Part shown: positions 1-64,000 of the stretch, one piece after another
How positions within the stretch are numbered: position 1 is the stretch's first letter
How the letters are laid out: each line of letters begins with the position of its first letter
NCBI GenBank assembly: GCA_902800585.1
Contig: CADCEW010000001.1
Location: 1,994 to 65,993, forward strand
Direction of reading: 5' to 3'
DNA length: 64,000 bases
DNA from: an uncultured Prevotellaceae bacterium
GTDB taxonomy: Bacteria; Bacteroidota; Bacteroidia; Bacteroidales; Bacteroidaceae
Program-made: the position numbers and the translations under genes
Notes under the pieces: generated by a model
Seen by the model: only the letters and a program-made list of their open reading frames with translations
What the model was told of the DNA's origin: nothing
Databases searched by the model: none

Positions 1-47
1 TTTGTATCATATCCAGTTCAATAGTCATACTCACTTTCTTTTTATTG

Positions 48-1637
48 TTAGAATCTATATTGCAACTTAATATTGGCGGCATGTCTGTTTTCTTTTGCTT
101 TACTACAGAAAGCATCAAACATATCATGCCAATCAACACCCAAATTCCATTTTTTGCCGAATTGCTTGTTTACAGATAAGCATCCATACACAGGTACACC
201 AGTTAACTCACGTATTGGTGTGTTTTTTGTATAATAAACTACTTGCATTCCTATCTGCCATTCATAAGGAAGATAGGCAGTGGGAGCAAATCGGAATGAA
301 GCATAGGTACCACTTTTTGATGTATACAGATTTGATCCACCTTTCAGACTCCACCCATTCGTTCTCCAATAAGCCGATACATCCAGTTCCATGAAATTCT
401 CGCCGTCTTCAACGGCATAAAAACTCGTCTCAGCCTGAATAGTCAACTTCTGCTTACTATAAGCATAAGCCAGTTTCACTTGATTGATATTCCATTCCTC
501 CAGAAGTCCCTTAGCTATCGCCCATTCCTCATCAGAAAGTGAGTTGACACTCATGAAAAGGGCTAAGTAGTAAGGATTATAGTATTTGCGATAATAGCCT
601 AGCTGAATCTGATCGCGGTTATTTGGTACATAGATGACGCAGGCATTTGCATTGTCACGGGTATTGGAATGCTTTTGGCTGATTCCAGAATCCATCAACT
701 TGTAGTGATAGAACAATATACGATTACCAATAGTCAACTTCCATTTAGGCAAGGAATAGGTGAGCTGCAGATAGATATCGTTATTGAAGACATCCCAACT
801 CCTGTCCGTATCCTTTTGCTTAGTCATCAGGAAATCTCCCTCAACACCCAGCATCATAGACAGACGTTCAGAAAACAAAGGCGTATTCAACTCAACGATA
901 TACAATGGCAGTTTGTTGGATAAGACAGGATTGCTGGTATACTGATGTCCGCCCACTATGAGCAATTCAGTACCTTGGTCATTGAAGGTGTGGAAGTATC
1001 GTGCCCTGCCCATAACCTTACGTGACGCACCAGAAGGAATGTCAATATATTGCTGGGTGAAATAGGTCAACAGCTTGTTTCTGTCATCAAACCGGTTCGT
1101 CATGTGAAGCGTCAGATACTCCTCATTCCCATCCTGATGACGATAAGATGTATTGGCGTATAGGTCAGTATGCTTACTACCATATAACGCATTCACGGAG
1201 GCTATACCTGCTACGTTCTTCCCCAAGTATCCCTGTCCTTCCACGAAACCCTTCAACTTTTCAGGTATCTTCATATTTATATCCAACACCCTACCCATTC
1301 CAATGGTTCCCTTCGCAACACCCGTGTTGTCACAAACTTGAATTTTAGCGATATCCTTGGCTTTCATTTGGCTAAGAATGAGCCTTGTGTCACCATTCAT
1401 CGGACAGTTGTCGATGCGTAGGTCATAGCTGGAAATCACATCCTCATAACCGCCAATCATCAGTTCTGGCATCATCTGTAGCACGTCCATCAATGTCTCT
1501 TCATCCGTAAGTTCCATTCGCTGAGGATAGATTATCGTCCTGTCAGCCTTTTTCTCTACGATTGGTAAACTATCTTGCGCAAATGTAGAGACTGACAAAT
1601 ACATAAAGCTTATCAATATGAGAAGATGCCGAATCAT
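48..1637 (-). CDS. Outer-membrane beta-barrel protein, TonB-dependent-receptor-like with a short plug-like N-terminus
   Basis: 529 aa ORF; signal peptide (MIRHLLILISFMYLSVSTFAQ); plug-like DVLQMMPEL segment; alternating beta-strand pattern; ends in YRF (terminal Phe beta-signal). Confidence 0.6.
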   Translation of the reverse strand: MIRHLLILISFMYLSVSTFAQDSLPIVEKKADRTIIYPQRMELTDEETLMDVLQMMPELMIGGYEDVISSYDLRIDNCPMNGDTRLILSQMKAKDIAKIQVCDNTGVAKGTIGMGRVLDINMKIPEKLKGFVEGQGYLGKNVAGIASVNALYGSKHTDLYANTSYRHQDGNEEYLTLHMTNRFDDRNKLLTYFTQQYIDIPSGASRKVMGRARYFHTFNDQGTELLIVGGHQYTSNPVLSNKLPLYIVELNTPLFSERLSMMLGVEGDFLMTKQKDTDRSWDVFNNDIYLQLTYSLPKWKLTIGNRILFYHYKLMDSGISQKHSNTRDNANACVIYVPNNRDQIQLGYYRKYYNPYYLALFMSVNSLSDEEWAIAKGLLEEWNINQVKLAYAYSKQKLTIQAETSFYAVEDGENFMELDVSAYWRTNGWSLKGGSNLYTSKSGTYASFRFAPTAYLPYEWQIGMQVVYYTKNTPIRELTGVPVYGCLSVNKQFGKKWNLGVDWHDMFDAFCSKAKENRHAANIKLQYRF

Positions 1638-1643
1638 TTACTG

Positions 1644-1651
1644 CAAAAATA
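1644..1651 (-). promoter_or_regulatory. Bacteroidota sigma-A -7 box (TATTTTTG)
   Basis: Matches TANNTTTG on the minus strand, 6 nt before the ATG at 1637. Confidence 0.6.
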
Positions 1652-1752
1652 CGTATTTTTTTATTACCCAGTTTGGAAATTAATCCTTTTTAACATCAGC
1701 CTTCTTAGTATGCTTATATTGTTACGGTTATAAAGAGATATCAACTGAATTA

Positions 1753-1784
1753 TTTGGTAGATTGTGGAAAATATAGTAATTTCG
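1753..1784 (+). promoter_or_regulatory. Sigma-A promoter (-33 TTTG, 20 nt, -7 TAATTTCG)
   Basis: TTTG 1753-1756 and TAATTTCG 1777-1784 with canonical spacing; implies the start is ATG 1799, not 1754. Confidence 0.65.
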
Positions 1785-1798
1785 CAAACGGAATAGGT

Positions 1799-2389
1799 AT
1801 GAAGAGGATACTGTTTCTACATGGATTCTATGCAAGTGGGCAGTGTGTGCCAGCGGTAGCATTGAAGGAGGCGTTTGAGGGGAGTGCGATAGTGATGACT
1901 CCTGACTTGCCAATGCATCCTCAAGAGGCTGTCGGCTATATCCGTGAATTGGTTTGTAGCGAGAAGCCTGATGTTGTTGTAGGGAATAGTTGCGGGTCTT
2001 TTTATGCCCAGATGATAGCGCCAGCGATGGGTGTTCCAGCCTTGTTGGGGAATCCGCATTTCCGGATGACTGTGTTCCTGAAGTCAAGAATAGGAGCACA
2101 TCAGTATAAGTCCCCCCGCAAGGACGGTCATCAGGATTTTGTCATCGACGAGCAGTTGATTGGTGAGTTTGCGGAAATGGAGGCACATCAGTTTGATAAC
2201 TATCACCCCTCACATCAAGATAAGGTATGGGGCTTGTTTGGTGAACAGGACACGCTGGCACACTTCGAGCCGTTGTTCTTGAAGTATTATGTGAATAGCT
2301 TCCATTTCCCTGGAGGGCATACGCCGACAGCAGAAGAGGTGCGCACATGGTATGTGCCGCTGATTAAGAAGATAGTTACAGTGATTTGA
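1799..2389 (+). CDS. YqiA/YcfP-family alpha/beta hydrolase (esterase)
   Basis: FLHGF oxyanion motif, GNSCG nucleophile elbow, GGH near the C-terminus. Confidence 0.8.
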   Translation: MKRILFLHGFYASGQCVPAVALKEAFEGSAIVMTPDLPMHPQEAVGYIRELVCSEKPDVVVGNSCGSFYAQMIAPAMGVPALLGNPHFRMTVFLKSRIGAHQYKSPRKDGHQDFVIDEQLIGEFAEMEAHQFDNYHPSHQDKVWGLFGEQDTLAHFEPLFLKYYVNSFHFPGGHTPTAEEVRTWYVPLIKKIVTVI

Positions 2390-2837
2390 TGAGTACGCTC
2401 AGCAGGTTCTGACAGCCTTCCAGTACGTCGCGCCATGTTGCTTCGAAGTCACCAGTGTACCAAGGGTCGGCAACATCGCCAGGGCGGTTAGTATAGTTCA
2501 TTAACATAACAATCTTTCCTTCAGGGTCGCCCCCGCAGATATTCCTCATATTTCGGATGTTCCATGTGTCCATGCCTATCAGCAAGTCAAAGCGGTCATA
2601 GTCGCTGCGCGTCATCTGACGGGCAGTCTTTCCCTGACATGATATGCCATGCTCTGCCAGTTTCCTTCTGGCAGGAGGATAGACACTGTTTCCTATCTCT
2701 TCCGTTGAGGTCGCTGCAGACTCAATCACGAAAGCATCTTCTTTCCCAGCATTCCTTACCAGTTCCTTCATCACAAACTCAGCCATCGGGCTGCGGCAGA
2801 TATTCCCGTGGCAGACAAAGAGTAGACGTTGTCTCAT
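2376..2837 (-). CDS. Low-molecular-weight protein-tyrosine phosphatase
   Basis: VCHGNICRSP P-loop and DVADPWY general-acid motif. Confidence 0.95.
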   Translation of the reverse strand: MRQRLLFVCHGNICRSPMAEFVMKELVRNAGKEDAFVIESAATSTEEIGNSVYPPARRKLAEHGISCQGKTARQMTRSDYDRFDLLIGMDTWNIRNMRNICGGDPEGKIVMLMNYTNRPGDVADPWYTGDFEATWRDVLEGCQNLLSVLIKSL

Positions 2838-2850
2838 AGTATGTAGTGTG

Positions 2851-4182
2851 TCAGAACAGGAGCATGCGCTCTACCCAGTAGATGAGGATACCACAGAGAT
2901 AGCCGACGAAGGCAATCCATGTGATGCGTTTCAGATACCAGCCGAAGGTAATCTTCTCTAAGCCCATCACCACAACACCAGCGGCTGAACCGATAATCAG
3001 CATGGAGCCACCCACACCAGCACAGTAGGCAAGGAGTTGCCAGAAGATGCCGTCGACAGCCATGGCTCCTTCTGCGGCAACGGGATACATTCCCATACAA
3101 CCTGCCACGAGGGGCACGTTGTCAACGATAGAGGAGAGTACGCCAATGATGCCGTTGATGAGGTAGTAGTTACCAGAGAATGCTTCGTTGAGGCCTTCAC
3201 CCATAGCTGTCAGTACGCCAATCTCCTGTAGTACAGCCACAGCCATCAGGATGCCGAGGAAGAACATGATGGTAGAAAGGTCGATTTTCGTCATGATGTC
3301 AGAGACGCGCTTTGCCATCGTGTCGTCCTCATCGGTGTTATAATGGAAGATTTCCGTGGTCGTCCAAAGGACACCCAGCACCAGCAGGATACCCATAAAC
3401 GGCGGCAGGTGCGTGATGGTCTTGAAGATAGGCACGAAGATGAGTCCACCGACGCCCAGCCAGAAGATGATGTTACGCTGTGCTTTCGTGAACTGGCTGA
3501 CCTCTGCTTTAGGAAGATTCTGTTCCTTATCGAACTTTCCCTTGAGGGAGAGGCTGATGATGATGGCAGGGATGATCATCGAGACGAGGGATGGGATAAA
3601 GATTTCCGTCAATACACCCTGTGTGGTGATGACACCCTTGATCCACAGCATGATGGTAGTGACGTCGCCGATAGGGGAGAAGGCACCACCTGAATTGGCA
3701 GAGATAATGATGAGGGCAGCATAAAGCAGTCGCTCCTCACGGCTTTGTACGAGTTTACGCAGCACCATGATCATCACGATAGAAGTGGTGAGATTGTCGA
3801 GAATCGCCGACAAGAAGAAGGTCATGAAGGCGACACGCCACATCAGTTTCCGCTTGGAACGCGTCTTCAAGGCATCACGCACGAAGTTGAAACCACCGTT
3901 GGAGTCGACAATCTCCACGATGGTCATGGCTCCCATGAGGAAGAACAGCGTGCCTGCCGCATCCCCTAAATGATGCTCGATGACTTCTGCGATGTGGTGA
4001 ATAACACCGTCACCTGCCACTTCTGGATAGTAGGCACTGGGGTTCATCATTAATAATGTCCAGCATACTACACACATCAGCAGGGCGATGGCTGCTTTGT
4101 TGACTTTTGTCAGGCTCTCAAGGGCGATACACAGATAGCCGATGACGAAGGCGCAGATAATACAAATCGTTAATGTTGTCAT
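2851..4182 (-). CDS. nhaD: Na+/H+ antiporter, NhaD family
   Basis: Polytopic; LSAILDNLTT, ANSGGAFSPIGDVTT and SSIVDNVPLVA motifs. Start taken as MTTLTICI at 4182. Confidence 0.85.
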   Translation of the reverse strand: MTTLTICIICAFVIGYLCIALESLTKVNKAAIALLMCVVCWTLLMMNPSAYYPEVAGDGVIHHIAEVIEHHLGDAAGTLFFLMGAMTIVEIVDSNGGFNFVRDALKTRSKRKLMWRVAFMTFFLSAILDNLTTSIVMIMVLRKLVQSREERLLYAALIIISANSGGAFSPIGDVTTIMLWIKGVITTQGVLTEIFIPSLVSMIIPAIIISLSLKGKFDKEQNLPKAEVSQFTKAQRNIIFWLGVGGLIFVPIFKTITHLPPFMGILLVLGVLWTTTEIFHYNTDEDDTMAKRVSDIMTKIDLSTIMFFLGILMAVAVLQEIGVLTAMGEGLNEAFSGNYYLINGIIGVLSSIVDNVPLVAGCMGMYPVAAEGAMAVDGIFWQLLAYCAGVGGSMLIIGSAAGVVVMGLEKITFGWYLKRITWIAFVGYLCGILIYWVERMLLF

Positions 4183-4223
4183 GGTGTTTATATCTTTTTT
4201 AAATTCTTTCGATGATAAGGATA

Positions 4224-4835
4224 TTATTCGAATATCTTGAACGCATAGCCTTGAGCCTGCAGCCACTCGATAGCCTGAGGTAGTGCCGTACGTAACTTGT
4301 CTATTGATTTCAGAGAGTCGTGGAAGGTGATGATAGAACCGTTGCGGGCATATCGCTTCACATTGTTAAACACATCGTCTGCCGTCATCCACTTGGAATA
4401 GTCACGCGTGACGAGGTCCCACATCACAATGCGGTATTTCCTGCCCAGCCACGCATATAGCCCCCAGCGCATCCAGCCATGAGGAGGACGCACTAGGTTA
4501 GTATGCAGATAGGCGTTTGCCTTTTCTACATTATAACTGTATTTGCGGATACTGTGCCGGAAACCGCTGATATGGTTGTGGGTGTGATTACCGATGCGAT
4601 GTCCCTCATTAACGACACGTTGGTGCAGTTCAGGGTATTTACGGGCATTGTCGCCAACCATAAAGAAGGTTGCTTTGATTCCGTAGTGCTTAAGTGTATC
4701 GAGGATAAACGGGGTGGCTTCAGGGATGGGACCGTCATCGAAGGTCAGGTAGACCGCCTTCTCATGTCGGTTCATTCTCCATGTCGCCCTGGGGTAAAGC
4801 CAGCGCAACCACATGCTCGGTTGCTCGATAATCAT
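4224..4835 (-). CDS. Polysaccharide deacetylase (CE4/NodB)
   Basis: TFDDGP, HTHNH, RPPHG and FHDS motifs. Confidence 0.92.
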   Translation of the reverse strand: MIIEQPSMWLRWLYPRATWRMNRHEKAVYLTFDDGPIPEATPFILDTLKHYGIKATFFMVGDNARKYPELHQRVVNEGHRIGNHTHNHISGFRHSIRKYSYNVEKANAYLHTNLVRPPHGWMRWGLYAWLGRKYRIVMWDLVTRDYSKWMTADDVFNNVKRYARNGSIITFHDSLKSIDKLRTALPQAIEWLQAQGYAFKIFE

Positions 4836-4859
4836 CTTCTCTTGTCTCTCACTTGTTTA

Positions 4860-7800
4860 TTACTGATCTATTCCCAGTTTTCCACCACGGTCTTGGAAGG
4901 CATGCATGACGTTACTCAATACGGCTTCATGTTTCTGTCCCCACTGCTCGTCGACAGTTTCACCCAACTGCAGGAGTTGGCTGAGGATGTAGATGTGCAT
5001 ATAGCAACTGTCTTCCGACAGGTCGAACTGCTGGTTGTCGAGGTTCAGATACCATGAGACATACTGGAGAGAGTTCTTCCAGAGTTGGTTGACCAACTGC
5101 ATGGCGTTCTTTTCGTTACCCATGGCAGCCCATGCACGTGCCATATCCAGTGAACCAGAGGTATAGTTGTGTGGGATATTATAGGAAGGAAGCATCTTCT
5201 CGCAGTATTCGAGAACCTCTGCAGCCTGCTTGTCGTTGCCTTCGCTGACCAGATGTACAGCCAGTTTTGCCATGATGCGGCGATGGGTATAGCACATACG
5301 CATCACAGTCTCGTCGAGATAGACGCCCTTTGTGTTAGCACCACCGAACTTGAAGCGGTGCATCACATTATCATAGGTACGCTTCGTATCAAAGTTCTTG
5401 GCACCTTCCGCATTGGTGGTGAAAGGTGTGATACGATAGGTGAGACCTTCCGTAATGGTGTTGTCTCCCAAATTGATGTAGTTCTCATCACCTACGGACA
5501 CAGCGACATAGATAGGACGCTTCCAGTTACACTCGGCAAGCATCTCCAGAATCATCAGGTCGCCTTTGTAGAGGGCTGATTTACCCTTGAGGGAGATCAC
5601 CATCTTATCAGGGATAGAGTCAGTTGCCATCATCATACCGCTCTGACGAACAGCCTCCTTGTCAATAGTCATATAGAGCGTATCGGTAGGAATGACATGG
5701 AACTCAGCGGTCTTTGAGCGTACCCAGTATTTCAGGACGTTCTTCAGTTCAAACGGTTCTTCGCCAAACTGTGCCTTTGCCTGTTCAGGTTCCTGCTTGT
5801 AGAATTCGAGCACAGCCTGTTTCATGTCAGGCTCGATGGCTACATACTCATTCGTACCAGCACAGTATTCAATACGTTCCCATGTGATGGGTACGGAAGG
5901 CGAGTCATAGGCAGGACGACGCATCTGGTCGATATACCAGTCAGTCTGCAGATAAGAGAGGTTGCAGACACGAGCATCCGTGCGTACGCCTTCCACATCC
6001 TGATTATACCACAGGGGGAAGGTGTCGTTATCGCCATTGGTGAAGATAATTGGATTGCCTTCATCCTGCAGGGACATCAGATAGTTCTGTCCGAAGTCAC
6101 GACAGGTATAGCGTCCGCTACGATCGTGGTCGTCCCATGTCTGGGATGCCATCTGGATGGGGACTAGTATGGCTGCTATAGATACTAAAGCGGCTATCAC
6201 CACCTGTCCGTTCTTCATCTTACGATTGATGAGGTCGATGAGGGCTGCGACACCCATACCACACCAGATAGCGAAGGCATAGAAGGAGCCTGCATAGGCA
6301 TAGTCACGCTCACGTGGCTGCATCGGCGTCTGGTTCAGATAGATGACGATAGCAAGACCTGTCATGAAGAACAGGAAGAATACCACCCAGAACTGACGGA
6401 TGCCAACAGGTTCTATCTCTGTCTGTTCCTTACCATCAACAGTAACACGACTCTTGCGAGTGTACCATGACTGCCAGAAGAGTCCGATAAGTCCAAGTAG
6501 CAACGGCAGACAATAGAACACGTTATGTCCCTTGTTCTCTTTCAGTTCGTCAGGCAAGGTGTTCTGGTCGCCTAAGCGCCAAGAGTCAAACCAGTCGAAA
6601 CCAGTGAGCCAGTTGCCGTGCTCCAGTTCGCCATTACCCTGCAGGTCATTCTGTCGTCCAGCAAAGTTCCACATGAAATAACGCCAGTACATGAAGTTAC
6701 ACTGGTAGGAGAGGAAGAAACGTATGTTCTCCAACTGACTGGGAACCTTTACGCTGATCATCTCACCACAACGGTCATACATCTCCTCATGGCCATCAAC
6801 ACTGCCGCCTAACCAACTCTCGTAGGCAGCACGATGAGACGAGCTGTACATACGAGGGAAGAACATGTTCTGCGCATACTCGTATTCATCCTTGGTGCGT
6901 AAGATGAAATATTCGTCTTTCTCATCGGGAGAAGCCTTTTCCTTACGCTGCCACACAGGGGCACCCTTCTTCATGACAGGCTTACAATACTCGCCGTCTT
7001 TCTCCAAGGCAACCTGTGAGGTATATGCCTGTCCGTAGAACAACGGACGCTGTCCGTACTGTTCACGTCCGAGATACTCGCCCAAGGTGAAGATATCCTC
7101 TGGGGAGTTCTGGTCCATAGGCGGGTTGGCCGATGAACGGATAACGATAAGTGCATAGGAAGAGTATCCAATCATGATCATCAGCATGCAGAGCAGTGAG
7201 GTGTTCTTGATACGTGCAGTGACAAGCAGTTTGTTTTTCTGCTTGTATTGCAATATAAACCACAGGACCACCAATACCACGATACCGATGATAACTGCCG
7301 ACCAGCCGTGTCCGTAGAAAGGAATACCCAGCATGGCGACAGACAACAGGAAGGCGATGTTCTGTTTCTTCTCACTGACATCACGATGTGTCTCGTAGAT
7401 AGCCCAGATAGTGATGGCTATCAACAGGAAGATATAGATAATCTCACCTGTGTTGAAAGGACAACCGAGGACGTTGACAAACAATAACTCAAACCATCCA
7501 CCGACCTGTACGATGCCTGGTACGACACCATAGAGTACAGCGGCAAGGATGACAATAGAGATGCCTAAGGCTATCAAAGAGCCATAGAGGTCTTTCTTAG
7601 GCAGGCTCTGCGGGAACTTACGATAGTAATAAACCAGTACGATGGCTGGCAGACACAGCAGGTTCAGCAGATGGACACCAATGCTCAAGCCCGTCATATA
7701 CATAATCAATATCAGCCAACGATCGCTATGAGGTTCATCGGCATGGTCTTCCCATTTCAATATCAGCCAGAATACTATAGCGGTGAAGGCTGAAGAATAG

Positions 7801-8243
7801 GCATACACCTCACCTTCGACAGCAGAGAACCAGAAGGTGTCACTGAATGTATAGATCAAAGCGCCCACCATAGCAGCGCCTTCGATGGCGATTGTCTTTG
7901 CAAGTGTCAACTGACTCCAGTCCTTGATGAGTAACTTGCGCACCAAATGCGAAATGGTCCAGAACAAGAACAGGATAGTAGCCGCAGACAGTAACGCACT
8001 CATGATGTTCACCATCCGAGCCACTTGCGTTGAGTCACTGGTGAATTGTGAGAACAGGTTTGCCGTGAGCATAAAGAACGGTGCACCAGGTGGATGACCG
8101 ATTTCAAGTTTATAACCTGTAGAGATAAATTCCGGGCAGTCCCAGAAGGAGGCTGTAGGCTCAATTGTAGAGCAATATACGAAAGCGGCTATCAGAAAAC
8201 TGACCCATCCGAGAATATTGTCTATCAGTCTGAATTGTTTCAT
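4860..8243 (-). CDS. DUF2723 large membrane protein, predicted GT-C glycosyltransferase
   Basis: 1127 aa; TIEPTASFWDCPEF, HPPGAPFF, FWFSAVEGEVY, RERDY and TNGDNDTFPLWY motifs typical of the family. Confidence 0.85.
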   Translation of the reverse strand: MKQFRLIDNILGWVSFLIAAFVYCSTIEPTASFWDCPEFISTGYKLEIGHPPGAPFFMLTANLFSQFTSDSTQVARMVNIMSALLSAATILFLFWTISHLVRKLLIKDWSQLTLAKTIAIEGAAMVGALIYTFSDTFWFSAVEGEVYAYSSAFTAIVFWLILKWEDHADEPHSDRWLILIMYMTGLSIGVHLLNLLCLPAIVLVYYYRKFPQSLPKKDLYGSLIALGISIVILAAVLYGVVPGIVQVGGWFELLFVNVLGCPFNTGEIIYIFLLIAITIWAIYETHRDVSEKKQNIAFLLSVAMLGIPFYGHGWSAVIIGIVVLVVLWFILQYKQKNKLLVTARIKNTSLLCMLMIMIGYSSYALIVIRSSANPPMDQNSPEDIFTLGEYLGREQYGQRPLFYGQAYTSQVALEKDGEYCKPVMKKGAPVWQRKEKASPDEKDEYFILRTKDEYEYAQNMFFPRMYSSSHRAAYESWLGGSVDGHEEMYDRCGEMISVKVPSQLENIRFFLSYQCNFMYWRYFMWNFAGRQNDLQGNGELEHGNWLTGFDWFDSWRLGDQNTLPDELKENKGHNVFYCLPLLLGLIGLFWQSWYTRKSRVTVDGKEQTEIEPVGIRQFWVVFFLFFMTGLAIVIYLNQTPMQPRERDYAYAGSFYAFAIWCGMGVAALIDLINRKMKNGQVVIAALVSIAAILVPIQMASQTWDDHDRSGRYTCRDFGQNYLMSLQDEGNPIIFTNGDNDTFPLWYNQDVEGVRTDARVCNLSYLQTDWYIDQMRRPAYDSPSVPITWERIEYCAGTNEYVAIEPDMKQAVLEFYKQEPEQAKAQFGEEPFELKNVLKYWVRSKTAEFHVIPTDTLYMTIDKEAVRQSGMMMATDSIPDKMVISLKGKSALYKGDLMILEMLAECNWKRPIYVAVSVGDENYINLGDNTITEGLTYRITPFTTNAEGAKNFDTKRTYDNVMHRFKFGGANTKGVYLDETVMRMCYTHRRIMAKLAVHLVSEGNDKQAAEVLEYCEKMLPSYNIPHNYTSGSLDMARAWAAMGNEKNAMQLVNQLWKNSLQYVSWYLNLDNQQFDLSEDSCYMHIYILSQLLQLGETVDEQWGQKHEAVLSNVMHAFQDRGGKLGIDQ

Positions 8244-8288
8244 TATTTTTTGTCGTGTTAAATTCTAACGTGCAAAGGTAGTGGTTTT

Positions 8289-8320
8289 AATTGAGAATTG
8301 AGAATTGAAAATTAAGAATT
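8289..8320. repeat. Degenerate 7-bp tandem repeat (AATTGAG x ~4.5) in the intergenic region
   Basis: aattgag aattgag aattgaa aattaag aatt read directly. Confidence 0.8.
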
Positions 8321-8345
8321 AGTAACTCCTTGTTATTTTTTAACG

Positions 8346-8798
8346 TTAGAAGATTAAACTGGCACCATAAACAAGGACCACATAACGCAAGAATTTACCG
8401 ATAGTGATGCTGATGACTGAGATAGGGATATTGGCGCGCATCAGTCCTAAAACGATAGTGATGGCACTTCCGAGGATAGGTACAAAGGCGAAGAATCCCA
8501 TCCAGGCTCCTCTTCCCCCCATGAATCGTGTCGCTTTGTCGAGACTCTCCTGACTGACATGCAGGTATTTCTCTATCCATTCCAACTTACCCATGTGTCC
8601 GACAGTATAGTTGAACATACCACCTGCTACATTACCGATAGTACCATAGATAATCAATAGCCAGGGATCCAGTCCTGCTGCCAATAGTCCCATCATCACC
8701 GCTTCACTGGAGAAAGGGAAAAACGAGCCTGCCACGAAAGCCGTGATGAGCATTCCCCAGTAGCCGTAACTGATGAGTAGAGAGATGATTACATCCAT
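8346..8798 (-). CDS. YqaA/DedA-family membrane protein
   Basis: AFVAGSFFPFSSE, GNVAGG, PILGSAIT and GKFLRY motifs. Confidence 0.85.
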   Translation of the reverse strand: MDVIISLLISYGYWGMLITAFVAGSFFPFSSEAVMMGLLAAGLDPWLLIIYGTIGNVAGGMFNYTVGHMGKLEWIEKYLHVSQESLDKATRFMGGRGAWMGFFAFVPILGSAITIVLGLMRANIPISVISITIGKFLRYVVLVYGASLIF

Positions 8799-9712
8799 AG
8801 GTTATAACCTGTGAGTAATAAGGTAGTGATGCAGATAAGACAGAATGCGATATTGGTTATCTTGGTGTGGGTCAGCGCCATGAAATGCCCAATTAGCGGT
8901 GCTGTGTTGATAATCAGGATTCTGATTAACGGATCGTAGTATTGTGGTTGCAGACAAATGAAAGCAACTGTCAGGAAATCTATCCAGATAAAGAAAATTA
9001 AGAGTTGGCGGGTACGAATCTTGTCTAAGTAATAGGTGCGCCAATAATGAATGGCACCGATAAGGGCCAAAAGGATGACGAAGGCGAAGGTTATCGTCTG
9101 ACTGTTGTTTAAGATGTTAAAGTCAAAAGGTGTCTGAAATTCCACCAAAGGTGTGAGATGGTCGACAAACAGGGAGAAGTTGTCTTGATAGACCAACCAA
9201 CAGATTCCTAACCAATAGGGGGTGATGATACCCATCAGGGAGGCGAAGAAGGTGCGTAGTGAGAACGATTGCAGACAGGTGAGCATCAGTATCCACAGGA
9301 AGGGTACAAAATAGAGAATATGTACAAAGGTGAGACTTGCCAGTCCGATGCACAGGAATCCGTAATAGGTCAGTCCTGCACCACTCTTGTCATGATAGGA
9401 TTGAAACAGAATGAGATAAGAGGCGACGATACATAACTGGGTGAAATTCCCAGAAAGTGAAGGGAACAGAAAGCATGCCATACACGAGAGTAACAGAAAG
9501 GATACTGATACCATTCGGGAGTAGATGCGGATGAGGGCGTTGGTGTTGTTCAGTTGCACCATCAGATAGGCCGTCAACATAAAACAACCGAACTGAATCC
9601 ACCATTGTTCTTGAATCAGTCCTCCCAACAGCCATATTCCTATCGCATAGCATAAGGTGACAGGCAGTGTCAGTCTGCTTCCCGTTATCTTATTCTGTAG
9701 TAGCTTCTTCAT
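8789..9712 (-). CDS. Polytopic membrane protein of unknown function (DUF6427-like, usually next to purD in Bacteroidales)
   Basis: 307 aa, about 9 hydrophobic segments; start overlaps the purD stop. Confidence 0.6.
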   Translation of the reverse strand: MKKLLQNKITGSRLTLPVTLCYAIGIWLLGGLIQEQWWIQFGCFMLTAYLMVQLNNTNALIRIYSRMVSVSFLLLSCMACFLFPSLSGNFTQLCIVASYLILFQSYHDKSGAGLTYYGFLCIGLASLTFVHILYFVPFLWILMLTCLQSFSLRTFFASLMGIITPYWLGICWLVYQDNFSLFVDHLTPLVEFQTPFDFNILNNSQTITFAFVILLALIGAIHYWRTYYLDKIRTRQLLIFFIWIDFLTVAFICLQPQYYDPLIRILIINTAPLIGHFMALTHTKITNIAFCLICITTLLLTGYNLWM

Positions 9713-10989
9713 TACAAGTCAGCACCGATGTCCCGACGGAAATATTTATCCGTGAACTGTATCTTCTGAGCCTCCTCGAAAGACTTCTGTAAGGCTTCTG
9801 CCTTATCCTTGCCATAAGAAGAAACTGCAATGACACGACCACCATTTGTGACCACCTGTCCGTCCTTCAGTGCTGTTCCACTATGGAAGACGATAGAGCC
9901 TTCTATTTGATCAATGCCACTGATAGGATAGCCTTTCTTGTATTCCTGCGGATAACCGCCACTGACTAACATGACACAGACTGCGGCACGTTCGTCGAAC
10001 TCAATAGCACGCTGGTCAAGGTTACCTTCAGCAACACCTTCGAAGAGGTCTACGATATCGCTCTTCAGACGAAGCATGACACTCTCTGTCTCAGGGTCTC
10101 CCATACGGCAGTTGTATTCAATAACCATCGGGTCACCTTTCACGTTGATAAGTCCGAAGAAGATAAAGCCTTTATAGTCGATATCCTCGGCTTTCAGTCC
10201 CTCAACAGTTGGACGGATGATGCGGTCTTCTACCTTCTGCATCCATTCTTTGGTAGCAAAAGGAACGGGGGTTACACTTCCCATACCACCAGTGTTCAGA
10301 CCAGTGTCGTGTTCACCGATGCGTTTATAGTCTTTTGCCTCAGGAAGAATCTTATAATGGTTGCCATCAGTCAATACGAAGACGCTGCACTCGATACCAC
10401 TCAGAAATTCCTCAATGACCACTTGTGAAGAGGCATTGCCGAACATACCGCCCAGCATCTCCTTCAATTCTTTCTTTGCCTCATCGAGGGTAGGGAGAAT
10501 CAGCACACCTTTGCCAGCGCAGAGTCCATCAGCCTTGAGAACGTAGGGCGGTTCCAGTGTTTCCAGGAAAGCCAGTCCCTCTTGAACGTGTTCTCCGTCA
10601 AATGTTTGATAGCGTGCTGTGGGGATATGGTGACGTGCCATGAATGCCTTGGCGAAATCTTTAGAGCCTTCCAGGACAGCACCTTGTTTGGACGGACCAA
10701 TCACAGGAATATTATTTGTGAGCTCGTCGTTTTTCAAGTTGTCGTAGATACCTTTTACCAACGGGTCTTCGGGCCCTACTACTACCATGTCAATCTGTTT
10801 GTCTATACAGAATGCCTTGATGGCGTCGAAGTCATCCGCCTTCATTGCGACATTCTCTCCGCAGTTGGAGGTACCTGCATTACCTGGTGCGATGTATAAT
10901 TTCTCACATTTCTCACTCTGAGCAATTTTCCAGGCGAGTGCATGCTCACGACCGCCACTGCCTAACAATAATATCTTCATTTTCGTCAT
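9712..10989 (-). CDS. purD: Phosphoribosylamine-glycine ligase
   Basis: [43 protein letters not shown] and [10 protein letters not shown] motifs; start could be 10980. Confidence 0.98.
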
Positions 10990-11005
10990 TTTTGAAATTT
11001 GTCTG

Positions 11006-11037
11006 CAAAAGTACTAATAAATAATGAGTCATCCAAA
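11006..11037 (-). promoter_or_regulatory. Internal sigma-A promoter for purD
   Basis: Minus-strand TTTG (11034-11037), 20 nt, TACTTTTG (11006-11013). Confidence 0.65.
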
Positions 11038-11047
11038 CCCAATCCTA

Positions 11048-13222
11048 TTATTTTAGATAGTCTTCGAAGTATTGTGTGATACGCTCATGTAGATGAACAC
11101 TGGCATGTCCTCGCATGTTGTGGGGCTCGCCAGGATAGACAAAGAAGTCAGGCTGGGTACCAGCCTCAATGCATGCTTTAAGGAATGACAGGCAATGTTG
11201 TGGAATGACAGTGTCATCGTTATAACCTGTGATGATCTGAAGTTTTCCTTTCAGATTCTTTGCCTTGGCAATGAGGGAGGTCTTCTCATAGCCCTCGGGA
11301 TTGGTTTGTGGCGTGTCCATATAACGCTCGCCATACATCACCTCATACCATTTCCAGTCGATGACGGGACCTCCTGCTACGCCTACTTTGAAAACATCAG
11401 GATAGTTGGTCATCAGGGAGATAGTCATAAATCCTCCGAATGACCAGCCATGAACGCCCAAACGGTCCATGTCGATATAGGGTAGGGAGCGCAGATAGTC
11501 AACACCCTTCATCTGGTCTTGCATCTCTATTTGTCCGAGTTGACGGAAGGTTACTTGTTCGAAGTCGCGTCCACGATTCTCGCTGCCTCTGTTGTCAAGG
11601 ATGAAAACGATATAGCCTTTTTGTGCCATATAGGTCTCCCATGAACGACTGTACCAATGCCATGCAGCCTCTACATTATGGGCATGAGGACCACCATAGA
11701 CATATATCACGGTGGGATATTTCTTCGTCGCATCAAAATCGTGCGGCTTTACCATGCGATAATAGAGGTCTGTTTTCCCGTCTGCCGCTTTGATGGTACC
11801 ACATTCAAAGGTAGGTTGCTGATAGCCTTTCCAAGGATCCTCTGCAGTCAGCAGGCGTTGTGCCTTCGCTGTCTTTACCTCTACAACGTCGATGTTACGT
11901 GGCACATCAGGTTCAGAATACTTATCGTAGAAATATAATCCACTTTCCGATAAGACACCATGATGGGAGCCTTTGCCATTATCCAGAAGCGTCCGCTTGC
12001 CTGTCTTTATGTCAACAGCATACGTGTTGTGTTGAATAGGATTCGCCTCATTTGAGGATATAATAATACTTTTGTCCTTCTTGTTGAAGCCTAAGACCTC
12101 CTGAACGACAAATGTTCCACTGGTGAGTTGTTTGACGAGTTCACCTTTTATATTATAGAGATAAAGGTGATTATAGCCGTCACGCTGGCTCTGAAGGATA
12201 AACAGGTTATCATCCCATGGAAAGAATTGGATGGGATGCAATGGTTCTACGTATTTCTCGCTGGTCTCCTGATAAAGTTCTGCTTTCTTTTCCCCTGTTA
12301 TGGCATCATAACTGACAAGGCGACAGTCATTCTGGTCACGATTAAGTTCAAACATATAGATGGTCTTGGAGTCGGGACTCCAGGCGATATTCGTGAAATA
12401 GACAGGGGTATTCTGATTATTCTGATTATTCTGAATAATCGGAGTATTCAGAAAGATGGTTTTATTAGTGGTGATGTCATAGACACCAACTGTCACTTGA
12501 TGAGAGGTCTCACCAGCCGTGGGGTATTTGTCTGGCTCATAGGAAGCAATGCGTGTGTCGATATCCACCTGCGGATAATCTGCCACCATGCTCTGATCCA
12601 TACGATAGAAAGCAAGGCGTTGACCATCAGGACTCCAGAAGGTGCCTTTCTCGATACCGAACTCATTACGATGAACAGATTGTCCATAGACGATCTCACG
12701 ACTGCCGTCAGTGGAAAGTTGATGCTTCTTGCCCTGACCATCGACCACGAATAACTGGTGGTCATCTACATAGGCTGTCGCACGTGATATGGGATTCCAA
12801 TCGTAAGCCTCTTGACCAGAGATACTGTCTTGCCAGACAATCTTCTTATCTTTGAAATCTACAAGGATGACTGCTTTCCTGTTGCCTACATGTACGATGG
12901 GTTTGTCTGGATAGGGAAAGGTAGCATTCATCAAATGACGCACGTATTTCTGGTCGTCACTTTTTGCCCAATCGTTGATTTGTTCAAGCGTAAAGAGTGT
13001 CGTTTTCTTACCTGTTTTGGCATCAATAACAGAACACTCCTCCACGTCAGTCTCTATTAACTGGTCTCCCCACCATGTCAGCCAGAGGTTCTGAGGTTGC
13101 AGATGACGGTAGTTCGTTCCACCGTAGTTGAGGTCTTCCAGTGTAAAAAGTTTGTCTTGGGCTGCCATAGGAAGGGATAGGACAAGTAGGGTAAGTAGAA
13201 AATTAATCCTCATTTTCATCAT
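11048..13222 (-). CDS. Dipeptidyl-peptidase IV, S9B family
   Basis: Signal peptide, beta-propeller with FWSPDG and YPTAG, GWSFGG nucleophile, DDTV Asp, EPH His; start is one of 13228/13222/13219/13213. Confidence 0.93.
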   Translation of the reverse strand: MMKMRINFLLTLLVLSLPMAAQDKLFTLEDLNYGGTNYRHLQPQNLWLTWWGDQLIETDVEECSVIDAKTGKKTTLFTLEQINDWAKSDDQKYVRHLMNATFPYPDKPIVHVGNRKAVILVDFKDKKIVWQDSISGQEAYDWNPISRATAYVDDHQLFVVDGQGKKHQLSTDGSREIVYGQSVHRNEFGIEKGTFWSPDGQRLAFYRMDQSMVADYPQVDIDTRIASYEPDKYPTAGETSHQVTVGVYDITTNKTIFLNTPIIQNNQNNQNTPVYFTNIAWSPDSKTIYMFELNRDQNDCRLVSYDAITGEKKAELYQETSEKYVEPLHPIQFFPWDDNLFILQSQRDGYNHLYLYNIKGELVKQLTSGTFVVQEVLGFNKKDKSIIISSNEANPIQHNTYAVDIKTGKRTLLDNGKGSHHGVLSESGLYFYDKYSEPDVPRNIDVVEVKTAKAQRLLTAEDPWKGYQQPTFECGTIKAADGKTDLYYRMVKPHDFDATKKYPTVIYVYGGPHAHNVEAAWHWYSRSWETYMAQKGYIVFILDNRGSENRGRDFEQVTFRQLGQIEMQDQMKGVDYLRSLPYIDMDRLGVHGWSFGGFMTISLMTNYPDVFKVGVAGGPVIDWKWYEVMYGERYMDTPQTNPEGYEKTSLIAKAKNLKGKLQIITGYNDDTVIPQHCLSFLKACIEAGTQPDFFVYPGEPHNMRGHASVHLHERITQYFEDYLK
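12410..12436. repeat. In-frame 9-bp tandem repeat x3 inside the DPP IV gene (encodes the QNNQNNQN loop)
   Basis: attctgatt attctgatt attctgaat read directly. Confidence 0.8.
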
Positions 13223-14606
13223 GGTCACGGAAACGTCGGTTGTTCTTTTTAAAAGGTTTCTTATAGTCTTTAGATTCTCTGTCCCTTGCTTTCTTCGGTT
13301 CCTTCTTCTCTAATGAACGGAATTTAAAGGTTCGGATATCTGCCTCTTCGTTCTCTTCCTGTTCCTCCAGTCGTTTCTTGAACTCACGGTTCTGTCTGAA
13401 ACGACGTTTCTCTGCCATTTGGCGTTTCTCCTCTTCTGTCTTAACGACACCACCTTCGGCACGGAACTCTCTCATCTTTCCAGTAAAGATCTGGTATTTG
13501 CGGAACTCACATTCCAGACTGCCATTATAGACAGGAATCTTGATGGAAGGTTTTAGTCCGATTTGGTCGAAACACTCCTCCCGATAACTGAGAATCCAAG
13601 CATCATTGTTCATAAACTGGTGTTTCAGTCGTTCTCCAATCATTTTATAGGTGCCTAATAAGTCGGGAGTGGAGATACGCTCACCATAAGGTGGGTTCAT
13701 GATGATGATGCTTTTCTCCTTTGGCTGTGTGAAGTCCTTGAAATCTGCTTCCGCTACTGTGATATCGTTCGTCAGACCCGCTGCACGTACATTCATACGT
13801 GCCGTATTAACAGCCTTGATATCGATATCATATCCATAGATATGATGCTTGAATTCCCGCTCTTTAGAGTCGTCATTATAGATTTCATCAAAAAGGTCAC
13901 GATCAAAATCCTTCCATTTCTCAAAGGCGAATTCTTTGCGGAAAAGTCCGGGTGCCATGTTGCGAGCAATCAATGCCGCTTCTATGAGTAATGTGCCACT
14001 GCCACACATTGGATCAATAAAGTCAGTCTCCCCATGCCATCCTGTCATGAGTATCATACCTGCTGCAAGAACCTCATTCAGAGGAGCCTCAACAGATTCC
14101 TGACGATAACCACGACGATGCAAGGATTCGCCACTGGAATCCAAAGAAAGGGTACATTTATCTTCTGCAACATGGATATTCAGGCGGATGTCCGGATTTG
14201 TCACGGATATATTCGGTCGGTTGCCTGTTTTCTCACGGAATTGGTCAACAATGGCATCTTTCACCTTATATGCCACAAATTTAGAGTGTCGGAACTCCTC
14301 AGAGAAAACGACGGAGTCTACTGCAAACGTTGTGTCATTGTCTAAGAATTCCGTCCAGTCAATAGTCTTGACTCCTTCATAGACGTCATCAGCAGACAAA
14401 GCCCTGAAATGCTTGATAGGTTTTAGAATACGAATAGCTGTATGCAACTGGAAATTGGCACGATACATTATATCCTTGTTACCCGTAAAGGAAACCATAC
14501 GGCGTCCTATCTGTACATTCTCTGCGCCCAGTTGCGTCAATTCTTTCGCCAAAACAGGTTCAAGTCCCATAAAGGTCTTGGCGATGAGTTCAAAATCTTG
14601 TGTCAT
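13203..14606 (-). CDS. rlmL: THUMP-domain 23S rRNA m2G methyltransferase (RlmL-like) with a charged C-terminal tail
   Basis: SLHRRGYR, APLNEVLAAG, DPMCGSGT and NPPYGER motifs. Confidence 0.88.
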   Translation of the reverse strand: MTQDFELIAKTFMGLEPVLAKELTQLGAENVQIGRRMVSFTGNKDIMYRANFQLHTAIRILKPIKHFRALSADDVYEGVKTIDWTEFLDNDTTFAVDSVVFSEEFRHSKFVAYKVKDAIVDQFREKTGNRPNISVTNPDIRLNIHVAEDKCTLSLDSSGESLHRRGYRQESVEAPLNEVLAAGMILMTGWHGETDFIDPMCGSGTLLIEAALIARNMAPGLFRKEFAFEKWKDFDRDLFDEIYNDDSKEREFKHHIYGYDIDIKAVNTARMNVRAAGLTNDITVAEADFKDFTQPKEKSIIIMNPPYGERISTPDLLGTYKMIGERLKHQFMNNDAWILSYREECFDQIGLKPSIKIPVYNGSLECEFRKYQIFTGKMREFRAEGGVVKTEEEKRQMAEKRRFRQNREFKKRLEEQEENEEADIRTFKFRSLEKKEPKKARDRESKDYKKPFKKNNRRFRDHDENED

Positions 14607-14625
14607 AATGTTATATAAATATGGT

Positions 14626-14657
14626 GCAAAGATAGTGCAAATCGAATAAAATACAAA
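14626..14657 (-). repeat. Promoter-bearing repeat unit related to the lysS-upstream element
   Basis: GCAAAGATAGTGCAAATCGAAT matches 63246-63267 at 19/22 positions; contains minus-strand TTTG (14654-14657), 19 nt, TATCTTTG (14627-14634). Confidence 0.7.
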
Positions 14658-14718
14658 GAAAAAGGAAACTTTTCTTTAATATTCTGAATATTTTGTGTAA
14701 TTTTGTACGCCTTAAGTA

Positions 14719-17301
14719 ATGAAGCCGATGAGGAGATTGATGAGGACATATTCCGTATTAATGTTACTGTTTTTGTGTTTACCGTCGCAAGCACAGGGAC
14801 TCATTTCTGGATATATCACTGATGTAGAGACCAAGGATGCCATCCCATCAGTGACAGTCTCATATAAGGGACATAAAGTTGCGGTAGTCTCAGGGCTGGA
14901 TGGTCGTTATGTCATCCAGAAGAGAGTGGGATGGAACCTGACTTTCAGTGCTGTCGGTTATGTGTCGCAGACGATAACGATAGAAGACAGGACTCCAGTC
15001 AAGATAGATATTAAGTTAGAACCTGACGTTAAATCACTTCAGAATGTTGTGGTGAAGTCGAAACGCAAACGATATAGCCGTAAGAACAACCCTGCTGTAG
15101 AGTTGATGCGTAAGGTGATAGAACACAAGAAACTGACAGACTTGTCGAATAAGGACTACTATCAGTATAATAAATATCAGAAACTAACGCTGGCAGGTAA
15201 TGATATTACCCCTGAGAAATTGCAGCATTCCATTTTCCGCAAAAAGAAATGGATACTAGACCAGATTGAGATATGCCCGTATAACAACAAATTGGTTCTC
15301 CCTATTTCCATTGATGAGACGGTAACCAAGAAACTTTATCGTCGTCATCCGCATGATGAGAAGAATATCATATTGGGACAGAATTCCTCAGGAGTGGGTG
15401 ACTTGTTTCAGACGGGTGACATTATGAACACGATGATGAAGGACATCTTTACTGATGTGAATATCTATGACGACCAGGTTAGATTGTTGCAGCGCCCGTT
15501 TACTTCGCCTATAGGAAAAGGTGCCATTGGCTTCTATCGTTTTTATATTGAAGACACATTACAGGTCGACCGCGATAGTTGCATCCATTTGCATTTCGTT
15601 CCCAATAATATGCAAGATTTTGGCTTTCGTGGAGATATTTATATATTAAAAGATTCCAGTTATCAGGTAAAACGCTGTGATTTGACGATACCTCGACAGA
15701 GTGATGTCAACTTTGTAGAGAGTATGCGTATCAACCAGGAGTTTACCCGACTTCCAAGTGGTGAATGGGTATTGACGGTTGATGATATGATCGTAGAGAT
15801 AGAAGTCCTTAGTTTCATTCAGCAAGCCGTTGTTGTCAGGAATACCCGATTGACTGATTATGCCTTTGATGAGTTGCCTGACCACTTATTCAAGGGGAAA
15901 AGAGATGTCAGGGAAGCGGATGCGATGAATCATGGCGACCTATTCTGGGCTCAGTATCGTCAAGTGGATCTGACTAAGGGTGAGAGTGGCATGAAGGACT
16001 TCGTTGAGGGCTTCAAGACGATGAAAGGCTTTAAGATTGTGATGTTCGGTTTGAAGGCGTTGATAGAGAATTACGTGGAGACAGGTAATCCCTCCAAGGT
16101 AGACATCGGGCCGATTAACACGATGATATCCACGAACTTCATTGATGGACTCCGTACACGTTTCAGTGCACAGACGACAGCAAACCTGAACAGACACTGG
16201 TTCTTCCTAGGTTATGTGGCTCGTGGCTGGAAATCGAAAAAGAACTATTATAAGGGTGAGGTAACCTATTCATTTAATGCGAAGGAATATACTCCCCGTG
16301 AGTTCCCTAAACGTACAATTACTTTTTCTTCCACGTATGATGTGATGTCTCCTTCGGACAAGTTCTTGCAGACTGATAAAGATAATGTATTCACTGCATT
16401 TAAGTGGAGTAAGGTGAAGGCGATGATGTTCTATAATCGCCAGATGTTGTCTTTTGAACGTGAAGAGAATTTCGGACTCAAGACTGCTGTCGGTTTGAAA
16501 ATAGAAGAAAATGAGGCCTGCGGTGATTTGTATTTTACTCCGATGAACATGTATTCCAAGTGGAGGGAAGCGACGGATATCCCACGTCCTTCAGTTAAAC
16601 TTCGTACTACAGAACTTCGTGCAGAGTTTGAATATAGCCCTGGCACGACCTTTATTAATACAAAACAGCGTAGAAAGAAAGTCAATCGCGATGCTCCCAT
16701 CTTTAATCTGAGTCATACTCTCGGTATTAAGGGATTCTTGGGAGGTGATTACAACTATAATTATACTGAGTTGAGTATCACTCAACGGATATGGTTGAAC
16801 AGTTGGGGTAAGGTAGATATGTATGTGAAGGGTGGCATACAATGGAATAAGGTACCGTTTCCTTTGCTTTGTATGCCAGAGGCTAATTTGTCGTATATCC
16901 TCCAGAAGAATACCTTCAGTCTGATTAATAATATGGAGTTTCTCAACGACCGATTCGTCACTGCCATCTTTGCATGGGATTTGAATGGAAAGTTGTTCAA
17001 CCGTATACCATTGCTCAAGAAACTGAAATGGCGTGAGTATATAGGTGTCAAGATGCTATGGGGAGGCTTGTCAGACAAAAATAATCCTTTCTTGCCGCAG
17101 AATGCAGACAGTCCGTTATTGATGGCGTTTCCTGAAGGATCACATGTGATGGATCCCAAGCGTCCTTACTGGGAAGTATCCGTAGGTATTCATAATATCC
17201 TCAAGTTTATCCATGTGGAGTATGTACGACGCCTAAACTATAATGACTATTCCACCGCTCATAAACGAGGTATTCGAATGACGTTACATTTTACATTCTA
17301 A
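14719..17301 (+). CDS. Carboxypeptidase-regulatory-like domain plus DUF5686 outer-membrane protein
   Basis: Signal peptide, ISGYITD...FSAVGY N-domain, YSRKNNPAVELMRKVI motif, C-terminal Phe. Confidence 0.85.
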   Translation: MKPMRRLMRTYSVLMLLFLCLPSQAQGLISGYITDVETKDAIPSVTVSYKGHKVAVVSGLDGRYVIQKRVGWNLTFSAVGYVSQTITIEDRTPVKIDIKLEPDVKSLQNVVVKSKRKRYSRKNNPAVELMRKVIEHKKLTDLSNKDYYQYNKYQKLTLAGNDITPEKLQHSIFRKKKWILDQIEICPYNNKLVLPISIDETVTKKLYRRHPHDEKNIILGQNSSGVGDLFQTGDIMNTMMKDIFTDVNIYDDQVRLLQRPFTSPIGKGAIGFYRFYIEDTLQVDRDSCIHLHFVPNNMQDFGFRGDIYILKDSSYQVKRCDLTIPRQSDVNFVESMRINQEFTRLPSGEWVLTVDDMIVEIEVLSFIQQAVVVRNTRLTDYAFDELPDHLFKGKRDVREADAMNHGDLFWAQYRQVDLTKGESGMKDFVEGFKTMKGFKIVMFGLKALIENYVETGNPSKVDIGPINTMISTNFIDGLRTRFSAQTTANLNRHWFFLGYVARGWKSKKNYYKGEVTYSFNAKEYTPREFPKRTITFSSTYDVMSPSDKFLQTDKDNVFTAFKWSKVKAMMFYNRQMLSFEREENFGLKTAVGLKIEENEACGDLYFTPMNMYSKWREATDIPRPSVKLRTTELRAEFEYSPGTTFINTKQRRKKVNRDAPIFNLSHTLGIKGFLGGDYNYNYTELSITQRIWLNSWGKVDMYVKGGIQWNKVPFPLLCMPEANLSYILQKNTFSLINNMEFLNDRFVTAIFAWDLNGKLFNRIPLLKKLKWREYIGVKMLWGGLSDKNNPFLPQNADSPLLMAFPEGSHVMDPKRPYWEVSVGIHNILKFIHVEYVRRLNYNDYSTAHKRGIRMTLHFTF

Positions 17302-17318
17302 TTTTTTTTACTACTATT

Positions 17319-17345
17319 GCAACTTTTTCATATCCCATTCCGTCT
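17319..17345 (+). promoter_or_regulatory. Putative ECF-sigma promoter (GCAAC-N17-CGTCT)
   Basis: AAC 17321-17323 and CGT 17341-17343 with 17 nt spacing; no TANNTTTG seen in this intergenic region. Confidence 0.5.
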
Positions 17346-17379
17346 AACAGGTAAAAATCAATCTTAAAAAGGAAGGAAT

Positions 17380-18126
17380 ATGAAAAAGTTGTTTTTATTT
17401 TTAGTGGCAGTTCTCGCCATTTCGTTCAGTGCTCACCTTTATGCCTTTACAAGCAATGACAGGGTAGAAGAGAATCGTCCTGTAAAGAGTTTCGAACGTA
17501 TTCGTTTACAAGGTTCTCCAGACATTAAGTACACGCAAGGTAAGACATGCTCTGTCCGTGTGAAGGCTCCTAAGAATATCATCAAGAAAGTGGAAACTCG
17601 TGTAGAGGGCAATTGCTTGGTAGTCAGTTTAAAGGATAACAGGGTATTCTCTTTTAGCGCTATTAAAAACGACGAGATAACAGTCTATGTGACATCTCCC
17701 GATTTGATTGGCGTGGAAGTGCAGGGCTCTGGTGATTTTGAGTGCAAGACATTGTTGGATACGGATAATATGGAAATAAGTCTGCGTGGCTCTGGTGATG
17801 TCAATTTTTCCGACATTATCTGTGATCGAATCAAAACATCCCTTGTCGGTTCTGGAGATATCGACATCAAGAAAGTAACAGCCCAGCAATCATCAGTTGA
17901 ATTGGTCGGCTCTGGTGACGTGGCAGTCAAACAATATAACGTGAAACAGACGCAACTGGAACTGAAAGGCTCTGGTGATATCAAGGTAGTATGTGACCAT
18001 TGTGATGTAGTCAACTGCCGCCTTGTGGGAAGTGGCGATATCACGCTCTCTGGTACTGTCAAGAAACTTAACAAGACCACTCGAGGTTCAGGAGATATTC
18101 ATACAAAAGGTTTGACAATTAGATAA
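17380..18126 (+). CDS. DUF2807 / GIN-domain beta-solenoid protein
   Basis: Signal peptide and repeated GSGD motifs. Confidence 0.9.
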   Translation: MKKLFLFLVAVLAISFSAHLYAFTSNDRVEENRPVKSFERIRLQGSPDIKYTQGKTCSVRVKAPKNIIKKVETRVEGNCLVVSLKDNRVFSFSAIKNDEITVYVTSPDLIGVEVQGSGDFECKTLLDTDNMEISLRGSGDVNFSDIICDRIKTSLVGSGDIDIKKVTAQQSSVELVGSGDVAVKQYNVKQTQLELKGSGDIKVVCDHCDVVNCRLVGSGDITLSGTVKKLNKTTRGSGDIHTKGLTIR

Positions 18127-18152
18127 TAATCTGTTTCCATCTAATCTTATAG

Positions 18153-18200
18153 TCAAAACGACTTTTTATATCGAATAATAAGTCGTTTTGATTTTTTTTT
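18153..18200 (+). terminator. Intrinsic terminator
   Basis: 12-bp perfect inverted repeat TCAAAACGACTT (18153-18164) / AAGTCGTTTTGA (18180-18191) followed by a T run. Confidence 0.7.
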
Positions 18201-18231
18201 TGTATTTTTGCACACGCAATTGTTCAAGGGA

Positions 18232-18873
18232 ATGTTTGTATCTTTAGCCGATAACCAAGATATCACAAGGGCAGGCATGATGTATGTCTGTCAGGAATTT
18301 GATGGTACTGTGATGCATCGGGCTGAAGATAAGACAGAATTGATAGAACAATTGAGACAACAAGAAGAGGCTGTTGTTATCCTTGACTATACCCTTTTCG
18401 ATATCAATGACGTGGAGGAACTGGAGATTCTTCACCAGCGTTTTCCTAAGGTACAATGGATATTGTTTAGTGTAGATCTCTCCAATGACTTTGTGCGACG
18501 GGTCATTGCTATCAGTTCGCACTTTAGTGTTTTGTTGAAAGAGTCTCCTATTCAAGAGATACGTGAGTGCCTTATTTACGCCCAACGCCACCAACGTTAT
18601 ATCTGTCAGCGGATGACAGAATTGTTGTTGGCTCCTCAAGTCTCGCAGATGGAAGAGGAAGTAAAACTGACTCCCACGGAGATGGAGATACTGAAGGATA
18701 TCGCTTTGGGCCAGACAACAAAAGAAATAGCGGAACGACGCTTCTCGAGTTTCCATACTGTGAACACCCATCGTAAGAACATCTTCAGGAAACTGGGGGT
18801 CAATAATGTCCATGAGGCTACGAAATATGCCTTACGTGCAGGACTTGTGGACTCTGCAGAATACTATATATAA
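18232..18873 (+). CDS. NarL/LuxR-family response regulator
   Basis: REC domain (ADNQD, ILDY phosphoacceptor, LFS, LLKE) and LuxR HTH (LTPTEMEIL...TTKEIAERRFSSFHTVNTHRKNIFRKLGV). The track's TTG start at 18208 lies in the -7 box TATTTTTG (18203-18210). Confidence 0.9.
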   Translation: MFVSLADNQDITRAGMMYVCQEFDGTVMHRAEDKTELIEQLRQQEEAVVILDYTLFDINDVEELEILHQRFPKVQWILFSVDLSNDFVRRVIAISSHFSVLLKESPIQEIRECLIYAQRHQRYICQRMTELLLAPQVSQMEEEVKLTPTEMEILKDIALGQTTKEIAERRFSSFHTVNTHRKNIFRKLGVNNVHEATKYALRAGLVDSAEYYI

Positions 18874-18895
18874 CATCTTTTTCCTCGTATTAGAT

Positions 18896-18926
18896 GCTTG
18901 TTTTAGAAAAAACAAGCTTTTTTTTT
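18896..18926 (+). terminator. Intrinsic terminator after the LuxR gene
   Basis: GCTTGTTTT / AAAACAAGC stem followed by T9. Confidence 0.75.
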
Positions 18927-18955
18927 GGTAGTATTATAAAAAAAGCGTATATTTG
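18924..18955 (+). promoter_or_regulatory. Sigma-A promoter for the sensor/GH cluster
   Basis: TTTG 18924-18927, 20 nt, TATATTTG 18948-18955. Confidence 0.7.
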
Positions 18956-18985
18956 CAGATACTAACTGAAATGATATACTTTCCA

Positions 18986-21574
18986 ATGATTAAAAAGTCC
19001 TACTGTATAGTTTTTCTATTACTCTTGGCTCCATGTGTCGTAATGGCTGTGATTCCAGATGTAAAGTTTCGTCGTTTAGATACCCGTGACGGATTGTCGA
19101 ACTCCCAGGTGAATAGTGTCATACGGGATTCCCACGGATATGTTTGGTTGGGTACGCAGTTTGGATTATGCCGTTATGACGGATATCGGTTTAGAACTTT
19201 TTATTCTTTTGAACGTGACACCATGACGTTACGTAGTAATCGTGTTGACAAGATTCAGGAAGGACATGACGGGTGTCTGTGGATAGATCATGGCATGAAC
19301 TATTCCATATATGATCCTGTGACAGAGAAAGTAAACCGTTCTTCTTCCATATGGCTTGCCAAACATGGTATCAAGGGAGGAGTGGAAAGTATGTATGTCG
19401 ACTCGAAGAAAAATTATTGGATTAAGACATACGATAATGGTTTCTTTTATTATGACCCTCATCGTAAATATATCAAGCAAATTCCTTTCGGCTATGGATC
19501 ATTGGAATTCTCTAAGGATTTTGGTATTACCGCCTATGCGGAAACCAAGGAAGGCATGCTGATGGTATCAAACCTTGGAGAATTGATGTGTGTGAATGGT
19601 GAGCAAGGCAAGGTGTTGTGGAAAGAAGACCATGTTAAGAAGAGTCTGAATGCTTATAATGATTATTGGGTTTATGTGGATTATCAGGGGGTTATATGGG
19701 TTATAACCCATTCTGTAGGTACCTATATCTATGTTCCTCAGGAGAGGCGTTGGTATACTTCTATGACAGAACTGATGCGTGCCCAAGGATTTACAGACGT
19801 ACCTGATGACATCATTGTATGGGAAGTCCGGTATGACCAGAAAGGCTTGTTGTGGGTGGCAACTGACCATATGGGCGTTTTGTTGCTTGATTTCAAAAAT
19901 AAGGAATGGCGTCAGTTTACGAATATCAAAGGTGATGAGACATCCTTACCGGATATTACGGCAAAACATCTGTATCAAGACCAACTTGGCAGAATGTGGA
20001 TAACTACCTATAAGAATGGAATAGCGATGAGTGCGGATGCCATGACCAATTTCAATAGTCTTGCATTGGGAGATATCAATGGTATTTGTGAAGACCGTGA
20101 AGGCTATTATTGGTTGGGTCTGAATAGTGGTGGAATCTTAAAGGTAGACCCACAGACACTGGAGGTTGTAGAGAAATATACAAAGCAGACCATTGGAGCA
20201 TCCAGTGATGTCGTTGTAGGTAATTATGCGGCAAGTGACGGAAGTTTGTGGTTTGGAACATGGGAAGGAGGTCTGTTGAAATACAAAGACGGACTGTGGA
20301 AGAACTATACAGTATCTACACCAGGTAGCGCTTTTAAGACTAATAATATTTGGGGTATTACAGAAGACTATTGGGGAAATATCTGGATTGGTGTTCTGGG
20401 TGGTGGAGTAGTACGAATGGATAAGCGTACTGGTAGCCAGCGTTCTTTTACAGAGGACAACTCCAACCTCAAGACAGTATGGACTAATAGTATCTCTCGT
20501 GCTTCCAATGGATGGATATTAGCTGGTAACTCAGAATATTGCGCTCTCATCAATCCTAAGACCATGAAGGTCATCAATCTGGCTAAACCTCACGATGACA
20601 ATACTGTTACCATTTCTTCGGCTACAACGCAGGCGGTGATGGACAGTCATGGTTTGTTATGGCAGGCATCACCTTCTGGAGTGAGTGTGTATGACAGGAA
20701 AGCAGGGCAAATGCAATTATTGGACATGAAATCCGGATTTTATGGCTCCAATGTTGTCGCACTTGCAGAGGATGACCGCCACTCGATGTGGGTAGTCACC
20801 GATCATGGTATTTCTAATGTTACACCACAGAAGGAAGAGGATGGACACTGGGTTTTTGCTGTGCGCAGTTATAATGACCGTGATGGACTGCAACCGGGTC
20901 CGTTCAATCAACGTGCTATTTGTTATACACGTACTGGTTATTTGTTAGTAGGAGGACAGGATGGACTGGATATTATCAATACCAGAAATCTGGATGACAG
21001 TGGAAATGATGAAAAGCCAGTATTCAGTGGTTTGGTCCTCTTTAATGATGAGGTTGAGGTCGGTGCTAAATATAATGGGCGTATCCTTTTAAAGAAAGCA
21101 CTGGACTTGGAACGTTCCATTACCTTGAAATCCAGCGAGAACCAGTTTACGATACAAATGGCATCAAATAATGGTGGCGCTAAAAACCATACCCGTTTTG
21201 TCTATCGTCTAAAAGGTTTTAATGACAAATGGATTAAAACGACATCCTCTAATTCTGACATCACATATATGGGACTTCCTGCAGGGAGTTATACCCTTTG
21301 TGTGCGAATGTTGAAAGATGACGGTACAATGGGCGAAACAGAAAGTCAACTGGACATTACCATAAAAGGTCCGTGGTATACATCATGGTGGGCATTTCTC
21401 ATATATGTGTTGATATTGGGACTTGCCATTTGGTATTGGTTGCAAAGAAAGCAAAAGAAACAACAGTTCACACCCCAGCAGGTTGAAGAGAAAGAGGAAG
21501 TACCAGAGGAGGAAGATACTCCAGAGGAGTGTGATGACGTGGAAGAGGCAATTATATTGGATGATGAGGAATAA
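18986..21574 (+). CDS. HTCS-type beta-propeller (Reg_prop) plus Y_Y_Y sensor, one TM, no cytoplasmic kinase; short acidic tail
   Basis: Signal peptide, DGLSNSQV, RYDGYRF, GD-type propeller repeats, Y_Y_Y (FVYRLKGFNDKW...LPAGSYTL), PWYTSWWA TM, stop about 45 aa later. Confidence 0.88.
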   Translation: MIKKSYCIVFLLLLAPCVVMAVIPDVKFRRLDTRDGLSNSQVNSVIRDSHGYVWLGTQFGLCRYDGYRFRTFYSFERDTMTLRSNRVDKIQEGHDGCLWIDHGMNYSIYDPVTEKVNRSSSIWLAKHGIKGGVESMYVDSKKNYWIKTYDNGFFYYDPHRKYIKQIPFGYGSLEFSKDFGITAYAETKEGMLMVSNLGELMCVNGEQGKVLWKEDHVKKSLNAYNDYWVYVDYQGVIWVITHSVGTYIYVPQERRWYTSMTELMRAQGFTDVPDDIIVWEVRYDQKGLLWVATDHMGVLLLDFKNKEWRQFTNIKGDETSLPDITAKHLYQDQLGRMWITTYKNGIAMSADAMTNFNSLALGDINGICEDREGYYWLGLNSGGILKVDPQTLEVVEKYTKQTIGASSDVVVGNYAASDGSLWFGTWEGGLLKYKDGLWKNYTVSTPGSAFKTNNIWGITEDYWGNIWIGVLGGGVVRMDKRTGSQRSFTEDNSNLKTVWTNSISRASNGWILAGNSEYCALINPKTMKVINLAKPHDDNTVTISSATTQAVMDSHGLLWQASPSGVSVYDRKAGQMQLLDMKSGFYGSNVVALAEDDRHSMWVVTDHGISNVTPQKEEDGHWVFAVRSYNDRDGLQPGPFNQRAICYTRTGYLLVGGQDGLDIINTRNLDDSGNDEKPVFSGLVLFNDEVEVGAKYNGRILLKKALDLERSITLKSSENQFTIQMASNNGGAKNHTRFVYRLKGFNDKWIKTTSSNSDITYMGLPAGSYTLCVRMLKDDGTMGETESQLDITIKGPWYTSWWAFLIYVLILGLAIWYWLQRKQKKQQFTPQQVEEKEEVPEEEDTPEECDDVEEAIILDDEE

Positions 21575-21589
21575 TATAATACGAAATAT

Positions 21590-24500
21590 ATGAAAAAGTT
21601 ATTCATACTCATATTATTGATTGTTGGTGTCGCTGCTCCGTCGTCAGCGGAGATTGGTGATATGAAATTCGATCGTTTGGACACGCGTGATGGATTGAGT
21701 AACTCACAGATACTTTGTATCCGGCGGGATTCCAAAGGTTTTGTGTGGATAGGTACGCCATATGGATTAAACCGATATGACGGTTATCGTTTTAAGTCCT
21801 TCTATTCCTATCCGAAAGACACAACGACCCTTCGTAGTAATTATGTCGATGAGATATATGAAGCGTATGACGGTAAGATATGGCTGCATCAGGGTATGAG
21901 TTATGTCGTTTATGATCCTGTTACAGAAAAATTTAACCGTCATCCAGAGGCAATACTACGTGAATTGGGTATGGATCATGGTATAGAGCGTTTGTTTATA
22001 GACTCTCATAAGCATTTCTGGGTGAAGGGAACAGACGCAGGTGTCTGGCATATTGATCCCTATACTAAGAAAGTCAAGGAATATCGTTCCGGATTTGGTA
22101 GACAGGAATTCAATAGCGACATTGGTGTTTCCAGTTTCGCAGAATTTGGCAAAAGTGTGTTGGTTGCCTCCTATAATGGCGATATCGTTTGTTTCAATCG
22201 TGAGAAAGACTGGATCAGTTGGAAAGATACCTACCTGCATCGCAAGGGATTCGTCAGCAATCAAGACTGTCGTTTGAAACTGGATCGTCAGGGAAATATC
22301 TATGCAGTCACGATGCAGTCCACGTTTATCAAGATGAATGGTCGTGGTCGCTGGTATCATTCTCTCCCAGAATTGCTTCGTGTTTGGGGATTTGAGGATG
22401 CTTCGAACATACAGAGTGTGTGGGATGTTACTTTAGACAAGAAAGGACGTATGTGGATTTCTACAGACCATTATGGCATCTTTGTTATTGATAAAAAAAC
22501 AAAAGAGATGCGTCAGTTCCTGAATGACAAGAATGACCCCACGAGTATCTGTGACAATACAATACGAATGATTTATTGTGACCAGTTGGGACGTCTGTGG
22601 ATAGGTTCTTACATGAATGGTCTGAGTACTTATGCTGAAAGTTCGTCGAATTTCCGTAATATTGATTTGGGAAACATCAATACAGTATGTGTCGATAAGG
22701 CTGGTTATTATTGGCTGGGTACGAATGACAAAGGTTTTATCCGTTATGATCCCCGTACGACAGAGCAGGTGATTTATGATAAAGCTAATAGTCCTATCGG
22801 TTCGAATACGATGGTCAGTTCGTTGGCAGGTAGTGATGGTTCTATATGGTTTGGTACTTATGAAGGTGGTCTTATTCGTATTAAGAACGGACAAGTGAAG
22901 AATTTCCGTGCTACGGGACAACCTACCGACCTCGCCAATGATAATATATGGACAATCTATGAGGACCAATGGGGATATATCTGGTTAGGAACTCTGGGCG
23001 GTGGTGTGCAGCGTATTAATCCGAAGACAGAAAAGTTTGATATTCCTATAAACACTCATAATTCTATTATACCCAGTGACTATGTGTCTTCCATTACGCG
23101 GACACAGAAAGGATGGATGATGGTCGGTCACTCTCTATATTATTCAATTATCAATCCGAAAACTCGAAAGGTCATCAATCGTAATATAGAGGATAACAAG
23201 AATGGAATTGCTATTACGGGAAACTCAATCGCCTGTCTACAGGACAGTAGAGGTTTGGCTTGGCAAGGTTCCGCTTCTGGTGCTACAATATGGGATCCCA
23301 AGACCAACGAGGTGTATCTGTTAGATATGCGTTCGGGATTGATGGGTTCAACAGTAAATGGTATTATAGAAGATAACCGTCATTCTATATGGTTGATTAC
23401 AGATCATGGCGTCTCGAATATTGTGCCTCAGAAAGAGTGGGATGAAAAATGGAATTTTGTGCTTCGTAGTTTCAATAACCGTGACGGTCTGCAAAACGGT
23501 CCGTTCAATCAGCGTGCTATCTGCTATGCGCCAGACGGAAAGATTCTGGTTGGTGGTCAAGGTGGTTTGGATATTATCGATCCTCAAAAGATGGGTAAGG
23601 GTAGGTTCAAGGAGATTCCTTTGTTCAGTGGATTAAAGGTATCTGGCCAGGAAGTGGTCGTTGGCGAGAAAATCGATGGACGTGTTATCTTGGATGAAGC
23701 CCTTGATGTGTGTCGTGAGTTCAGTCTTGCCTTTGACGATGAGTTTACAGTAGAGATGGCAAGTAATAGTGGTGAGGCTCACAACCGCTCTCGTTTTGTC
23801 TATAAGATGGCAGGTTATAATGATGTATGGAGAAAGACAGAGGAGGTGAATCCGAATATTACCTATATGAGTCTTCGTGCAGGTAGTTATTATTTGTGTG
23901 TCCGTATGCTGAATGACGATGGAACATTCGGAGAGAACGAGAGCCGGATTGCCATTACCATCCGTCCGCCATTATGGCGTACGCGTTGGATGGTTCTGCT
24001 TTATATGTTATTGATAGCCGTTGCCGCCTGGATATGGCATAAATGGTTTATCAAGCGTCAGGAGAATCGGATGAAGGTAGAGACTACGCGTCGTGAGTTG
24101 GAGAAGCAGCAATGGATGAATGAGATGCGTATGCAACTCATTAACGAGCATGGAGGAGGTGATGGACAATACACGGTACAGCATGAGCAGGTGCCTGTGA
24201 GTTTGCAGCCTTCTGATTTGGTAACGTTTGTCCGTGAGTTCTGTGAGAATTACGAATCTCCTGTCAAGGATAAACGTGTTAAAGTAACTTTTGTTTCTCC
24301 TGTTAATGAACTGCATGCTAATATTGACACTCAGCAGTTGAGTAGGGTGTTTGAGATTCTATTTCAGAATGCTGCGACATTCTCTCCAGAAAACTGTCAG
24401 ATTAGTGTCGGAGTCGCACGTACACAGAACAACGAGGCACAGATACAAGTGGCAGATAATGGTATTGGTATTCATGACCAATATAAGGCTCATGCCTTTG

Positions 24501-24676
24501 ATCCTATTGTTAATGGAGAAGGTGCTAATTTGGATAAAGTGAAGGCGGTCATTGATGCTCATCACGGTGATATCCGTATTGAGGATAATCCAGGTGGTGG
24601 TACTATCTTTGTCATCACACTGCCAGCCGATGAGATTGTCGAGGAGGCTGTGATGATGGACGATGATGATGAATAA
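21590..24676 (+). CDS. HTCS-type propeller/Y_Y_Y sensor with a degenerate HATPase_c domain; no H-box, REC or AraC
   Basis: Paralogue of the preceding gene; PLWRTRW TM; QNAATF N-box, DNGIGI G1, GGGTIF G3; G2 degenerate (GEGANL). Confidence 0.85.
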   Translation: MKKLFILILLIVGVAAPSSAEIGDMKFDRLDTRDGLSNSQILCIRRDSKGFVWIGTPYGLNRYDGYRFKSFYSYPKDTTTLRSNYVDEIYEAYDGKIWLHQGMSYVVYDPVTEKFNRHPEAILRELGMDHGIERLFIDSHKHFWVKGTDAGVWHIDPYTKKVKEYRSGFGRQEFNSDIGVSSFAEFGKSVLVASYNGDIVCFNREKDWISWKDTYLHRKGFVSNQDCRLKLDRQGNIYAVTMQSTFIKMNGRGRWYHSLPELLRVWGFEDASNIQSVWDVTLDKKGRMWISTDHYGIFVIDKKTKEMRQFLNDKNDPTSICDNTIRMIYCDQLGRLWIGSYMNGLSTYAESSSNFRNIDLGNINTVCVDKAGYYWLGTNDKGFIRYDPRTTEQVIYDKANSPIGSNTMVSSLAGSDGSIWFGTYEGGLIRIKNGQVKNFRATGQPTDLANDNIWTIYEDQWGYIWLGTLGGGVQRINPKTEKFDIPINTHNSIIPSDYVSSITRTQKGWMMVGHSLYYSIINPKTRKVINRNIEDNKNGIAITGNSIACLQDSRGLAWQGSASGATIWDPKTNEVYLLDMRSGLMGSTVNGIIEDNRHSIWLITDHGVSNIVPQKEWDEKWNFVLRSFNNRDGLQNGPFNQRAICYAPDGKILVGGQGGLDIIDPQKMGKGRFKEIPLFSGLKVSGQEVVVGEKIDGRVILDEALDVCREFSLAFDDEFTVEMASNSGEAHNRSRFVYKMAGYNDVWRKTEEVNPNITYMSLRAGSYYLCVRMLNDDGTFGENESRIAITIRPPLWRTRWMVLLYMLLIAVAAWIWHKWFIKRQENRMKVETTRRELEKQQWMNEMRMQLINEHGGGDGQYTVQHEQVPVSLQPSDLVTFVREFCENYESPVKDKRVKVTFVSPVNELHANIDTQQLSRVFEILFQNAATFSPENCQISVGVARTQNNEAQIQVADNGIGIHDQYKAHAFDPIVNGEGANLDKVKAVIDAHHGDIRIEDNPGGGTIFVITLPADEIVEEAVMMDDDDE

Positions 24677-24696
24677 TATTGATAAATAAAAATAAG

Positions 24697-27696
24697 ATGA
24701 AGATTTTAAGAACAATGATGACAGGAGTTTTGTCGCTGACGGTAGTCATGCTAATGGCAGCCGATTATACCGTTGATGGCAATTCTATCACAATTCCTGT
24801 TAAGAACGTGAAGGCAGGTGGTGCCAAGGTGGTACGTCTGCAAGTGATTAACGACAACATCATCCGTGTGCAGGCGACATCAGAAGATGCGTTGCCACAA
24901 AAGCAGAGTCTGATGATTGTGGAACAGACGGCAAAGCCGAAGTTCACAGTGAGTGAAGATGATGACAAGGTGATTGTCAAGGCGCAAAACGTAGAGGCTC
25001 GTGTTGATGTGGAGTCGGGTAGAGTTACTTTCTATGATGCCAATGGTAAGGAGTTGTTGAAAGAAGCCAAGGATGGTAAGCAATTCAAGAATTTCACTGT
25101 TCCTGAACGCGAATTTGGTATCAAAGGTGGGGCGCCATTGACAGAAGCCATGAAGCACGGTCTTACCTGGCAGATGAAATTTGACAGTCCTGACGATGAG
25201 GCTTTCTATGGTTTAGGACAGCATCAGAGTGAGGAGTTCAATATGAAAGGTAAGAACGAGGATCTCTTCCAGTATAATACTAAAGTCAGCATTCCTTTTG
25301 TTCTCTCTAATAAGAATTATGGTATCTTGTGGGATAGTTATAGTTATTGCCGTTTTGGTAATCCAAACGACTATCTGCAACTCAATCGTGCCTTTAAGCT
25401 CTATGATCGTCAGGGAAAGGAAGGACATCTGACAGGGACCTATATCGATCGCAATGGTAAGAAACTCGTGCGTGATGAGGATAGTATCTATTATGAATAT
25501 GGAACACCTGCGAAGTCGGAAATTGCGTTGAAGACAGATAATGGCGGTATCAAGAATTTGCCTCAAGGTTTCAATCTGCAAGGAGCCAATGTGGTTTATG
25601 AGGGTTTCATTGAACCTGAATGCTGCGGCAAGTGTACAGGCAAGGCTGTCGACTATCAGTTCATCCTCTATTATGCAGGATATGTCAAAGTGTATATTGA
25701 TGGTAAGGAGGTGGTGCCTGAGCGTTGGCGTACAGCTTGGAATCCGAATACTTATAAGTTTACCGCCAAGGTACGCAAGGGCGTGAAGAATCAGTTGCGT
25801 ATTGAATGGCTGCCCGATGGCGGAGAGAGTTATTGTGGCTTGCGTGTAGCTGAGCCCCGTAGTGAGGAGGAACGCGGTCAACTGAGTATCTGGAGTGAGA
25901 TGGCTCGTGACATGGATTATTACTTCATTGCTGGTAATAACTTCGATGAAGTCATCAGCGGCTATCGTACTTTGACGGGTAAGGCTTCCCTCTATCCAAA
26001 ATGGGTGTTGGGCTTCTGGCAGAGTCGCGAGCGTTATCAGACCTCTAAGGAGATAGAAGATAACCTTGCTGAATTCCGTAAGCGTCATATTCCTATTGAC
26101 AATATCGTACAGGACTGGAACTACTGGCCTGAGGATCAGTGGGGAAGTCATCAGTTTGAGGCTTCGCGCTATCCCAATCCGCAGGCGATGCTTGATAGTG
26201 TTCATGCTATGCACGGACGTTTCATGATTTCTGTTTGGCCGAAGTTCTATGTGAATACGGAGAACTACAAAGAACTTGATAAGAACGGATGGATGTATAA
26301 CCAGTCACCGACGGATGATATTCACGACTGGGTAGGTCCTGGTTATAAGAATGGTTTCTATGATGCCTATGATGCCGGTGCCCGTAAGATGTTCTGGCGA
26401 CAGATGGATGAGAATCTCTATTCGAAGTATAATCACGATGGTATTGCTGGCGTGGATGCCTGGTGGATGGATGCTTCAGAGCCTAATGTACGTGACTGTA
26501 CGCCGATGTGGTATCGTAAAGCTCTTAGCGGGCCTACAGCGTTAGGAACGTCAACAGAGTTCTTCAATGCTTATTCCACCGTCAATGCCGATGCTATCTA
26601 TAATGGACAGCGTAGTGTATGGAAGGGCAAAGACAACGAGCCTCGTGTATTCTTGCTGACGCGTAGTGGTTTTGCTGGTGAGCAGCGTTTCTCTACTGCA
26701 ACATGGAGTGGTGATATCGGTACCCGTTGGGAAGATATGCGTGCTCAGATGACTGCAGGTTTGAATTATTCGATGTCAGGTATTCCCTTCTGGGGTATGG
26801 ATCAGGGTGGCTTCTGTGTAGAGAACCGTTATGTGGCAGCACAGCAGATATTTAATAACACTGGGGTTGAGAACGAAGACCTGAAAGAGTGGCGTGAGTT
26901 ACAGGCACGTTGGAGTCAGTTTGGTGCCTTTATTCCATTGTTCCGGGTACATGGACAGTGGCCTACTCGTGAGATATGGAACATTGCCCCCGACAATCAT
27001 CCTGCCTATAAGTCGTTTGTCTATTATGACAAACTACGTTATCGTCTGATGCCTTATCTGTACAGTCTTGCTGGCTGGGCTCACTTCAAGGACTACACGT
27101 TGATGCGTGCCCTTATCATGGACTTCAACGGAGATAAGGAAGTAGAGAATATCGGTAATCAATGGATGTTCGGTCCTGCTCTGATGGCATGTCCTGTCGG
27201 TTATTACAAGGCTCGCAACCGTAGTGTCTACTTCCCGAAGCAGTGCGGATGGTATAACCTTTATACTAACGAGTATGTGGAAGGTGGACAGTCGCTCGTC
27301 GTCGATGCACCTTATGAGCAGATTCCTGTCTTTGTCCGCGAAGGAGCTATTATTCCCTTCGGTCCTGAGATGGAGTGGTGTGACGAGAAGCCTGCTGAAC
27401 TTATCAATCTCTATATCTATGCTGGACAGAATGGTGCTTTCCAACTCTATGAGGACGAAGGTGTGAACTATAACTACGAGAAGGGTAAGTTTGCAACCAT
27501 TGATATCACCTATGACGATGCTGCCAAGACAGTAAAATTTGGTGCCCGTAAGGGTAACTTCAATGGTATGCTGAAGAATCGTCGCTTCAACATCGTACTC
27601 ATCACGAAAGATGCACCGAAGCCCCTTAACCTTGTCGATCCTCAAGGTATCATGGTACAGTACAATGGTAAGGAAGTTAGTGTGAACATTAAATAA
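24697..27696 (+). CDS. GH31 alpha-xylosidase with a PA14-like insert (BoGH31A-like architecture)
   Basis: Signal peptide; IVQDWNYW, WWMDASEP nucleophile, WSGDIG acid/base, FRVHG. Confidence 0.88.
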   Translation: MKILRTMMTGVLSLTVVMLMAADYTVDGNSITIPVKNVKAGGAKVVRLQVINDNIIRVQATSEDALPQKQSLMIVEQTAKPKFTVSEDDDKVIVKAQNVEARVDVESGRVTFYDANGKELLKEAKDGKQFKNFTVPEREFGIKGGAPLTEAMKHGLTWQMKFDSPDDEAFYGLGQHQSEEFNMKGKNEDLFQYNTKVSIPFVLSNKNYGILWDSYSYCRFGNPNDYLQLNRAFKLYDRQGKEGHLTGTYIDRNGKKLVRDEDSIYYEYGTPAKSEIALKTDNGGIKNLPQGFNLQGANVVYEGFIEPECCGKCTGKAVDYQFILYYAGYVKVYIDGKEVVPERWRTAWNPNTYKFTAKVRKGVKNQLRIEWLPDGGESYCGLRVAEPRSEEERGQLSIWSEMARDMDYYFIAGNNFDEVISGYRTLTGKASLYPKWVLGFWQSRERYQTSKEIEDNLAEFRKRHIPIDNIVQDWNYWPEDQWGSHQFEASRYPNPQAMLDSVHAMHGRFMISVWPKFYVNTENYKELDKNGWMYNQSPTDDIHDWVGPGYKNGFYDAYDAGARKMFWRQMDENLYSKYNHDGIAGVDAWWMDASEPNVRDCTPMWYRKALSGPTALGTSTEFFNAYSTVNADAIYNGQRSVWKGKDNEPRVFLLTRSGFAGEQRFSTATWSGDIGTRWEDMRAQMTAGLNYSMSGIPFWGMDQGGFCVENRYVAAQQIFNNTGVENEDLKEWRELQARWSQFGAFIPLFRVHGQWPTREIWNIAPDNHPAYKSFVYYDKLRYRLMPYLYSLAGWAHFKDYTLMRALIMDFNGDKEVENIGNQWMFGPALMACPVGYYKARNRSVYFPKQCGWYNLYTNEYVEGGQSLVVDAPYEQIPVFVREGAIIPFGPEMEWCDEKPAELINLYIYAGQNGAFQLYEDEGVNYNYEKGKFATIDITYDDAAKTVKFGARKGNFNGMLKNRRFNIVLITKDAPKPLNLVDPQGIMVQYNGKEVSVNIK

Positions 27697-27716
27697 TAAT
27701 CAAAACATAATAACAA

Positions 27717-30164
27717 ATGCATAACAGACTAATATGGGTGGCAGTCATGCTGTTGACTGCCTTGACAACGCAGGCTCGTGAGCGGAAGAATTTTGATGCA
27801 GGATGGCGCTTTATCCTCGCCGACTCAGCACAGATGGCTACTCCGACGTATAATGATACCCATTGGCGGATACTCGATTTGCCCCACGACTGGGCGATAG
27901 AGGGCGATTTCTATGCTGGCAATCCCAGTGGCGCAGGTGGTGGTGCACTTCCTGGCGGTATCGGATGGTATCGTAAACACCTCTCTCTTGATTGTGAGGC
28001 AGTACCAGGCAATCGTTACTTTATTGAGTTTGATGGTGTCTATATGAACTCTACTGTCTATGTCAACGGACAGGAGGTAGGGCATCGTCCTTATGGTTAT
28101 TCAAGTTTTGAGTATGATATTACGAAATATCTGAAACAGGGTGATAATGTCATTGCCGTGAGGGTTGATAACTCCGACCAGCCAAATAGTCGTTGGTATA
28201 GTGGTTGTGGCATCTACCGCCATGTATGGTTTACTCAAACGAATCACGTACACGTAAAACATTGGGGTGTACATGTCGAGACCGATGCGAAGACAGGACA
28301 AGTCAAAGTGGAGGTGGAATTGGCAAAGTATCCTGCCATCAACATCCATCGTCCGACTATCAAGAATACTGTCTTCGACGCCAATGGTAAGGAAGTGGGT
28401 TTGAAAGTGAAGAATCCTCATCTCTGGTCTGTGGAGGACCCTTATATATATAAGGTACGTACGCAAGTGTTGGTCAATGGCAAGGTCGTCGATGAGGTCT
28501 GGACGACAACAGGTTTCCGTGACTTTAAGTTTGATGCGGAGACTGGTTTCTGGTTGAATGGCAAGAACTTTAAGTTAAACGGTGTCTGTGAACACCATGA
28601 CTTCGGCTGTTTCGGTGCTGCTGTCAACGAGGATGCCATGCACCGTAAGTTGTCGAAACTGAAGGCAATGGGTGTCAATAGCATCCGTTCCTCACATAAT
28701 CCTCCTGCTCCTGAGTTGCTGAACATGTGCGACACGATGGGTATTATCGTGATGGATGAGTCGTTTGACATGTGGCGACGGAAGAAGACAGCAGGTGACT
28801 ATGCCCGTTTCTTCGATGAGTGGCATGAGAGCGACCTCACCGATCTGGTCTTGCGCGATCGCAATCATCCTTCTGTAATGATGTGGTCTATTGGTAACGA
28901 GGTACTGGAGCAGTGGTCGAGTGCTGAGGCTGATACGTTGACGCTCGAACAGGCTAACCTGATTCTGAATGCAGGTCATGATGCCTCTACGTTGGCAAAG
29001 GAGGGAGAACTGTCAGTACAATCCCTGCTTACACAGCATCTTGCCGAAATTATCAAGCGATATGATACGACACGTCCTATCCTTGCCGGTTGTAACGAGC
29101 CTAATCCCAATAACCATCTTTTCAAGAGCGGTGCGATTGATATCATCGGTTTTAACTACCATCATCAGTGGGTGAAGGATGTTCCCAAGAACTTCCCAGG
29201 CAAACCCTTTATCTTCTCGGAGAGTGTTTCTGCACTGCAGACACGCGGTTACTATAAGATGCCTTCCGATGAAATCACATGGGCACCGAAGGAGTGGTGG
29301 ATGCCCTATACCGATCCTTCGTATATGTGCTCTTCTTACGATAACTTCCATGCCTCATGGAGTTCTACCCATGAGGAGACTTGGGACGTGGTGAAGCATA
29401 ATGCCTTTGTGGGTGGACAGTATATCTGGACGGGCTTTGATTATATCGGTGAACCGACGCCCTATGGTTTCCCTGCACGCTCCAGTTATTTTGGTATCAT
29501 CGACCTTGCCGGTTTCCCGAAGGATACCTATTATATGTATCAGAGTGAGTGGACGACGAAGCCAGTGCTGCACCTCTTCCCTCATTGGAACTGGATACCA
29601 GGTGATGAGATTGATATGTGGTGCTACTATAACAATGCCGATGAAGTGGAGTTATTCATTAATGGCAAGAGTCAGGGTGTGCGTCGTAAGACAGGTGAAA
29701 ATCCTGAGGGACGTTACGCCATGCATAATACCAAAACGAAGTTAAACACGGAATACCATGTCGGTTGGCGTGTCACTTTCGACCCTGGTGAAGTGAAGGT
29801 AGTGGCTCGCAAGGACGGAAAGATTGTTGGTGAACAGACGATTAAGACGGCTGGTGCACCTGCAAAGATACGTTTGTCGAAAGACTATCAGGGTAAGAAT
29901 ACCACCTTTGTCACTGCTGAAGTGGTGGATAAAGACGGAAACCTCTGTCCTTGGGCTGAGGATCAGATCTATTTCATCTACGAAGGTGATGGGAAGGTAC
30001 TGGGAACAGACAATGGTTGTCAGACTTCTATGGAGAATTTCAAGGCTCCACAGCGTAAAGCCTTCTTTGGTAAGTGTATGGTAGTGGCAAGTGGTAATGG
30101 TTCTATTACTGCCAAGTCGCCGACATTGCAGTCTGATGTGATACAATTGAGAGTTAATAGATAA
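27717..30164 (+). CDS. GH2 beta-galactosidase
   Basis: LPHDWAI, FDGVY, SRWYSGCGIYRHV, WSIGNE acid/base, FSE nucleophile region, WTGFDYIGEP. Confidence 0.9.
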   Translation: MHNRLIWVAVMLLTALTTQARERKNFDAGWRFILADSAQMATPTYNDTHWRILDLPHDWAIEGDFYAGNPSGAGGGALPGGIGWYRKHLSLDCEAVPGNRYFIEFDGVYMNSTVYVNGQEVGHRPYGYSSFEYDITKYLKQGDNVIAVRVDNSDQPNSRWYSGCGIYRHVWFTQTNHVHVKHWGVHVETDAKTGQVKVEVELAKYPAINIHRPTIKNTVFDANGKEVGLKVKNPHLWSVEDPYIYKVRTQVLVNGKVVDEVWTTTGFRDFKFDAETGFWLNGKNFKLNGVCEHHDFGCFGAAVNEDAMHRKLSKLKAMGVNSIRSSHNPPAPELLNMCDTMGIIVMDESFDMWRRKKTAGDYARFFDEWHESDLTDLVLRDRNHPSVMMWSIGNEVLEQWSSAEADTLTLEQANLILNAGHDASTLAKEGELSVQSLLTQHLAEIIKRYDTTRPILAGCNEPNPNNHLFKSGAIDIIGFNYHHQWVKDVPKNFPGKPFIFSESVSALQTRGYYKMPSDEITWAPKEWWMPYTDPSYMCSSYDNFHASWSSTHEETWDVVKHNAFVGGQYIWTGFDYIGEPTPYGFPARSSYFGIIDLAGFPKDTYYMYQSEWTTKPVLHLFPHWNWIPGDEIDMWCYYNNADEVELFINGKSQGVRRKTGENPEGRYAMHNTKTKLNTEYHVGWRVTFDPGEVKVVARKDGKIVGEQTIKTAGAPAKIRLSKDYQGKNTTFVTAEVVDKDGNLCPWAEDQIYFIYEGDGKVLGTDNGCQTSMENFKAPQRKAFFGKCMVVASGNGSITAKSPTLQSDVIQLRVNR

Positions 30165-30181
30165 TAGTAAAGAGATAATAG

Positions 30182-32503
30182 ATGAAACGTGCGTTATTAT
30201 TCTTTTGTGTAGTAGGTTGCGCCTTTACCACCACTACCACCTATGCCCAGTTGCAGACTTCAGCAGGTATCCAGTACCTGCAGTGTATGCCCAAAGATCA
30301 GTCGGGCGATTTCTCCGACCTGAGTAATACCTATTTCCTGGCCGACTCGCTGGCTGCGTTCGATGCAGCGAAAGGGGAGGGACAACTTAACTGGAAACGT
30401 TATCGTCTGTCACCTCGTCAGGCATTCAACCTCAACGGCTACTGGCCAGTGCGGATGCAGATGCTCGACTTCCCTGACACGCAGTATGATAACGACCCGA
30501 ATCTTTCTTTCAAGATTGATTTTGTCAGTCCCCGTTGTGTCCGTATCCGCATGGCGACATCACCCATTGAGGCTCCAAGAAAGGATGAAGAGAGCCTGAT
30601 GCTGGCAGGTCCTGTGCCTACGACCTCTGCCTGGCAGATGAAGAGCGATGGCAAAGCCATCACTTACACGACCGATTATGGTACGGTGGAGATACAGAAA
30701 TACCCGTGGCGCATTGTACTGAAGGACAAGAATGGAAAGATACTGACCCGTACGCGCCATATCATCGACAATGATTCCAGTCAGGTGAAACTCCTGCCGT
30801 TCTCGTTTATCAAGCGTGGTTCCGACAACTCTCGCAGTGTCAACCCCGTGCTGACCATTGCCCCGGGTGAGCGCATCTATGGTTGTGGTGAGTCGTTTGG
30901 TGCACTGAACAAGGTCGGACAGAAGGTACAGATCATGGTGACCGACCCGCAGGGACCAGAGACAGACGGACAGTATAAGCCTGTACCGTTCTATTTCTCC
31001 AATCGTGGTTATGGCATCTTCATGCACACCTCGGCACCCGTCACTGCTGATTTCGGTGCTTCGTATATCGGAGCCCAGCGTCTGTTTATGGCTGACGAGC
31101 AGATAGATTTCTTCGTATTCTTTGGATCTCCCAAAGAAATCCTGAACGAATACACTAACATCACAGGCAAGTCGCCGATGCTGCCGTTGTGGACCTTCGG
31201 TACCTGGATGAGTCGTATTACCTATTTCTCACAAGAAGAGGGTCTGGAGATTGCTAAACAACTCCGTCAAAACAAGATCCCAAGTGATGTCATCCATTTC
31301 GATACAGGATGGTTTGGTGTTGACTGGCAGTGTGACTATGAGTTTGCCAAAGACCGTTTCAAGGATCCGAAGGGTATGCTCGACCAACTGAAACGTGACG
31401 GTTTCCATACTTGTCTGTGGCAGTTGCCATACTTTACCCCCAAGAACCGTTTCTTCCGCGAACTCGTCGATGGCGGTATGGCGGTGAAGAATGCCGCAGG
31501 TAGCCTGCCTTACGAGGATGCTGTGTTGGATTTGAGTAATCCCAAAACGGTGAAATGGTATCAGGATAAGATTGCCAATCTCATCAAACTCGGTGTCGGA
31601 GTCATTAAGTGTGACTTTGGTGAGGCTGCTCCGTACGATGGTTTCTATTATAGTGGTCGTGGTGGTCTGTACGAGCATAATCTCTATCCTGTCCGTTATA
31701 ACAAAGCCTTGTTCGAGGCTGTGAAGGCGAATAGTGGTGAGGGTGTCATCTGGGCACGCAGTGCCTGGGCTGGTTCTCAGCGTTATCCGTTGCATTGGGG
31801 TGGTGATGCTGCTACGACCAATACGGGTATGTTGGGTGACTTGCGTGGCGGACTCTCCTTCGGACTTAGTGGTTTCTCCTTCTGGAGTCACGACATGGGC
31901 GGCTTTGTTACTGCTTCTCCTGAGGATATCTATCGTCGTTGGCTGCCCTTTGGATTCTTGAGCAGTCATACTCGTGCGCATGGTGCACCTCCTACAGAGC
32001 CTTGGTTGATTAGCGAGTCGTTCACAAAGGCTTTCCGTCAGTCGGCGGAGATGAAGTATAAGCTCATGCCGTATGTCTATGCACAGGCGAAAGACTGCTC
32101 TGAGCGTGGCTTGCCAATGGTGCGTGCGTTGTTGGTAGAGTTCCCTGAAGACCCAGGTGCATGGCTTGTCGAAGATGAGTATATGTTTGGTTCGCAAATA
32201 CTGGTTGCCCCGTTGTTGGAGAGTGGTGATAGCCGTACCTGTTACTTGCCAAAGGGTAAATGGATTGACTATCAGACAGGCAAAGTCTATGAAGGAGGCT
32301 ATCAGACCATCAAGGTGGGTGAGATTCCATGTGTCATCCTCGTTCGTGATGGTAGTCTCATTCCGCATGTACCTCTTGCTCAGCGTACTGACCAGATACA
32401 ATGGGACAAGGTAGAGTGGAAGGCATATAAAGCCGATGCAAAGAAATGCACAGGTTTGCTCTATAAGCCTGGCGACAGTCAGATACAAACCATCGAGCAA
32501 TGA
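30182..32503 (+). CDS. Second GH31 glycoside hydrolase (YicI-like alpha-xylosidase)
   Basis: IHFDTGW, IKCDFGE nucleophile, HWGGD acid/base, WSHDMGGF, SHTRAHG. Confidence 0.88.
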   Translation: MKRALLFFCVVGCAFTTTTTYAQLQTSAGIQYLQCMPKDQSGDFSDLSNTYFLADSLAAFDAAKGEGQLNWKRYRLSPRQAFNLNGYWPVRMQMLDFPDTQYDNDPNLSFKIDFVSPRCVRIRMATSPIEAPRKDEESLMLAGPVPTTSAWQMKSDGKAITYTTDYGTVEIQKYPWRIVLKDKNGKILTRTRHIIDNDSSQVKLLPFSFIKRGSDNSRSVNPVLTIAPGERIYGCGESFGALNKVGQKVQIMVTDPQGPETDGQYKPVPFYFSNRGYGIFMHTSAPVTADFGASYIGAQRLFMADEQIDFFVFFGSPKEILNEYTNITGKSPMLPLWTFGTWMSRITYFSQEEGLEIAKQLRQNKIPSDVIHFDTGWFGVDWQCDYEFAKDRFKDPKGMLDQLKRDGFHTCLWQLPYFTPKNRFFRELVDGGMAVKNAAGSLPYEDAVLDLSNPKTVKWYQDKIANLIKLGVGVIKCDFGEAAPYDGFYYSGRGGLYEHNLYPVRYNKALFEAVKANSGEGVIWARSAWAGSQRYPLHWGGDAATTNTGMLGDLRGGLSFGLSGFSFWSHDMGGFVTASPEDIYRRWLPFGFLSSHTRAHGAPPTEPWLISESFTKAFRQSAEMKYKLMPYVYAQAKDCSERGLPMVRALLVEFPEDPGAWLVEDEYMFGSQILVAPLLESGDSRTCYLPKGKWIDYQTGKVYEGGYQTIKVGEIPCVILVRDGSLIPHVPLAQRTDQIQWDKVEWKAYKADAKKCTGLLYKPGDSQIQTIEQ

Positions 32504-33465
32504 CCAAAGAGGGGACTGTCCTGTTGAGTGTCAGTGCGGCGATGCATCTGTTGGTGGACGGGCTTTGCCTGTGTTGCCTCTACTTGACAGTGTCTTCTTT
32601 TACTACGAATGGTATTCTTTCTGTCTTCCTGCTTTATAATATTCTGGCGTTCATGAGTCAGCCGTTGACAGGAATGATGGTCGACAGACTAACTCATAGG
32701 CACTGGCTGCTGCTGTGGTCGTTGGTGTTATTGACCCTCGGTGTACTGGTGTCACTGTCGCTTCCTCTGTGGACGTTTTCGTCATCCCTCTGCCTTATCG
32801 TTGCAGTCCTGTTGGGAATCGGTAATTCGCTATTTCATGTGTGGGGCGGCAAGCAGGTGGTGTTAACCACCAATAATGACATCAGGGCATTGGGTGTGTT
32901 CGTTTCGACGGGAGCGATGGGACTTGCTGTTTCCGTTGTGTTCTTCTCATGGTCCCTATTATGTTTCTTCCTGCTGGCTCTCTGTCTGCTGGCATCGACC
33001 TATCTGCATGTTGAAGGCAGGATGAAGGAAGGCGTCTTACAGGGAGAAACGTCTAACATTCGACATTTCTCACTGACCTTTGTTCTCTTGTCTGTTGTGG
33101 CTATCATGGTTGTTGTTGGCTTCCGTTCCTATGTTGGGGAGACTTTTTCGTCTCCTCTTGTCAAGAACAGTACCGTTATCTTGCTGATAGGTTTTGTTTC
33201 CATGATGGGCAAGATGCTTGGCGGATGGCTGGTGCGCTGGATGGGGATGATTACCGCAGTGATAGTAATACTGCTGACAGTTGCCTGCTGCATAGCGTTC
33301 CGCCATGTCGATAATGTCATACTTCTGTTGGGTTTGTTGGCAGTCAACTGCACGATGCCCATCACGCTCTATCTGTCCAATGTCGTACTTAAGGGACATG
33401 AGGGACTGTCTTTCGGACTGCTTGCTGCAGCCTTGATACCTGGATATCTGTTAGCCACCCTATAA
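32500..33465 (+). CDS. MFS-like membrane transporter (short, about 10-11 TM)
   Basis: HLLVDGLC, QPLTGMMVD, GNSLFHVWGG, GKMLGG and NCTMPITL motifs; ATGA overlap with the GH31 stop. Confidence 0.6.
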   Translation: MTKEGTVLLSVSAAMHLLVDGLCLCCLYLTVSSFTTNGILSVFLLYNILAFMSQPLTGMMVDRLTHRHWLLLWSLVLLTLGVLVSLSLPLWTFSSSLCLIVAVLLGIGNSLFHVWGGKQVVLTTNNDIRALGVFVSTGAMGLAVSVVFFSWSLLCFFLLALCLLASTYLHVEGRMKEGVLQGETSNIRHFSLTFVLLSVVAIMVVVGFRSYVGETFSSPLVKNSTVILLIGFVSMMGKMLGGWLVRWMGMITAVIVILLTVACCIAFRHVDNVILLLGLLAVNCTMPITLYLSNVVLKGHEGLSFGLLAAALIPGYLLATL

Positions 33466-33473
33466 AACAGCCT

Positions 33474-33803
33474 ATGATATGGATTGATATACTGTTGTTC
33501 GCACTGCTTCCGACCATCATCATCGAGTTGGCAGTACTGCGCTTCCTTCGTGAGCGGAGGAAGAAGGTGTTGTTGGGCTCTGTTGTTATGAACATCCTTA
33601 CCAATATTCCACTCAACATCCTTGCTTACTATATCCTCCAAGATCTCCTCCCTTTGTTAATATTCGAGGTGGTGGTTATCATCTTGGAGGCACTCGGCTA
33701 TGCAATTCTGATACGTCAATGGAAGCAGGCCTTCATCTATAGCTTCCTTTGCAATTCCATCAGTTTCCTGACGGGCTTGCTCGTTTATTTGTTATCTTGT
33801 TAA
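33474..33803 (+). CDS. Small 4-TM protein with intramembrane polar residues
   Basis: 109 aa; TIIIE, NILTNIPLN, EVVVIILE and NSIS motifs. Confidence 0.65.
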   Translation: MIWIDILLFALLPTIIIELAVLRFLRERRKKVLLGSVVMNILTNIPLNILAYYILQDLLPLLIFEVVVIILEALGYAILIRQWKQAFIYSFLCNSISFLTGLLVYLLSC

Positions 33804-33821
33804 TTTTAAAAATATTTGCGT

Positions 33822-34064
33822 ATGATGAATCTTTTAGACATTATCTGGGAACCCCCTCGTCACCCGAAAATCATTCAGAGTCCTGACACCGTAGATACTG
33901 TTGCCTATGTCGACAGTGTCACAGTACAGAAAATGGACGTCGCTCCCCCTCCCACCATCATAGACACACTTACCAGCGGTGATACGTGGGTGGTCGTCAT
34001 CGTTGCTATTGCCTTGTGTGCCTGTATTTATATGGCATATACCTACCGCCGTTCTCATAAATAA
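33822..34064 (+). CDS. Small protein with a Pro/Thr/Asp-rich N-region, C-terminal TM helix and basic tail
   Basis: 80 aa ending WVVVIVAIALCACIYMAYTYRRSHK. Confidence 0.55.
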   Translation: MMNLLDIIWEPPRHPKIIQSPDTVDTVAYVDSVTVQKMDVAPPPTIIDTLTSGDTWVVVIVAIALCACIYMAYTYRRSHK

Positions 34065-34080
34065 TTTTGACGGATTTTCG

Positions 34081-34156
34081 AAAAACACCTACCTAGTCCC
34101 AATTCCTTTATTTATCTGCATTTCAGCCATGTTTAGGTAGGAGGGTAGGTGTTTTT
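34081..34156. repeat. Short element bounded by a 13-bp perfect inverted repeat (MITE/REP-like)
   Basis: AAAAACACCTACC (34081-34093) and GGTAGGTGTTTTT (34144-34156). Confidence 0.7.
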
Positions 34157-34248
34157 GCGAAATTGATAAATTTTCTCAATTTGAAAAAAACATGTTTTTG
34201 AGGTGAAAGTAGCCTCTTTTCGACCCGTTTGTGGCTTACAAACGACTC

Positions 34249-34287
34249 GTTTGAACGTTACATTCACCCTGTTTGTAACGTTCAAAC
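34249..34287. repeat. 14-bp perfect inverted repeat with 11-nt spacer (terminator or operator)
   Basis: GTTTGAACGTTACA (34249-34262) / TGTAACGTTCAAAC (34274-34287), followed by TTTTT. Confidence 0.75.
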
Positions 34288-34338
34288 TTTTTATGTCATT
34301 TTTCTTTTGAAAAACTTGTGACTTTCGGGAATAATAAT

Positions 34339-34346
34339 TACCTTTG
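34339..34346 (+). promoter_or_regulatory. -7 box (TACCTTTG) for the antitoxin-toxin pair
   Basis: Matches TANNTTTG, 8 nt before ATG 34355. Confidence 0.65.
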
Positions 34347-34354
34347 CATAACAA

Positions 34355-34633
34355 ATGAAATCAACAATGAAAGAAAAAAAGAATCATTTACAAGATATAG
34401 ATGTTGCAGCAGAACCTATAGGTCTTGCTACACCAACCTTTGTCAATGAAAAAACATATAACATTGACGACTGGTCAGGTATGCCCCTTGTGGGTCCTTC
34501 TTCTATAGAAGAAATGAATGCTCGTATTGATGAGGCAGAAATCGAGATGGAAACCAGTGAAGGATATGATTGGGACTGCGTTATGCTGGATGCAACTAAC
34601 ATTGTAAATGAATATGCAAATTCGGTTTACTAA
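34355..34633 (+). CDS. Putative type II antitoxin (acidic, 92 aa)
   Basis: Acidic; lies upstream of and overlaps a RelE/ParE-like frame by 20 nt. Confidence 0.65.
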   Translation: MKSTMKEKKNHLQDIDVAAEPIGLATPTFVNEKTYNIDDWSGMPLVGPSSIEEMNARIDEAEIEMETSEGYDWDCVMLDATNIVNEYANSVY

Positions 34634-34924
34634 GAAAGGGCGTGAAGAATTTCTTAAAATAATCTCTGTTTTTTCTGAATTTGCTGGAACACGTTCTGCC
34701 ACAAGATTATTGAACGAGTCCAACAGAAGGGGGAAATTCTACTTAAATATCCAAAGAGTGGTCATCCTGAGCCATTGCTTTCTGACAGAAAACGAGATTA
34801 TCGTTATGTTGCCATCAACAAGAACTATCGCATGATATATCATGTGACTAAGAATACTATCTGGATAGTGGATGTATGGGACAGGCGTAATGATCCTTCG
34901 AAACTTGTTTCAAGAATTAAATAG
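34614..34924 (+). pseudogene. RelE/ParE-family toxin split by a 1-nt frameshift
   Basis: Frame 0 gives MQIRFTKKGREEFLKIISVFSEFAGTRSA; the -1 frame (open 34679-34924) continues HKIIERVQQKGEILLKYPKSGHPEPLLSDRKRDYRYVAINKNYRMIYHVTKNTIWIVDVWDRRNDPSKLVSRIK; adding one base would give a 103 aa ParE-like protein. Confidence 0.8.
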
Positions 34925-34934
34925 GAATAGTATC

Positions 34935-35303
34935 TTAGGAGTGCCAAGCACTCCTTTTTGTTTCCTCTTTAGGAGGTAGATAGTTATCATACTCACGAAG
35001 GATACGCTCATTCTTTTCGAAACTGCTCTCCTTTCGTTTTTTCTTGAATAAAAAACTGAAAAGACGTTTAAGAAATCCACCAGGCTTGAAACTCATATCA
35101 GAATCCTTCACACCAGCAAGTTGCAATTCCGTCTTGTTAAAGGTAAAAGATGATTGCTTTTTTGTCGGATGACCTGACACGACAACCTCAGGTAAGAGTG
35201 TCGTCTTCTCGTCTATTGTCAGCGAGTCTTGCGTGATTTCCTGTCCCTTGACTCCAATAGCGAAGAACAGCAATAGCGAAATCAGTATCAGTTTATTATT
35301 CAT
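34935..35303 (-). CDS. Small exported hypothetical protein
   Basis: Signal peptide, LPEVVVSG motif, amphipathic basic C-terminal helix; start overlaps the upstream gene stop. Confidence 0.55.
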   Translation of the reverse strand: MNNKLILISLLLFFAIGVKGQEITQDSLTIDEKTTLLPEVVVSGHPTKKQSSFTFNKTELQLAGVKDSDMSFKPGGFLKRLFSFLFKKKRKESSFEKNERILREYDNYLPPKEETKRSAWHS

Positions 35304-37458
35304 CCTTTTCTTCTATCTTTAGTCTTGACATCTCTTTCTCTGCCGCATTCTGCTTGTTTATTTCTTTATTTTTGCGGAAACGATAAGTCAGTGTGATGCC
35401 AATCTTACGGCTGTCCCTTAAGGTATGATGATTTATTTGTATGTTATCATGCTGCCAAAAGCCATTATAGTCGCCCTTTTTGAAAATGTCGTAGGCATTC
35501 AAAGAAAGTCTCCATCTGTCTTTGGCAAAAGATTTTTGAATACTGAAGTCCAAAGTAGAAAAGGGATCGATCTTAATCATCTGCAGATAACCACCCCAGC
35601 AGTATTCGAATCGTGAAGAGAGTAGCCAATTATGGGGCAGACTGAAAGCGTTGTCTATGATTGCCGTTACGACAGGTCTGCCGTCCTTGAGCGTTGTTCC
35701 GTTAGGTCCTGGATAGTCGGCATACGACTTCATCATTGAGAAAGTGACTGATGGCGTCCAGCATTTGATGGTATGACGGAGATTTAAGAGACACGTAAGT
35801 GACTGCCTGTCGGAGAAGTTTTCCGTTCTGTTCACAATGACAGCAGAGTTGCCTGGCAGGTTGAAATATCTTTGCATCAAAGGATGATGCAGATATTCAT
35901 AGGAAATGTTTAGATAAAGGAACTTATACATCAGCATATACGACAGTTCGTGATCGGTCTCAGTTCTTAGATTCAAATTGCCCTCTCCTCTATTATAGCG
36001 ATTGGTATAGGCCCTGTTGTTGTTCATGTCGGTAAAATTTGGTCGTTCAGTCCCGATAGAATAACTCAGACTATGCATGAGCATCCTCCATGAATGGCTG
36101 AGGGTCAATGAAGGCAGTATCCGATGATAATGGTCTTTCATTTCCTCGTTCAGATAGTTCTCCTTCAGCAAGGAGTGTACATACTCATAACGCAAGCCTG
36201 CATCTATAGAGAAGCTACCGATGTCTTTGGTGTAGTTGAAAAACAGAGCGTTCTTGGATTCTTTATTGTCAGTCTTTCCATTATCGCCTCTGTCCACATA
36301 GTCAATACAGTCTGTACCATGGGAGTAACTGAAATCATAGCCGAAGGCAAACGTTCCGTATTTCTCCGATTCGTGGGACAACTGCAAATGGGCTGCAAGG
36401 ACATCCCATGCCGATTTCTGTGTATAGTTGATATGATTGTCCTTGAGTATGTTGTCCCGTTCATTCAGAAATCTGTCCGAGTGGCTGTCCTTTCGCACAT
36501 AGTCGCCATAGGTATTCAGTTCCCAGTTCTTTCCCAATCCTGTTTTATAATATACATTGATGTGATGTACGTTCGTTTTTCCAGTACCATGTGTCCATGT
36601 GTTCAAGAACGAAGGTATTCCCTTGCCAGGGACTAAAAAGGTAGAGTCTGTATCATTTTTCTTGTTTGAATTAAAACTGCCCGAATACTGAATACCTATC
36701 AAGGAATTGGGTGAGAGGTGGTAGCTTGTGCCTAACTTATAATGATGTGCCCCTATCCTGTCCAGATTATCAATATAACTATTCTTATTCCAGAGTGTAT
36801 CTGCCATGATACCTGTCTGTGAGTCACCACCTATCCACTCCTTTCCATACTGATAGTTATAGGCAAGGAAGAAGTCCCATTTCTTATAATTATAACTAAG
36901 GTTGAGCCTGTATTTCTGAGAGAAATACTTACCTAGTCGGAGGTCCCCCATAATATTATAGGCAAGTCCTTCACCCATTCGTTTGGTCTTAATGTCAATC
37001 ACAGGCCTGCCTTCGCTGTCGTAACGGGCATTGGCTGTCGTAATAACCTTGATATTCCTTATCTGTTCTACAGATAACAAGTCTATTTCTTCTGCGTCCA
37101 TCACCTTTCTGTTGTCAATATAATACACTGGTGACTTACCAGCAACAGTTATAGAATTGCCATTCTTTATGACACCAGGAATCTTACCCAACAACTCTGC
37201 CATATCGTTTTGGTGACTGAGAATCTCATCATACTCCACATTCACGAACAAAGTGCTACCTTTCAGTCTGAAAGCACTCTTGCTTGGCGATACCTCGATG
37301 CTGTCAAGCATCAGAGAATAGGCAATAGTGCTGTCAACATCATTGATAACAGTGCTGTCCTTGAGACTCTTTGAAGTCATTTCCTGAGCAGAACCACTGA
37401 TAGAAAGATGAATTGTTATAAGTAAGAATACTCCTTTATATAATGATGGTATATTCAT
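35296..37458 (-). CDS. Outer-membrane beta-barrel family protein (OMP_b-brl_3-like, TonB-receptor-like)
   Basis: Signal peptide; ELLGKIPGV plug motif; NARYDSEG; GLRYE, LPSL, RPNF, GNLNL and LNAYDIF barrel motifs. ATG 37458 preferred over TTG 37470; -7 box TACTTTTG at 37479-37486. Confidence 0.8.
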   Translation of the reverse strand: MNIPSLYKGVFLLITIHLSISGSAQEMTSKSLKDSTVINDVDSTIAYSLMLDSIEVSPSKSAFRLKGSTLFVNVEYDEILSHQNDMAELLGKIPGVIKNGNSITVAGKSPVYYIDNRKVMDAEEIDLLSVEQIRNIKVITTANARYDSEGRPVIDIKTKRMGEGLAYNIMGDLRLGKYFSQKYRLNLSYNYKKWDFFLAYNYQYGKEWIGGDSQTGIMADTLWNKNSYIDNLDRIGAHHYKLGTSYHLSPNSLIGIQYSGSFNSNKKNDTDSTFLVPGKGIPSFLNTWTHGTGKTNVHHINVYYKTGLGKNWELNTYGDYVRKDSHSDRFLNERDNILKDNHINYTQKSAWDVLAAHLQLSHESEKYGTFAFGYDFSYSHGTDCIDYVDRGDNGKTDNKESKNALFFNYTKDIGSFSIDAGLRYEYVHSLLKENYLNEEMKDHYHRILPSLTLSHSWRMLMHSLSYSIGTERPNFTDMNNNRAYTNRYNRGEGNLNLRTETDHELSYMLMYKFLYLNISYEYLHHPLMQRYFNLPGNSAVIVNRTENFSDRQSLTCLLNLRHTIKCWTPSVTFSMMKSYADYPGPNGTTLKDGRPVVTAIIDNAFSLPHNWLLSSRFEYCWGGYLQMIKIDPFSTLDFSIQKSFAKDRWRLSLNAYDIFKKGDYNGFWQHDNIQINHHTLRDSRKIGITLTYRFRKNKEINKQNAAEKEMSRLKIEEKDE

Positions 37459-37628
37459 TAGAAGTTCCAATTTTCCTGCAAAAGTAAGAGAATTACAAAG
37501 AACTTCTACTACAACAAAGGTTTATTCTTCTTAATTTTTTATACGCTTCATATTATTTGTCTGTTATTAACGAAAGCGATGTGCCAGGGGACAGGTATGT
37601 GATATAAACGATGGATGAAGAGAAGAAT

Positions 37629-37661
37629 AAAAAAGCCTGAGCGATTGTGCCCAGGCTTTTT
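37629..37661 (-). terminator. Intrinsic, possibly bidirectional, terminator after the symporter
   Basis: AAAAAGCCTG...CAGGCTTTTT stem with A/T runs on both sides. Confidence 0.8.
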
Positions 37662-37679
37662 GTCTTTAGTCCTTTGAAC

Positions 37680-39203
37680 TTATTTATAGCACTCGAAAAT
37701 CTTATCGACTGTATCGCGTTTCATCTTTGGCGAGAGGAGACTGACAATCCAAACGACGGGGAAACCGCCGACCATAGCGATGGCTCCGCAGTTGATGGGA
37801 TTGATAGGATTGCCTAAAAGCATGTTAATCACTGTGAGACCTACGCCCCAGATGAAACAAGCCCAGACGCTGGCAGGAGTAACACCACGCCAGTAGAGAC
37901 CAAGCATGAACGGTGCAAGGAAGGCACCAGCCAGTGCACCCCACGAGATACCCATCAACTGGGCGATGAACGTCGGGGGATTGAGGGCTATCAACAGCGA
38001 AATAGCGATAAAGAACATGATAAGCACACGCATCACTACGACCTTACGACGCTCATATTTCTCAGCGACGATATCGTCGATGGTTCCGTCCTCAACCTCT
38101 CCTGGCAGCGACTTCTTGTCGCGATAGATAAGGTCGAGTGTCATCGTCGATGAAGAGGTAAGTACCAGCGATGCCAGTGTTGACATGGAAGCCGACAGTA
38201 CCAACAACACTACGAGGGCGATGAGTACGTTGGGCAGAGTGACAAGCATGGCAGGCACGATAGAGTCGAAGGCAATCTTGCCTGTTGCTTCATTAATCAC
38301 AGGATCATAGAGACGACCGAAACCACCGAGGAAGTAGCAGCCGCCAGCCACGATGAATGCGAAGATAGTAGAAATAATAGTACCACGTTTGATGGCACTC
38401 TCGTCAGTAATTGAATAGAACTTACCCACCATCTGTGGCAGTCCCATCGTACCTAAAGAGGTCAGGATCACAACACCTAACAGATTCCAAGGGTCAGGAC
38501 CGAACAGTGAGGCAAAGCCACCATTCACAGATGGATCAGTATCAGAGGGCAACTGTGCCAGTTTATCGACGGCAGCTGTCAGTCCACCTTGTGCATTCAG
38601 CACAGCAACGATGACGGCAACAATGCCGAAGAGCATAATGATACCCTGGATGAAGTCGTTCATCGCCGTTGCCTTATAACCGCCGATAATCACATAGATG
38701 GCAGTAAGGATAGACATAATCACTACGCAGTACTCATAAGGGATATCAAAACCCATCTCGAAGAGGCGGGAGATACCACTATAGACACCAGCAGTATAGG
38801 GGATGAGGAACACGAAGGCGATGACGGAAGCCACGACACGCAGTCCCTGATCACTGAAACGCGTGCCGAAGAAGTCAGGCATTGTACGACTCTCAATATG
38901 TTGCGTCATCAGTTTGGTACGCTTACCTAACAGCATCCATGCCAACAACGAACCGATAATGGCATTACCAATACCAATCCATGCACTCGACAGACCGTAT
39001 TTCCATCCGAACTGTCCAGCATAGCCTACGAAGACGACTGCGGAGAAATAACTTGTTCCGAAAGCGAAAGCCGTCAGCCAAGGACCTACGGCACGACCGC
39101 CCAATACGAAACCATCCACACTGCTTGCCTGTTTGCGTGAGTAGAGACCCACACCTATCATTACGGCAAAGAAAATGATAGTCAAAAGAACTTTTATAAT
39201 CAT
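37680..39203 (-). CDS. Sodium:solute symporter (SSS; PutP/PanF-like)
   Basis: GFVLGGR, SYFSAVVFVG, GGYKATAMNDFIQG, GLPQ and SASMST motifs. Confidence 0.92.
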   Translation of the reverse strand: MIIKVLLTIIFFAVMIGVGLYSRKQASSVDGFVLGGRAVGPWLTAFAFGTSYFSAVVFVGYAGQFGWKYGLSSAWIGIGNAIIGSLLAWMLLGKRTKLMTQHIESRTMPDFFGTRFSDQGLRVVASVIAFVFLIPYTAGVYSGISRLFEMGFDIPYEYCVVIMSILTAIYVIIGGYKATAMNDFIQGIIMLFGIVAVIVAVLNAQGGLTAAVDKLAQLPSDTDPSVNGGFASLFGPDPWNLLGVVILTSLGTMGLPQMVGKFYSITDESAIKRGTIISTIFAFIVAGGCYFLGGFGRLYDPVINEATGKIAFDSIVPAMLVTLPNVLIALVVLLVLSASMSTLASLVLTSSSTMTLDLIYRDKKSLPGEVEDGTIDDIVAEKYERRKVVVMRVLIMFFIAISLLIALNPPTFIAQLMGISWGALAGAFLAPFMLGLYWRGVTPASVWACFIWGVGLTVINMLLGNPINPINCGAIAMVGGFPVVWIVSLLSPKMKRDTVDKIFECYK

Positions 39204-39216
39204 CTTTTTATTATTA

Positions 39217-39242
39217 TTTCGGGATTACGGTATAATGTTATA
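39217..39242. repeat. Intergenic repeat copy 1 (26 nt)
   Basis: TTTCGGGATTACGGTATAATGTTATA; 24/26 identical to 40384-40409. Confidence 0.8.
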
Positions 39243-39247
39243 ACGAG

Positions 39248-40363
39248 TTATTTCTTCCTCGAGTAGTCGAAGCGGATCTGTACCTGTGCCATGATGGCAT
39301 GGATATTGGTGTGAGTGAACTCTCCCTCAATGATACCTGCGCTTTTATAGACATACTGCAACTGAACACGACATTTTTTGAAGAACCAATACTGGAAACC
39401 AGCAATTGCCTTATGCTGATCCATGCCCAGTGTCGTATTAAAATTGAAGAAATCGTAGGAGCCTACGAAATCAAAACCCTTGAACAAGGGAACGGCTCCT
39501 GTCACATAAGCACCACGGCTGGTGACGTTACCGTCCTTACCTTCCAGATACTCACCATGCACATTGAAAGCCTTTGATTTATAATCGAAGCCCACCGTCC
39601 AGCGGTTGCGCTTATAATCGTCACCAGGATGGATGTCAGGAATATAGGGCGAGTTAGCAATGGCATGACCACGACCTATCTGTCCTGTGGCAATAATGTT
39701 GAGACCTTTCACGGGACGAAACTCCAGTCGTCCGATAATGTCTTTCCGTTTGTTGCCGTCTTTCTTGTTAATACCCTGTCCGTTCATGATCTGTACCTCA
39801 TAGCGGAACATATTGTCGTTGGTCTCTCCGAAGATAGCAAGACCAAGGTCACGTCCGTATTGTACACCCATCAGCGGGTCGCTGCCGCAACCTGTCAGGT
39901 AGGTCACACCCTCCGAGTAGACATCGATAGCCTCCATGGCGGTAGGGGATAGGGGATTCTCAAAAGATACACCGTTCTTAAACTGTCCAAGGCGAGCGGT
40001 GATAGCCTTGTTGTTGGAAAAGCGATAGTCCGTATAGAATTCTTGTACTTCGCTTGAGAAGTCGTGCATAAACAGGAACGACCATCTGTCAGTGATATGG
40101 GCATTTACCCAGAAGAGCGTGCGCTTGAGTTCAAAGGTTCCTTTTCCCTCACCATCTTTATGGGTGTAGTTGAAGCCTCCTTGGGCGTATCCATGCAATT
40201 CGATACGATCGGCGATGTCCTTCACCCAATCCAGTTCTGTTTTTTTCTTCCCCTGCTCCTGTTCGGGTTCAGCAGAGGACGTTGATTGTCCCATTGCCGC
40301 TGTGCTGCTAAAGGCAGCGAGTGCGACGGCTAATAAAGCCTCTTTGAAAAATTGTTTTCTCAT
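39248..40363 (-). CDS. OprO/OprP-like porin
   Basis: Signal peptide; ARLGQFK, GRDLG, NGQGIN, HGEY and VQLQY motifs. Confidence 0.8.
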   Translation of the reverse strand: MRKQFFKEALLAVALAAFSSTAAMGQSTSSAEPEQEQGKKKTELDWVKDIADRIELHGYAQGGFNYTHKDGEGKGTFELKRTLFWVNAHITDRWSFLFMHDFSSEVQEFYTDYRFSNNKAITARLGQFKNGVSFENPLSPTAMEAIDVYSEGVTYLTGCGSDPLMGVQYGRDLGLAIFGETNDNMFRYEVQIMNGQGINKKDGNKRKDIIGRLEFRPVKGLNIIATGQIGRGHAIANSPYIPDIHPGDDYKRNRWTVGFDYKSKAFNVHGEYLEGKDGNVTSRGAYVTGAVPLFKGFDFVGSYDFFNFNTTLGMDQHKAIAGFQYWFFKKCRVQLQYVYKSAGIIEGEFTHTNIHAIMAQVQIRFDYSRKK

Positions 40364-40383
40364 ATTGTTTAATTTAAAATTGT

Positions 40384-40409
40384 TTTCGGGATTACGTTAT
40401 AACGTTATA
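40384..40409. repeat. Intergenic repeat copy 2 (26 nt)
   Basis: TTTCGGGATTACGTTATAACGTTATA. Confidence 0.8.
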
Positions 40410-40422
40410 TCGGGATAACGAC

Positions 40423-41154
40423 TTACTGGTATTTCCTGATTCTAACGTCAATGCCGCTGCCGCCTAAGAGCATACTGACCTTACGGATGGGCGTGTCGCT
40501 ATAGTGATAGGGGAACAATACCTTCGGGCGGATAGTCTTTGCTGCCTTCACCAATTGCTCAACAGTCATGGTGTAGGGTTGGTTACAAGGCAGGAAGGCG
40601 ATGTCGATATCCTTGATGTTTTCCATCTCAGGAATGTCCTCTGTATCACCAGCCACATAGATACGCAGGTTCTCGATGGTGAGAATATAACCATTGTCAC
40701 GTCCCTTCGGATGGAACTTCATATGGGCGGGTGTGGTATTATAGGCAGGAACAGCCTCTACAGTGATATTATCGTCCACTTGTGCCTTGTCGCCATTCTT
40801 CATCACATAACCGCTACCCCAGTTCTCATATACATTATGATTAACATAGATGGTTGTGTACTTCCTCTTCAATTCTGTCAGTGCCATCGAATCAAAATGA
40901 TCCTGATGCTCGTGGGTTACAAAGATAAAGTTTGCTTTGGGGAAAGCGGTGAAATCGGTATACGGCTTCACGTTGATGACGGGATCGAAATAGATGACCT
41001 TTCCGTCGTATTCCATCATAATAGTAGCGTGTTTGATACAGGTAATCTTCAGCGTTTTACCTGATTCCGTCTTAAACTCATCCTTCTCAAAGGGTTGTGC
41101 CATACAACCAAGTGCAAGGCAACACATCATGATTATAAAACAAGTTTTTTTCAT
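40423..41154 (-). CDS. Exported MBL-fold metallo-hydrolase
   Basis: Signal peptide; HAT, THEHQDHFD, AYN, GDT and PYHY motifs; -7 box TATCTTTG at 41187-41194 (minus). Confidence 0.9.
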   Translation of the reverse strand: MKKTCFIIMMCCLALGCMAQPFEKDEFKTESGKTLKITCIKHATIMMEYDGKVIYFDPVINVKPYTDFTAFPKANFIFVTHEHQDHFDSMALTELKRKYTTIYVNHNVYENWGSGYVMKNGDKAQVDDNITVEAVPAYNTTPAHMKFHPKGRDNGYILTIENLRIYVAGDTEDIPEMENIKDIDIAFLPCNQPYTMTVEQLVKAAKTIRPKVLFPYHYSDTPIRKVSMLLGGSGIDVRIRKYQ

Positions 41155-41356
41155 ATTTATTGGTCTGTTTATGATATAAATTGGTGCAAAGATAGTATAA
41201 AAATTCGATTTGGCGAAGAAAATTACATATTTATTTATGTTTTGGGGTTATTCTTTCCGCTTGAATCGCTTGATGGCGCTTTGTTAATAAATGCAAACCA
41301 ATGTTATAAAATAATGTAAAATGGAAAAGTTCAAGTGAGATTGAGCAAATAATTAC

Positions 41357-41364
41357 TATCTTTG
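41357..41364 (+). promoter_or_regulatory. -7 box (TATCTTTG) for the FHA/kinase operon
   Basis: Matches TANNTTTG, 42 nt upstream of ATG 41407. Confidence 0.55.
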
Positions 41365-41406
41365 TGATTACAATATAGATTAAAGTATAACTTAAAACGG
41401 ATAAAT

Positions 41407-42108
41407 ATGAAAAAAGATGAAACATTTGTAAAAGGAGGTAACAATCCTTATGCACGTTCAAACGGAGGTCAACGTTCAGGTAATGAGACTTATATCCCTG
41501 GTATGAATGACTATACACCAGGCAGTGCTCCTGCTCCTGCAGCAGCAAATCCAAAGGCAAAGCCCAATACTCCTGTCGTAGGCTTCTTGTATTCCATCTC
41601 CCGTAAGGGCATTGGCGAGTATTGGCCTCTTCATTTGGGAACTAACACGATTGGTAGGTCAGAAGACAATGATATCTGTCTGAAGGAGATGTCTGTGTCA
41701 AGCAAGCATGCTACCTTGAGCATCAAGCAGATGAAGAGTACTCACAAACTGATTGCCAGTATCCGTGATACAGGTTCAAAGACTGGTATGTATCTGAATG
41801 ATGAAGAGTTGGACTATGAGAATCATACTTGTAAGGCCAACGACATCATCACTGTGGGTGCCAATTATAAATTACTGCTTATCTTGATTGATGCAGAAGA
41901 ATATGGACTCTCTGTATCTGAAGAATTCGTAGAGGATAAGGATGCCGCTGAGGCTCCTGCTCCTTATCAGGCACGTGGCGGTTTCGGAGACGACGCGACA
42001 CAGAATAATTTCCGTCCATATAGCTCTGATCACCGTAATGTAGATACTGGTACGGTAGATTTGAGCGGTGCAGGCTTTGATGAGCCAGGTGGAACAGAGA
42101 TGATGTAA
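41407..42108 (+). CDS. Soluble FHA-domain protein with disordered N- and C-terminal tails
   Basis: NTIGRS, SVSSKH, RDTGSKTG and DIITVG FHA motifs; no TM. Confidence 0.9.
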   Translation: MKKDETFVKGGNNPYARSNGGQRSGNETYIPGMNDYTPGSAPAPAAANPKAKPNTPVVGFLYSISRKGIGEYWPLHLGTNTIGRSEDNDICLKEMSVSSKHATLSIKQMKSTHKLIASIRDTGSKTGMYLNDEELDYENHTCKANDIITVGANYKLLLILIDAEEYGLSVSEEFVEDKDAAEAPAPYQARGGFGDDATQNNFRPYSSDHRNVDTGTVDLSGAGFDEPGGTEMM

Positions 42109-42135
42109 AGATTGATATAGAAAGCAACGAAAGAA

Positions 42136-43764
42136 ATGTCTTTAATATATATACAAGGAGAAGAGGAGAAACAGAGACACATACACTATGAGGTGGACCC
42201 GGAATTGCCTTCATTGGGTGAGGGCGGTATGGGACAGGTTCTGAAAGGTGTACAGGTGAATGAAGTTAATGGCGTCCGGAAGGATGTCGCTATCAAGTTC
42301 CTGTTCGAGGATTTACCTGCCCATGCCATTGAACGAGCCCGGAGAGAGGCTTCTATTCAGATACATAATGAGAATCTGGTAGAGATGTTCGGCTTTATAG
42401 AGGTCGTAGAGAATCCTCAAAGTGCACATCCTGTCAAACGCTACCATGTGGTTAGTGAATTGTTACAGGGTGTGATGCTCTTTGACTTGTTGAATGGCAA
42501 GACGACGGACAAGAATGGTAACGAGGTACCTTTCGCTCAAGAATTGTATTCCAAATACCAGAATGACCGCTTCGGCTTTGCTGTCTTCATCGTGAAGAAC
42601 ATCCTGTCGGGACTGATGGCTCTGCATGACAAGGGCTATATTCATCGTGACTTGGATCCGAGCAACATCATGATTACTCCTGACCGAAAAGTTAAAATCA
42701 TCGATTTCGGTATTGCAAAGCAGATGGAGAATCTGAATACACAAGATCAACAACTGACCAGTACGGGACAGTTTGTGGGAAAGGCAGCCTATGCTGCTCC
42801 TGAGCTTGTGTTAGGTGATGTACATAGTCAGGACAAAACCACGGATATCTATGCTGTTGGTATCATGCTCTTCCAGCTCATCACGGGAAGCATGCCCTTC
42901 GAGGGAACGATGGCAGAACTGATTAAGAAACAGTTGAATGAGAAGATTCCTCTGAAACTGATTCCTTATAAGGCTGTGCGGAATATCGTTGCCAAGGCTA
43001 CTGCTAAGAAGCAGAGTGACCGCTATCAGTCTGCAGCGGAGATGCGTGTGGATCTGGAGCATTTGTCGAAGAAAGATGCTGTCCCGTCTGCTACCAGTGC
43101 AGGACAAATAGTAGCAAGCGTGGCTGATGTGAAGAGCAGTAAAGGTAAACTCATCGGTATCTTTGCTGCTGCGGTAGTGGTATTGGCAATTATTCTTGTC
43201 GTCTTACTGAGTGGTGGTTCTGATTCTCCGAAAGATGCTCCGGAAAGTACTCAAAACGTTGAGGCAACTTCTGAGGATTTTGACGTGGCGACCAGTTTCA
43301 CCAAGGCAGAGGATGCCTTGTCGAATGCAGCCACTATCCAAGAAGGAGTCAACTTATTGACAGAGATAGCCACCAAGCACGGAGATGAGAAAGATGCCGC
43401 TGACGCTATTGCCTTACTGTCTGCACTGACACAACCGGAAGATGCGGAAATCAGTGCCAATGAGGTGAAAGAGTTCAGGTCACTGACAGTGAATGCCATT
43501 AAGCGCGATGCCAAGAAGGCTCATCAGTTGGCAGAACAAGCTTATAAGGCTAATCCTGAGAGTTATAAGGCAATATTTGAACTTGCGACTGATTATGTGG
43601 CAGGAGAGAGACGGACGGGTGATGCAAAGGTACAGGATATCCAGAAGTCACTTAAACTGTTTGAGGATGGAATCAATTACGCTCGTCTAAAAGGTGATGC
43701 CGAATATGTGCAACTCTATACTACCCGTATCGAACAGGTACGTAGCCTTGTGCAGGGTGAGTAG
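42136..43764 (+). CDS. Membrane-anchored Hanks-type Ser/Thr kinase with a helical extracytoplasmic domain
   Basis: GEGGMG, VAIK, HRDLDPSN, DFG, APE, DIYAVG; TM LIGIFAAAVVVLAIILVVLL; helical TPR/Sel1-like C-terminus. Confidence 0.9.
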   Translation: MSLIYIQGEEEKQRHIHYEVDPELPSLGEGGMGQVLKGVQVNEVNGVRKDVAIKFLFEDLPAHAIERARREASIQIHNENLVEMFGFIEVVENPQSAHPVKRYHVVSELLQGVMLFDLLNGKTTDKNGNEVPFAQELYSKYQNDRFGFAVFIVKNILSGLMALHDKGYIHRDLDPSNIMITPDRKVKIIDFGIAKQMENLNTQDQQLTSTGQFVGKAAYAAPELVLGDVHSQDKTTDIYAVGIMLFQLITGSMPFEGTMAELIKKQLNEKIPLKLIPYKAVRNIVAKATAKKQSDRYQSAAEMRVDLEHLSKKDAVPSATSAGQIVASVADVKSSKGKLIGIFAAAVVVLAIILVVLLSGGSDSPKDAPESTQNVEATSEDFDVATSFTKAEDALSNAATIQEGVNLLTEIATKHGDEKDAADAIALLSALTQPEDAEISANEVKEFRSLTVNAIKRDAKKAHQLAEQAYKANPESYKAIFELATDYVAGERRTGDAKVQDIQKSLKLFEDGINYARLKGDAEYVQLYTTRIEQVRSLVQGE

Positions 43765-43779
43765 AGAAATTGATTAAAG

Positions 43780-44718
43780 ATGCCGGGGAAAGTAAAGAAG
43801 CAAGGAAACATCATCTATCTGAATGCCTACGGTCGTTGGTATCAGTATGATGAAACGCAACCACCGCTTGGCGCTGGTGCCATGGGAGTCGTGTACGTCG
43901 GAGAGGAATGCCAGACGCACGAACCAGTAGCAGTGAAACGGGTGGTTGACCACTATGCCAATAACCCGGAGATTCGCAGACGTGCCCATCAGGAGGCCGA
44001 TTTAATGTTCAGTCATCCCAATCTGGTAGAGATGCTCGGATGCTGCGAGGTACGTCCTGATACGGGTCCTATCTTTATCATCAGCCGTTTTGTCAAAGGC
44101 GAGAATATTGATAAGTTCATCAATGCTTATGTACGTGCTCTTCCCAATGCAGAGCATCGTATCTGTGAACTGTTTCTGCCAGTGTTAGACGCACTTGCGT
44201 ATATTCATACGAAAGGAATCATCCACATGGATATCAAACCGTCGAACATCATGATGGAACAGGGACGTAATGTACGACTGATGGATTTGGGTATCGCTGA
44301 TGTCACGGACACTATCAACAGTTCTACATCGGGTATGATGGGAACTCCCAAGTATGCAGCACCAGAACAGTTCTCTGATGTGGCAACCAAGCCGCAATTA
44401 ACCTCAGCGACAGATATCTATGAGGCAGGCATCACTTTGTATGAGTTGATTACCAAACAGAATCCCTTCTCGGCAACGACTGTGGCAGAGGCGAAGGAAC
44501 TGCATCACGGTATGATACTGCCAAAAGTGCCGGGAATCTCCGACTCAGTCTATGAGGTAGTACGTAAAGCAACGGCTATCAAGCCTCAGGATCGTTTCCA
44601 GACTGCATCAGCCATGAAACTCGCTTTGAAGGAGGCTCTTCCTCCGCGCAATTATACGAAATTTGACAGAATTCTAAAAGATAAATTATCGATGTTTTCG
44701 GGCATCTTTAAGAAATAA
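43780..44718 (+). CDS. Soluble Hanks-type Ser/Thr kinase (non-RD)
   Basis: GAGAMG, VAVK, HMDIKPSN, DLG, GTPKYAAPE, DIYEAG; no TM. Confidence 0.92.
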   Translation: MPGKVKKQGNIIYLNAYGRWYQYDETQPPLGAGAMGVVYVGEECQTHEPVAVKRVVDHYANNPEIRRRAHQEADLMFSHPNLVEMLGCCEVRPDTGPIFIISRFVKGENIDKFINAYVRALPNAEHRICELFLPVLDALAYIHTKGIIHMDIKPSNIMMEQGRNVRLMDLGIADVTDTINSSTSGMMGTPKYAAPEQFSDVATKPQLTSATDIYEAGITLYELITKQNPFSATTVAEAKELHHGMILPKVPGISDSVYEVVRKATAIKPQDRFQTASAMKLALKEALPPRNYTKFDRILKDKLSMFSGIFKK

Positions 44719-44724
44719 AATAGT

Positions 44725-46125
44725 ATGAATACAATCAAGACAGCAACACCTATAGCAGGCTATTGGGATACCCGGCAAGGAGGACGGGTGGAAAATCAGG
44801 ACTCTTGCGGTTTCTTGGATACGGAGAAAGGACTGATAGCCGTAGTCTGTGACGGTATGGGCGGTGGTCCCAGCGGACAACTCGCTTCTACGATAGCCGT
44901 TCAGAAAATCGTAGAGTATGTAGTTAACGCCCCTATGGATATGCCACGTACAGAGATGGTAGCCCAGGCTATAGAGTATGCGCATCAGTCTATTCTTGCC
45001 AAGACAGCAGAGAATCCTGCCTTGAGGGGTATGGGTTCGACGGCAACAGTGGTGTTGATTAGTGGACAATCTGCAATATTAGGTCATGTCGGTGATAGTC
45101 GTATCTATCAATTCCGTCGTGGCAAGAAGATCTTCCGTACTGCCGACCATTCAATGGTAGGTGAGTTGGTACGTAATGGTACATTGACGGAAGAGCAGGC
45201 TAGACTGTCATCACAGTCAAATATTATCACGAAAGCGTTAGGCAGTAAACTGACAAACCTTGCAGAGGTGACGGAACGTCCCTATGAGAAAGGCGACCGC
45301 TTTATGCTTTGTACGGATGGTATTTGGGGCGCTATGCCAGAAAGCGACTTGATTAAACGAGTGGCTAAAACTCAATCATTGTCGGGAGCTGTTGACTCTA
45401 CTGTAATAAAAGTGGACGAGATAGGGCGTGCCAATGGTAATAAGCATGACAACCTGACGATTGCATTATTAGAAACCAAACAAGATTCTATACTGAAAGA
45501 AAAAATGAGTAAGAAAACATTACGAATTTTGATAGCACTGGCAGCTGTCTGCCTGTTGAGTGTGATCCTCAACATCGTGTTGTTAACCCGGAATACCGTT
45601 AAGTCGCATGACAGTGAGAAAGAAGCGCTGATCACCCAGAATGAGGAACGGGGACAGCGTATCAGGGCATTGGAAGATAGTATCCAGTCCTTATGGGGAA
45701 CTGTTCATGACTCGAAGAACGAGGCTGCTGATGCTAATTTGAAGGCTGCCAAGGAGAAGGAGAATGCCGCGGAGAAGGCAAGGGATGATGCTGAGCAGAA
45801 GGCGAAAGAAGCGAAGGAAGCTGCCGACAAAGCCAAGGATGCTGCCGACCAGGCTAAGGCTGCTGCGGATGCCATCCAGAAGTCGCGTGGTGATGTTATT
45901 GCCCAACTCACGAAGATTAAGGATATGAAGGAGGGTGACCAACGCAAACAGATGCGTACCTCTGTTTCCAATCTGTTGAAGACGCTCTCTGCCCAAGATG
46001 CTACCCACAAGGCCATTTATGATGAGGTGCGTGAGAAACTGGGAAATAAGGTGGCCACCGAGAATTCCGACAAGGCCATTGGCCATTATAAGTTCTTGAT
46101 AGGGAAAATTCAAAACATCAAATAA
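44725..46125 (+). CDS. PP2C/PPM phosphatase with TM helix and C-terminal Ala/Lys/Glu coiled coil
   Basis: GRVENQD, VCDGMGG, HVGDSR, LCTDG and DNLT motifs; TM ILIALAAVCLLSVILNIVLL. Confidence 0.93.
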   Translation: MNTIKTATPIAGYWDTRQGGRVENQDSCGFLDTEKGLIAVVCDGMGGGPSGQLASTIAVQKIVEYVVNAPMDMPRTEMVAQAIEYAHQSILAKTAENPALRGMGSTATVVLISGQSAILGHVGDSRIYQFRRGKKIFRTADHSMVGELVRNGTLTEEQARLSSQSNIITKALGSKLTNLAEVTERPYEKGDRFMLCTDGIWGAMPESDLIKRVAKTQSLSGAVDSTVIKVDEIGRANGNKHDNLTIALLETKQDSILKEKMSKKTLRILIALAAVCLLSVILNIVLLTRNTVKSHDSEKEALITQNEERGQRIRALEDSIQSLWGTVHDSKNEAADANLKAAKEKENAAEKARDDAEQKAKEAKEAADKAKDAADQAKAAADAIQKSRGDVIAQLTKIKDMKEGDQRKQMRTSVSNLLKTLSAQDATHKAIYDEVREKLGNKVATENSDKAIGHYKFLIGKIQNIK

Positions 46126-46127
46126 TA

Positions 46128-46838
46128 TTGCCTATGAAGACCGTATCAATAGGAAGAGGAGAGGGCTGTAATATCATCGTGGATGACGAGATGATGAGTC
46201 GCAGTCATGCGATTATCAGGATTCCTACTTTCGGTAAGATGGAGGTGGTTGATATGAGTAAAAACGGAACCTATGTCAATGGAGTCCGTGTGCGTCCTAA
46301 TGTACCAGTTCCTGTAACCCGTAAGGATGTTGTCAATTTTGCGGAAGTATATCAATTAGACTGGTCGACAATACCAGACCCTCTGAAATATTATAAGATA
46401 GGTGCAATTATCGTGGGTGGACTTATCGTCCTTCTGTTGGTCATCTTACTTTTCAAGAGTTTGTCCAGCGGCACCGATACTTCTCCAGAGCAGCCTGCTG
46501 TAGAACAAGTCCAGAAACCTATACAGACAGACTACGAGCAACCGTCTCAGACCAAACAGGAAGAGGAAACTCAGCCTGAGACACCTATCGAGAGTGATGA
46601 AACTGCCACTCCTTCTAATACTCCAGAGGCTACGTCGGGTACTAGTAATGAAGTAATTGATGTCTATGGGGCTGCCCGTGCCAGTAAGAAGAAACGTGAG
46701 GCAGAGGAACGTGCTCGTCAGCAAAAGGCTAAAGCACAACAAAAAGCGAAGGAACAACAGCAATCCAAGCCTCAGGATAGTCAGCCTTCTAAAGATAAAT
46801 CATCTGATGGTAATAAGAATAAAACAGTCGTAATATAA
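46128..46838 (+). CDS. FHA domain plus TM plus low-complexity tail
   Basis: SIGRG, MSRSH and SKNGTYVNG motifs; TM IGAIIVGGLIVLLLVILLF. Confidence 0.9.
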   Translation: MPMKTVSIGRGEGCNIIVDDEMMSRSHAIIRIPTFGKMEVVDMSKNGTYVNGVRVRPNVPVPVTRKDVVNFAEVYQLDWSTIPDPLKYYKIGAIIVGGLIVLLLVILLFKSLSSGTDTSPEQPAVEQVQKPIQTDYEQPSQTKQEEETQPETPIESDETATPSNTPEATSGTSNEVIDVYGAARASKKKREAEERARQQKAKAQQKAKEQQQSKPQDSQPSKDKSSDGNKNKTVVI

Positions 46839-46855
46839 CTAAAAACATTAAGCAT

Positions 46856-48529
46856 ATGAAGATTATTAAAATTGGTAGTTCGCAATCTTGCGACATCGTA
46901 TTAGACAGTAACTTTGTCAGCAGCCTGCATGCTGAAATGACCATTCTTGACGACGGACAGATAATCCTGGAAGACAAGAACAGTAAGAACGGAACACAAG
47001 TCGGTAATAAGAGAATAGAGCCGGGTAAGGAGGTTTCAATACAACGTGGTGACCGTATTACCTTTGCTGATACTCCTCTGGTATGGGCGAAAGTTCCTGC
47101 TCCAGAGAAATTGGCAGCCTATAAGTCTGTGTATAATATCGGTTCTAATTTCCGTAATGATATTATTTTGAACAGTCAGACAGTTAGCCGTTATCATGCT
47201 TCCCTCAGAGTCGGTAAGGATGGTAAGATGTATATCCATGACAACGGCAGTCGTAATGGCACGATGGTGAATGGTGTAAAGATTGCTGCCAACAAGGATG
47301 TCCGTATCAAGAAGGGTGATAATATTGTCTGTGGTACAGAGGATGTAACGGATCAGGTGACTGCTTTGTTACCCAAGAGCAATACAGGCATGATTGCTGC
47401 TATTGTCGGTGGTGTAGTAGGTCTTCTCGTATTAGCTGGTATCATTTTCGCTCTTTGGCCGAAGTCAGAACCAGAGCCTGTGATTGCTTCTACAAATGAC
47501 TCAACCTATGTAGCTCCATCTACTCCAACAAATGTTTCTCCTGAGAAGTACCGCAACACGGTAGTATATGTGGATGCAATGTATCATTATATTGCTGAGT
47601 TTGAGGATAACCCCATGCCGGATACATGGAACGGAAAGATTGAGGATATCGGTAGAATAGAGGGTGATAATGCAATTAGACCTTATAGTGCAACAGCCTT
47701 CTTCCTCGATAAGAACGGTTATATGGGTACTAACCGTCATGTGGCAGTACCATGGGATTACAGAACTAAGGATGAAGACAACAGAATCCGTGAGTTAATA
47801 GAATATCGCATAGAGTTGATGCGTCGTACCTGTAGGTTTATGAAGACTGGTGATGAGCGCTGGACAGTGAGCGAAAAGAATAGGGATTTCTCTCAACTTA
47901 CTATGCAGAAATTTGCTGAGACAGATTTCTTTAAGGCAATATACAACCACATCCGTAAATCTGCTAATTGGCAGGGTGAGCTGGATAAGATTGTTGATCG
48001 TCTAAATCGTTCCCGTTACACCATCACAGGTGCTATCGATTATATTACGGTAGGTTATGCCGGCAGGAACTATACCCATCGTGATGAGTTCCAGCGTTGC
48101 GATGTTGTAGCAGATTCTAAGGATAAGGAGATTGATGTAGCTTTGTTACAATTGAACGACAAGAAGACTCCCGCAGATGTGGAACTTCTCTTCAGCCCCA
48201 GCAACTTCTATACAGAAAAGTTGGTTCCTTTGAAGGACAAATTGTTTACTATTGGCTATCCAGCAGGTTTGACATGGGGACTTGATACGAAAATCAAGTC
48301 TTTGGAACCCAATATCAAGGAGACCAAGTGTAGTAAGGAGCCAAGCAAGTATGTCTTTGAGTTCCAGGATCAGTCAATAGGCGGTAGCAGTGGCTCGCCA
48401 GTCTTTAACGAGGCAGGTCAGTTGGTTGGTATCCTCAGTTCCGGTACCTCTAATGTGGCAGGTGGCTTCACGATGGCTGTACAGTCTAAGTATCTGAAGA
48501 AAATCTATGATGAAGAAGCAGGACAGTAA
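46856..48529 (+). CDS. Tandem FHA domains, TM, then trypsin-like (S1) serine protease
   Basis: Two FHA repeats (VSSLH/SKNGT; VSRYH/SRNGT); TM; triad TNRH (H295), IDVALL (D427), GSSGSP (S512). Confidence 0.88.
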   Translation: MKIIKIGSSQSCDIVLDSNFVSSLHAEMTILDDGQIILEDKNSKNGTQVGNKRIEPGKEVSIQRGDRITFADTPLVWAKVPAPEKLAAYKSVYNIGSNFRNDIILNSQTVSRYHASLRVGKDGKMYIHDNGSRNGTMVNGVKIAANKDVRIKKGDNIVCGTEDVTDQVTALLPKSNTGMIAAIVGGVVGLLVLAGIIFALWPKSEPEPVIASTNDSTYVAPSTPTNVSPEKYRNTVVYVDAMYHYIAEFEDNPMPDTWNGKIEDIGRIEGDNAIRPYSATAFFLDKNGYMGTNRHVAVPWDYRTKDEDNRIRELIEYRIELMRRTCRFMKTGDERWTVSEKNRDFSQLTMQKFAETDFFKAIYNHIRKSANWQGELDKIVDRLNRSRYTITGAIDYITVGYAGRNYTHRDEFQRCDVVADSKDKEIDVALLQLNDKKTPADVELLFSPSNFYTEKLVPLKDKLFTIGYPAGLTWGLDTKIKSLEPNIKETKCSKEPSKYVFEFQDQSIGGSSGSPVFNEAGQLVGILSSGTSNVAGGFTMAVQSKYLKKIYDEEAGQ

Positions 48530-49866
48530 TGAGGATTAAGAAAAGTCTTATAGTAATACTGATGTGCCTTGCCCTACCTTTAGTGGGGCAGGCACAATCT
48601 GCCCATTGGGCTATTCAGCCCACCTATCAGTCAATGACCCGTTTTGCCCCTCGTCTTTTTAAGGTGAAGACCTATGTCAGTACGGGAATCCTTGACGTGG
48701 ATGATAAATGGGTGGTATCCCCTTCACTGGACTCTATTACTTATGTAACTAATGGCTATGCTCTTGGTTTATTGAGGAGCAAGGATAAATACCGTATTAT
48801 CCATGTCATTAGACAGAACGGTACCCATGAGCCGGTTAAGGAAGAATTGTATGCCGGTGATTTTGCCTATTTCTCAGATGACAGATGCCCTGTTATGAAC
48901 AAGAAAGGCAAGTATGGTTTTATGGATCCTGCAGGAAAATTAGTCGTTTCTTGTTCTTATACAGCAGTTACTCCTTTCCGAAATGGGAGTGCTTTCGTTA
49001 CAAAAGGAAAAGGAGGGTTTTCTGGAAAAAATGCCATTTCCGAGATAGATAATAACGGTAAAGTGATTAAGACTGTTGGCAATAATGACTTCAGGATTCC
49101 CGCGCAGGAGATTGCTATTCCATACAAACCAACTCCAGATCCATCTTATCAGCGGTATGATGAGAATAAATTATATGGATATAAGATAGGAAGTGAAGTG
49201 CTCTTGCCTGCTCAGTTTGAGGAAGCAGAGAATATCTCTGATGATTGCGCTATTGTGATGGTTGATCATTTATATGGAGTGATTAAGGTTAATAGTGCAA
49301 CCATAGACTGTAACGTCAGTGAGTCTGGTGGAAAATTGAAGGCAGATGCCGAAATCCCTTCTGTCTGGGATAATAAGGTGGCAATGATTGTCCGTACGGT
49401 TAATGGTGCATCCCGTAAAGAATTTGAAATGCAAGGAACAGAAACACAACGCACGCTTAACACAAGTGTTTCTAATGAAAGTGGCAAAAAGGTCTATGAC
49501 CTTGCTTGTGACAAACTGATTCTTTGGCGTAGTTCCATAAAAACAGATTCTCCTTCAAAAGGTGGTGGCGGGAAAGCATCATCTAAAGGAGGTGTCTCTG
49601 TCAGTACATCTCCTTCTGTAAAAGCAAATGCGAAAGGTGTATGTTCCGTTTCTATACGTGTTGTCAATAATACAGGTTCTTCGAATACATTTAACATCTC
49701 TCTTAGTACAGGACAGAAGAGTTCTATAAAACTTGCGGCAGGAAAGTCGGGATCCGTCACAGTAAATGTTCCTGTGAAGAAGGATACAAAATGTACGATT
49801 ACCGCCCGCGGAGGTGGCTTCTCGAGTTCTTGTACAACGACATTGAAGCCGTCTTTTGTATTATAA
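48529..49866 (+). CDS. Exported WG-repeat protein with a C-terminal Ig-like beta domain
   Basis: Signal peptide; KYGFMDPAGKLVV, LYGYK...LLPAQFE and LYGVIK repeats. Confidence 0.75.
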   Translation: MRIKKSLIVILMCLALPLVGQAQSAHWAIQPTYQSMTRFAPRLFKVKTYVSTGILDVDDKWVVSPSLDSITYVTNGYALGLLRSKDKYRIIHVIRQNGTHEPVKEELYAGDFAYFSDDRCPVMNKKGKYGFMDPAGKLVVSCSYTAVTPFRNGSAFVTKGKGGFSGKNAISEIDNNGKVIKTVGNNDFRIPAQEIAIPYKPTPDPSYQRYDENKLYGYKIGSEVLLPAQFEEAENISDDCAIVMVDHLYGVIKVNSATIDCNVSESGGKLKADAEIPSVWDNKVAMIVRTVNGASRKEFEMQGTETQRTLNTSVSNESGKKVYDLACDKLILWRSSIKTDSPSKGGGGKASSKGGVSVSTSPSVKANAKGVCSVSIRVVNNTGSSNTFNISLSTGQKSSIKLAAGKSGSVTVNVPVKKDTKCTITARGGGFSSSCTTTLKPSFVL

Positions 49867-49880
49867 TAAAGTATATACTG

Positions 49881-50870
49881 ATGAAAAAGAAAAAGTATCT
49901 CTTCTTGTTATCATTGATGACTGTTGTCATGGGACATGCTCAGGTCTATGACAAACTGATTCTGACGGATGGTAGCATGGTGGAAGGACGCATTGCCGTT
50001 CAGCATCCAGGCAAGGATATTGTTTTCCAGAGTGTTGATCAGGAAATCAGTTATCCCATGGAGGATATACTGGCGATAGAGCGTGTCAAGCGACAGGCTG
50101 ATGACCTTTCCGGTATTGATGACATAATAGAGACAAGGAATGGAAAAGTATTTAAAGGACAGATTGTCAAGCAACTTCTTGGCAAGTCTGTCTATCTGTT
50201 CCAGGACAATGGTGTTACCCAGATAATCAATAATGCTGAAATTGCCTGTCATAGGAAAGAGAAGTTTAATCAGGAACAAAATATCTTTGAACAGGCCCCT
50301 TTCTTGGATGTAGTGGTAACTGATGATAATACTTATCAAGGTATCATAGTCTTACAGAACTATGGTTCAGAAGATGAGGCGAGTTACCTGTGTATTCAGG
50401 ATGAGCAAGGACAACAGCATAAGGTTGACATAGCAGACATCACAGCATTGCGTCGGGAATCGAATAGTCAATATGCTCCTGTTACGGTATTCCGTGCTGG
50501 AGAGGGTGAGGTTTATTTCAACAGGAATCTTACGGCATATACTATATATACAACAGGTAAGGACGGCTCTCTGAGAATCAAGCGTGACATTCTGTTGCAG
50601 TGTCCTGCCATTACGGATACTCGTTTGATTGTTGAGGCTCAGGATAATGAGTCAAATCGTCATGGAATCCTTGTTCGCAGTTCCGTTCAAGGTGAAGGGA
50701 AGAAAGAAGCATTGGTCTTTAGTTATCAAGATATGCTGACCGCACCTGTTTCTCCTGTGCAGACAAAAGTCATTAGTGGTACACTACGTAGGGAGTATGT
50801 AACAGAACCAGGCTTCTATATATATTATGTTCCTCAGACTCAGAGAGCTTATGTCTGTGAAGTAAAATGA
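49881..50870 (+). CDS. Exported hypothetical protein with three short beta-barrel (Sm-like) repeats
   Basis: Signal peptide from ATG 49881; repeats DKLILTDGSMVEGRI, DIIETRNGKVFKGQI and DVVVTDDNTYQGII. Confidence 0.65.
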   Translation: MKKKKYLFLLSLMTVVMGHAQVYDKLILTDGSMVEGRIAVQHPGKDIVFQSVDQEISYPMEDILAIERVKRQADDLSGIDDIIETRNGKVFKGQIVKQLLGKSVYLFQDNGVTQIINNAEIACHRKEKFNQEQNIFEQAPFLDVVVTDDNTYQGIIVLQNYGSEDEASYLCIQDEQGQQHKVDIADITALRRESNSQYAPVTVFRAGEGEVYFNRNLTAYTIYTTGKDGSLRIKRDILLQCPAITDTRLIVEAQDNESNRHGILVRSSVQGEGKKEALVFSYQDMLTAPVSPVQTKVISGTLRREYVTEPGFYIYYVPQTQRAYVCEVK

Positions 50871-50889
50871 TAGGTAGTTGAGTGTTGTG

Positions 50890-51558
50890 ATGGAAATTGA
50901 ACCAATTGCTTTTTTCCATTCTCCCTTTACCTCGAAATTTGGCATACCACGACAGAGTGGTATTGTGAAAGAATTGAGAGGAACGATTGTTTTTACGGAG
51001 AAGTATGCCGAGAGAGAAGCTCTGCGTGGAATAGAATCATACGACTATCTATGGCTGATATGGGGATTCTCAGAGAATGAGGAGGCGGAGAAACATGCTA
51101 CAGTACGTCCTCCATTATTGGGCGGGAATGAAAGAATGGGTTTGTGGGCGACCCGCTCTCCCTTCCGTCCTAATAACCTTGGACTCTCTTCCGTACGTAT
51201 TCTTGCTGTTAATCTTGAGGTACCCAGTATTGAAGTTGCAGGTGCTGACCTGATGGATGGGACACCCATATATGATTTAAAGCCCTATCTCTCATATGCT
51301 GATAGCCATCCTGATGCTCAGGGTGGCTTTACTGATAATCATCAGTGGACACGATTGGAAGTGAGGATACCGAACACTTTCCGTTCCCAGTATTCTATAG
51401 ATGATTGGCGTGTGATAGAGGAAGTCCTTTCCCTTGACCCCCGTCCCCATTATCATGAGGATTCTTGTCGGGAATATGGTATGCCATTTGCTGGCAAAGA
51501 TATTATCTTCAAAGTATCGGATGGAGTGTTGACAGTGGAGAGGATTGTCAAGTTGTGA
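50890..51558 (+). CDS. tsaA: tRNA m6t6A37 methyltransferase TrmO/TsaA
   Basis: KFGIPRQSG, VRPP, ATRSPFRPN and DLMDGTPIYDLKPY motifs. Confidence 0.93.
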   Translation: MEIEPIAFFHSPFTSKFGIPRQSGIVKELRGTIVFTEKYAEREALRGIESYDYLWLIWGFSENEEAEKHATVRPPLLGGNERMGLWATRSPFRPNNLGLSSVRILAVNLEVPSIEVAGADLMDGTPIYDLKPYLSYADSHPDAQGGFTDNHQWTRLEVRIPNTFRSQYSIDDWRVIEEVLSLDPRPHYHEDSCREYGMPFAGKDIIFKVSDGVLTVERIVKL

Positions 51559-51587
51559 TAAATTTTAGACAAAAAGAAAAGAAAAAG

Positions 51588-51619
51588 TTTGGTGTGTTAA
51601 AGAAATATCCATATATTTG
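51588..51619 (+). promoter_or_regulatory. Sigma-A promoter
   Basis: TTTG 51588-51591, 20 nt, TATATTTG 51612-51619. Confidence 0.75.
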
Positions 51620-51648
51620 CAGTCATGATATGAAGATGGGGAAAGAAT

Positions 51649-52434
51649 ATGTGGTTTACAATTGTTCTTATATTAGCGATAGCACTGATAGCCAGTTTGT
51701 GTTATGTGTGTGTGCTCAAAAGTCGTGTTAACAGTTTTCGGAAGGCTGACCGTATCAAGCAGACCTTCATGACGAATGTTAATCATGAGATTCGTGTACC
51801 GTTGGAGGCTCTTACCGGGCTTGCCAACATCATTTCAAATGAGAAAGTCTATCTTTCGAAAAATGAGAAACAGAATATCTCAGACCAGATAAACTATAAT
51901 GCCAATCTGATGGAAACACTTCTTGATGAAGTGATGATGTTTGCTGGGAATGAGAAAGAGGGGCATCAGTTGCATGACGAGTCTTTTAGCCCCAATGTTT
52001 TATGTCTGAGATGCTTGGAAGCCAACATGTATAGTCTTTATCGTCGTGAGGCTGTCAAATTGAGTTTTAAGCGTGAATTGAGTGATGAGTTCTTTATGAA
52101 GAGTGACCACCATTTGGTGGAATTGATACTGAATAAACTGATACTGAATGCTTGTCGCTTTACGGAACATGGTGAGGTGTTGGTTGGATGTAATACTAGA
52201 GAATATGCCGATCGCATAACTTTTTTTGTAGAAGATACAGGGGGCGGTATCCCTGAGAATCGTCTTAACAATTTATTCACATGGTTTGATAATCCGGAAG
52301 ATATGAATGATGAGGTGGAACTCGACTTGGCTGTCTGTCAGCGGGTGGCTCAGAAACTGGGTGGTATGCTTGTAAGGGATGAGCACTATCAGCGTCAGGG
52401 TACTCGTATGCTTCTGGTGCTTCCACTTAAATAA
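51649..52434 (+). CDS. Orphan minimal histidine kinase (single TM, HisKA, HATPase_c)
   Basis: NHEIRVPL H-box, NACRFT N-box, DTGGGI G1; G2 degenerate (ELDL). Confidence 0.82.
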   Translation: MWFTIVLILAIALIASLCYVCVLKSRVNSFRKADRIKQTFMTNVNHEIRVPLEALTGLANIISNEKVYLSKNEKQNISDQINYNANLMETLLDEVMMFAGNEKEGHQLHDESFSPNVLCLRCLEANMYSLYRREAVKLSFKRELSDEFFMKSDHHLVELILNKLILNACRFTEHGEVLVGCNTREYADRITFFVEDTGGGIPENRLNNLFTWFDNPEDMNDEVELDLAVCQRVAQKLGGMLVRDEHYQRQGTRMLLVLPLK

Positions 52435-53794
52435 CAGATGTTTCTTCTGTCTTGTCCAGTCGTCCGCGCCAAAGGTATTTGCGTGTCTCATGGACAATGA
52501 TACCGCTGAGTGCCAATAGTGATATCAAGTTTGGTATCGCCATGAGCGCATTCATACAGTCGGCAATATTCCAGACAACACCTAAATTCATGACACTGCC
52601 TAAGAAGACAGCGATGATATAGATAATGCGATAGCCTAATACCCATTTTCTTCCTTTCAGGTATTCTATGGCACGCTCCCCATAGTAGCACCATCCTAAG
52701 ATGGTGGAAAAAGCAAAGGTAAGTAGTCCGAAAGTGAGGAGGGGAGTACCAACCACTGGAATCTTAGAAAAGGCGACCTTTGTCAATACAGCTCCATTGT
52801 CGAAAGTAATATCAGGATAGGCAAGCACACTGCTGACAATGACGATGCCTGTCATGGCACAGATGATGACAGTGTCCCAGAAAGTACCACTACTGGACAC
52901 CAATGCCTGACGGACGGGATTGCGAGTTTGAGCAGCAGCTGCTACAATGGGGGCTGATCCAAGTCCGGATTCATTACTGAAGAGACCACGGGCAATACCA
53001 AAACGTGCAGCCATCATAACCGTCGTTCCTACAAAACCACCGCCTGCTGCCTGTGGACTGAAGGCGGAAACAATAATGAGTTTGATGGCAGGCAGTACGT
53101 ATGCAATGTTGACACTTATTATATATATACACCCCAACACATAGAACAATGCCATGAAAGGTACCAGTAAAGAGCAGACACGGGCAATGCTCTTGACACC
53201 TCCCAATACTACCGCACCAGTCATGAAACAGACAAAAGCACCTGTGATAAAAGGCGATATCTGATAAGTCTCATGGGTGAGTGTGGCTATCGCATTCGCC
53301 TGAACTGTGTTGCCGATACCAAAGGCGGCACAGGCGGTAAAGATGGCAAAGAGGATGGCAAGCCATTTCCATCCCAGTCCGTATTCCAAAGCAAACATCG
53401 GTCCGCCGATGATTTTCCCGTCATTCTTTTTCTTTCTGTATTTAATGGCAAGCAAACCTTCTGCATATTTTGTAGAGATGCCGAAGACACCAGTCAGCCA
53501 ACACCATAACACTGCACCAGGACCGCCTAAGGCAATGGCAGTCGCTACTCCAATGATATTACCTGTTCCAATGGTAGCGGCAAGGGCTGTGGCAAGAGAG
53601 GCAAATTGAGACACATCACCTGTTGCCTCATGATCTCGTTTGATGGAGAGACGGATAGCCTTGAAGATATGACGTTGTGGAAAACGAAGGATAATAGTCA
53701 GATAGATATGTGTGCCAAGTAACAGGATAATCATCGGCCATCCCCATAAGAGATTGCTGAGGTCTGAGAAGAATTGGTTAAGTCCGTCTATCAT
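52427..53794 (-). CDS. Alanine/glycine:cation symporter (AGCS)
   Basis: LAATIGTGNI, GGPGA, GGPM, RGLFSNESGLGS and FAFSTILGW motifs. Confidence 0.93.
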   Translation of the reverse strand: MIDGLNQFFSDLSNLLWGWPMIILLLGTHIYLTIILRFPQRHIFKAIRLSIKRDHEATGDVSQFASLATALAATIGTGNIIGVATAIALGGPGAVLWCWLTGVFGISTKYAEGLLAIKYRKKKNDGKIIGGPMFALEYGLGWKWLAILFAIFTACAAFGIGNTVQANAIATLTHETYQISPFITGAFVCFMTGAVVLGGVKSIARVCSLLVPFMALFYVLGCIYIISVNIAYVLPAIKLIIVSAFSPQAAGGGFVGTTVMMAARFGIARGLFSNESGLGSAPIVAAAAQTRNPVRQALVSSSGTFWDTVIICAMTGIVIVSSVLAYPDITFDNGAVLTKVAFSKIPVVGTPLLTFGLLTFAFSTILGWCYYGERAIEYLKGRKWVLGYRIIYIIAVFLGSVMNLGVVWNIADCMNALMAIPNLISLLALSGIIVHETRKYLWRGRLDKTEETSVI

Positions 53795-53800
53795 AGGTAA

Positions 53801-54406
53801 CTATTTGTATTGAATCTTGACCTGTTTGAATCCCATACTCTGAAGTACCTGACGTACTTGTGCATCACCATTTTGTTTTGCGATTTGCAGGTTCTGAGAG
53901 GTCATTCCGCGTTGTAGCATCTTGTGATAGGCCCTTTGAAGCATCGACTCACGGTCTTTGGGACTCCATGTGCCACTTTCATAGAAACTTCTGGTTCGTG
54001 CCTCGTCAATGAAATCACGGTCAAGAAGATCTATCTGGGGTAGGGTGATATCTATGGTATCTCCTCTTGCCACAATCCATCCAGGTTCAACCTGTTTGAG
54101 ATTAACGCCCAGTCGTAATGTTCCATAGTAAATCCTTGCTAATCGGTCATTGGAGAAGATTCCGAGACGGATAGTGTCTACCAATTCCTCATCACTGATG
54201 GATAAGAACTCCCATTCTCCGATTTCTTTAATGCTTTTTATTTGTTCAGGTGTGATGTCTATCTGCTGGTCTGCACCGAATTCAATATGACCGTCTCTAA
54301 TGTCCCAGTATATCCATCCTACGATACAAAGTAATAGTATGATGCCTATGGCAAGCACCAGCAGACCCATGGGAAAGGATAATATGTTCTTCTTATTTCT
54401 TGCCAT
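53801..54406 (-). CDS. DUF4230-domain protein
   Basis: N-terminal TM; YYGTLRLGV and ITLPQ motifs; start taken at MARNKK. Confidence 0.75.
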   Translation of the reverse strand: MARNKKNILSFPMGLLVLAIGIILLLCIVGWIYWDIRDGHIEFGADQQIDITPEQIKSIKEIGEWEFLSISDEELVDTIRLGIFSNDRLARIYYGTLRLGVNLKQVEPGWIVARGDTIDITLPQIDLLDRDFIDEARTRSFYESGTWSPKDRESMLQRAYHKMLQRGMTSQNLQIAKQNGDAQVRQVLQSMGFKQVKIQYK

Positions 54407-55070
54407 GTTCAATGTCCATATTAACAAGTGATTTGATGTCTTGTATTCCGTACTCTTTACGGAACTGAATGACGATATCCTGCTCCTGATATCCCATCTG
54501 AGTAATCAGAGGAACTAAGACACGGGCAGCATTTTCCTGTGCAGTAGATATGATTCCTAATTGAGGAATACTTGCAATAATAGCAGCACGTCCCTGTTGC
54601 TCATAGTCTGCCATTTCTGCATCTGTGAAATGCGAACGGACTAATCCTACATATTCCTTAATTCCTTTTTGATCTATCTTTGAACTTGTCAGTGTGACTT
54701 GAGGGTCAGGCAGGGTAATGATGATTTTCTGACCATCGCGTTCAACATTCTTTTCTGAGAAGTCACTCATATCAATAAAGGCTTTAAGAGTAGCATCCAT
54801 GGGGATGGCGATTTTCCGGTCACCCAACGGCATCTTGATATTGAAATCCTGTGCAAGAATGGTTCCTTTCAAACGTATGACGTCATCATGAGTGACAATC
54901 TTATGGATTTTGACCTCTGTGGTATAAATCCGGGAACATTTCTGTACCTGCATGACGAATGAGTGGAAGGCATCGTCCGAGGATGCAGTATCTCCCTTCG
55001 TCTCATGATGTTGGTTGCATGCACAACAGCAACAGAGAATAAAGGTTATAATAGATATATATCTTGCCAT
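54393..55070 (-). CDS. DUF4230-domain protein (possible lipoprotein)
   Basis: Cys-rich signal; ATLKAFIDMS, ITLPDP and AQENAARVLVPL motifs. Confidence 0.78.
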   Translation of the reverse strand: MARYISIITFILCCCCACNQHHETKGDTASSDDAFHSFVMQVQKCSRIYTTEVKIHKIVTHDDVIRLKGTILAQDFNIKMPLGDRKIAIPMDATLKAFIDMSDFSEKNVERDGQKIIITLPDPQVTLTSSKIDQKGIKEYVGLVRSHFTDAEMADYEQQGRAAIIASIPQLGIISTAQENAARVLVPLITQMGYQEQDIVIQFRKEYGIQDIKSLVNMDIEHGKK

Positions 55071-55215
55071 TTAGTCTTTTATTTGTTGACAAAGATAGTT
55101 ATTTTTCAAGAAAAAAGTGACATTTTTTCTTTCTATATTATACTTTTTAATTGTTTTTGCGTAAATTATTAGTTAAAGGCTTAACAATATGTGATTTTAT
55201 TCGTACCTTCGCACC

Positions 55216-57819
55216 ATGAAACATCATCATTATACAGGCCTGAGTGATGCAGAGGTTCTTGAGAGCCGACAAAAATATGGTGCTAATATTCTGACAGAAC
55301 CTGAGAGGATTCCTTTGTGGAAACGGTTTCTTGAGAAATTCTTTGACCCTTTGATTGTCATATTGCTTGTTGCGGGAATCTTGTCAATAGGTATATCATG
55401 TTATGAGTTTCTGGTTTTACACGAAGGTTCTACTGTTTTTTTTGAACCTGTAGGTATCTTTATCGCCATATTACTTGCCACAGGAATAGCATTCCTCTTT
55501 GAAGTAAAGGCAGACCGTGAGTTCGCCATCTTGAATCAGGTGAATGACGAAGAGCCTGTTATGGTGATTCGTGACAGTCGTACTCAGCAGATACCTAAGT
55601 GTGAGGTGGTTGTAGGGGATATAGTGCTTGTCGCTACGGGTGACGAGATTGCTGCTGATGGTTTGTTGTTAGAGGCAGTATCGTTGAATATGGATGAATC
55701 TACATTGACGGGAGAACCTGTATGTTATAAGAGTGTAGACAAGAAAGAGTTTGATGCAGATGCCACATATCCGACGAATCATGTGTTAAGGGGTACCAAG
55801 GTTATGGAGGGACATGGTATCTGTCAGGTTCTTGCTGTAGGAGATGCCACGGAGAATGGTAAGGTGTATAAGGCCGCCCAAATAGATGATACCGTAAAGA
55901 CTCCATTGAATGAACAACTGGACCGCTTGGGCAAATTGATTACACAATTCAGTTATGCCATTGCTTTTCTGATTATCATTGGACGTGTCTTGATGTTTTT
56001 CCTTCATCATGATTTTGATTGGATACATTTTATCTCATATATATTGCAGACTGTTATGATAGCTGTAACCCTGATTGTCGTTGCTGTTCCTGAGGGATTG
56101 CCGATGGCTGTCACATTAAGTCTTGCCTATAGTATGAGACGTATGTTGAAAACCAATAATTTGGTGCGTAAACTGCATGCCTGTGAGACCATGGGGGCTA
56201 CTACGGTTATCTGCACGGATAAAACGGGTACTTTGACGCAGAATCAGATGCAGGTAAGTGATGTCTTCTTCTTTCAGGAGGACGAGTCTTGTCGCCAGTT
56301 GATATATGAGAATATCGCCGTAAACTCAACAGCAGTCCTTGATGTCTCCGATCAGACCAAACCTCATGTCTTGGGAAATCCCACAGAAGGTGCTTTGCTC
56401 ATTTGGCTTCATACCCAACATATCGACTATGATACTTTTCGTACACAGACAATGGTTGTTGAGGAACTGCCATTTACAACTGAGCGTAAGATGATGGCAA
56501 CAGTTGTTACCCATGGTGATAATCATGTATTATATGTGAAAGGAGCGCCTGAGATTGTTTTTGAGCGTTGTGTTAATGATGACCTACAGGCTACAGAGAC
56601 TTTGCAGCATCAACTGACTATATATCAAGAACAGGCGATGCGCACTTTGGGTTTTGCATATAAAGTACTATCTCCTGAGGAGGTTTGTATCGTTGATGGA
56701 CAATTGGTTGTTGACGATTTGACATTTCTGGGTATTGTCGCTATATCAGATCCCGTGCGTCCTGATGTTCCATTGGCAGTGAAGGAATGCCTGGATGCTG
56801 GTATCAAAGTGAAGATTGTGACGGGAGACACTCCCGGAACAGCGCGTGAGATAGGACGGCAGATTGGGCTATGGACGGAATCAGATGATGAGCGTCATAT
56901 CATAACAGGAGCTGCATTCGCCGCATTGTCTGATGAAGAGGTCCGTGAGCGTGTCATGGATTTGAAGATTATTGCCCGTGCTCGTCCTATGGATAAGAAA
57001 CGGTTGGTGGAGGCTTTACAGTCTTTAGGACAAGTGGTGGCAGTAACGGGAGATGGTACAAATGATGCACCAGCATTGAAGGTCGCCCATGTCGGACTGT
57101 CGATGGGAGATGGTACCTCTGTGGCAAAGGAAGCCTCTGATATTACCATCATTGATAATTCTTTCAGCAGTATCGGACGTGCAGTGATGTGGGGACGTTC
57201 ACTCTACCGGAATATTCAACGTTTCATCTTGTTCCAATTGACGGTGAATGTTGCAGCATGTCTAGTCGTTTTGTTTGGTGCCTTTATGGGGACGGAAATC
57301 CCTCTGACAGTCACCCAGATGTTATGGGTTAATCTTATTATGGATACCTTCGCTGCGATGGCATTGGCATCTTTGCCGCCTTCATCTGCTGTTATGCGTG
57401 ATAAGCCTCGTGACCGTCGAGCGTTCATCATCAATCGTCAGATGGCATGGAATATTATAACCGTGGGTGGACTGTTCTCGCTGATACTTATCGCATTGTT
57501 TTATTATTATGCTCATGCTGGCTGGAGTCTTTATGAACAGAGTCTTTATTTTACCATTTTTGTCATGCTTCAGTTTTGGAACATGTTCAATGCTCGTGCT
57601 TTCGCAACGGGGGAGAGTGCCTTGAAAGTAAAGGGATGTCGAGGGTTCCTTTTCATCGTAGAAATAATTTTCATTGGTCAGATTCTGATTGTCTCCTTTG
57701 GTGGGGAAATGTTTAATGTCACAAGTCTCCAATTAGTGCATTGGATCTATATCATTTGTGGAACATCCTTTGTCTTATGGATAGGTGAAGGCATCCGTTG
57801 GGTGAAAAAACGTCAATAA
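55216..57819 (+). CDS. P-type IIB (PMCA-like) Ca2+-translocating ATPase
   Basis: TGE, PEGL, DKTGT, TGD and TGDGTND motifs; -7-like TACCTTCG at 55204-55211. Confidence 0.95.
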   Translation: MKHHHYTGLSDAEVLESRQKYGANILTEPERIPLWKRFLEKFFDPLIVILLVAGILSIGISCYEFLVLHEGSTVFFEPVGIFIAILLATGIAFLFEVKADREFAILNQVNDEEPVMVIRDSRTQQIPKCEVVVGDIVLVATGDEIAADGLLLEAVSLNMDESTLTGEPVCYKSVDKKEFDADATYPTNHVLRGTKVMEGHGICQVLAVGDATENGKVYKAAQIDDTVKTPLNEQLDRLGKLITQFSYAIAFLIIIGRVLMFFLHHDFDWIHFISYILQTVMIAVTLIVVAVPEGLPMAVTLSLAYSMRRMLKTNNLVRKLHACETMGATTVICTDKTGTLTQNQMQVSDVFFFQEDESCRQLIYENIAVNSTAVLDVSDQTKPHVLGNPTEGALLIWLHTQHIDYDTFRTQTMVVEELPFTTERKMMATVVTHGDNHVLYVKGAPEIVFERCVNDDLQATETLQHQLTIYQEQAMRTLGFAYKVLSPEEVCIVDGQLVVDDLTFLGIVAISDPVRPDVPLAVKECLDAGIKVKIVTGDTPGTAREIGRQIGLWTESDDERHIITGAAFAALSDEEVRERVMDLKIIARARPMDKKRLVEALQSLGQVVAVTGDGTNDAPALKVAHVGLSMGDGTSVAKEASDITIIDNSFSSIGRAVMWGRSLYRNIQRFILFQLTVNVAACLVVLFGAFMGTEIPLTVTQMLWVNLIMDTFAAMALASLPPSSAVMRDKPRDRRAFIINRQMAWNIITVGGLFSLILIALFYYYAHAGWSLYEQSLYFTIFVMLQFWNMFNARAFATGESALKVKGCRGFLFIVEIIFIGQILIVSFGGEMFNVTSLQLVHWIYIICGTSFVLWIGEGIRWVKKRQ

Positions 57820-57877
57820 AAATAGGTAATATACGGGAAAAGTATTATCTTTGCATCAACATAGATGAATTAAGAGC

Positions 57878-58441
57878 ATGAAAACGAACAGAATCTACGT
57901 TTTGACCGTCATTGGCTGCCTGACGTTTGTCTTGGTTGCTTGCGGTGGAAAGAAAAAGAGTGATGATATTATAACAGAACGGGTTGAACAGCCAAAACCA
58001 CAGGAGCCTGTCCGTTTGCAGTCTTATACAGACGATAGAGATGTCAAGTGGATAGGTCGCACCTATCATGTTGCCATTAATCGTCAACCCTCCGATTCGT
58101 TGCCAATGGTGAAAGATGAGGTTGGCCAGCAGTTTGTTGATAATGTCATCACATTGGTAGTTTCCCGTGATAATGGCTCAGTATTCTATAGTCATTCATT
58201 TACCAAGAAAGATTTTGATAAATTCATTGACAATGACTATCGTAATACTGGTATTCTGGAAGGACTTGTGTTTGATAAAGCAAATGGCGACTGGCTGGAA
58301 TTTGCAGCCAGTGTAAGTCATCCTCAGACCGATGAGTATATTCCTTTGATAGTTAGTCTCTCTCGGACGGGTGATATTGTCATCAAGCATGATGCCGACA
58401 TGGACACCAATGCTTTTGAAACCGATTCCATAAACAGATGA
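57878..58441 (+). CDS. DUF4738-like lipoprotein
   Basis: Lipobox LVAC; FAASVSHPQTDEYIPL motif; -7 box TATCTTTG at 57846-57853. Confidence 0.75.
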   Translation: MKTNRIYVLTVIGCLTFVLVACGGKKKSDDIITERVEQPKPQEPVRLQSYTDDRDVKWIGRTYHVAINRQPSDSLPMVKDEVGQQFVDNVITLVVSRDNGSVFYSHSFTKKDFDKFIDNDYRNTGILEGLVFDKANGDWLEFAASVSHPQTDEYIPLIVSLSRTGDIVIKHDADMDTNAFETDSINR

Positions 58442-59126
58442 GGCTTCTGATATCAGGTAATACAATGTCAGCCCCTTTGTCACTTAGTTCTTGATCTGGC
58501 AACGGTCCCGTATTTACTGCGATAGTAAAACATTTGGCTGCTACAGCAGCCTGAACACCTAATGGGGCGTTTTCTACGACAATCGTCTCCCATGGTTTAA
58601 CACCAACTTTCTGCATTCCTATCAGATAGGGATCTGGAGCAGGCTTTCCATGACTTACATCGAAACTGGTAACAATCAAGTCTTGGCATACCAGCCCTTT
58701 GAAGTCTGTTGCTAATTTATCCAGCATGGTACGTTGTCCACTACCTGTTACTACACAGATATTGATGCCATCAGCCTTAATTTGGCGCATAAGTTCATCA
58801 ATACCTTCCATCTTAGGGGCAGGAGGGCATTGACTGAATGCGGTAGCCTTGAGGTCATACATCCGTTTTGCTTCTTCATCACTGATTTCACGCTTCCATT
58901 GTTGAAGTGCTTTCAGTTTGATGGTCTCTACACCACGCATTCCCTCGTATAGATAGGCCTCTTCCTCTGCCATGTGAATACCTATGGACTCCATGGTCTC
59001 ATGCCATGAGCGAGCATGGTTAGGCATGGAATTGTAGATGACACCGTCCATGTCGAAAAGCACGGCTTTTGGGCAGAACTGCTCAAAGCCGTGCTTTTTT
59101 AGGTATTTCTGAACAATTTTTTTCAT
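58383..59126 (-). CDS. HAD-family hydrolase (beta-phosphoglucomutase-like)
   Basis: [18 protein letters not shown] and VENAPLG motifs. Confidence 0.9.
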
Positions 59127-60478
59127 TGCTCTTTTGCCAGACGCTCCTTGATAGCCTTTGAGTCATCCTCATAGCCAGGTTTATCAAGCAGGGCAAACAT
59201 ATTCTTCTTATAGGCTTCCACACCAGGCTGATTGAATGGGTTAACACCCAAGACATTGCCACTGATGCCACAACCAATCTCGAAGAAATAGATTAATTGA
59301 CCGATATAATATTCGTTCAGTTTGGGAACGCTAATTCGGATATTAGGCACACCGCCGTCTACATGGGCAAGGCGTGTTCCAAGTTCTGCCATCTTATTGA
59401 CTTCGTCAACTCGTTTGCCAGCGAGGAAGTTCAAGCCATCCAGGTTCTCTTCGTCACTGGGGAACAGTAACTGCTTATTGGGTTCTTCAATAGAAATAAC
59501 GGTCTCGAAGATGGTGCGCTCGCCATCCTGAATCCACTGACCCATAGAATGCAGGTCAGTAGTGAAATCACAAGAGGCAGGGAAGATACCCTTCTTGTCC
59601 TTACCCTCAGACTCTCCGTAAAGTTGTTTCCACCACTCGGAGATGAAATGGAGTTTTGGCTGATAGTTCACCATAATCTCAATCTTCTTGCCAGCACCAT
59701 ACAAGCCGTTACGAACTGCTGCATACTGAGCTGCGAGATTCTCCTCAAACGGGACATCCTTACCGCATGCTTTCTCCATATCTACAGCACCTTGTACGAG
59801 TTGTTTGATGTCGAAACCTGCACAGGCAATAGGCAGCAGACCTACAGGAGTCAGTACAGAGAAACGACCACCTACGTTGTCAGGAATGATGAAACTCTTA
59901 TACCCTTCTTTGTCGGCACAAGTACGGGCAGCACCACGTTTAGCATCCGTTACAGCAACAATCACGTCCTTGGCAACATCTTTGCCCATCTGAGCCTCAC
60001 ATTGTTTTTTCAGCAGACGGAACGTTAATGCGGTCTCAGTGGTCGTACCAGACTTGGATATATTGATGACACCGAATTTCTTGTCTTTAAGATACTCCGT
60101 CATTTCAGAGAGGTAGTCTTCTCCGATGTTGTTACCGGCAAAGAGAATCGTGGGATTCTTTTGGTCTTGGATAAGCCATGCGAAAGAGTTGCCTAATGCC
60201 TCGATGACGGCACGTGCACCTAGATAAGAGCCACCGATACCAGCGACAACCACCACTTCGCATTTCTCTCTTAATGTGTTTGCTACAGCCTGAACCTCAT
60301 CAAGGAAAGCAGGTGTGATACTGCTTGGCAGATGCAACCATCCTAAGAAGTCGTTACCAGGGCAGGTGCCATTTTCCAAAGCCTCTTGTGCGGCTTTCAC
60401 TTTTGGCTCGAAAGCCTTCACGGCTCCTGCTTCAAGGAAACAAGCAGCCTTTGTGATGTCAAGTTTGATGTTCTTCAT
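59123..60478 (-). CDS. pgi: Glucose-6-phosphate isomerase
   Basis: [33 protein letters not shown] and [12 protein letters not shown] motifs. Confidence 0.98.
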
Positions 60479-60492
60479 AATCGTTTATTTTA

Positions 60493-61488
60493 TTATCTAA
60501 ATGAATCTGTTAGTAGCTTGATTTCGATTTGCGGAGAAATACGCTCATATAATATATTGTATACAGCGTCCAGGATAGGCATATTGACATGGCAGTGACG
60601 GTTGATTTCTTTCATACACTTTGTACCGAAATAACCCTCTGCAATCATCTCCATCTCTATCTGTGCTGATTTGACAGAATAGCCTTTGCCAATCATGGTA
60701 CCGAACGTTCGATTACGGGAGAAATTGGAATAGCCCGTTACCAGGAGGTCGCCAAGATACACACTGTCCACAATATTACGCTCTATAGGATGTACCACCT
60801 TCAGGAAACGTGCCATCTCCTGTACAGCATTGGCCATCAATACTGCCTGGAAGTTATCTCCGAACTTCAATCCGTTGCAGATACCTGCGGCAATAGCATA
60901 GACATTCTTCAGCACAGAGGAGTATTCTATGCCAATGACATCAGTGGATGTTTTGGTTTTGATATAGTCACTTGCCATGACATCCGCGAAAGCCTGCGCT
61001 TTCTCTCTGTCTGCACATCCCACTGTCAGATAACTGAGTCGCTCCAGAGCAACTTCCTCTGCATGTGAGGGACCACCTATACATGCAAGATTCTCATAAG
61101 GCACGTCATATACTTGATGGAAATACTCAGAGCATACAAGATTCTCGTCAGGTACAATACCTTTGATGGCCGTGATGATGAACTTGTCACGGATACGTGT
61201 CTTCAACTTCTTGAGATGACTTTTCAAATAGGGTGAAGGCGTGACAAACACCAGTGTGTCATACATCTGTACAATCTTGTTGAGGTCGGATGAGAAGAAA
61301 ATCTCGTCAGTATCGAATCGGACACTCATTAAGTAAGCGGGATTATGACCGAGTCGCTTGAAATCCTCAATACGGTCATCACGACGCATATACCATCCTA
61401 TGTGATGAGTGTGCCTCACCACAATCTTGGCTATTGCGGTAGCCCAACTACCGCCACCAATGATGGCAATCTTTCCGCAGTCGTACAT
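60493..61488 (-). CDS. gpsA: NAD(P)H-dependent glycerol-3-phosphate dehydrogenase
   Basis: GGGSWATA, GPSHAEEV, KNVYAIA, GDLLVT and SRNR motifs. Confidence 0.96.
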   Translation of the reverse strand: MYDCGKIAIIGGGSWATAIAKIVVRHTHHIGWYMRRDDRIEDFKRLGHNPAYLMSVRFDTDEIFFSSDLNKIVQMYDTLVFVTPSPYLKSHLKKLKTRIRDKFIITAIKGIVPDENLVCSEYFHQVYDVPYENLACIGGPSHAEEVALERLSYLTVGCADREKAQAFADVMASDYIKTKTSTDVIGIEYSSVLKNVYAIAAGICNGLKFGDNFQAVLMANAVQEMARFLKVVHPIERNIVDSVYLGDLLVTGYSNFSRNRTFGTMIGKGYSVKSAQIEMEMIAEGYFGTKCMKEINRHCHVNMPILDAVYNILYERISPQIEIKLLTDSFR

Positions 61489-61490
61489 AT

Positions 61491-63218
61491 TTAGTTCGCT
61501 TTGTCAATCCAACTTTGTACTTCGTCAACAGTTGGTTTAGTCAGTTCAAGTTTGAATTTCTTGACAATGTCTCCAATCTTCTGTTGCAATCCCTGTGCTT
61601 TCTCCTCTTTAATATTGGAGATGAGGTTGAAACCAGCCTTGCGGAGAATGGGAACCCATTCCTCGCTGACACCAATCTCTGCCCATTCGGCTACCGTGCT
61701 TTGGGGAATCTTCTTTTCTGGTTTCATCTGAGGGAAGAAGAGTACCTCTTGGATAAAGGTTTTACCTGTCATCAACATCACCAGACGATCAATACCGATA
61801 CCAATACCAGAGGTAGGCGGCATACCATATTGCAAGGCACGCAGAAAATCCTGATCGATAATCATGGCTTCATCATCACCTTTGTCTGCGAGTTTCATCT
61901 GCTCAACGAAACGCTCTTCCTGATCAATGGGGTCGTTCAACTCAGAATAGGCATTAGCCAATTCCTTACCATTCACCATCAACTCGAAACGCTCTGTCAA
62001 TCCAGGCTTTGAACGATGCATCTTCGTCAGGGGAGACATCTCAACGGGATAATCAGTGATAAAAGTAGGTTGGATGAAGGTTCCCTCACAGAACTCTCCA
62101 AAGAGTTCATCAATCAGTTTACCTTTGCCCATAGTTTCATCGACATCCATACCTTTTGACTTACAGAAATCACGGATTTCCTCCTCGCTCTTGCCATCAC
62201 AGTCAAAACCTGTCTTTTCCTTGATGGCATCCAAGATAGGCAAGCGACGATAAGGAGCCTTGAACGATACGATGTTACCGTCAATCTCCCGCTCTGGCTT
62301 TCCATTTACAGCGATACAAATCGTTTCAAGCAACTTCTCAGTAAACGACATCATCCAGTTATAGTCCTTATACTGCACATAGAGCTCCATACAGGTGAAC
62401 TCGGGGTTGTGATTACGGTCCATACCCTCGTTACGGAAGTTCTTACCAATCTCATAGACACCTTCGAAACCGCCAACAATCAGTCGTTTCAGATAAAGTT
62501 CTGTAGCAATACGCATATACATGTCTTGGTCAAGCGCATTGAAATGAGTGATGAAAGGACGGGCAGAAGCACCTCCTGCAATCATCTGAAGGGTAGGGGT
62601 CTCGACCTCAGTATAGCCAGCTTCATCCAGTACCTTACGGAGTGTCCGGATAACAGTAGCTCTCTGAAGGAAAGTTTCCTTGACACCCTCATTGACCACC
62701 AAATCAACATAACGCTGGCGATAGCGCAGTTCTGGATCATCAAATTTGTCATAGGCGACACCATCCTTATATTTCACGATGGGCAGAGGCTTTAGACTCT
62801 TGGATAATAGTGTCAGTTCTTGTGCATGGACAGAGATTTCTCCTGTCTGTGTACGGAATACAAAGCCTTTTACGCCAATGAAGTCTCCGATGTCTAACAG
62901 ACGCTTAAAAACTATATTGTATAAATCTTTGTTTTCTCCTGGACAGAGATCGTCACGGGAGATATACACTTGAATTCTTCCTTTGCTGTCCTGAATCTCT
63001 GCAAAACTTGCCTTACCCATGACACGACGACTCATCATACGACCGGCAATACATACTTGTCGCGGTTCGTCTTCATCTTTGAAGTTTTCGCGTATATCGG
63101 TAGAAAATGCATTCGTGGTATATTCGGCTGCAGGATAAGGGTTGATACCCATCTGTCGCAGTTCTTGCAGACTCTCACGTCTGCCAATCTCTTGTTCACT
63201 AAGTTCTAAAACGTTCAT
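61491..63218 (-). CDS. lysS: Lysine-tRNA ligase (class II) with the Bacteroidales C-terminal extension
   Basis: [27 protein letters not shown] and [15 protein letters not shown] motifs; start at MNVLELSEQ (63218). Confidence 0.98.
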
Positions 63219-63245
63219 ATAATTATAATTGAATGTATTATGGAT

Positions 63246-63364
63246 GCAAAGGTAGTGCAAACCGAGTGAAAAACCAAATTTTATTTGAGTTTTTCCGAGG
63301 TGCAGCCTACTTTCGCTGTATTTTTCAGCAAAGGTAGTGCAAACCGAGTGAAAAACCAAATTTT
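63246..63364. repeat. Palindromic promoter-bearing repeat: 37-bp direct repeat x2 with an intervening inverted copy
   Basis: GCAAAGGTAGTGCAAACCGAGTGAAAAACCAAATTTT at 63246-63282 and 63328-63364; 63283-63316 is an imperfect reverse complement. Confidence 0.85.
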
Positions 63365-63416
63365 TTCTTTCGTTTTTAGGTGCTACGTTAAATAATTGCT
63401 AAAAATAAGACAATAA

Positions 63417-63448
63417 TTTGGTTAAATAAAGAAAACTTCTTATATTTG
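63417..63448 (+). promoter_or_regulatory. Sigma-A promoter for the ROK gene
   Basis: TTTG 63417-63420, 20 nt, TATATTTG 63441-63448. Confidence 0.75.
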
Positions 63449-63487
63449 CCACACTAAAACAAATTTTGTAAATCTATTAATTGCATC

Positions 63488-64000
63488 ATGGAAGAGGATA
63501 AAATCAAAACAAGAGTTGTTGGTGTCGATATCAGTAATGAACGTACGACTTATGCTGTTGTTGATCTTCGCGGTAATATTATAGCCGAAGATAATTTTGT
63601 AACTACAGACTATGAGGATGTCAATAATTTCGTCTCAGTAATCTGTGAGAAGATACTGGAGATGGTAGAGGCTAATGGTGGCTATGAGACGATTCGTTCA
63701 TTGGGTATCAGTTCTCCAAGTGCCAGTTTTATTTCAGGTAATATAGTAAATGCTCCTAATCTTCCATGGAAAGGCATTATCCCATTGTCAGCCATGATAC
63801 GTGACCGTTTGGGACTTGCTGTTGCTGTGGCTAATGACGCACATGTAGCAGCCTTAGGTGAATATACGTTTGGAGCGGCTCATGGTATGAAAGATTTTAT
63901 TATTATCAGCCTGGGAATTGGCTTGGGTAGTTGTTTCTTCTCGAAGGGCCATGAGCATCAGGGACATGAGGGATTTGCCGGAGAGTTCGGACATACTTGT
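63488..64000 (+). CDS. ROK-family sugar kinase (glucokinase-like), truncated by the window end
   Basis: Hand translation: VGVDIS, APNLPW, VANDAHVAALGE, SLGIGLG and GEFGH; not in the ORF track because it has no stop in the window. Confidence 0.9.
   Translation, partial: MEEDKIKTRVVGVDISNERTTYAVVDLRGNIIAEDNFVTTDYEDVNNFVSVICEKILEMVEANGGYETIRSLGISSPSASFISGNIVNAPNLPWKGIIPLSAMIRDRLGLAVAVANDAHVAALGEYTFGAAHGMKDFIIISLGIGLGSCFFSKGHEHQGHEGFAGEFGHTC

Follow-up and report, generated by a model that had tools for sequence, protein, structure and literature searches.

Two tandem HTCS-type sensors without a phosphorelay share a conserved C-terminal tail in a predicted xyloglucan side-chain operon of Prevotellaceae

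HTCS proteins are the textbook glycan sensors of Bacteroidota, and an internal His-Asp relay is their defining trait. In the window analyzed here (the whole stretch of 64,000 nucleotides of Prevotellaceae DNA), two tandem genes, A and B, encode HTCS-type sensors from which the relay is missing. Do these proteins still signal and, if so, by what means? The features of the locus are as follows.

18232–18873, + strand: LuxR-type response regulator gene, 213 aa, with a REC domain below the Pfam cutoff and a GerE HTH
18896–18927, + strand: intrinsic terminator downstream of the LuxR gene, with a 9-bp stem and a T9 run behind it
18948–18955, + strand: Bacteroidetes-type −7 promoter box, TATATTTG, the A-B-GH operon's own promoter
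18986–21574, + strand: sensor A, 862 aa from the ATG at 18986, ORF intact
21533–21571, + strand: tail of A, DDVEEAIILDDEE, core VEEAIILD
21590–24676, + strand: sensor B, 1028 aa, consisting of sensor, TM helix, signalling-helix stub, CA domain, and tail, ORF intact
23972–24151, + strand: residues 795–854 of B, TM helix running into the conserved juxtamembrane helix RRELEKQQWMNEMRMQL
24206–24625, + strand: CA (HATPase_c) domain of B, residues 873–1012
24635–24673, + strand: tail of B, IVEEAVMMDDDDE, core VEEAVMMD
24697–32503, + strand: GH31-GH2-GH31 (Pfam), with GH31 at 24697–27696, GH2 at 27717–30164, and GH31 at 30182–32503

A and B are intact paralogues (45% identity over 844 aa), as an earlier note on this DNA had proposed. 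The periplasmic part matches BT4663 and BT3049 (4a2l, E = 1e-66 by sequence; folds 4A2M and 3V9F), and the architecture is the same as in these HTCS proteins (BT4663, 4A2L/4A2M; BT3049, 3V9F): a double β-propeller, Y_Y_Y, and one TM helix, modelled by AF2 in each paralogue, with Reg_prop and Y_Y_Y matches in Pfam. In A, residues 1–22 are a signal/anchor, residues ~23–795 form the periplasmic double propeller and Y_Y_Y, and the TM helix spans residues ~797–827. Gene callers also use an ATG at 18971, which gives 867 aa. Pfam finds only Reg_prop and Y_Y_Y in A, with no match to HisKA, HATPase_c, Response_reg, HTH_AraC, or HTH_18. In the AF2 model, the propellers, Y_Y_Y, and the single TM helix are followed by an acidic, disordered cytoplasmic end (residues 829–862). 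Unlike an HTCS, A therefore has no folded cytoplasmic domain, and the earlier description of an acidic tail as its only cytoplasmic part is borne out. An orphan A gene without B also occurs (locus L087), with a convergent gene after it; it keeps the tail.

B retains more of the cytoplasmic part. Its Pfam content is Reg_prop, Y_Y_Y, and HATPase_c (62 bits), with no match to HisKA, Response_reg, HTH_AraC, or HTH_18, and AF2 models propellers, Y_Y_Y, and one TM helix. The CA domain and the TM/juxtamembrane helix can be aligned with a canonical HTCS of 1300 aa. In the alignment to canonical HTCS P0282, the RRELEKQQWMNEMRMQL region corresponds to the first half of DHp helix 1, but the DHp is ~45 aa too short and has no hairpin: AF2 models residues 795–854 as one long helix. 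The H-box SHEL of the canonical HTCS is RMQL in B, and the position of the phospho-histidine is occupied by Met848 (24131–24133). Across 114 B sequences, the equivalent column contains M (43), A (28), L (15), R (11), K (7), V (3), H (2), and T (2), and outside the CA domain, the cytoplasmic part contains no conserved His. The conserved His that a classical histidine kinase carries on a dimeric four-helix DHp is thus absent from B at the level of sequence and model. A non-canonical kinase with a hidden His (HisKA_3/HWE-like) was considered and rejected, since there is neither a conserved His nor a helical hairpin. The claim that signalling proceeds without His-Asp phosphotransfer accordingly holds for transfer in cis. 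The term "decapitated" is an incomplete description: the acceptor His and the REC and AraC domains are gone, but an HTCS-like CA domain remains in B, its N-box and G1 residues invariant.

The state of this CA domain bears on whether B could act as half of a split kinase. N-box Asn927, G1 Asp956 and Gly960, Gly993, and the DNPGGG motif are invariant in the 114 sequences, so catalytic ATP use could still be conceived, and a flexible 20-aa linker tethers the domain in the AF2 model. B might then act in trans, phosphorylating a Ser/Thr of a partner or else the DHp His that another kinase or HTCS provides. We consider this improbable. The ATP lid is 8–10 aa shorter than in WalK or HTCS, and the basic residues that contact phosphate are gone. 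The G2 box, already described as broken, reads GEGANL against the family consensus GEGIGL, and the G2 glycines are only 45–74% conserved across the family. The DHp-bearing sister sensor (see below) has Glu at the acceptor site, and neither a REC nor a STAS partner, nor a sigma-factor gene, is consistently linked to the related loci. SpoIIAB/RsbW GHKL Ser kinases, in which a stand-alone CA-like domain binds and phosphorylates a STAS partner, are comparable by analogy, but B matches the HATPase_c of classical kinases. The best solved CA matches to B are YycG (2.3e-9) and then DivL (4Q20, E = 3e-9). DivL of Caulobacter is a pseudo-histidine kinase that signals by partner binding. Like B, it has no acceptor His and a shortened ATP lid; unlike B, which is a periplasmic glycan-type sensor, it is cytoplasmic and PAS-linked and retains a full DHp with Tyr in place of His.

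Despite their different cytoplasmic parts, A and B end almost identically, 13–16 aa after the linker or the CA domain. The shared motif is [IV]-E-[ED]-A-[VE]-h-h-[DE], where h is hydrophobic. In its strict form, it lies within the last 20 aa of 97 of 120 A homologues and 90 of 120 B homologues (187/240), but at the C-terminus of none of the 1631 other ORFs in 80 related loci, where it occurs anywhere only three times in 561,355 residues. The tail common to A and B is far beyond chance. Among 27 A orthologues, conservation of residues E853, E854, and A855 reaches at least 90%, and the preceding 30-aa linker varies freely. The corresponding columns of B are [IV]1017 (111/114), E1018 (102/114), A1020 (109/114), and [DE]1024 (103/114). 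In the single-chain AF2 models, the tail is unstructured and docked nowhere in either protein (pLDDT ~31 for the disordered residues 1016–1028 of B), which is compatible with a partner-binding peptide and proves nothing. Tar/Tsr chemoreceptors carry a C-terminal NWETF pentapeptide that tethers CheR and CheB. Like the tail of A, it is a short conserved peptide at the extreme C-terminus on a variable, flexible linker; the sequences are unrelated and the likeness is one of analogy only. The tail plausibly derives, judged from its sequence, from REC strand β1 (hLhVDD) or from the acidic post-CA linker of an HTCS, a resemblance of 10 aa that is too short for a statistical test. The tail is not explained as a mere nucleotide signal that serves translation of the gene behind it, because synonymous change continues inside it, its hydrophobic positions accept I, L, M, or V, and the orphan A before a convergent gene keeps it. 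A has lost the tail independently in at least five lineages, indicating that A can do without it in those species. An E-type tail (EEAEIIE, compared with EEAVLMD) occurs with LacI in 15 of 16 cases, an association confounded by phylogeny and the adjacency threshold.

Could A and B be decaying HTCS remnants, with the likeness of their tails as inherited noise? The family clearly shows stepwise loss of domains, and the possible derivation of the tail from HTCS segments would fit. However, dN/dS against the closest relative (L086, 95% identical in A) is 0.041 for A and 0.061 for B, like that of the neighboring enzymes (0.028 for the first GH31 and 0.052 for GH2). Hundreds of species carry intact ORFs, the genes are transcribed, and the tail is kept with continuing synonymous change while the adjoining linker varies. 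At E < 1e-20, 3586 homologues of B and 2555 of A are found. Genomes of Prevotella/Prevotellaceae species contain at least 576 loci with the B architecture, and both truncated architectures recur across rumen Prevotella; the entire cytoplasmic module is matched by only 15 representatives at 50% clustering. Recent decay is ruled out by dN/dS, breadth of conservation, and RNA, and the remnant explanation as a whole is barely credible. Because relatives share the truncated architectures and dN/dS is low, the truncations are old and constrained. With the tail conserved as well, the conditions that the earlier note named as refuting its proposal (full-length HTCS in close relatives with recent, unconstrained truncations, or an unconserved tail) do not apply. 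We define here a B-type sensor family of Prevotellaceae by Reg_prop, Y_Y_Y, TM helix, an RRELEKxQWMxEMR helix, a short-lid CA domain, the C-terminal [IV]E[ED]A[VE]hh[DE] motif, and a position immediately before GH31; B of the window fits this definition.

Purifying selection acts on A and B, and the two genes are co-transcribed with GH31 and GH2 from a promoter of their own. Rumen metatranscriptome contigs connect A, B, and GH31, and RNA contigs span the junction of B and the first GH31 (23364–26129). In run X25, the RNA contig begins at 18984, and the depth is 30–44 over A-B and zero over the LuxR gene. A conserved TATATTTG box precedes A also in L086, L062, and the orphan L087, and in L086 the terminator hairpin is conserved ahead of A as well.

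The LuxR-type regulator, which the earlier note had put forward as a possible tail partner, adjoins A and B on the same strand. It matches GerE with 57.5 bits and Response_reg with 28.7 bits against a cutoff of 30.2; its REC sequence has residues like D57, S87, and K109, and the first Asp of the acidic pocket is Ala. It might be the cognate output of A/B, docked via the tail; the order regulator-A-B also occurs in L062, and regulator-(LacI)-B in L001–L008. This is highly improbable. The terminator and the separate promoter lie between the regulator and A, X25 has no RNA contig of the regulator, and L086 has no response regulator between DUF2807 and A (neither LacI nor LuxR adjoins its A/B). 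The regulator is present in ~15 of the 80 related loci and absent from ~65, while nearly all of them have the tail. It is a poor candidate for the tail partner and probably a neighbor outside the A/B unit.

What A and B may sense is suggested by their surroundings. B lies directly upstream of GH31-GH2-GH31 in nearly all of the 80 related loci, and Pfam assignments agree with the gene order originally read from the sequence. Predicted functions are those of xyloglucan side-chain enzymes, in order α-xylosidase, β-galactosidase, and α-xylosidase. GH5, SGBP_B_XBD, and SusD adjoin an A-like gene. Like HTCS genes, A and B adjoin glycan-degrading genes. A comparable S. copri "HTCS"-GH2-GH31 cluster is induced on xyloglucan (PMC11784079); for NQ544_01410, the supplement of that study holds no data. 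Rumen Prevotella/Xylanibacter are reported to grow on xyloglucan without an identifiable PUL (PMC11107044), and A/B are a concrete candidate for this unexplained regulation.

Candidate partners appear in the relatives. A LacI-family homologue (74–98% identity) is present in 43 of the 80 related loci, and it lies just upstream in about half of the related species. Stop and start codons of LacI and B overlap in L060, L063, L071, and L074, and LacI::B in-frame fusions of 1373–1899 aa occur naturally in six species from two tree groups, on many independent contigs. Among the relatives, a single conserved operator, CGTAAACGTTTGCG, is located at the operon promoter. Six loci carry a sensor-DHp(His-to-Glu)-AraC paralogue, which either follows B immediately or takes its place. 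About half of the related loci have no adjacent LacI, and in the window there is neither a LacI homologue, nor an operator within two mismatches (including at the A promoter), nor an AraC-ended sensor; A and B are constrained all the same. Therefore, LacI is not a universal partner. A conserved sRNA-like block of the relatives, which matches no Rfam family, is not found in the window.

The locus family spans the stages of HTCS reduction: CA plus tail, tail only, nothing, and DHp* plus AraC. That every intermediate is present, that A lacks a folded cytoplasmic domain and in at least five lineages the tail as well, that HTCS sensors are reportedly dimers, and that the window contains no output domain would all fit a different role. 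A, perhaps also B, might not signal at all but tune the sensitivity of a complete regulator from another locus, be it a full HTCS or a sensor ending in AraC, by forming mixed dimers with it or by competing for its ligand, in the manner of truncated decoy receptors. We regard this modulator role as rather unlikely. A purely periplasmic decoy needs neither a conserved tail nor a CA ATP site, B is the sole sensor in at least 17 loci, with no LacI, LuxR regulator, or second sensor beside it, and a full HTCS is not seen at this locus in 80 species. On the degron role of the tail and the glycan-binding decoy that the earlier note also proposed, the results speak neither for nor against.

We give about an even chance to the reading that A and B are functional, phosphorelay-less HTCS descendants in the xyloglucan side-chain operon of rumen Prevotella and signal by protein contact. 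The parts for phosphate signalling are lost and the C-terminal peptide is kept, which makes signalling by protein contact probable. Both proteins would bind xyloglucan-derived oligosaccharides in the periplasm. The sensors would probably be dimeric, and A and B possibly form a heterodimer, in view of their constant adjacency, their co-transcription, an in-frame A::B fusion in one MAG, and the dimeric HTCS sensor already known; the orphan A speaks against an obligate pair. The signal would pass through protein–protein contact instead of phosphotransfer, with a DNA-binding partner docking onto the CA domain and the conserved tail. This partner may differ by species, being either the LacI-family repressor (adjacent, translationally coupled, or fused) or the sister sensor with the His-to-Glu DHp and AraC. 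The genome of the window would have lost the LacI-GH5 segment, with no partner left in the locus; a partner absent from the locus would be encoded elsewhere, or the output would be non-transcriptional. More tentatively, and in our estimate with well under an even chance, HTCS proteins of Prevotella have repeatedly been rebuilt into phosphorylation-independent switches, and the A/B heterodimer senses xyloglucan oligosaccharides and captures or releases its LacI or DHp(His-to-Glu)-AraC partner via the CA domain and the docking peptide.

Repressor control by protein contact has precedents. CcpA, of the LacI family, uses HPr-Ser46-P as co-effector, and Mlc is sequestered by PtsG at the membrane. 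That LacI adjoins B or is fused to it points to the same principle, although A and B are not homologous to HPr or PtsG and the window has no LacI. The LacI::B and sensor-DHp*-AraC proteins of the relatives also resemble one-component regulators of the ToxR/CadC type (the title of 3OTT reads "putative one component system BT4673") in being single membrane proteins that link a periplasmic sensor to a DNA-binding domain with no phosphorelay; A and B of the window differ from these in having no DNA-binding domain. What sets A and B apart from HTCS is the absence of the acceptor His, a complete DHp, REC, and AraC, together with the extra conserved C-terminal peptide. A literature search found no description of the A/B family.

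In Prevotella, the genus that dominates the rumen, a large, conserved, and expressed family has kept the HTCS sensor and discarded the relay, and "HTCS" labels in PUL annotation may conceal proteins incapable of phosphotransfer. If signalling by contact is true, two-component hardware has been converted to one-component or partner-switch logic. If the capture and release of LacI or AraC partners is true as well, it would be a new coupling of periplasmic glycan sensing to LacI/AraC regulators.

Sensors A and B belong to one same-strand gene series of the window, which runs from the DUF5686 gene at 14719 onward to an MFS-like gene.

14719-17301, same strand as A and B: DUF5686 protein
17380-18126, same strand as A and B: DUF2807 protein
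18232-18873, same strand as A and B: LuxR-type regulator
18896-18927: intrinsic terminator after the LuxR gene
18948-18955: Bacteroidetes -7 box TATATTTG
18986-21574, plus strand: sensor A, intact ORF
21590-24676, plus strand: sensor B, intact ORF
24697-27696, same strand as A and B: GH31 (GH31a)
27717-30164, same strand as A and B: GH2
30182-32503, same strand as A and B: GH31 (GH31b)
after GH31b, same strand as A and B: MFS-like membrane protein

Within GH2, 4/4 metatranscriptome assemblies differ from the window by one nucleotide inserted after 28183 and one deleted at 28190, a compensated 7-nt frame difference. Elsewhere in the window, genes for an FHA-domain protein and then a eukaryote-like Ser/Thr protein kinase (41407-43764) head a same-strand series that has no relation to A and B, and the minus strand (4860-8243) encodes a protein of 1127 aa that contains a TMEM260-like O-mannosyl-transferase domain.

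A and B share 45% identity across 844 residues. A contains Reg_prop and Y_Y_Y only, and B contains Reg_prop, Y_Y_Y, and HATPase_c; HisKA, Response_reg, and AraC have no Pfam match in either protein, and NCBIfam adds to B only partial matches to the ATPase (CA) domains of classical kinases. The periplasmic part resembles the solved sensor domains of the hybrid two-component systems (HTCS) BT4663 and BT3049, both by sequence and by fold. In the AlphaFold model of B (pLDDT 85.5), the propellers and Y_Y_Y are followed by a single unbroken helix (795-854) that spans the TM and juxtamembrane segments, a disordered stretch, the CA domain (873-1012), and a disordered tail. In the model of A (pLDDT 75.7), the TM helix is followed by a 34-residue disordered end. 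The C-terminal tails of the two sensors are DDVEEAIILDDEE and IVEEAVMMDDDDE. Therefore, everything that the earlier note described (intact ORFs, paralogy, domain content, and tails) is correct. A and B derive from the HTCS family. Because the phospho-accepting His, REC, and AraC are absent from both, they fall outside the family as defined.

The cytoplasmic part of B was aligned to a canonical 1300-aa HTCS from the representative search. The helix KQQWMNEMRMQL of B aligns onto KQTFFTNLSHEL, indicating that Met848 occupies the phospho-His position. The ~45 residues after Met848, corresponding to the remainder of DHp helix 1 and the entire helix 2, are missing. Among 114 family members, the His-equivalent column holds M (43), A (28), L (15), R (11), K (7), V (3), H (2), and T (2), and there is no conserved cytoplasmic His outside the CA domain. 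In the CA domain of the same 114 members, the N-box Asn927, the G1 residues Asp956 and Gly960, Gly993, and the DNPGGG motif are invariant, and the G2 glycines are conserved in only 45-74% (GEGANL in the window's B). The ATP lid of B is 8-10 residues shorter than that of WalK or HTCS, and the lid of DivL, a solved pseudokinase, is shortened too. With these losses, B is unable to run a His-Asp relay in cis; it may still bind ATP. A split kinase in which B is still active, set beside the invariant CA residues on one side and these losses on the other, is improbable.

The tail follows the consensus [IV]-E-[ED]-A-[VE]-h-h-[DE] (h, hydrophobic), then 0-10 mostly acidic residues. In A orthologues, the ~30 residues between the TM helix and the tail are hypervariable and the terminal motif is nearly fixed; in B orthologues, the motif lies 3-12 residues past the CA domain, with the consensus Ala in 109/114 sequences. 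The strict pattern is found within the last 20 residues of 187/240 homologues and at the C-terminus of none of the 1631 other ORFs from 80 related loci; anywhere, it occurs three times in 561 thousand residues. The hydrophobic positions interchange I, L, M, and V, synonymous change is ongoing within the tail codons, and the tail is kept in an orphan A followed by a convergent gene: selection on the tail targets the protein rather than the DNA. A conserved peptide that ends a flexible disordered linker has the layout of a docking motif. By this analogy the tail would be one, the closest likeness being the NWETF tether that chemoreceptors carry. The tail may originate from the acidic linker or the REC strand β1 that follows the CA domain in HTCS, a resemblance that is very short. 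In at least five lineages A independently became tailless, which speaks against an essential tail role in A.

A-type proteins (860-867 aa) recur to as low as 65% identity, and B-type proteins (1020-1060 aa) recur at <50% identity. The B search gives 3586 matches at E<1e-20, and a scan of one genome per species yields at least 576 loci; almost every one carries the label Prevotella or Prevotellaceae, and most come from rumen MAGs. When the last 224 residues of B are compared with all 1.8 billion 50%-clustered representatives, the whole module is matched by only 15 clusters; beyond these, the matches are to generic CA domains only, including those of full-length HTCS. On this distribution, the cytoplasmic module is an innovation of the Prevotellaceae. 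Compared with L086, the closest relative (95% identity for A and 93% for B), A has a dN/dS of 0.041 and B one of 0.061; the neighbours GH31a, GH2, and DUF5686 have 0.028, 0.052, and 0.047, respectively. A and B are thus an old constrained family and not a local accident; decay, in which the missing relay parts would mark degenerating HTCS genes, has next to no chance of being the explanation. The window sequence is found in many bovine gut and rumen metagenomes, and also in sheep and bovine metatranscriptomes, where assembler contigs, subject to possible DNA carry-over, span the junctions of A with B (19193-22186) and of B with GH31a (23364-26129). Public annotation names such proteins 'ligand-binding sensor domain-containing protein' or 'hypothetical protein', and our literature search found no paper describing them.

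The A clade is monophyletic. One member, P0029, still has the CA domain and tail, and its gene adjoins those for SusD, an SGBP-B xyloglucan-binding domain, and GH5. An in-frame A::B fusion of 1899 aa (L057:7424-13123), in which the acidic tail of A and the intergenic spacer are deleted, is present in one MAG only and could be real or an assembly artefact. The orphan A (L087:10001-12583) is 90% identical to the window's A, with the tail intact and the same promoter; its neighbours are menaquinone-synthesis genes, B and GH31 are missing from the vicinity, and the protein is present on 16 contigs.

B is directly upstream of GH31(-GH2-GH31) in almost every one of the 80 loci, usually at the same chromosomal site, next to DPP4-RlmL-DUF5686. 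A LacI-family regulator (~340 aa, 74-98% identity between loci) is present in 43 of these 80, usually immediately upstream of A or B. The LacI stop overlaps the B start in L060, L063, L071, and L074, and LacI is fused in frame to the N-terminus of B in six species (loci L022, L024, L028, L030, L033, and L034; proteins P0204, P0211, P0220, and P0237). In these fusions (1373-1376 aa; junction ...IRETSAK-TLLKKAVMVLAFLL...), the signal peptide of B is turned into the first TM helix. They are split between two tree groups, and a single 90%-identity cluster contains both fused and unfused B, from many independent contigs. Of the 41 loci with LacI, 40 have a single copy of a conserved LacI-type operator, CGTAAACGTTTGCG, positioned ~20 nt ahead of the -7 box in the LacI promoter (e.g. 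L004:8850).

An element of ~90 nt, extremely conserved and divergent from the LacI gene, is present in 38-40/41 loci (e.g. L004:8690-8800, minus strand) but not in the window. Its parts are, in this order, a -7 box TATCTTTGCA on the minus strand, an A/U-rich block GAATGAGTAATGAATAGTTGATAATAAGTTAGTTAGAAA, a 14-bp hairpin, and a T-run. The element resembles a conserved gene for a small RNA and matches no Rfam family. In L004 and L007, LacI stands in place of A; B of the window is 66-67% identical to theirs, compared with 87-90% for GH31a, 92-94% for GH2, and 95-97% for GH31b. It seems that the regulatory segment either is exchanged or evolves more rapidly than the operon.

In six loci, a third sensor type, composed of Reg_prop, Y_Y_Y, TM, and an AraC HTH, comes after or in place of B:

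L032:3941-6976, AraC-ended sensor
L036:13088-16141, AraC-ended sensor
L039:3644-6706, AraC-ended sensor
L070:12969-16148, AraC-ended sensor
L046:9938-13114, AraC-ended sensor
L076:10001-13120, AraC-ended sensor

Its cytoplasmic part aligns with the DHp and AraC end of canonical HTCS, with CA and REC deleted, and in its degenerate DHp the H-box is NEELRIPF, with Glu in place of His. From this deletion pattern, B (CA, no DHp) and the third sensor (degenerate DHp and AraC, no CA) look like complementary halves of an HTCS, neither capable of phosphotransfer.

The complete order LuxR-LacI-GH5-A-B-GH31-GH2-GH31 is present in one relative, whose A is 81% identical. The 64-kb window has no LacI homologue, no copy of CGTAAACGTTTGCG within two mismatches, and no AraC-ended sensor. 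The earlier note had suggested its LuxR protein as a partner. Several findings speak against it: a terminator and a separate -7 box, the latter conserved ahead of A even at the orphan locus, lie between the LuxR gene and A; in the metatranscriptome run X25, contig depth is zero over the LuxR gene and 30-44 over A-B, and a contig starts at 18984; and the closest relative entirely lacks the LuxR gene. The LuxR protein is thus improbable as a partner, and despite its place in the same-strand series it is very unlikely to be the output of A and B. The two sensors are under constraint even without an adjoining DNA-binding gene. They might act only as a modulator or decoy, a reading to which we give a small but real chance.

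What is observed is the architecture of A and B, their loss of the relay parts, their conservation and expression, and their linkage to xyloglucan side-chain enzymes. In S. copri, a comparable 'HTCS'-GH2-GH31 cluster is xyloglucan-induced (PMC11784079). We propose that xyloglucan-derived oligosaccharides would be the periplasmic ligands of A and B, which would act as dimers and possibly as a heterodimer. The tethered CA domain and the tail would then pass the signal on by protein contact. The receiver would be a DNA-binding partner that differs by species, either LacI or the AraC-ended sister sensor; in this genome, the partner would lie outside the locus, or the output would be non-transcriptional. 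Taken as a whole, this contact-signalling mechanism has roughly even chances of being right. The interpretation given in the earlier note has partial support. Functionally, A and B would then be akin to pseudokinase or partner-binding sensors and to membrane-tethered one-component regulators.

Follow-up and report, generated by a model that had tools for sequence, protein, structure and literature searches.

We propose that a locus of eight co-oriented genes, g1 to g8, at positions 41407-50870 of the 64,000-nucleotide stretch of rumen Prevotella DNA analyzed here (the window) encodes an inner-membrane-spanning phosphothreonine module, resident in Bacteroidales and inherited vertically, in which a phospho-controlled periplasmic protease of the HtrA fold would be the output and envelope stress the cue. 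We give this reading, taken as a whole, slightly better than an even chance. The parts list comprises two Hanks-type kinases, one PP2C phosphatase, four FHA domains, an FHA-FHA-TM-serine protease, a WG-repeat protein and an exported protein. The operon would couple cytoplasmic threonine phosphorylation to a membrane-anchored periplasmic protease.

Gene Organization and Transcription

The eight genes are separated by no more than 27 nt (27, 15, 6, 8, 17, −1, and 14 nt from g1 through g8) and lie behind a divergent promoter region of 252 nt (41155..41406, + strand) common to the operon and an MBL-fold hydrolase gene on the minus strand (40423-41154). The GC content of this region is 26.6%, compared with 44.4% for the operon, and it contains a Bacteroidetes-type −7 box of the TAnnTTTG type, read in the sequence as TAtcTTTG at 41357-41364. 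Metatranscriptome depth falls to about 0-3 in the promoter region (three RNA runs) and coverage is back from 41411. On the other side, trmO/tsaA, encoding tRNA methyltransferase O (50890..51558, + strand; TrmO_N and TrmO_C domains), starts 7-19 nt downstream of g8. The operon is real and is transcribed as one unit, in several rumen metatranscriptomes, and a nine-gene transcription unit is probable in this lineage because RNA contigs bridge g8 and trmO. The trmO gene adjoins the operon only in close relatives, and not in loci L007-L009 or L011 or in Phocaeicola; it probably is transcribed along with the operon as a passenger in this Prevotella clade, without belonging to the conserved module.

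The layout given in a preliminary description of this DNA, with tightly spaced genes behind one AT-rich divergent promoter and between the hydrolase and tsaA, is thus confirmed, and Pfam matches bear out the writer/eraser/reader set of two Hanks kinases, one PP2C and four FHA domains that it had recognized. Its count of four membrane-crossing proteins also holds, with one TM helix predicted in each of g2, g4, g5 and g6, where TM helices and signal peptides were called by hydropathy and sequence inspection only. Co-transcription, for which it had suggested a check, is seen in metatranscriptome contigs that bridge g1-g2, g2-g3, g4-g5, g5-g6-g7 and g8-trmO.

Kinases and Phosphatase

The g2 gene (42136..43764, + strand) encodes a Hanks-type Ser/Thr kinase of the RD type (Pkinase E 2e-36), and the VAIK, HRD, DFG and APE motifs are kept among its orthologues. 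The protein is bitopic, a predicted TM helix at residues 339-357 being followed by a 185-aa helical tail with sub-threshold TPR/Sel1 matches only, and it is a candidate sensor. The second Hanks kinase, g3 (43780..44718, + strand; 312 aa; Pkinase E 2e-40), is of the non-RD type (HMD, DLG). In this organism the protein is soluble or peripheral, but more distant orthologues have a C-terminal TM tail anchor, and by this sequence comparison it is ancestrally tail-anchored. It is the sole kinase retained in the single-kinase loci L010, L012 and L020, which represent the sister architecture (type B) described below. As far as can be judged from their sequences, g2 and g3 are both apparently active kinases. 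The PP2C phosphatase g4 (44725..46125, + strand; PP2C_2 E 6e-18) has a predicted TM helix at residues 268-286, a cytoplasmic catalytic domain in which the metal motifs DGMGG, DGIWG and HDN are invariant, and a periplasmic Ala/Lys/Glu-rich coiled-coil tail; its score against NF033484 (Stp1/IreP) is 182 bits, under the cutoff of 230.

FHA Proteins and the Membrane-Anchored Protease

The first FHA protein, g1 (41407..42108, + strand; 233 aa; PF00498 E 6e-13), is soluble, with no TM helix, and has disordered N- and C-terminal tails. These contain T-x-[IV]-P-G-M near residue 28, GTV-x-[LMF], and a terminal T-x-x-[ML]-COOH in 18/18 orthologues, and the conserved Thr motifs are candidate phospho-acceptors or FHA docking sites. 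The Ser-x-x-His and Asn-Gly motifs of the FHA domain are kept, with the Asn of the latter replaced by Thr in g1 of this clade. The bitopic FHA protein g5 (46134..46838, + strand; FHA E 3e-16) has a fully canonical FHA domain (GR, SRxH, NGT) and a predicted TM helix at residues 91-109, followed by a low-complexity K/E/Q TolA-like periplasmic tail that ends in N-K-x-V-V-I. Its start is most likely the ATG at 46134, as 19/19 orthologues begin MK(T/V/R/I), and a TTG at 46128 was rejected.

The signature protein of the operon is g6 (46856..48529, + strand), in which a predicted TM helix at residues 180-198 splits two cytoplasmic FHA domains (E 1e-35) from a periplasmic serine protease of the HtrA/S1B fold (Trypsin_2 E 3e-12). 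The catalytic triad (H295, D427, S512) is invariant in 30 orthologues, as is the Cys pair C415 and C492, and a helical insert of ~85 aa lies between the catalytic His and Asp. The AlphaFold2 model (mean pLDDT 84.6) retrieves the protease domains of HtrA1 and DegS in Foldseek (target-normalized TM 0.65-0.70, E 1e-8), and the sequence matches are to exfoliative toxin A, SplA and V8 protease. In this organism the conserved Gly of both FHA domains is not followed by the canonical Arg, which only about one in three orthologues have in FHA1. Hence, the g6 FHA domains could be phospho-independent scaffolds like YscD or EssC. Information could also flow the other way, with the protease upstream of the kinases.

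Exported Proteins

The start of g7 (48529..49866, + strand) overlaps the stop of g6 (TAATG), which suggests translational coupling. The encoded protein has a signal-peptide-like hydrophobic N-terminal leader, a Ser/Gly-rich linker and a beta-rich C-terminal domain, with three stretches matching PF14903 (WG_beta_rep; E 4e-16). The last gene, g8 (49881..50870, + strand), encodes an exported protein of an undescribed family, without a match in Pfam, NCBIfam or PDB. The ATG at 49881 is its most likely start, since it gives a signal-peptide-like N terminus (MKKKKYLFLL...), while a gene beginning at 49791, the rejected start, would extend into g7. In the N-terminal part, three units ~55-65 aa long align with one another at z = 3.3-3.6 relative to shuffles, and the C-terminal domain is distinct. 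Of the two proposed exported repeat proteins, g7 has the WG-repeat match, and the repeats of g8 are weakly supported. Homologues of g8 occur in Phocaeicola and as the last gene of the type-B loci (hhalign probability 97%, E 9e-11). The gene is lost in the subclade L003-L006, where the signaling core persists and the C-terminal motif of g5 is replaced.

Conservation and a Sister Architecture

Co-conservation, on which the preliminary description had made its reading depend, is found across Bacteroidales. Among 36 loci with adequate flanks and a full-length relative of the FHA2-protease (27-100% identity), all 36 encode a kinase, 35 a PP2C and 32 an FHA-TM protein; g1, the soluble FHA protein, is found in 31, a g8-family gene in 27 and the WG gene g7 in 25. 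The gene arrangement is not due to chance, because the set recurs in dozens of divergent loci. The block is found in Prevotella, Phocaeicola, Parabacteroides and Muribaculaceae, and the FHA-FHA-trypsin protein, at least, is also encoded by Bacteroides thetaiotaomicron. In Phocaeicola barnesiae the eight genes are in identical order with other flanks, and within Phocaeicola close orthologues are found in some species only. The cytoplasmic domains evolve slowly and the periplasmic parts fast: relative to locus L007, identity is 81% for the kinase domain of g2 and 43% for its periplasmic part, and about 60% for the protease core of g6 and 28% for its insert. Such a pattern fits sensing or interaction on the envelope side.

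The type-B loci (L010, L012 and L020) have no g7, and the genes ahead of the same core encode an OMP, a vWA protein of the TssR family, an ABC ATPase like LolD/FtsE and an FtsX permease. In L023 and L031, TssR-like genes are neighbors of type-A cores too, and the TssR-family gene of the related loci matches each of the three TssR Pfam domains above its cutoff. The operon in the window itself has neither the ABC pair nor a vWA protein.

Proposed Mechanism and Alternatives

By their domains, the kinases g2 and g3 are the writers, the membrane-anchored PP2C g4 is the eraser and the three FHA proteins are the readers. We suggest that the kinases would phosphorylate conserved Thr motifs, such as T-x-x-hydrophobic in the g1 tails, and that the bitopic g5 and g6 would dock on these phospho-marks through their FHA domains. 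Docking would recruit or oligomerize g6, the periplasmic HtrA-fold serine protease of which would be the output, and the PP2C would reset the system. The exported g7 and g8, together with the long periplasmic tails of g2, g4 and g5, may supply the cue, a substrate or a protease regulator. The TagQRST-PpkA-PppA-Fha1 pathway of Pseudomonas aeruginosa, which senses envelope damage, suggests by analogy that cell-envelope damage or stress would be the most likely cue, with phage infection less likely, and that regulated periplasmic proteolysis would be the output instead of T6SS assembly. An envelope-damage cue is favored because the component set of that pathway reappears in the sister architecture. 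Hence, of the envelope surveillance or conflict circuit originally suggested, surveillance gains this indirect support and the conflict part is not supported.

The same parallel raises the possibility that the operon is the post-translational regulator of another envelope machine whose genes lie elsewhere, such as the T6SS-iii of Bacteroidota, and a functional counterpart of the T6SS threonine phosphorylation pathway, with the protease only processing a machine component. We consider this unlikely. Related loci do have a TssR-family gene, TssR being part of the T6SS-iii membrane complex, and an ABC/FtsX pair like TagT/TagS, and the FHA domains weakly match the TagH/VI_FHA and YscD models. However, the VI_FHA model is matched at 51 bits (cutoff 120), the operon in the window has no TssR-like or ABC genes, the account of T6SS-iii describes no Fha or PpkA dependence, and there is no T6SS structural gene among the scanned window genes or the scanned 20-kb loci. 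Indeed, the reported absence of T6SS, rodA/pbpA and prophage partner genes holds for all genes scanned (27.7-33.5, 35.3-41.2, and 51.6-58.4 kb). The second of these absences, with that of ftsW linkage and of a PASTA domain, argues against a module for the control of growth, division or peptidoglycan like the actinobacterial PknA/PknB-PstP-FhaA-FhaB(FipA), as do equivalog scores far under all cutoffs, conserved partners that are a protease and exported proteins, and a degree of plasticity in the architecture (types A and B, loss of g8) that a core division module seldom shows. Such a role, which would be suggested by the equal parts list (two kinases, a membrane-anchored PP2C, a soluble FHA protein and a membrane FHA protein) and by there being just two Ser/Thr kinases in B. 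thetaiotaomicron in a 2005 survey, is in our opinion quite improbable.

A little more probable than a division role, and a little less so than control of a T6SS-iii, is an anti-phage or conflict system, in which kinase and phosphatase would form a toxin-antidote pair or an abortive-infection module and the protease would be the effector. Kinase-kinase-PP2C modules can work in defense (KKP), the kinases score well against PADLOC PD-T4-6 and mad6 and the PP2C against PDC-M21C, the exported proteins and periplasmic domains evolve fast, and only some Phocaeicola species have close orthologues. On the other hand, PADLOC gives generic, domain-level matches to the kinases, PP2C and protease and no multi-gene system, and relatives are absent from 50,697 phage records and from 2.9 million IMG/VR contigs; among 72,556 plasmid records the sole full-length match is a 140-kb non-mobilizable record of Phocaeicola massiliensis. 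The neighborhood is a housekeeping one (transporters, a PUL, tRNA-modification genes), the GC content of the operon equals the window average, the flanks are syntenic among close relatives, and the whole set shows deep vertical conservation. In addition, the effector is on the periplasmic side, away from phage replication, and the locus is expressed in several rumen metatranscriptomes. The locus therefore looks like a resident system and not a mobile phage-defense island. The least probable alternative is that the protease constitutively matures or quality-controls the exported g7 and g8, with the phospho-module only tuning their amount. The g6/g7 overlap suggests stoichiometric co-production, g8-family genes come after the protease in both architectures, and the g5 C-terminal motif is altered where g8 is lost, but the signaling core is kept without g7 in type-B loci and without g8 in L003-L006, and two kinases, a phosphatase and four FHA domains would be left without a reason.

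Comparison with Known Systems

Literature and database searches found no characterized system with this architecture, in agreement with the preliminary description; the FHA-FHA-trypsin architecture alone has been known since 2008, when it was catalogued in B. thetaiotaomicron. The TagQRST-PpkA-PppA-Fha1 pathway resembles the operon in having a membrane Hanks kinase with a periplasmic domain, a PP2C, one or more FHA readers and accessory envelope proteins, and its LolD/FtsX-type ABC pair, vWA protein and OMP are matched in the sister loci. In contrast to this H1-T6SS pathway, the operon has no linked T6SS genes, two kinases, a membrane-anchored PP2C, a kinase periplasmic domain that is helical and TPR-like rather than vWA, and a TM helix that joins the FHA reader to a periplasmic protease. 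Scores against the TagH/VI_FHA model stay below the cutoff. The actinobacterial fhaA-fhaB-pstP-rodA-pbpA-pknA-pknB cluster likewise combines two Hanks kinases, a TM-anchored PP2C and soluble and membrane FHA proteins in a single operon, but here the PASTA sensor, RodA and PbpA are missing, the operon has a protease and exported proteins in addition, FHA and TM come in the opposite order (N-terminal FHA), and NCBIfam equivalog scores are far under their cutoffs. With KKP (PfkA/PfkB/PfpC) the operon has in common two adjacent Hanks kinases, one PP2C and the involvement of an FHA domain. It differs in its K-K-P instead of P-K-K order, its location outside a prophage, its membrane-anchored proteins and periplasmic output, and in that neither kinase carries a cold-shock domain or an FHA fusion.

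At the level of g6 itself, the trypsin fold is nearest to the HtrA1 and DegS domains, the Ser-His-Asp triad is intact, and as in DegS an N-terminal anchor holds the protease at the inner membrane. Unlike DegS/HtrA, however, g6 has no PDZ domain and instead has two cytoplasmic FHA domains across the membrane, together with the ~85-residue helical His-Asp insert, and its sequence is nearer to the S1B proteases (V8, Spl, exfoliative toxin). YscD/PrgH, EssC, TagH and GltG/GltJ are bitopic too, with one or more cytoplasmic FHA domains at the N terminus and an extension into the periplasm, and g6 matches the Yop-YscD_cpl Pfam model (71 bits, cutoff 33). In contrast to these secretion and motility scaffolds, there are no linked secretion or motility genes, the periplasmic part is an enzyme, and phospho-dependence is likely because a kinase and a phosphatase are present in the operon.

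Organization and Expression of the Operon

The eight co-oriented ORFs at 41407-50870 (+ strand) are confirmed as an operon with the order and domains first listed for them. An FHA protein (g1) is followed by two Hanks kinases, g2, in which the kinase domain precedes one hydrophobic helix and a 185-aa helical tail, and g3. Next come g4 (PP2C, one helix and a coiled coil), g5 (FHA, one helix and a low-complexity tail) and g6, in which two FHA domains and one helix lead into a trypsin-like protease. The last two genes encode proteins with leader peptides, g7 with WG repeats and g8 belonging to no known family. Hydropathy gives one strong TM segment each in g2, g4, g5, and g6. The intergenic gaps from g1 to g8 are 27, 15, 6, 8, 17, -1, and 14 nt, and the g6 stop and g7 start overlap (TAATG). 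The predicted start of g5 is placed at ATG 46134 because all orthologues open with MK(T/V/R/I), and that of g8 at ATG 49881. The operon is flanked by an MBL-fold hydrolase and TrmO/TsaA, and the 252-nt intergenic region on its 5' side (26.6% GC) contains a Bacteroidetes -7 box, TAtcTTTG, at 41357-41364; the promoter search used the TAnnTTTG motif, sigma-70 promoter and terminator scans being uninformative for Bacteroidetes, and the predicted transcription start is near 41371.

In three rumen metatranscriptome assemblies, RNA contigs, which may contain DNA, span g1-g2, g2-g3, g4-g5, g5-g6-g7, and g8-trmO, and RNA depth falls off sharply over the promoter region (41122-41410). The bridged junctions and this drop in depth support a single g1-g8 transcript that reads through into trmO in the lineage of the window. 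An additional RNA run (X26) was discarded as probable DNA carry-over, its 18.5-kb contig covering both strands at a depth of 91. In two DNA runs (X1 and X12), 92-99% of the words of the operon are indexed, yet contig depth over the operon (41207-52000) is approximately zero with the upstream flank covered, a discrepancy that reflects either a limit of the tool or strain divergence; DNA-contig depth of this kind cannot show absence of the operon, and orthologues of less than 90% likeness go undetected.

The trmO/tsaA gene (50878-51558; likely start ATG 50890, not TTG 50878) lies 7-19 nt after g8, is joined to it by RNA contigs and adjoins g8 only in the Prevotella clade of the window. After a 90-nt gap with its own TAtaTTTG box, it is followed by a 261-aa histidine kinase core (51649-52434) with no obvious sensor or TM region, which shows 57-67% identity among close relatives and evolves as fast as g7 and g8.

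Distribution and Conservation of the Gene Set

The closest genome loci are from Prevotella MAGs and isolates of cattle, yak, deer, and buffalo, and the region is also found in bovine and sheep gut metagenomes; the source of the window is a rumen Prevotella. The neighbors of g6 are kept in all 15 genome loci found with g6, in a genome-contig scan based on a single-sequence query. Nine Prevotella loci with 75-82% g6 identity have g1-g7 in the same order, and most of them share the trmO, histidine kinase and agcS flank as well. All eight genes are present with other flanks in three loci at 57% g6 identity, and a Bacteroidales MAG at 37% has them interspersed with additional genes. In Phocaeicola barnesiae the full set of eight is found in unchanged order, flanked by fimbrial genes and a nucleoside symporter, and the same eight are present in P. 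massiliensis. More divergent loci were added by a metagenome scan; one related locus (L029) is from human/pig gut. The expectation that these genes would be conserved together is borne out, as the set is kept in most of the 36 loci that have a full-length g6 relative and adequate flanks, divergent ones included: a kinase is found in 36, PP2C in 35, FHA-TM in 32, g1 in 31, the g8 family in 27, and the WG protein in 25. The partner genes were not found beside soil relatives of the FHA2-protease. The upstream junction is the less stable of the two, given that one close relative (L004:1675-5294) carries an insertion of ~3.6 kb separating the MBL hydrolase gene from g1 and that several others have no MBL gene in the 5 kb before the operon.

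In a search with the protease domain among 1.84 billion representatives, clusters at the 50% identity level numbered 44 with E <= 1e-30 and 261 with E <= 1e-10; nearly all are 500-560 aa long and carry the domain C-terminally. P. salanitronis DSM 18170, a Parabacteroides sp. and Muribaculaceae are among the named cluster members. A protease survey from 2008 listed an 'FHA-FHA-Tryp' protein of B. thetaiotaomicron (NP_811686.1), and a kinase survey from 2005 counted two Ser/Thr kinases in that genome. This copy is not among the best 120 matches in any of our three protein searches, and its locus tag, BT_2774, is an estimate from accession numbering only. Full-text literature on BT2766-BT2777 yielded only unrelated crystallography codes, and we found no functional study in literature combining Bacteroides, kinase, FHA, and PP2C.

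A sister architecture, which we term type B to distinguish it from the window-like type A, is present at L010:2215-13641, L012:7-13634, and L020:1-12803 (L020 from Muribaculaceae, the others from other Bacteroidales). Here an OMP beta-barrel gene and two or three small unknown genes are followed by an 800-aa protein with matches to each of the three TssR Pfam domains (vWA among them), a LolD/FtsE-like ABC ATPase and an FtsX permease, then by one g3-type kinase, PP2C-TM, FHA-TM, and FHA2-TM-protease, and finally by a g8 homologue (profile comparison, probability 97%, E 9e-11). In two loci (L023 and L031), type-A cores likewise have TssR-like and small-ORF genes as neighbors. From the gene content of types A and B, the invariant core of the family is the kinase, PP2C-TM, FHA-TM, FHA2-TM-protease, and g8. 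The lipoprotein TssR belongs to the T6SS-iii membrane complex of Bacteroidota, and type B appears to place a paralogue from this complex outside any T6SS locus. The L010 record (CAYZFG010000026.1) is titled 'uncultured Staphylococcus sp.', but its cluster is of the Bacteroidales type and 80% identical to that of L012, an 'uncultured Bacteroidales' MAG, and the Staphylococcus label is probably wrong.

Predicted Functions of the Operon Proteins

The kinase g2 retains VAIK, HRD, DFG, and APE, and g3 retains the catalytic Lys, Asp, and Asn and is of the non-RD type (HMD, DLG); outside the clade of the window g3 is tail-anchored via a C-terminal TM helix. The periplasmic domain of g2 has no vWA match and only sub-threshold TPR/Sel1 matches. 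The PP2C metal-binding Asp motifs are retained in g4. The FHA domain of g5 is fully canonical, that of g1 retains Gly-Arg and Ser-x-x-His with Thr in place of Asn in the clade of the window, and both g6 domains have Ser-x-x-His and Asn-Gly but are missing the Arg after the conserved Gly, which is found in FHA1 of about one third of orthologues. Judged by this retention and loss of motifs, phosphothreonine reading has a firm basis in g5 and is plausible in g1, but it is uncertain in g6. FHA domains commonly prefer pT-x-x-hydrophobic. Three Thr motifs of g1 are present in 18/18 orthologues, namely T-x-[IV]-P-G-M near residue 28, GTV-x-[LMF], and a terminal T-x-x-[ML], of which the latter two match that preference, and we infer that all three are candidate phospho-acceptor or docking sites.

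When 30 orthologues with identities as low as 43% are aligned, the protease triad of g6 (H295/D427/S512) is invariant, as are C415 and C492, which would fit a periplasmic disulfide. An AlphaFold2 model built on the 30-sequence alignment (mean pLDDT 84.6) comprises two FHA sandwiches, a TM helix, a disordered linker, and a trypsin-fold domain. By Foldseek this last domain is nearest to those of HtrA1, HtrA3, DegS, and Deg proteases (target-normalised TM 0.65-0.70; E 8e-9 to HtrA1 and 5e-8 to DegS), while exfoliative toxin A, SplA, and V8 protease are its nearest solved relatives by sequence. Hence g6 has the trypsin fold and Ser-His-Asp triad of the HtrA/DegS family but is missing their C-terminal PDZ domain(s): it gave no PDZ match, and the protein stops 45 residues past the catalytic Ser. 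An ~85-residue helical insert between the catalytic His and Asp is modelled confidently and is the fastest-evolving part of the protease domain (28% identity vs ~60% in the core).

The exported proteins are less readily classified. WG_beta_rep (PF14903) matches g7 at 59 bits (cutoff 25.6) in three stretches, sequence searches gave no PDB match for g7 or g8, and relaxed Pfam scans of g7, g8, and the periplasmic tails gave sub-threshold matches only. A single-sequence AlphaFold2 model of g8 is unusable (mean pLDDT 33). Among the closest relatives the identity of g7 is 57-62% and of g8 52-59%, versus 75-92% for g1-g4 and g6, and divergence is faster in the exported and periplasmic parts than in the cytoplasmic domains or in most of the flanking genes. 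Proteins exposed at the envelope are expected to evolve in this way, and the rapid change is not in itself a sign of conflict. The conserved end of the g5 tail (46800-46838) is N-K-x-V-V-I where g8 is present, and the tail ends in ...PEMI or ...AAKK in exactly the four close relatives without g8 (L003-L006), which hints at a contact between the g5 tail and g8. These four form one subclade, so the loss of g8 and the change in the g5 motif are a single evolutionary event.

Genomic Setting and Alternative Readings

The preliminary description had read the operon as an envelope surveillance or conflict circuit; envelope signalling is plausible, but the conflict or defence part is unsupported. Phage defence would be suggested by matches in PADLOC-DB 2.0 to the kinase-domain models PD-T4-6, mad6, MkoA, and Stk2, to the PP2C model PDC-M21C (60 bits), and, weakly, to protease domains, but these are domain-level only, with no match for g1 and g7 and marginal ones for g5 and g8 (E 0.003-0.005). 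With g6 as the tblastn query there is no match in 50,697 phage records, and the sole full-length plasmid match is to a non-mobilizable 140-kb record that bears the label of a P. massiliensis plasmid; no relative turned up in IMG/VR when this was scanned with a profile. The GC content of the operon is that of the window (44.4% vs 44.5%), and the neighbors are of the housekeeping type, including GH2 and GH31 glycosidases, transporters, porin-like OMPs, MBL hydrolase, TrmO, histidine kinase, AgcS, DUF4230 proteins, and a P-type ATPase. This setting points to a resident locus, not a defence island.

Three further rivals to an envelope signalling circuit are a T6SS-like machine regulated in trans, division control, and maturation of g7 and g8. 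The first is to be read beside the TssR-like proteins of type B, and no T6SS Pfam family occurs in the genes scanned, either in the window (27.7-33.5, 35.3-41.2, and 51.6-58.4 kb) or in related loci (L016-L018, L020 and, partly, L007 and L010-L012). For division control, the actinobacterial PknB/PstP/FhaA/FhaB cluster has its parts list in common with the operon, and neither rodA nor pbpA is found near the operon. As to maturation, the overlap of g6 and g7 hints at a link between these two partners.

Elsewhere in the window, genes of the + strand form a long run at 14719-33465 that is probably a polysaccharide utilisation locus. Its GC skew is strongly positive (0.13-0.24 over 15-27 kb), and the genes scanned there, outside the large ORFs at 18953-27696, include those for GH2 and GH31 glycosidases and an MFS transporter. 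The adjoining ~1.8 kb (33470-35300) is of low GC (~37%) with short ORFs only, two of them with hydrophobic segments, and no tRNA or Rfam family was found there or elsewhere in the window. Two tandem DUF4230 genes lie on the - strand (53801-55070), and after them come a divergently oriented gene for a P-type cation ATPase and a DUF4738 gene.

Proposed Mechanism and Significance

On the parts, predicted sidedness, catalytic residues, co-transcription, and co-inheritance established here, we build a model in which the kinases would phosphorylate the Thr motifs of g1 and probably one another; it predicts pThr at T28 and in the C-terminal GTVDL and TEMM of g1, and in the activation loops of the kinases. 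The FHA domains of g5 and g6 would then dock on the phosphorylated motifs, gathering g6 molecules and switching on periplasmic cleavage, which PP2C would reverse. HtrA-type proteases are typically controlled through oligomerisation or allostery, which is why clustering of g6 would be expected to activate it. The cue, adaptor or substrate may be supplied by the periplasmic domain of g2, the long tails of g4 and g5, g7, or g8.

Gut and rumen communities are dominated by Bacteroidales, and to our knowledge eukaryote-like Ser/Thr kinase signalling in this order is essentially unstudied. The operon offers a compact, conserved, and testable system with writer, eraser, readers, and an enzymatic output across the membrane. 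If the mechanism is true, it would represent a new coupling of phosphothreonine signalling to periplasmic proteolysis, would suggest that the logic of T6SS envelope-damage sensing in Pseudomonas is used more widely and independently of T6SS, and would be relevant to how commensals survive bile, antimicrobial peptides, and attack by neighbors. If the function is ordinary housekeeping, the analysis still annotates three families that lack a function, the FHA2-TM-protease, the g8 family, and the linked WG-repeat protein.

Comparison With Known Systems

By analogy, the operon would work most like the T6SS threonine phosphorylation pathway of Pseudomonas, TagQRST-PpkA-PppA-Fha1, which senses envelope damage caused by T6SS/T4SS attack, polymyxin, or depletion of BamA, LptD or TolB. 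The pathway comprises an OM protein, a vWA protein, a Lol-like ABC pair, a Hanks kinase, PP2C, and FHA, the same list as in type-B loci. The TagS/TagT-like ABC pair and TagQ/TagR partners are absent from the window operon, genes analogous to them occurring only in the related type-B loci L010, L012, and L020. The pathway has a membrane Hanks kinase with a periplasmic vWA domain, opposed by a PP2C; in the operon the kinase g2, its TM helix, and the PP2C g4 are present. Against the Fha1/TagH family (TIGR03354) g6 scores 51 bits (cutoff 120.25) and g1 and g5 have no match. We entertain as a tentative, rather unlikely proposition that Bacteroidales hold a T6SS-independent descendant or analogue of this pathway in which the cytoplasmic phospho-state acts through FHA-TM fusions on a periplasmic protease switch ('inside-out' regulated proteolysis), and that these bacteria, abundant in gut and rumen, have in it their principal and perhaps sole Hanks-kinase circuit as well.

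Comparison with the actinobacterial cluster and related models gives scores below every cutoff: g2 and g3 reach 158 and 175 bits against the PASTA kinase model NF033483 (cutoff 450) with no PASTA Pfam match, g5 and g6 reach 44 and 72 bits against the FhaB/FipA equivalog NF049868 (cutoff 125), and g4 reaches 182 bits against the Stp1/IreP PP2C equivalog NF033484 (cutoff 230). The prophage kinase-kinase-phosphatase module PfkA/PfkB/PfpC is defined by PP2C-kinase-kinase order, a kinase-CSD fusion, a kinase-FHA fusion, and prophage location (PMC11341870); the operon differs in each, with kinase-kinase-PP2C order and a CSD or FHA domain on neither kinase. By the gene and domain content scanned, the operon thus lacks the defining features of the T6SS pathway (T6SS linkage, TagH-type Fha) or of the PknB/PstP cluster (PASTA, rodA/pbpA). 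It is an uncharacterised, widespread variant of kinase/PP2C/FHA signalling whose distinctive output is the FHA2-TM-protease.

Follow-up and report, generated by a model that had tools for sequence, protein, structure and literature searches.

The transmembrane Hanks-type kinases of the PknB/Stk1/PrkC group (PknB, PDB entries 1mru, 1o6y and 5u94) are the best match, in sequence and in fold, to the receptor kinase described here (kinase 1, K1). Nearly all Ser/Thr protein kinases are held to carry two hallmarks, a lysine in the catalytic loop and a threonine in the P+1 loop. The WNK kinases lack the beta3 (VAIK) lysine, which is supplied from the glycine loop, and are otherwise intact and active. 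In the Tyr kinases (HRDLAARN or HRDLRAAN) the replacement arginine stays in the catalytic loop and the P+1 threonine is changed to proline. Pairs of Hanks kinases encoded with FHA and PP2C domains are also known. Both kinases of the actinobacterial fhaA-fhaB-pstP-rodA-pbpA-pknA-pknB cluster are canonical. The Pf-prophage KKP (PfkA, PfkB, PfpC), a toxin-antitoxin/defence module, has two kinases that act only together; its defining fusions are those of PfkA to a CSD and of PfkB to an FHA domain (PMC11341870).

The locus under study, a signalling operon of a rumen Prevotella, lies in a window of 64,000 nucleotides (the whole stretch of DNA that was analysed) from an uncultured Prevotellaceae bacterium. 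Its features are the following.

41407-42108, + strand: FHA protein 1 (Pfam FHA), opening the operon and ending 27 nt before K1
42136-43764, + strand: K1, a receptor-type Hanks kinase of 542 aa (ORF; Pfam Pkinase)
42643-42666, + strand: K1 catalytic loop HRDLDPSN, aa 170-177; the D174 codon (42655-42657) replaces the catalytic-loop Lys
42757-42765, + strand: K1 activation-loop T208-S209-T210; T208 and T210 align with PknB T171 and T173
42778-42804, + strand: K1 P+1 loop GKAAYAAPE, aa 215-223; the K216 codon (42781-42783) replaces the P+1 Thr
43144-43209, + strand: K1 transmembrane (TM) helix, about aa 337-358, hydrophobic LIGIFAAAVVVLAIILVVLLSG; the full-length AF2 model has a helix at 343-357
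43285-43758, + strand: K1 extracytoplasmic all-alpha domain, aa 384-541, eight helices (AF2, pLDDT about 85-97)
43780-44718, + strand: kinase 2 (K2), a soluble Hanks kinase of 312 aa (ORF, Pfam) with canonical Lys and Thr
44224-44247, + strand: K2 catalytic loop HMDIKPSN (non-RD), aa 149-156, with K153 retained
44284-44292, + strand: K2 DLG in place of DFG, aa 169-171
44725-46125, + strand: membrane PP2C phosphatase (Pfam PP2C_2/PP2C), starting 6 nt after K2
46128-46838, + strand: FHA-TM protein (Pfam)
46856-48529, + strand: FHA-FHA-TM-trypsin-like protease (Pfam)

The K1 and K2 genes are separated by 15 nt, and are adjacent and tightly spaced in most of the related operons. The membrane PP2C was conserved in all of these operons, as were, in relatives, the position of FHA protein 1 and the order of the FHA-TM and FHA-FHA-TM-protease genes. 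The operon further holds WG-repeat partners, and continues with genes for exported proteins and a periplasmic protease. FHA domains read phospho-threonine and PP2C is a Ser/Thr phosphatase; the FHA-TM protein and the FHA-FHA-TM-trypsin-like protease are likely the phospho-threonine readers and output of the system. As in KKP, two adjoining Hanks kinase genes precede a PP2C gene, but here the FHA domains are on proteins of their own, K1 is a receptor in the membrane, and the operon also encodes exported proteins and a periplasmic protease. Membership of KKP was rejected, as Pfam detects no CSD and no FHA domain in either kinase. Many PD-T4-6 and mad6 models of PADLOC matched K1 and K2, over the generic kinase domain alone. 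The context is that of an envelope-signalling operon, not of a known defence system. FHA proteins, a PP2C and two Hanks kinases in one conserved operon are also common to this locus and the actinobacterial cluster, from which it differs in gene order, in the lack of RodA and PbpA, and in the presence of the protease and the WG-repeat partners.

K1 consists of a kinase domain, a TM helix and an extracytoplasmic all-helical domain, in this order. The whole PF00069 domain was matched by K1 with 126.5 bits and by K2 with 139.3 bits (gathering cut-off 31.7). The AF2 model of the K1 kinase domain (pLDDT 89.2) predicts a normal bilobal fold, with PknB as the closest PDB entry. NCBIfam gave only sub-threshold generic kinase matches and no specific family model, and the extracytoplasmic domain of K1, which is presumed to be a sensor, had no match in Pfam or NCBIfam. 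K1 resembles the PknB-type kinases in its RD kinase domain, in the threonines at the T171 and T173 positions (the phospho-sites of PknB), in having one TM helix and a sensor domain outside the cytoplasm, and in its genomic association with FHA proteins and a PP2C phosphatase. K1 differs in that its sensor domain is all-helical and has no PASTA domains, and helix E is preceded by an additional helix of about 20 aa. It differs also at two sites of the active centre. In the phmmer alignment with Mycobacterium tuberculosis PknB, HRDLDPSNIMI lies over HRDVKPANIMI and GKAAYAAPE over GTAQYLSPE, so that D174 corresponds to PknB K140 and K216 to PknB T179; the counterparts in PKA are K168 and T201. The two substitutions that the original prediction had described in K1 are thus confirmed residue for residue. 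As the catalytic-loop lysine and the P+1 Ser/Thr are the Hanks-kinase features absent from K1, it is, judged by its motifs, a variant Hanks-type kinase and not a textbook member.

The pair of substitutions is not private to this sequence. Asp and Lys were both kept in 120/120 close homologue clusters (identity 61-100%), in about 135 of the top 150 representatives of clusters at 50% identity, and in all 31 distinct K1-type genes of the fetched loci, which span Prevotellaceae, Muribaculaceae, Tannerellaceae, Odoribacteraceae, Spirosomataceae and Chitinophagaceae. Among these 31 genes the codons varied synonymously (GAC in 17 and GAT in 14 for the aspartate; AAG in 18 and AAA in 13 for the lysine). 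Drift or a sequencing error, which had been named as possible sources of the swap, were discarded on the strength of this retention and codon variation. The D174 column was at least 90% Asp in K1-family alignments. The exceptions recorded were D+N (L037), D+R (P0201), S+K (L048 and P0229) and A+T (P0259). The canonical kinases of the same loci carried Lys plus Thr or Ser in 61/61 cases. The distribution of the K1 family is patchy, and most of its members were drawn from MAG contigs; no further K1-type gene was found in samples of 400 genomes from the order and 400 from the phylum.

K1 and K2 are sister paralogues (SH-aLRT 99 for the K1+K2 clade) with opposite states at both swap sites. These two sites were the only columns with one residue in 100% of K1 sequences and another in 100% of K2 and canonical kinases. 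The residue after APE also differs, being Leu in K1 and Gln in K2 and the canonical kinases. A second class of kinases, from Acidobacteriota, Myxococcota and Bdellovibrionota, has likewise lost the catalytic-loop lysine and gained a P+1 lysine (motif HRDx[S/T/N/A/G]PxN plus GKxxYxxPE), with tens of genes per myxobacterial genome. In 59 such P+1-Lys kinases from five genomes, the catalytic-loop site was Ser (51), Thr (5) or Asn (3), and none of the 59 combined a Lys there with the P+1 Lys. Of the 150 listed kinases with a P+1 Thr, about 147 carried the catalytic-loop Lys, and 3 combined another residue with Thr. Some second-class kinases share GEGGMGxV and DLG with K1 and K2, but they have a neutral small residue in place of Asp, and occur in other phyla and in other domain architectures. 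The supposition that the K-to-D and T-to-K changes are coupled is therefore borne out by the K1/K2 contrast and by the paired changes of the second class, together with the conservation of both residues across the family. The second class lies apart from the K1+K2 clade in the tree, where deep support is weak. Three phylogenetically independent contrasts agreed in direction (sign test p 0.25, a test that cannot reach significance with about three independent transitions), and an AU test of the alternative in which all non-K kinases form one clade was borderline (p 0.0498); with so few contrasts, convergence is not claimed.

K2 retains the GAGAMG loop, K53, D151, N156, D169 and APE, and its P+1 loop is GTPKYAAPE (aa 188-196) with the canonical T189. 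The motifs ascribed to it (Lys and Thr kept, a non-RD HMD, and DLG) were all seen in the sequence. HMD or HLD was found in 119/120 of the closest K2 clusters, the 120th having HMD with Asp for the catalytic-loop Asn. More distant K2 orthologues have HRD, and the K2 of the Prevotella sub-clade, which lacks the RD arginine, has a remodelled, acidic and Thr-rich activation loop. The idea of a complementary pairing of K1 with a non-RD K2 does not hold as a general rule, since HMD/HLD is limited to this close clade. All K2 orthologues fetched from the loci had DLG, and almost every one of the 120 closest clusters had either DLG or DMG; on these alignments DLG is a trait of the whole K2 family.

The reading that we favour, with moderate confidence, is that K1 would be a competent, Bacteroidota-specific receptor Ser/Thr kinase, regulated through its activation loop, in which the phosphate/acceptor pocket is rewired. 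The P+1 Ser/Thr of Ser/Thr kinases touches the catalytic loop (PMC6213207). K216 occupies the position of the threonine that normally hydrogen-bonds the catalytic-loop lysine and the catalytic aspartate, and from the P+1 loop it would supply the positive charge normally given by the lysine of HRDxK. The vacated position in the catalytic loop is filled by a small residue, Asp in K1, and D174 would probably pair with K216 and so link the catalytic and P+1 loops when the activation loop becomes ordered. The catalytic-loop lysine of K1 would in this way be relocated, with the geometry predicted. K2, the canonical sister paralogue, would have been born by duplication and turned non-RD in the Prevotella sub-clade. 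Phospho-threonine marks would be written by K1 and K2 and erased by the membrane PP2C, and three FHA proteins, one of them fused to a periplasmic protease, would read them. The residues themselves, their conservation and coupling, the intact catalytic core and the operon are shown directly, and it is the geometry of K216 and D174, the kinase activity of K1 and who phosphorylates whom that we infer. As a counterpoint, an Asp so close to the gamma-phosphate might repel ATP, or call for a further metal ion. The Asp of K1 may also do more than make room, because the second class uses neutral small residues. WNK is the precedent for the relocation of a lysine, but K1 is unrelated: it keeps the VAIK lysine (K54), its glycine loop GEGGMGQV contains no Lys, and the displacement would be from the catalytic loop to the P+1 loop. 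The Tyr kinases resemble K1 in that the catalytic-loop Lys position is altered, charge comes from elsewhere and the P+1 loop is changed, but K1 has no replacement arginine and has Lys at the P+1 site.

The original prediction had suggested that K1 may be a weak or pseudo-kinase receptor that activates K2. In its full form this would make K1 a pseudokinase or a very weak kinase, acting as an ATP-binding membrane sensor-scaffold that allosterically activates K2, and it has parallels in known pseudokinase-kinase pairs. The catalytic-loop lysine is generally known to matter in phosphoryl transfer, and the close spacing of the two genes and the sister relationship of their products would suit such a partnership, as would the mutual dependence documented for the bacterial kinases PfkA and PfkB (PMC11341870). 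However, in 100 family representatives the G-loop (GEGGMGQV with G28/G30 in K1), K54, E71, H170-R171-D172, N177, D190 (of the DFG at aa 190-192), E223, D237 and R296 were invariant. The bSTK atlas defines a pseudokinase by loss of the VAIK Lys, the HRD Asp or the DFG Asp (10.1101/2025.01.12.632604), and all three (K54, D172 and D190) are present and family-invariant in K1. T208 was invariant in close homologues and at least 90% conserved across genera; with the invariant R171, this conserved phospho-acceptor position places K1 among the RD kinases, and T208 is probably phosphorylated. A K1-type gene was also the sole kinase gene in the complete-looking FHA/PP2C operons L044, L048, L049 and L078, in genomes that carry other kinases elsewhere. 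Finally, the P+1 Lys is under purifying selection, which is not expected of a decaying site. A pseudokinase is unlikely because the swap is family-wide, the other catalytic residues and T208 are conserved, and K1-only operons exist, and the active site of K1 looks, from these residues, rewired rather than dead.

A change in what K1 phosphorylates, in its acceptor residue or the sequence context of it, or the binding of a further metal ion by D174, is considered improbable as the meaning of the swap. An altered choice of acceptor is conceivable because the two swap residues lie on either side of the acceptor hydroxyl, and because specificity for Ser/Thr or for Tyr is set in large part by the P+1 loop (PMC6213207). 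The use of Asp in Bacteroidota versus Ser, Thr or Asn in the second class suggests an extra role, and the residue after APE is changed too. This is offset by an operon centred on phospho-threonine-reading FHA proteins and a PP2C Ser/Thr phosphatase, by the threonines that K1 retains at the PknB phospho-sites, and by the absence from K1 of Tyr-kinase features, including an arginine of the HRDLAARN/RAAN type. It is far less credible that the D/K pair marks the lineage neutrally, having been fixed in the family ancestor by chance and without functional coupling. The small number of independent transitions on the tree (about three) and the sign test leave some room for it, but the two sites touch directly in canonical kinases, Lys at both sites was not seen in any of the 59 P+1-Lys kinases, the pair is kept in six or more bacterial families despite the turnover of synonymous codons, and the same logic recurs in the separate second class.

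No paper describing the D/K swap was found in full-text motif searches, and the bacterial STK atlas, the pseudokinase and Hanks-kinase reviews and the microbial kinome paper are silent on Bacteroidota kinases, on K168/T201 and on a P+1 Lys. The K1 family is a large, unstudied bacterial kinase family; its Asp-type layout alone comprises at least 135 clusters at 50% identity. Whether Hanks kinases have a second, hitherto unrecognised pocket layout, probably of multiple origins, in which a P+1 Lys replaces the catalytic-loop Lys and which defines large active families, is a proposition that we hold to be evenly balanced. Pseudokinase catalogues check three other residues only, so that K1-type families are counted there as ordinary kinases; casual readers, for their part, take them to be dead. 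Should the P+1 Lys indeed stand in for the catalytic-loop Lys, this would be the second natural relocation of a catalytic lysine after WNK, in a layout shared by thousands of bacterial kinases. P+1-Lys kinases could then be annotated as active by a simple rule, and their distinct pocket would lend itself to selective inhibitors. For the gut and rumen Bacteroidales, the analysis identifies K1 as the head enzyme of a conserved, unstudied FHA/PP2C/protease envelope-signalling operon.

In K1, a membrane receptor-type Hanks kinase of 542 aa, the catalytic loop reads HRDLDPSN (aa 170-177, nt 42643-42666) and the P+1 loop GKAAYAAPE (aa 215-223). D174 aligned to K140 of PknB and K216 to T179 in a phmmer alignment of K1 with PknB (K168 and T201 in PKA). 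This alignment and a re-reading of the sequence confirmed all residues and motifs originally described for K1 and for K2, the soluble Hanks kinase (312 aa) encoded by the adjoining gene. Both K1 motifs were retained in 120/120 homologue clusters (61-100% identity). Searching 1.84 billion cluster representatives, we obtained 1159 matches below 1e-30 and inspected the best 150; approximately 135 of these were K1 family members, with HRDxDP[ST]N and GK throughout, barring one D+R, one S+K, one A+T (catalytic-loop residue + P+1 residue) and one AK. K1-type genes, with Asp and Lys at the two sites, were fetched from genomes and MAGs of Prevotellaceae, Muribaculaceae, Tannerellaceae, Odoribacteraceae, Spirosomataceae and Chitinophagaceae. 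Among 31 distinct K1-type DNA sequences, the Asp codon was GAC in 17 and GAT in 14, and the Lys codon AAG in 18 and AAA in 13; as both codons vary synonymously, the two residues are held by selection. The swap is real and strongly conserved in the family, and substitutions private to one sequence, through drift or sequencing error, were rejected as its source. The distribution of K1-type genes was patchy: 7 of the 150 genomes sampled from the same family contained them, and the counts were 0/6 for the same genus and 0/400 for both the order-wide and the phylum-wide samples.

K1 and K2 formed one clade (SH-aLRT 99) nested within canonical Bacteroidota kinases. When the two families were aligned, the swap sites were the only columns 100% fixed within each family yet differing, K2 having the residues of canonical kinases at both. 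The pattern scan also retrieved kinases of Acidobacteriota, Myxococcota and Bdellovibrionota with HRDx[S/A/G/N/T]PxN and GKxxYxxPE. A DNA-pattern census was performed on five genomes carrying this Acidobacteriota/Myxococcota/Bdellovibrionota-type class, with 0 matches for reversed-pattern controls. The catalytic-loop residue was S in 51, T in 5, N in 3 and K in none of the 59 kinases with a P+1 Lys; for the 179 with a P+1 Thr, it was K in approximately 147 of 150 listed. The absence of K from the former group and the opposite states of K1 and K2 indicate that the two sites are coupled, in line with the co-variation that the original prediction had proposed to look for. The S/T/N + Lys class was separate from K1 and K2 on the tree, in which deep nodes were weak, and constraining all non-K kinases to one clade cost 61 log-likelihood units (AU p 0.0498). 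Three independent contrasts had the same direction (3/3), a number too small for significance. From these comparisons a multiple origin of the swap is favoured, and graded no higher because some acidobacterial members carry the GEGGMGxV glycine loop and DLG of K1/K2, which hints at a common origin deeper than the tree resolves. Several such Ser/Lys-class kinases were observed at three acidobacterial loci (L056, L086 and L109).

The two kinases are encoded in a tightly packed plus-strand operon, with successive spacers of 27, 15, 6, 2 and 17 nt from the FHA gene through the protease gene:

41407-42108, + strand, FHA protein (first operon gene)
42136-43764, + strand, K1
43780-44718, + strand, K2
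44725-46125, + strand, membrane PP2C
46128-46838, + strand, FHA-TM protein
46856-48529, + strand, FHA-FHA-TM-trypsin-like protease
3' of the protease gene, + strand, two exported proteins

The nearest relatives were rumen Prevotella MAGs, and FHA-K1-K2-PP2C-FHA(TM)-protease-WG/exported was the usual gene order among related operons. The actinobacterial FHA/PstP/PknA/PknB cluster is alike in logic only. The KKP module of Pf phages is a precedent for two kinases depending on each other (PMC11341870), and was rejected for the K1/K2 operon, which lacks the fusions that define KKP. Nested perfect inverted repeats (41146-41415) bracket the 240 nt that separate the first gene of the operon from a divergent MBL-hydrolase gene, with an outer pair of 15 nt (41146-41160 / 41401-41415) spanning the start codons of both genes and an inner pair of 11 nt (41187-41197 / 41354-41364); this bracketed spacer may be an inverton. 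K1-type duplicates (L032:6905-10599; L024, G072:C6, 5602-6960 and 14830-16284) were in tandem or within a second module headed by a second PP2C, and at L033, L034 and L038 K1 was at the operon's far end, behind a second PP2C and not adjoining K2. One Prevotellaceae MAG operon had two K1-type genes (L037:9001-10500 and L037:13998-15503), the second with the normal Asp/Lys; the first, with GEGSTG and GNASY, has kept the Asp and lost the P+1 Lys, and may be decaying or specialised.

The original prediction saw K1 as a possible weak or pseudo-kinase activating K2. A bacterial STK atlas defines pseudokinases by loss of the VAIK Lys, HRD Asp or DFG Asp (10.1101/2025.01.12.632604). K1 is canonical under this definition. 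G28, G30, K54, E71, H170, R171, D172, N177, D190, E223, D237 and R296 were invariant in 100 family representatives. T208, the equivalent of the PknB phospho-site T171, was conserved to at least 90% between genera and did not vary among close homologues. AF2 modelled the kinase domain with confidence (pLDDT 89.2; activation loop alone <50), with PknB as top PDB match. A K1-type gene was the sole kinase gene in the operons of L044 (FHA-K1-PP2C-FHA(TM)-WG), L049 (FHA-PP2C-FHA(TM)-protease-exported-K1), L078 (K1-PP2C-protease-FHA) and L048. These operons argue for K1 activity, and stop short of proof because their genomes encode further kinases elsewhere. The combined evidence speaks against a pseudokinase, and K1 is probably active. 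In its C-terminal part, a TM helix leads into a domain of eight helices, for which no family match was found. Bacteroidales K1-type kinases have an insertion of approximately 20 aa (K1 aa 120-147; 42493-42576) that adds a helix (aa 132-143) N-terminal to helix E; members from Tannerellaceae, Spirosomataceae and Chitinophagaceae have a shorter insertion or none.

K2 has the motifs HMDIKPSN, DLG and GTPKYAAPE. DLG was present in every K2 orthologue fetched from the loci; the non-RD HMD/HLD was found across the 120 closest clusters, and orthologues at 43-51% identity had HRD. As all fetched K2 orthologues share DLG and HMD/HLD is confined to close clusters, the three unusual features arose at different times and do not form a matched set, and the predicted complementarity of K1 and K2 is not general. 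Loss of the RD Arg is accompanied by remodelling of the activation loop (ADVTDTxNxxTSGMM, versus ARMNGGNKFSxxGFI in HRD orthologues). The non-RD loop of K2 (44293-44340) is acidic and Thr/Ser-rich (IADVTDTINSSTSGMM), and that of RD-type orthologues basic and conserved (IARMNGGNKFSSFGFI). P0271, the representative of the K2 cluster (97% identical), has HMDIKPSD, the metal-binding Asn being replaced by Asp at the N156 site (44245-44247).

In canonical Ser/Thr kinases, the Ser/Thr at P+1 forms hydrogen bonds with both the Lys of the catalytic loop and the catalytic Asp, and this Lys in turn contacts the gamma-phosphate. Provided that the catalytic-loop residue is small, a Lys anchored at P+1 would extend into the space left by the missing Lys amine, and this condition corresponds exactly to the residues found at the vacated site (S, T, N, A, G and D). 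Contact of the P+1 Ser/Thr with the catalytic loop is documented for canonical Ser/Thr kinases (PMC6213207). A D174-K216 salt bridge would be possible in K1, locking the P+1 loop onto the catalytic loop. We infer such a relocated-lysine mechanism for K1. The swap gives Hanks kinases a new form of active site.

Follow-up and report, generated by a model that had tools for sequence, protein, structure and literature searches.

How could a protein that joins two FHA domains, by way of a membrane segment, to a serine protease link Ser/Thr phosphorylation to proteolysis in the cell envelope? The question is raised by g6, a gene of a rumen Prevotella that lies in a 64,000-nucleotide stretch of DNA (the window, in which all positions below are counted; every feature described is on the forward, +, strand).

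Architecture and topology of g6

The open reading frame of g6 (46856–48529) encodes 557 amino acids, and its product is a single-pass membrane protein with, from N- to C-terminus, two FHA domains, a transmembrane (TM) helix and an S1 protease domain. Pfam FHA matches two stretches (aa 4–70 and ~93–161; E=1.3e-35, 122 bits, cutoff 20.7), corresponding to FHA1 (aa 1–80, 47095 being its last nucleotide, from 46856) and FHA2 (aa 88–170, 47117–47365). These are followed by the TM helix (aa ~177–201, 47384–47458), a disordered, presumably periplasmic linker of variable length (aa 202–228, 47459–47539; pLDDT below 50 at 202–223, 56% alignment gaps) and a chymotrypsin-fold serine protease domain (aa 229–557, 47540–48526), identified by Foldseek and by a profile against PDB sequences. 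The AlphaFold2 (AF2) model, based on an alignment of 81 sequences, has a mean pLDDT of 89.8, and displays the FHA β-strand pattern at pLDDT >90. Since 652 homologues (E≤1e-5) have an identical architecture, and the catalytic His, Asp and Ser are all present in 221 of 224 family members, this arrangement is not due to chance. Pfam, hydropathy, the AF2 model and the relatives thus confirm the two FHA domains, the one TM segment and the intact H295/D427/S512 triad described in an earlier note on this DNA.

The reading given in that note depends on the hydrophobic segment being a TM helix. The protein contains one strongly hydrophobic segment, with a peak at residues 180–198 (Kyte-Doolittle 2.78), and AF2 predicts a helix at 177–199 preceding the disordered residues 202–223, both of which bear out a membrane-spanning role. 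The FHA domains are likely to be cytoplasmic, like the kinase and PP2C phosphatase domains encoded by neighbouring genes. The periplasmic location of the protease, proposed earlier, is well supported, if indirectly: in the surrounding gene cassette all kinase, PP2C and FHA domains are N-terminal to single TM helices, and relatives bear the same protease domain, with the helical insertion described below, behind lipoprotein signal peptides (one is named Gillisia, Flavobacteriia), which argues for an extracytoplasmic location. The charges flanking the TM helix leave the orientation undecided under the positive-inside rule, with K+R of 2.1 versus 1.95 over 224 flanks. A disulfide between C415 and C492 was considered as a marker of the periplasm and rejected, C492 being conserved in the close clade only.

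The protease domain appears to be an intact, active-looking S1 (clan PA) enzyme, as judged by the order and motifs of the triad and by the predicted double-barrel fold. His295 (in TNRHV; codon 47738–47740), Asp427 (in DVALLQL; codon 48134–48136) and Ser512 (in GGSSGSP; codon 48389–48391) were assigned by motif and family alignment. The best Foldseek matches of the model are DegS, DegP and HtrA1 (E ~1e-8, probability 1.00, target TM-score ~0.68), in alignments of 330–350 columns against targets of ~200 residues that leave the insertion unmatched. In the PDB sequence profile the V8, Spl and ETA proteases score best (E ~3e-8), over the region downstream of the insertion only (profile positions 386–502). 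Pfam Trypsin_2 likewise covers aa 406–526 (E=3.2e-12, 47.8 bits, cutoff 27.6) with profile positions 34–144 alone, indicating that the His region of g6 is split off by the insertion. No PDZ domain was matched in Pfam at E≤0.1, and 45 residues follow S512 up to the C-terminus at residue 557. The Pfam S46 match stays below its cutoff (20.5 against 22 bits) and comprises aa 505–531 alone, around the Ser motif.

The distance between catalytic His and Asp is 132 residues in g6 (family range 64–141), and an insertion of ~90 residues (aa 298–387, 47747–48016) lies between them. AF2 places its helices (305–331, 334–337, 347–354, 357–366 and 372–385; pLDDT >90) after the His turn and ahead of the barrel strand that follows (388–401), a site that corresponds to loop B, or the 60-loop. 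Structure prediction thus upholds the large helical insertion in the first barrel that had been deduced from the His–Asp spacing; a role of the insertion as part of a phospho-switch by origin does not stand. FHA-less lipoprotein relatives carry it too (His–Asp spacing 113–130), so that it is not an adaptation to phospho-control. Judging from this distribution, the insertion characterises a broader S1 subfamily of the Bacteroidota; it did not evolve as part of the phospho-switch and cannot be the phospho-responsive element. Among the folded parts of g6 it also shows the lowest conservation (28% identity, versus 73% for the FHA domains), and its length is unrelated to the presence of the neighbouring gene g7 (median His–Asp distance 117 residues with g7, 115 without). 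Insertions into the chymotrypsin fold that cover the active-site cleft and limit which substrates enter are known from the thrombin 60-loop and from the helical domain of S46 peptidases (DPP7/DPP11); the thrombin insertion has 9 residues only, and the S46 domain is far larger and inserted elsewhere. The g6 insertion is found at the thrombin 60-loop position, directly after the catalytic His, where the helical subdomain would probably cap the S2/S1′ side of the cleft. Such a cap may limit or select substrates, as a subfamily-wide property and not as a phospho-specific switch.

The phosphothreonine site of the FHA domains

The residues that contact phosphothreonine (pThr) in FHA domains (Gly-Arg, Ser-x-x-His and Asn-Gly) are partly present in g6, where the Arg is absent and the Ser, His and Asn-Gly are found. 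The FHA1 motif is IGSSQSCD and the FHA2 motif is IGSNFRND, with S8 and S97, respectively, in place of the canonical Arg; S8 aligns with this Arg in Dun1 (IGRSRSCD) and in Rad53 FHA1 (FGRNPACD). The stand-alone FHA proteins of the operon retain GR (TIGRSEDND in the product of 41407–42108, IGRGEGCN in that of 46128–46838), and the motif alignment thus agrees with the earlier report of GS in both g6 domains and GR in the two other proteins. In distant members of the family R or K occupies the canonical position in 70 of 99 FHA1 and 45 of 100 FHA2 domains. As these members mostly hold the Arg, GS is, on the sequence evidence, the derived state of a Prevotella/Bacteroidaceae clade. Across the family, the contact positions occupied by Ser, His and Asn-Gly-Thr hardly vary (94–100%; S22, H25, N45, G46 and T47 in FHA1). 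FHA2 keeps S111, H114 and N134, together with R100, R112 and R133 in phosphate-proximal loops; FHA1 has no obvious substitute Arg within the same loop. For these reasons a loss of pThr binding is not established; of the two domains, FHA1 is the more plausible one to have undergone it. The doubt cast earlier on direct pThr binding is therefore justified as regards the missing Arg, but it is weakened by the derived nature of GS and by the conservation of the other contacts.

The canonical Arg is strongly anti-correlated with R100, R112 and R133 in FHA2 and with K41 and K44 in FHA1. The unrelated positions K121, K124 and R118 display the same anti-correlation with the canonical Arg, which shows that the signal is confounded by clade structure, and a compensatory relocation of basic residues is not claimed. 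The FHA domains are the best conserved region of the protein, with a mean identity of 73% versus 58–65% for the protease core. A family motif census also identified a conserved E-D-[IV]-T165-[DE]-Q-[ILV] motif, N-terminal to the TM helix.

FHA folds that do not bind phosphorylated ligands have precedent. The YscD/PrgH-type and EssC-type proteins share with g6 one or more cytoplasmic FHA folds, one TM segment and an extracytoplasmic domain, and their FHA domains stray from the pThr-binding consensus; g6 itself matches Pfam Yop-YscD_cpl with 71 bits (cutoff 33.2). Together with the absence of the canonical Arg from both FHA domains and the existence of FHA-less lipoprotein paralogues, this would fit a constitutive quality-control or processing protease of the envelope, in which the FHA domains serve as a structural or dimerisation module without pThr binding and the co-location with kinase genes reflects co-regulated expression. 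We consider this improbable in view of the near-invariant Ser, His and Asn-Gly-Thr positions (94–100%), the Arg in distant members, the conservation of the FHA domains above all other regions, and a linkage to kinase and PP2C genes that outlasts rearrangement. Unlike the YscD, PrgH and EssC proteins, which are non-enzymatic parts of secretion rings or ATPases, g6 has an active-looking protease domain and the Ser, His and Asn of the pThr site.

The eight-gene cassette and its distribution

Almost always, g6 is the sixth gene of a conserved cassette. In the window this begins with g1 (41407–42108), encoding a soluble FHA protein of 233 aa with GR and disordered, Thr-containing tails, followed by g2 (42136–43764), a Hanks Ser/Thr kinase with HRD and DFG motifs, a TM helix at 339–357 and a helical periplasmic domain, and g3 (43780–44718), a soluble Ser/Thr kinase of the non-RD type (HMD, DLG). 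Next are g4 (44725–46125), a PP2C phosphatase with a TM helix at 268–286 and a charged, probably helical (coiled-coil-like) periplasmic tail, and g5 (46128–46838), an FHA protein (GR) with a TM helix at 91–109 and a low-complexity charged periplasmic tail. Downstream of g6 two secreted proteins are encoded: g7 (48529–49866), a WG_beta_rep protein with a signal peptide, whose start codon overlaps the g6 stop, and g8 (49881–50870), an all-beta protein of no known family, the true start of which is likely that of the MKKKKYLF signal peptide. Adjacent genes are separated by −1 to 27 nt, and in loci with a g7/g8 neighbour this gene starts −19 to +25 nt after g6, with one exception. One rumen metatranscriptome contig covers g5-g6-g7; the operon is thus represented in the rumen metatranscriptome, the contigs of which are assembled and may contain DNA. 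A domain scan of g1–g8 detected no DNA-binding output protein. NCBIfam has no family-level model for g6, g7 or g8, and for g8 neither a profile search against PDB sequences and Pfam nor a Foldseek search with its AF2 model gave a significant match. The genes flanking the cassette are housekeeping genes.

Relatives of g6 are present in at least 315 species-representative genomes; the 80 genomes listed are Bacteroidales except for two mislabelled MAGs. Of 84 loci, drawn from many genera, most keep the g1–g8 order, and the identical eight-gene cassette occurs in Prevotella, Phocaeicola and other Bacteroidales, with Phocaeicola massiliensis DSM 17679, Bacteroides rodentium JCM 16496 and Prevotella sp. 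tf2-5 as cultured carriers. In distant relatives the protease, FHA, PP2C and kinase genes are still linked, in shuffled order. Genomic context therefore ties g6 tightly to Ser/Thr phospho-signalling, as had been suspected from this locus. One distant relative adjoins genes for TssR (with VWA), an ABC protein, FtsX and an outer membrane protein barrel, with no kinase within 9 kb. The family as a whole forms a natural series, in which the FHA domains either have or lack the canonical Arg and the protease insertions vary in size.

With PADLOC, the kinases match PD-T4-6 and MAD6, the PP2C protein PDC-M21C (E=3.4e-17), and the C-terminal protease half the RT-Protease and LmuA models, as might be expected of a system for phage defence or other conflicts, whose protease effector would be turned on by kinase signalling. 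This is extremely unlikely, as the matches are generic by domain and make up no complete system among the eight proteins, while the cassette occurs with conserved order in at least 315 species-representative genomes, amid housekeeping neighbours. A periplasmic effector would, moreover, be atypical for abortive infection.

Possible mode of action and comparison with known systems

We propose that g6 acts as the proteolytic, periplasmic arm of a module for Ser/Thr phosphorylation that works across the membrane and occurs throughout the Bacteroidales, a reading that falls a little short of being probable. It is based on the architecture of g6, the triad present in 221 of 224 members, the conservation of the FHA domains, the order of the cassette and the linkage that survives shuffling, the short gaps, the absence of a DNA-binding output, the lipoprotein relatives, the g5-g6-g7 metatranscriptome contig, the fold match with DegS, DegP and HtrA, and the type VI secretion precedent discussed below. 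Counted against it are the missing FHA Arg, the undecisive TM charges, the insertion in FHA-less relatives and the TssR-adjoining relative without a kinase.

In such a module the membrane kinase g2 would sense a signal via its periplasmic helical domain and, together with g3, put phosphothreonine marks on cytoplasmic tails, from which the PP2C phosphatase would remove them. The FHA domains of g1, g5 and g6 may read these marks or bind one another, and could in this way determine which membrane partners cluster with g6. Clustering would then govern which periplasmic substrates get to the g6 active site. These might be g7 and g8, which are translationally coupled to g6, or else the tails that g2, g4 and g5 expose in the periplasm. 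FHA-driven oligomerisation, suggested earlier as the activating step, and a lid function of the insertion are hypothetical. An inside-out device, in which cytoplasmic Ser/Thr phosphorylation would act via the tandem FHA domains to switch the periplasmic protease on or off, and so remodel secreted or envelope proteins such as g7 and g8, is possible but on the unlikely side; in this device the phosphate-binding Arg of the tandem FHA domains would have been relocated or replaced.

The signal could also run from outside to inside, or as feedback, if the protease acts upstream of or on the kinases by cleaving g7, g8 or those domains of g2, g4 and g5 that lie in the periplasm, thereby making or ending the signal, with the FHA domains only tethering it to the phosphorylated kinase complex. 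The same cassette context is compatible with this, as are the translational coupling of g7/g8 to g6 in all but one of the loci with such a neighbour and the exposed periplasmic tails of g2, g4 and g5, two of which are low-complexity or coiled. Fold relatives of the DegS type work as site-1 proteases, as DegS does in the DegS/RseA system. Nevertheless, this direction seems rather doubtful: neither a PDZ domain nor any other recognised periplasmic sensor is present in g6, the cassette lacks an anti-sigma/sigma pair or other transcriptional output, and the very strong FHA conservation suggests more than a passive tether. The DegS/HtrA proteins (MEROPS S1C), the best structural matches, share with g6 a periplasmic chymotrypsin-fold Ser protease and, in DegS, a membrane anchor, and their activity is regulated via loops round the active site. 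In contrast to these proteins, g6 is without a PDZ domain or sigma/anti-sigma partner, adds two cytoplasmic FHA domains and the ~90-residue insertion, and is nearer in sequence to V8, Spl and exfoliative toxin (S1B), over the region past the insertion only.

A precedent for the proposed module is the threonine phosphorylation pathway of type VI secretion (T6SS), in which kinase, PP2C and FHA components together regulate an envelope machine at the post-translational level (PMC13584744). This pathway (PpkA/TagE, PppA/TagG, Fha1/TagH) likewise combines a Hanks kinase, anchored in the membrane and bearing a periplasmic domain, with a PP2C phosphatase and an FHA protein, whereas in g6 the FHA domains are fused via a TM helix to a protease and the cassette encodes three FHA proteins along with two kinases. 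Neither the ORFs scanned at 37.7–53.8 kb nor the related cassettes include T6SS core genes, TssR occurring beside one distant relative. That relative, with its ABC, FtsX and barrel neighbours, the Pfam Yop-YscD_cpl match and sub-threshold NCBIfam matches of the FHA domains to GltG and TagH could point to a part of a machine that spans the envelope and serves secretion, gliding or adhesion, with an FHA scaffold like YscD, TagH or GltG and a protease that matures machine parts. Such a function is very improbable, because no secretion ATPase, sheath or tube, secretin or Glt/Gld protein is encoded in the ORFs scanned at 37.7–53.8 kb or in related cassettes, and the GltG and TagH scores are far under their cutoffs.

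The gene logic of the cassette is the same as that of the Actinobacterial fhaA-fhaB-pstP-rodA-pbpA-pknA-pknB cluster, an operon with two FHA proteins (one membrane-anchored), a TM PP2C phosphatase and two Hanks kinases, and the top sub-threshold NCBIfam matches of the cassette are FhaB/FipA and the Stp1 PP2C. Unlike that cluster, the cassette belongs to a Gram-negative envelope, has no PASTA domain, and holds a protease and two secreted beta-rich proteins in the place of the SEDS/PBP pair; the domain scan revealed no SEDS (RodA) or class B PBP domains in g1–g8.

Among Gram-negative bacteria the Bacteroidales dominate in the gut and the rumen, and their Ser/Thr phospho-signalling appears to be little studied. 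Full-text literature searches (FHA, protease, kinase, Bacteroides) returned nothing on the g6 cassette, and for the g7 WG repeat one unrelated structure-prediction paper only; in Kaur et al. 2020 (PMC7159879) FHA, PP2C and trypsin appear in other systems only. The cassette is present in hundreds of species, without a transcription factor, and its sole non-signalling enzyme is a protease across the membrane. If phosphorylation controls this protease, it would represent a new way for bacterial Hanks kinases to reach the cell envelope, and the reverse counterpart of DegS-type outside-in proteolytic signalling. Were the inside-out reading true, gut and rumen Bacteroidales would possess a previously unrecognised output of Hanks kinases that is post-translational and independent of transcription.

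Architecture and helical insertion of the g6 protease

The g6 gene (window 46856-48529, + strand) starts with ATG and encodes a protein of 557 amino acids, in which Pfam assigns two FHA domains (E=1.3e-35) and a Trypsin_2 domain at residues 406-526 (E=3.2e-12), the latter profile being covered over its C-terminal three quarters only. Hydropathy analysis gives a single strongly hydrophobic segment at residues ∼179-201. In the AlphaFold2 model, calculated with 81 homologues as input (mean pLDDT 89.8), two β-sandwich FHA domains are followed by a transmembrane helix (177-199), a disordered linker (202-223) and a two-barrel protease domain with the catalytic His turn at 294-297. The intact triad consists of H295 in TNRHV, D427 in DVALL and S512 in GGS-S-GSP. 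The reading frame, paired FHA domains, triad positions and single membrane span proposed in the earlier note are all borne out. By Foldseek the protease domain resembles DegS, DegP, HtrA1 and plant Deg proteases (E ∼1e-8, probability 1.00), while the nearest solved structures by sequence, the V8, Spl and exfoliative-toxin proteases, align downstream of the insertion only.

The mostly helical insertion that the earlier note had placed in the first barrel is modelled as five helices (305-331, 334-337, 347-354, 357-366 and 372-385) between the catalytic His turn and barrel strand 388-401. As the Foldseek alignments span 330-350 columns against targets of ∼200 residues, the insertion is without counterpart in these structures. 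It is confidently modelled, ∼40% charged and the least conserved folded region of g6 (28% identity); from W300 to G392 no position in between is invariant across the family. The His-Asp spacing ranges from 64 to 141 (median 116) among 224 full-length members, and insertion length does not track with the presence of the downstream gene g7 across loci. The insertion starts directly after the catalytic His, at loop B (the 60-loop) in chymotrypsin numbering. In thrombin, the 60-loop insertion borders the S2/S1′ side of the cleft, and by analogy the g6 insertion should do the same; our best guess is a cap that restricts substrates or a rapidly evolving surface for recognition.

The charges flanking the transmembrane segment do not decide the orientation of g6. 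In g2, g4, g5 and g6 the kinase, PP2C and FHA domains are all N-terminal to single transmembrane helices and, since kinases require cytoplasmic ATP, this would place the N-termini in the cytoplasm and the C-terminal domains beyond the membrane. When the g6 protease domain alone served as query in an exhaustive HMMER search (634 representatives), the matches included FHA-fused forms and proteins that start with lipoprotein signal peptides, e.g. WP_051931185 from Gillisia, aligned over the whole domain including the insertion, which argues that the domain works outside the cytoplasm. From both arguments we infer a periplasmic g6 protease. The FHA-less lipoprotein relatives have His-Asp spacings of 113-130, with one at 58; the insertion is thus older than the FHA fusion or independent of it, and is not itself the phospho-switch.

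The FHA domains and the canonical arginine

Gly-Ser had been noted in both FHA domains of g6, against Gly-Arg in the other two FHA proteins of the operon, g1 and g5. Alignment agrees: S8 and S97 occupy the canonical Arg position, and both Dun1 and Rad53 FHA1 have Arg where they align with S8. In a residue census of the 224 full-length members, position 8 of FHA1 is Ser (86), Asn (21) or Arg (4) in the close, Arg-less clade of Prevotella/Bacteroidaceae and Arg or Lys in 70/99 distant members; position 97 of FHA2 is Ser or Thr in 117/119 and Arg or Lys in 45/100, respectively. Because this position varies by clade and is often Arg or Lys in distant members, the loss of Arg is derived rather than ancestral. 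Gly-Ser also occurs in the FHA domain of Chlamydia CT664 (PDB 3gqs).

The remaining pThr-contact positions are kept in 94-100% of members (S22, H25 and N45-G46-T47 in FHA1; S111, H114 and N134-G135 in FHA2), and conservation within g6 is highest in its FHA domains (73% mean identity). A constitutively acting g6 protease whose FHA domains have degenerated, as the missing Arg might suggest, seems improbable beside this conservation. FHA2 domains without the canonical Arg nearly always have R100 (same loop), R112 (in a Ser-Arg-x-His motif) and R133 (beside the Asn), and such FHA1 domains have K41 and often K44. These basic residues are compatible with relocated phosphate ligands, a reading that stops short of proof because several unrelated positions follow the same clade-linked pattern. 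The suggestion that the FHA domains need not bind pThr directly is fair for FHA1, but weaker for FHA2 in view of these three arginines.

Next to the membrane, g6 carries the motif E-D-[IV]-T-[DE]-Q-[ILV] (window 47339-47359, residues 162-168). Its Thr position is Thr or Ser in 119/119 Arg-less clade members and often Asp in distant members. The motif agrees with the pT-x-x-[ILV] pattern that many FHA domains prefer and, speculatively, may be a phospho-acceptor read by g1 or g5.

The g1-g8 cassette and its rearrangements

g6 occupies the sixth place in a row of eight closely spaced + strand genes. g1 encodes a soluble FHA protein; g2 a Hanks kinase with canonical HRD and DFG, a transmembrane helix and a helical periplasmic domain; g3 (window 43780-44718) a short soluble non-RD kinase with HMD for HRD and DLG for DFG; g4 (window 44725-46125) a PP2C phosphatase with a transmembrane helix and a charged, probably helical (coiled-coil-like) tail; and g5 an FHA domain, a transmembrane helix and a low-complexity tail. 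g4 matches the PADLOC candidate-defence model PDC-M21C (E=3.4e-17), with no other component of that candidate system matched. g7 and g8 (window 49881-50870) encode a secreted WG-repeat protein and a secreted all-β protein. g8 has no match in Pfam, NCBIfam or PDB sequences; its AlphaFold2 model (pLDDT 86) comprises three tandem small SH3/Tudor-like β-barrels and a C-terminal β domain, with only a weak Foldseek resemblance to the 53BP1 tandem Tudor (E ∼1e-2).

A promoter-like TATCTTTG (window 41358-41365), matching TAnnTTTG, which we take to be the Bacteroidetes -7 consensus, precedes the start codon of g1 by ∼45 nt, within a 250-nt gap after a divergent β-lactamase-fold gene. The operon is covered in a metatranscriptome assembly from sheep rumen, where one 3472-nt contig (window 46281-49752) includes the complete g6 gene together with the 3′ end of g5 and most of g7, consistent with co-transcription of g5-g6-g7 in vivo, although such contigs may include carried-over DNA.

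The gene order is repeated, between unrelated flanks, in Phocaeicola barnesiae and one other Bacteroidales lineage, and also in most of 84 loci examined by phmmer. In all but one of these loci having such a neighbour, g7 or g8 follows g6 at -19 to +25 nt; where g7 is absent, g8 lies directly 3′ of the protease gene. In about ten genomes g8 is followed by a kinase gene and an additional PP2C-like gene (e.g. g1 g3 g4 g5 g6 g8 g4 g2), and a few loci have a second g5- or g6-like gene, so that the cassette is modular and at times duplicated in part. In more distant relatives, both of whose FHA domains carry Gly-Arg, the protease gene still lies beside FHA, PP2C and kinase genes in another order (protease, FHA, PP2C, kinase-FHA, FHA, giant kinase); one relative has the same order plus extra genes. 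Two such loci (L086, L087), with the protease gene first, encode a giant Ser/Thr kinase of 1228-1291 aa as well as an FHA-fused kinase. This linkage, surviving rearrangement, is the strongest evidence here and suggests that the protease works with phospho-signalling proteins.

One exception, P0252 (L085:9001-10653, canonical GR in both FHA domains), directly follows TssR(+VWA), ABC_tran, FtsX-like and OMP-barrel genes, with no kinase gene within 9 kb; its setting hints at a possible connection to an envelope or T6SS-related module of Bacteroidota. That g6 is the scaffold of an envelope machine is quite improbable. g6 shares the layout of YscD-type FHA-TM proteins, but these are ring components, whereas g6 looks like an active enzyme.

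Proposed function and distribution

g6 misses a defining feature of each system that it resembles. The cassette is similar in logic to the T6SS PpkA/PppA/Fha1 pathway but lacks the T6SS core, and similar in gene content to the actinobacterial FhaAB-PstP-PknAB cluster but lacks the SEDS/PBP pair. An outside-in or tethering model, to which the likeness of g6 to DegS/HtrA in fold and location would lend itself, is conceivable though unlikely; unlike these proteases, g6 has no PDZ domain. An anti-phage function of the cassette, to which the PADLOC match of g4 would belong, is very improbable.

No DNA-binding output protein is encoded in g1-g8, the periplasmic protease is the only other catalytic activity, and the two secreted proteins are nearest to g6, which together favour a phospho-dependent assembly model. 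Tentatively, FHA-mediated assembly would control what the protease meets in the periplasm, with the periplasmic domain of g2 as sensor, g2 and g3 as writers, g4 as eraser and g1, g5 and g6 as readers. In a variant of this assembly model, g6 would cleave the periplasmic tails of its partners as feedback.

The architecture of g6 is common to 652 proteins at E<=1e-5, which the databases name only 'FHA domain-containing protein' or FHA with 'V8-like endopeptidase'; a literature search found no published study of the family. A pattern scan with one genome per species gives at least 315 species encoding a relative. The 80 listed carriers are Bacteroidales, except for two probably mis-binned MAGs bearing the label Staphylococcus, and include rumen Prevotella (closest, 82% identity), Phocaeicola massiliensis, P. 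faecalis, Bacteroides rodentium, Parabacteroides, Alloprevotella and Muribaculaceae. Identical sequence occurs in bovine, sheep and goat gut metagenomes. The g6 family is widespread and experimentally tractable.
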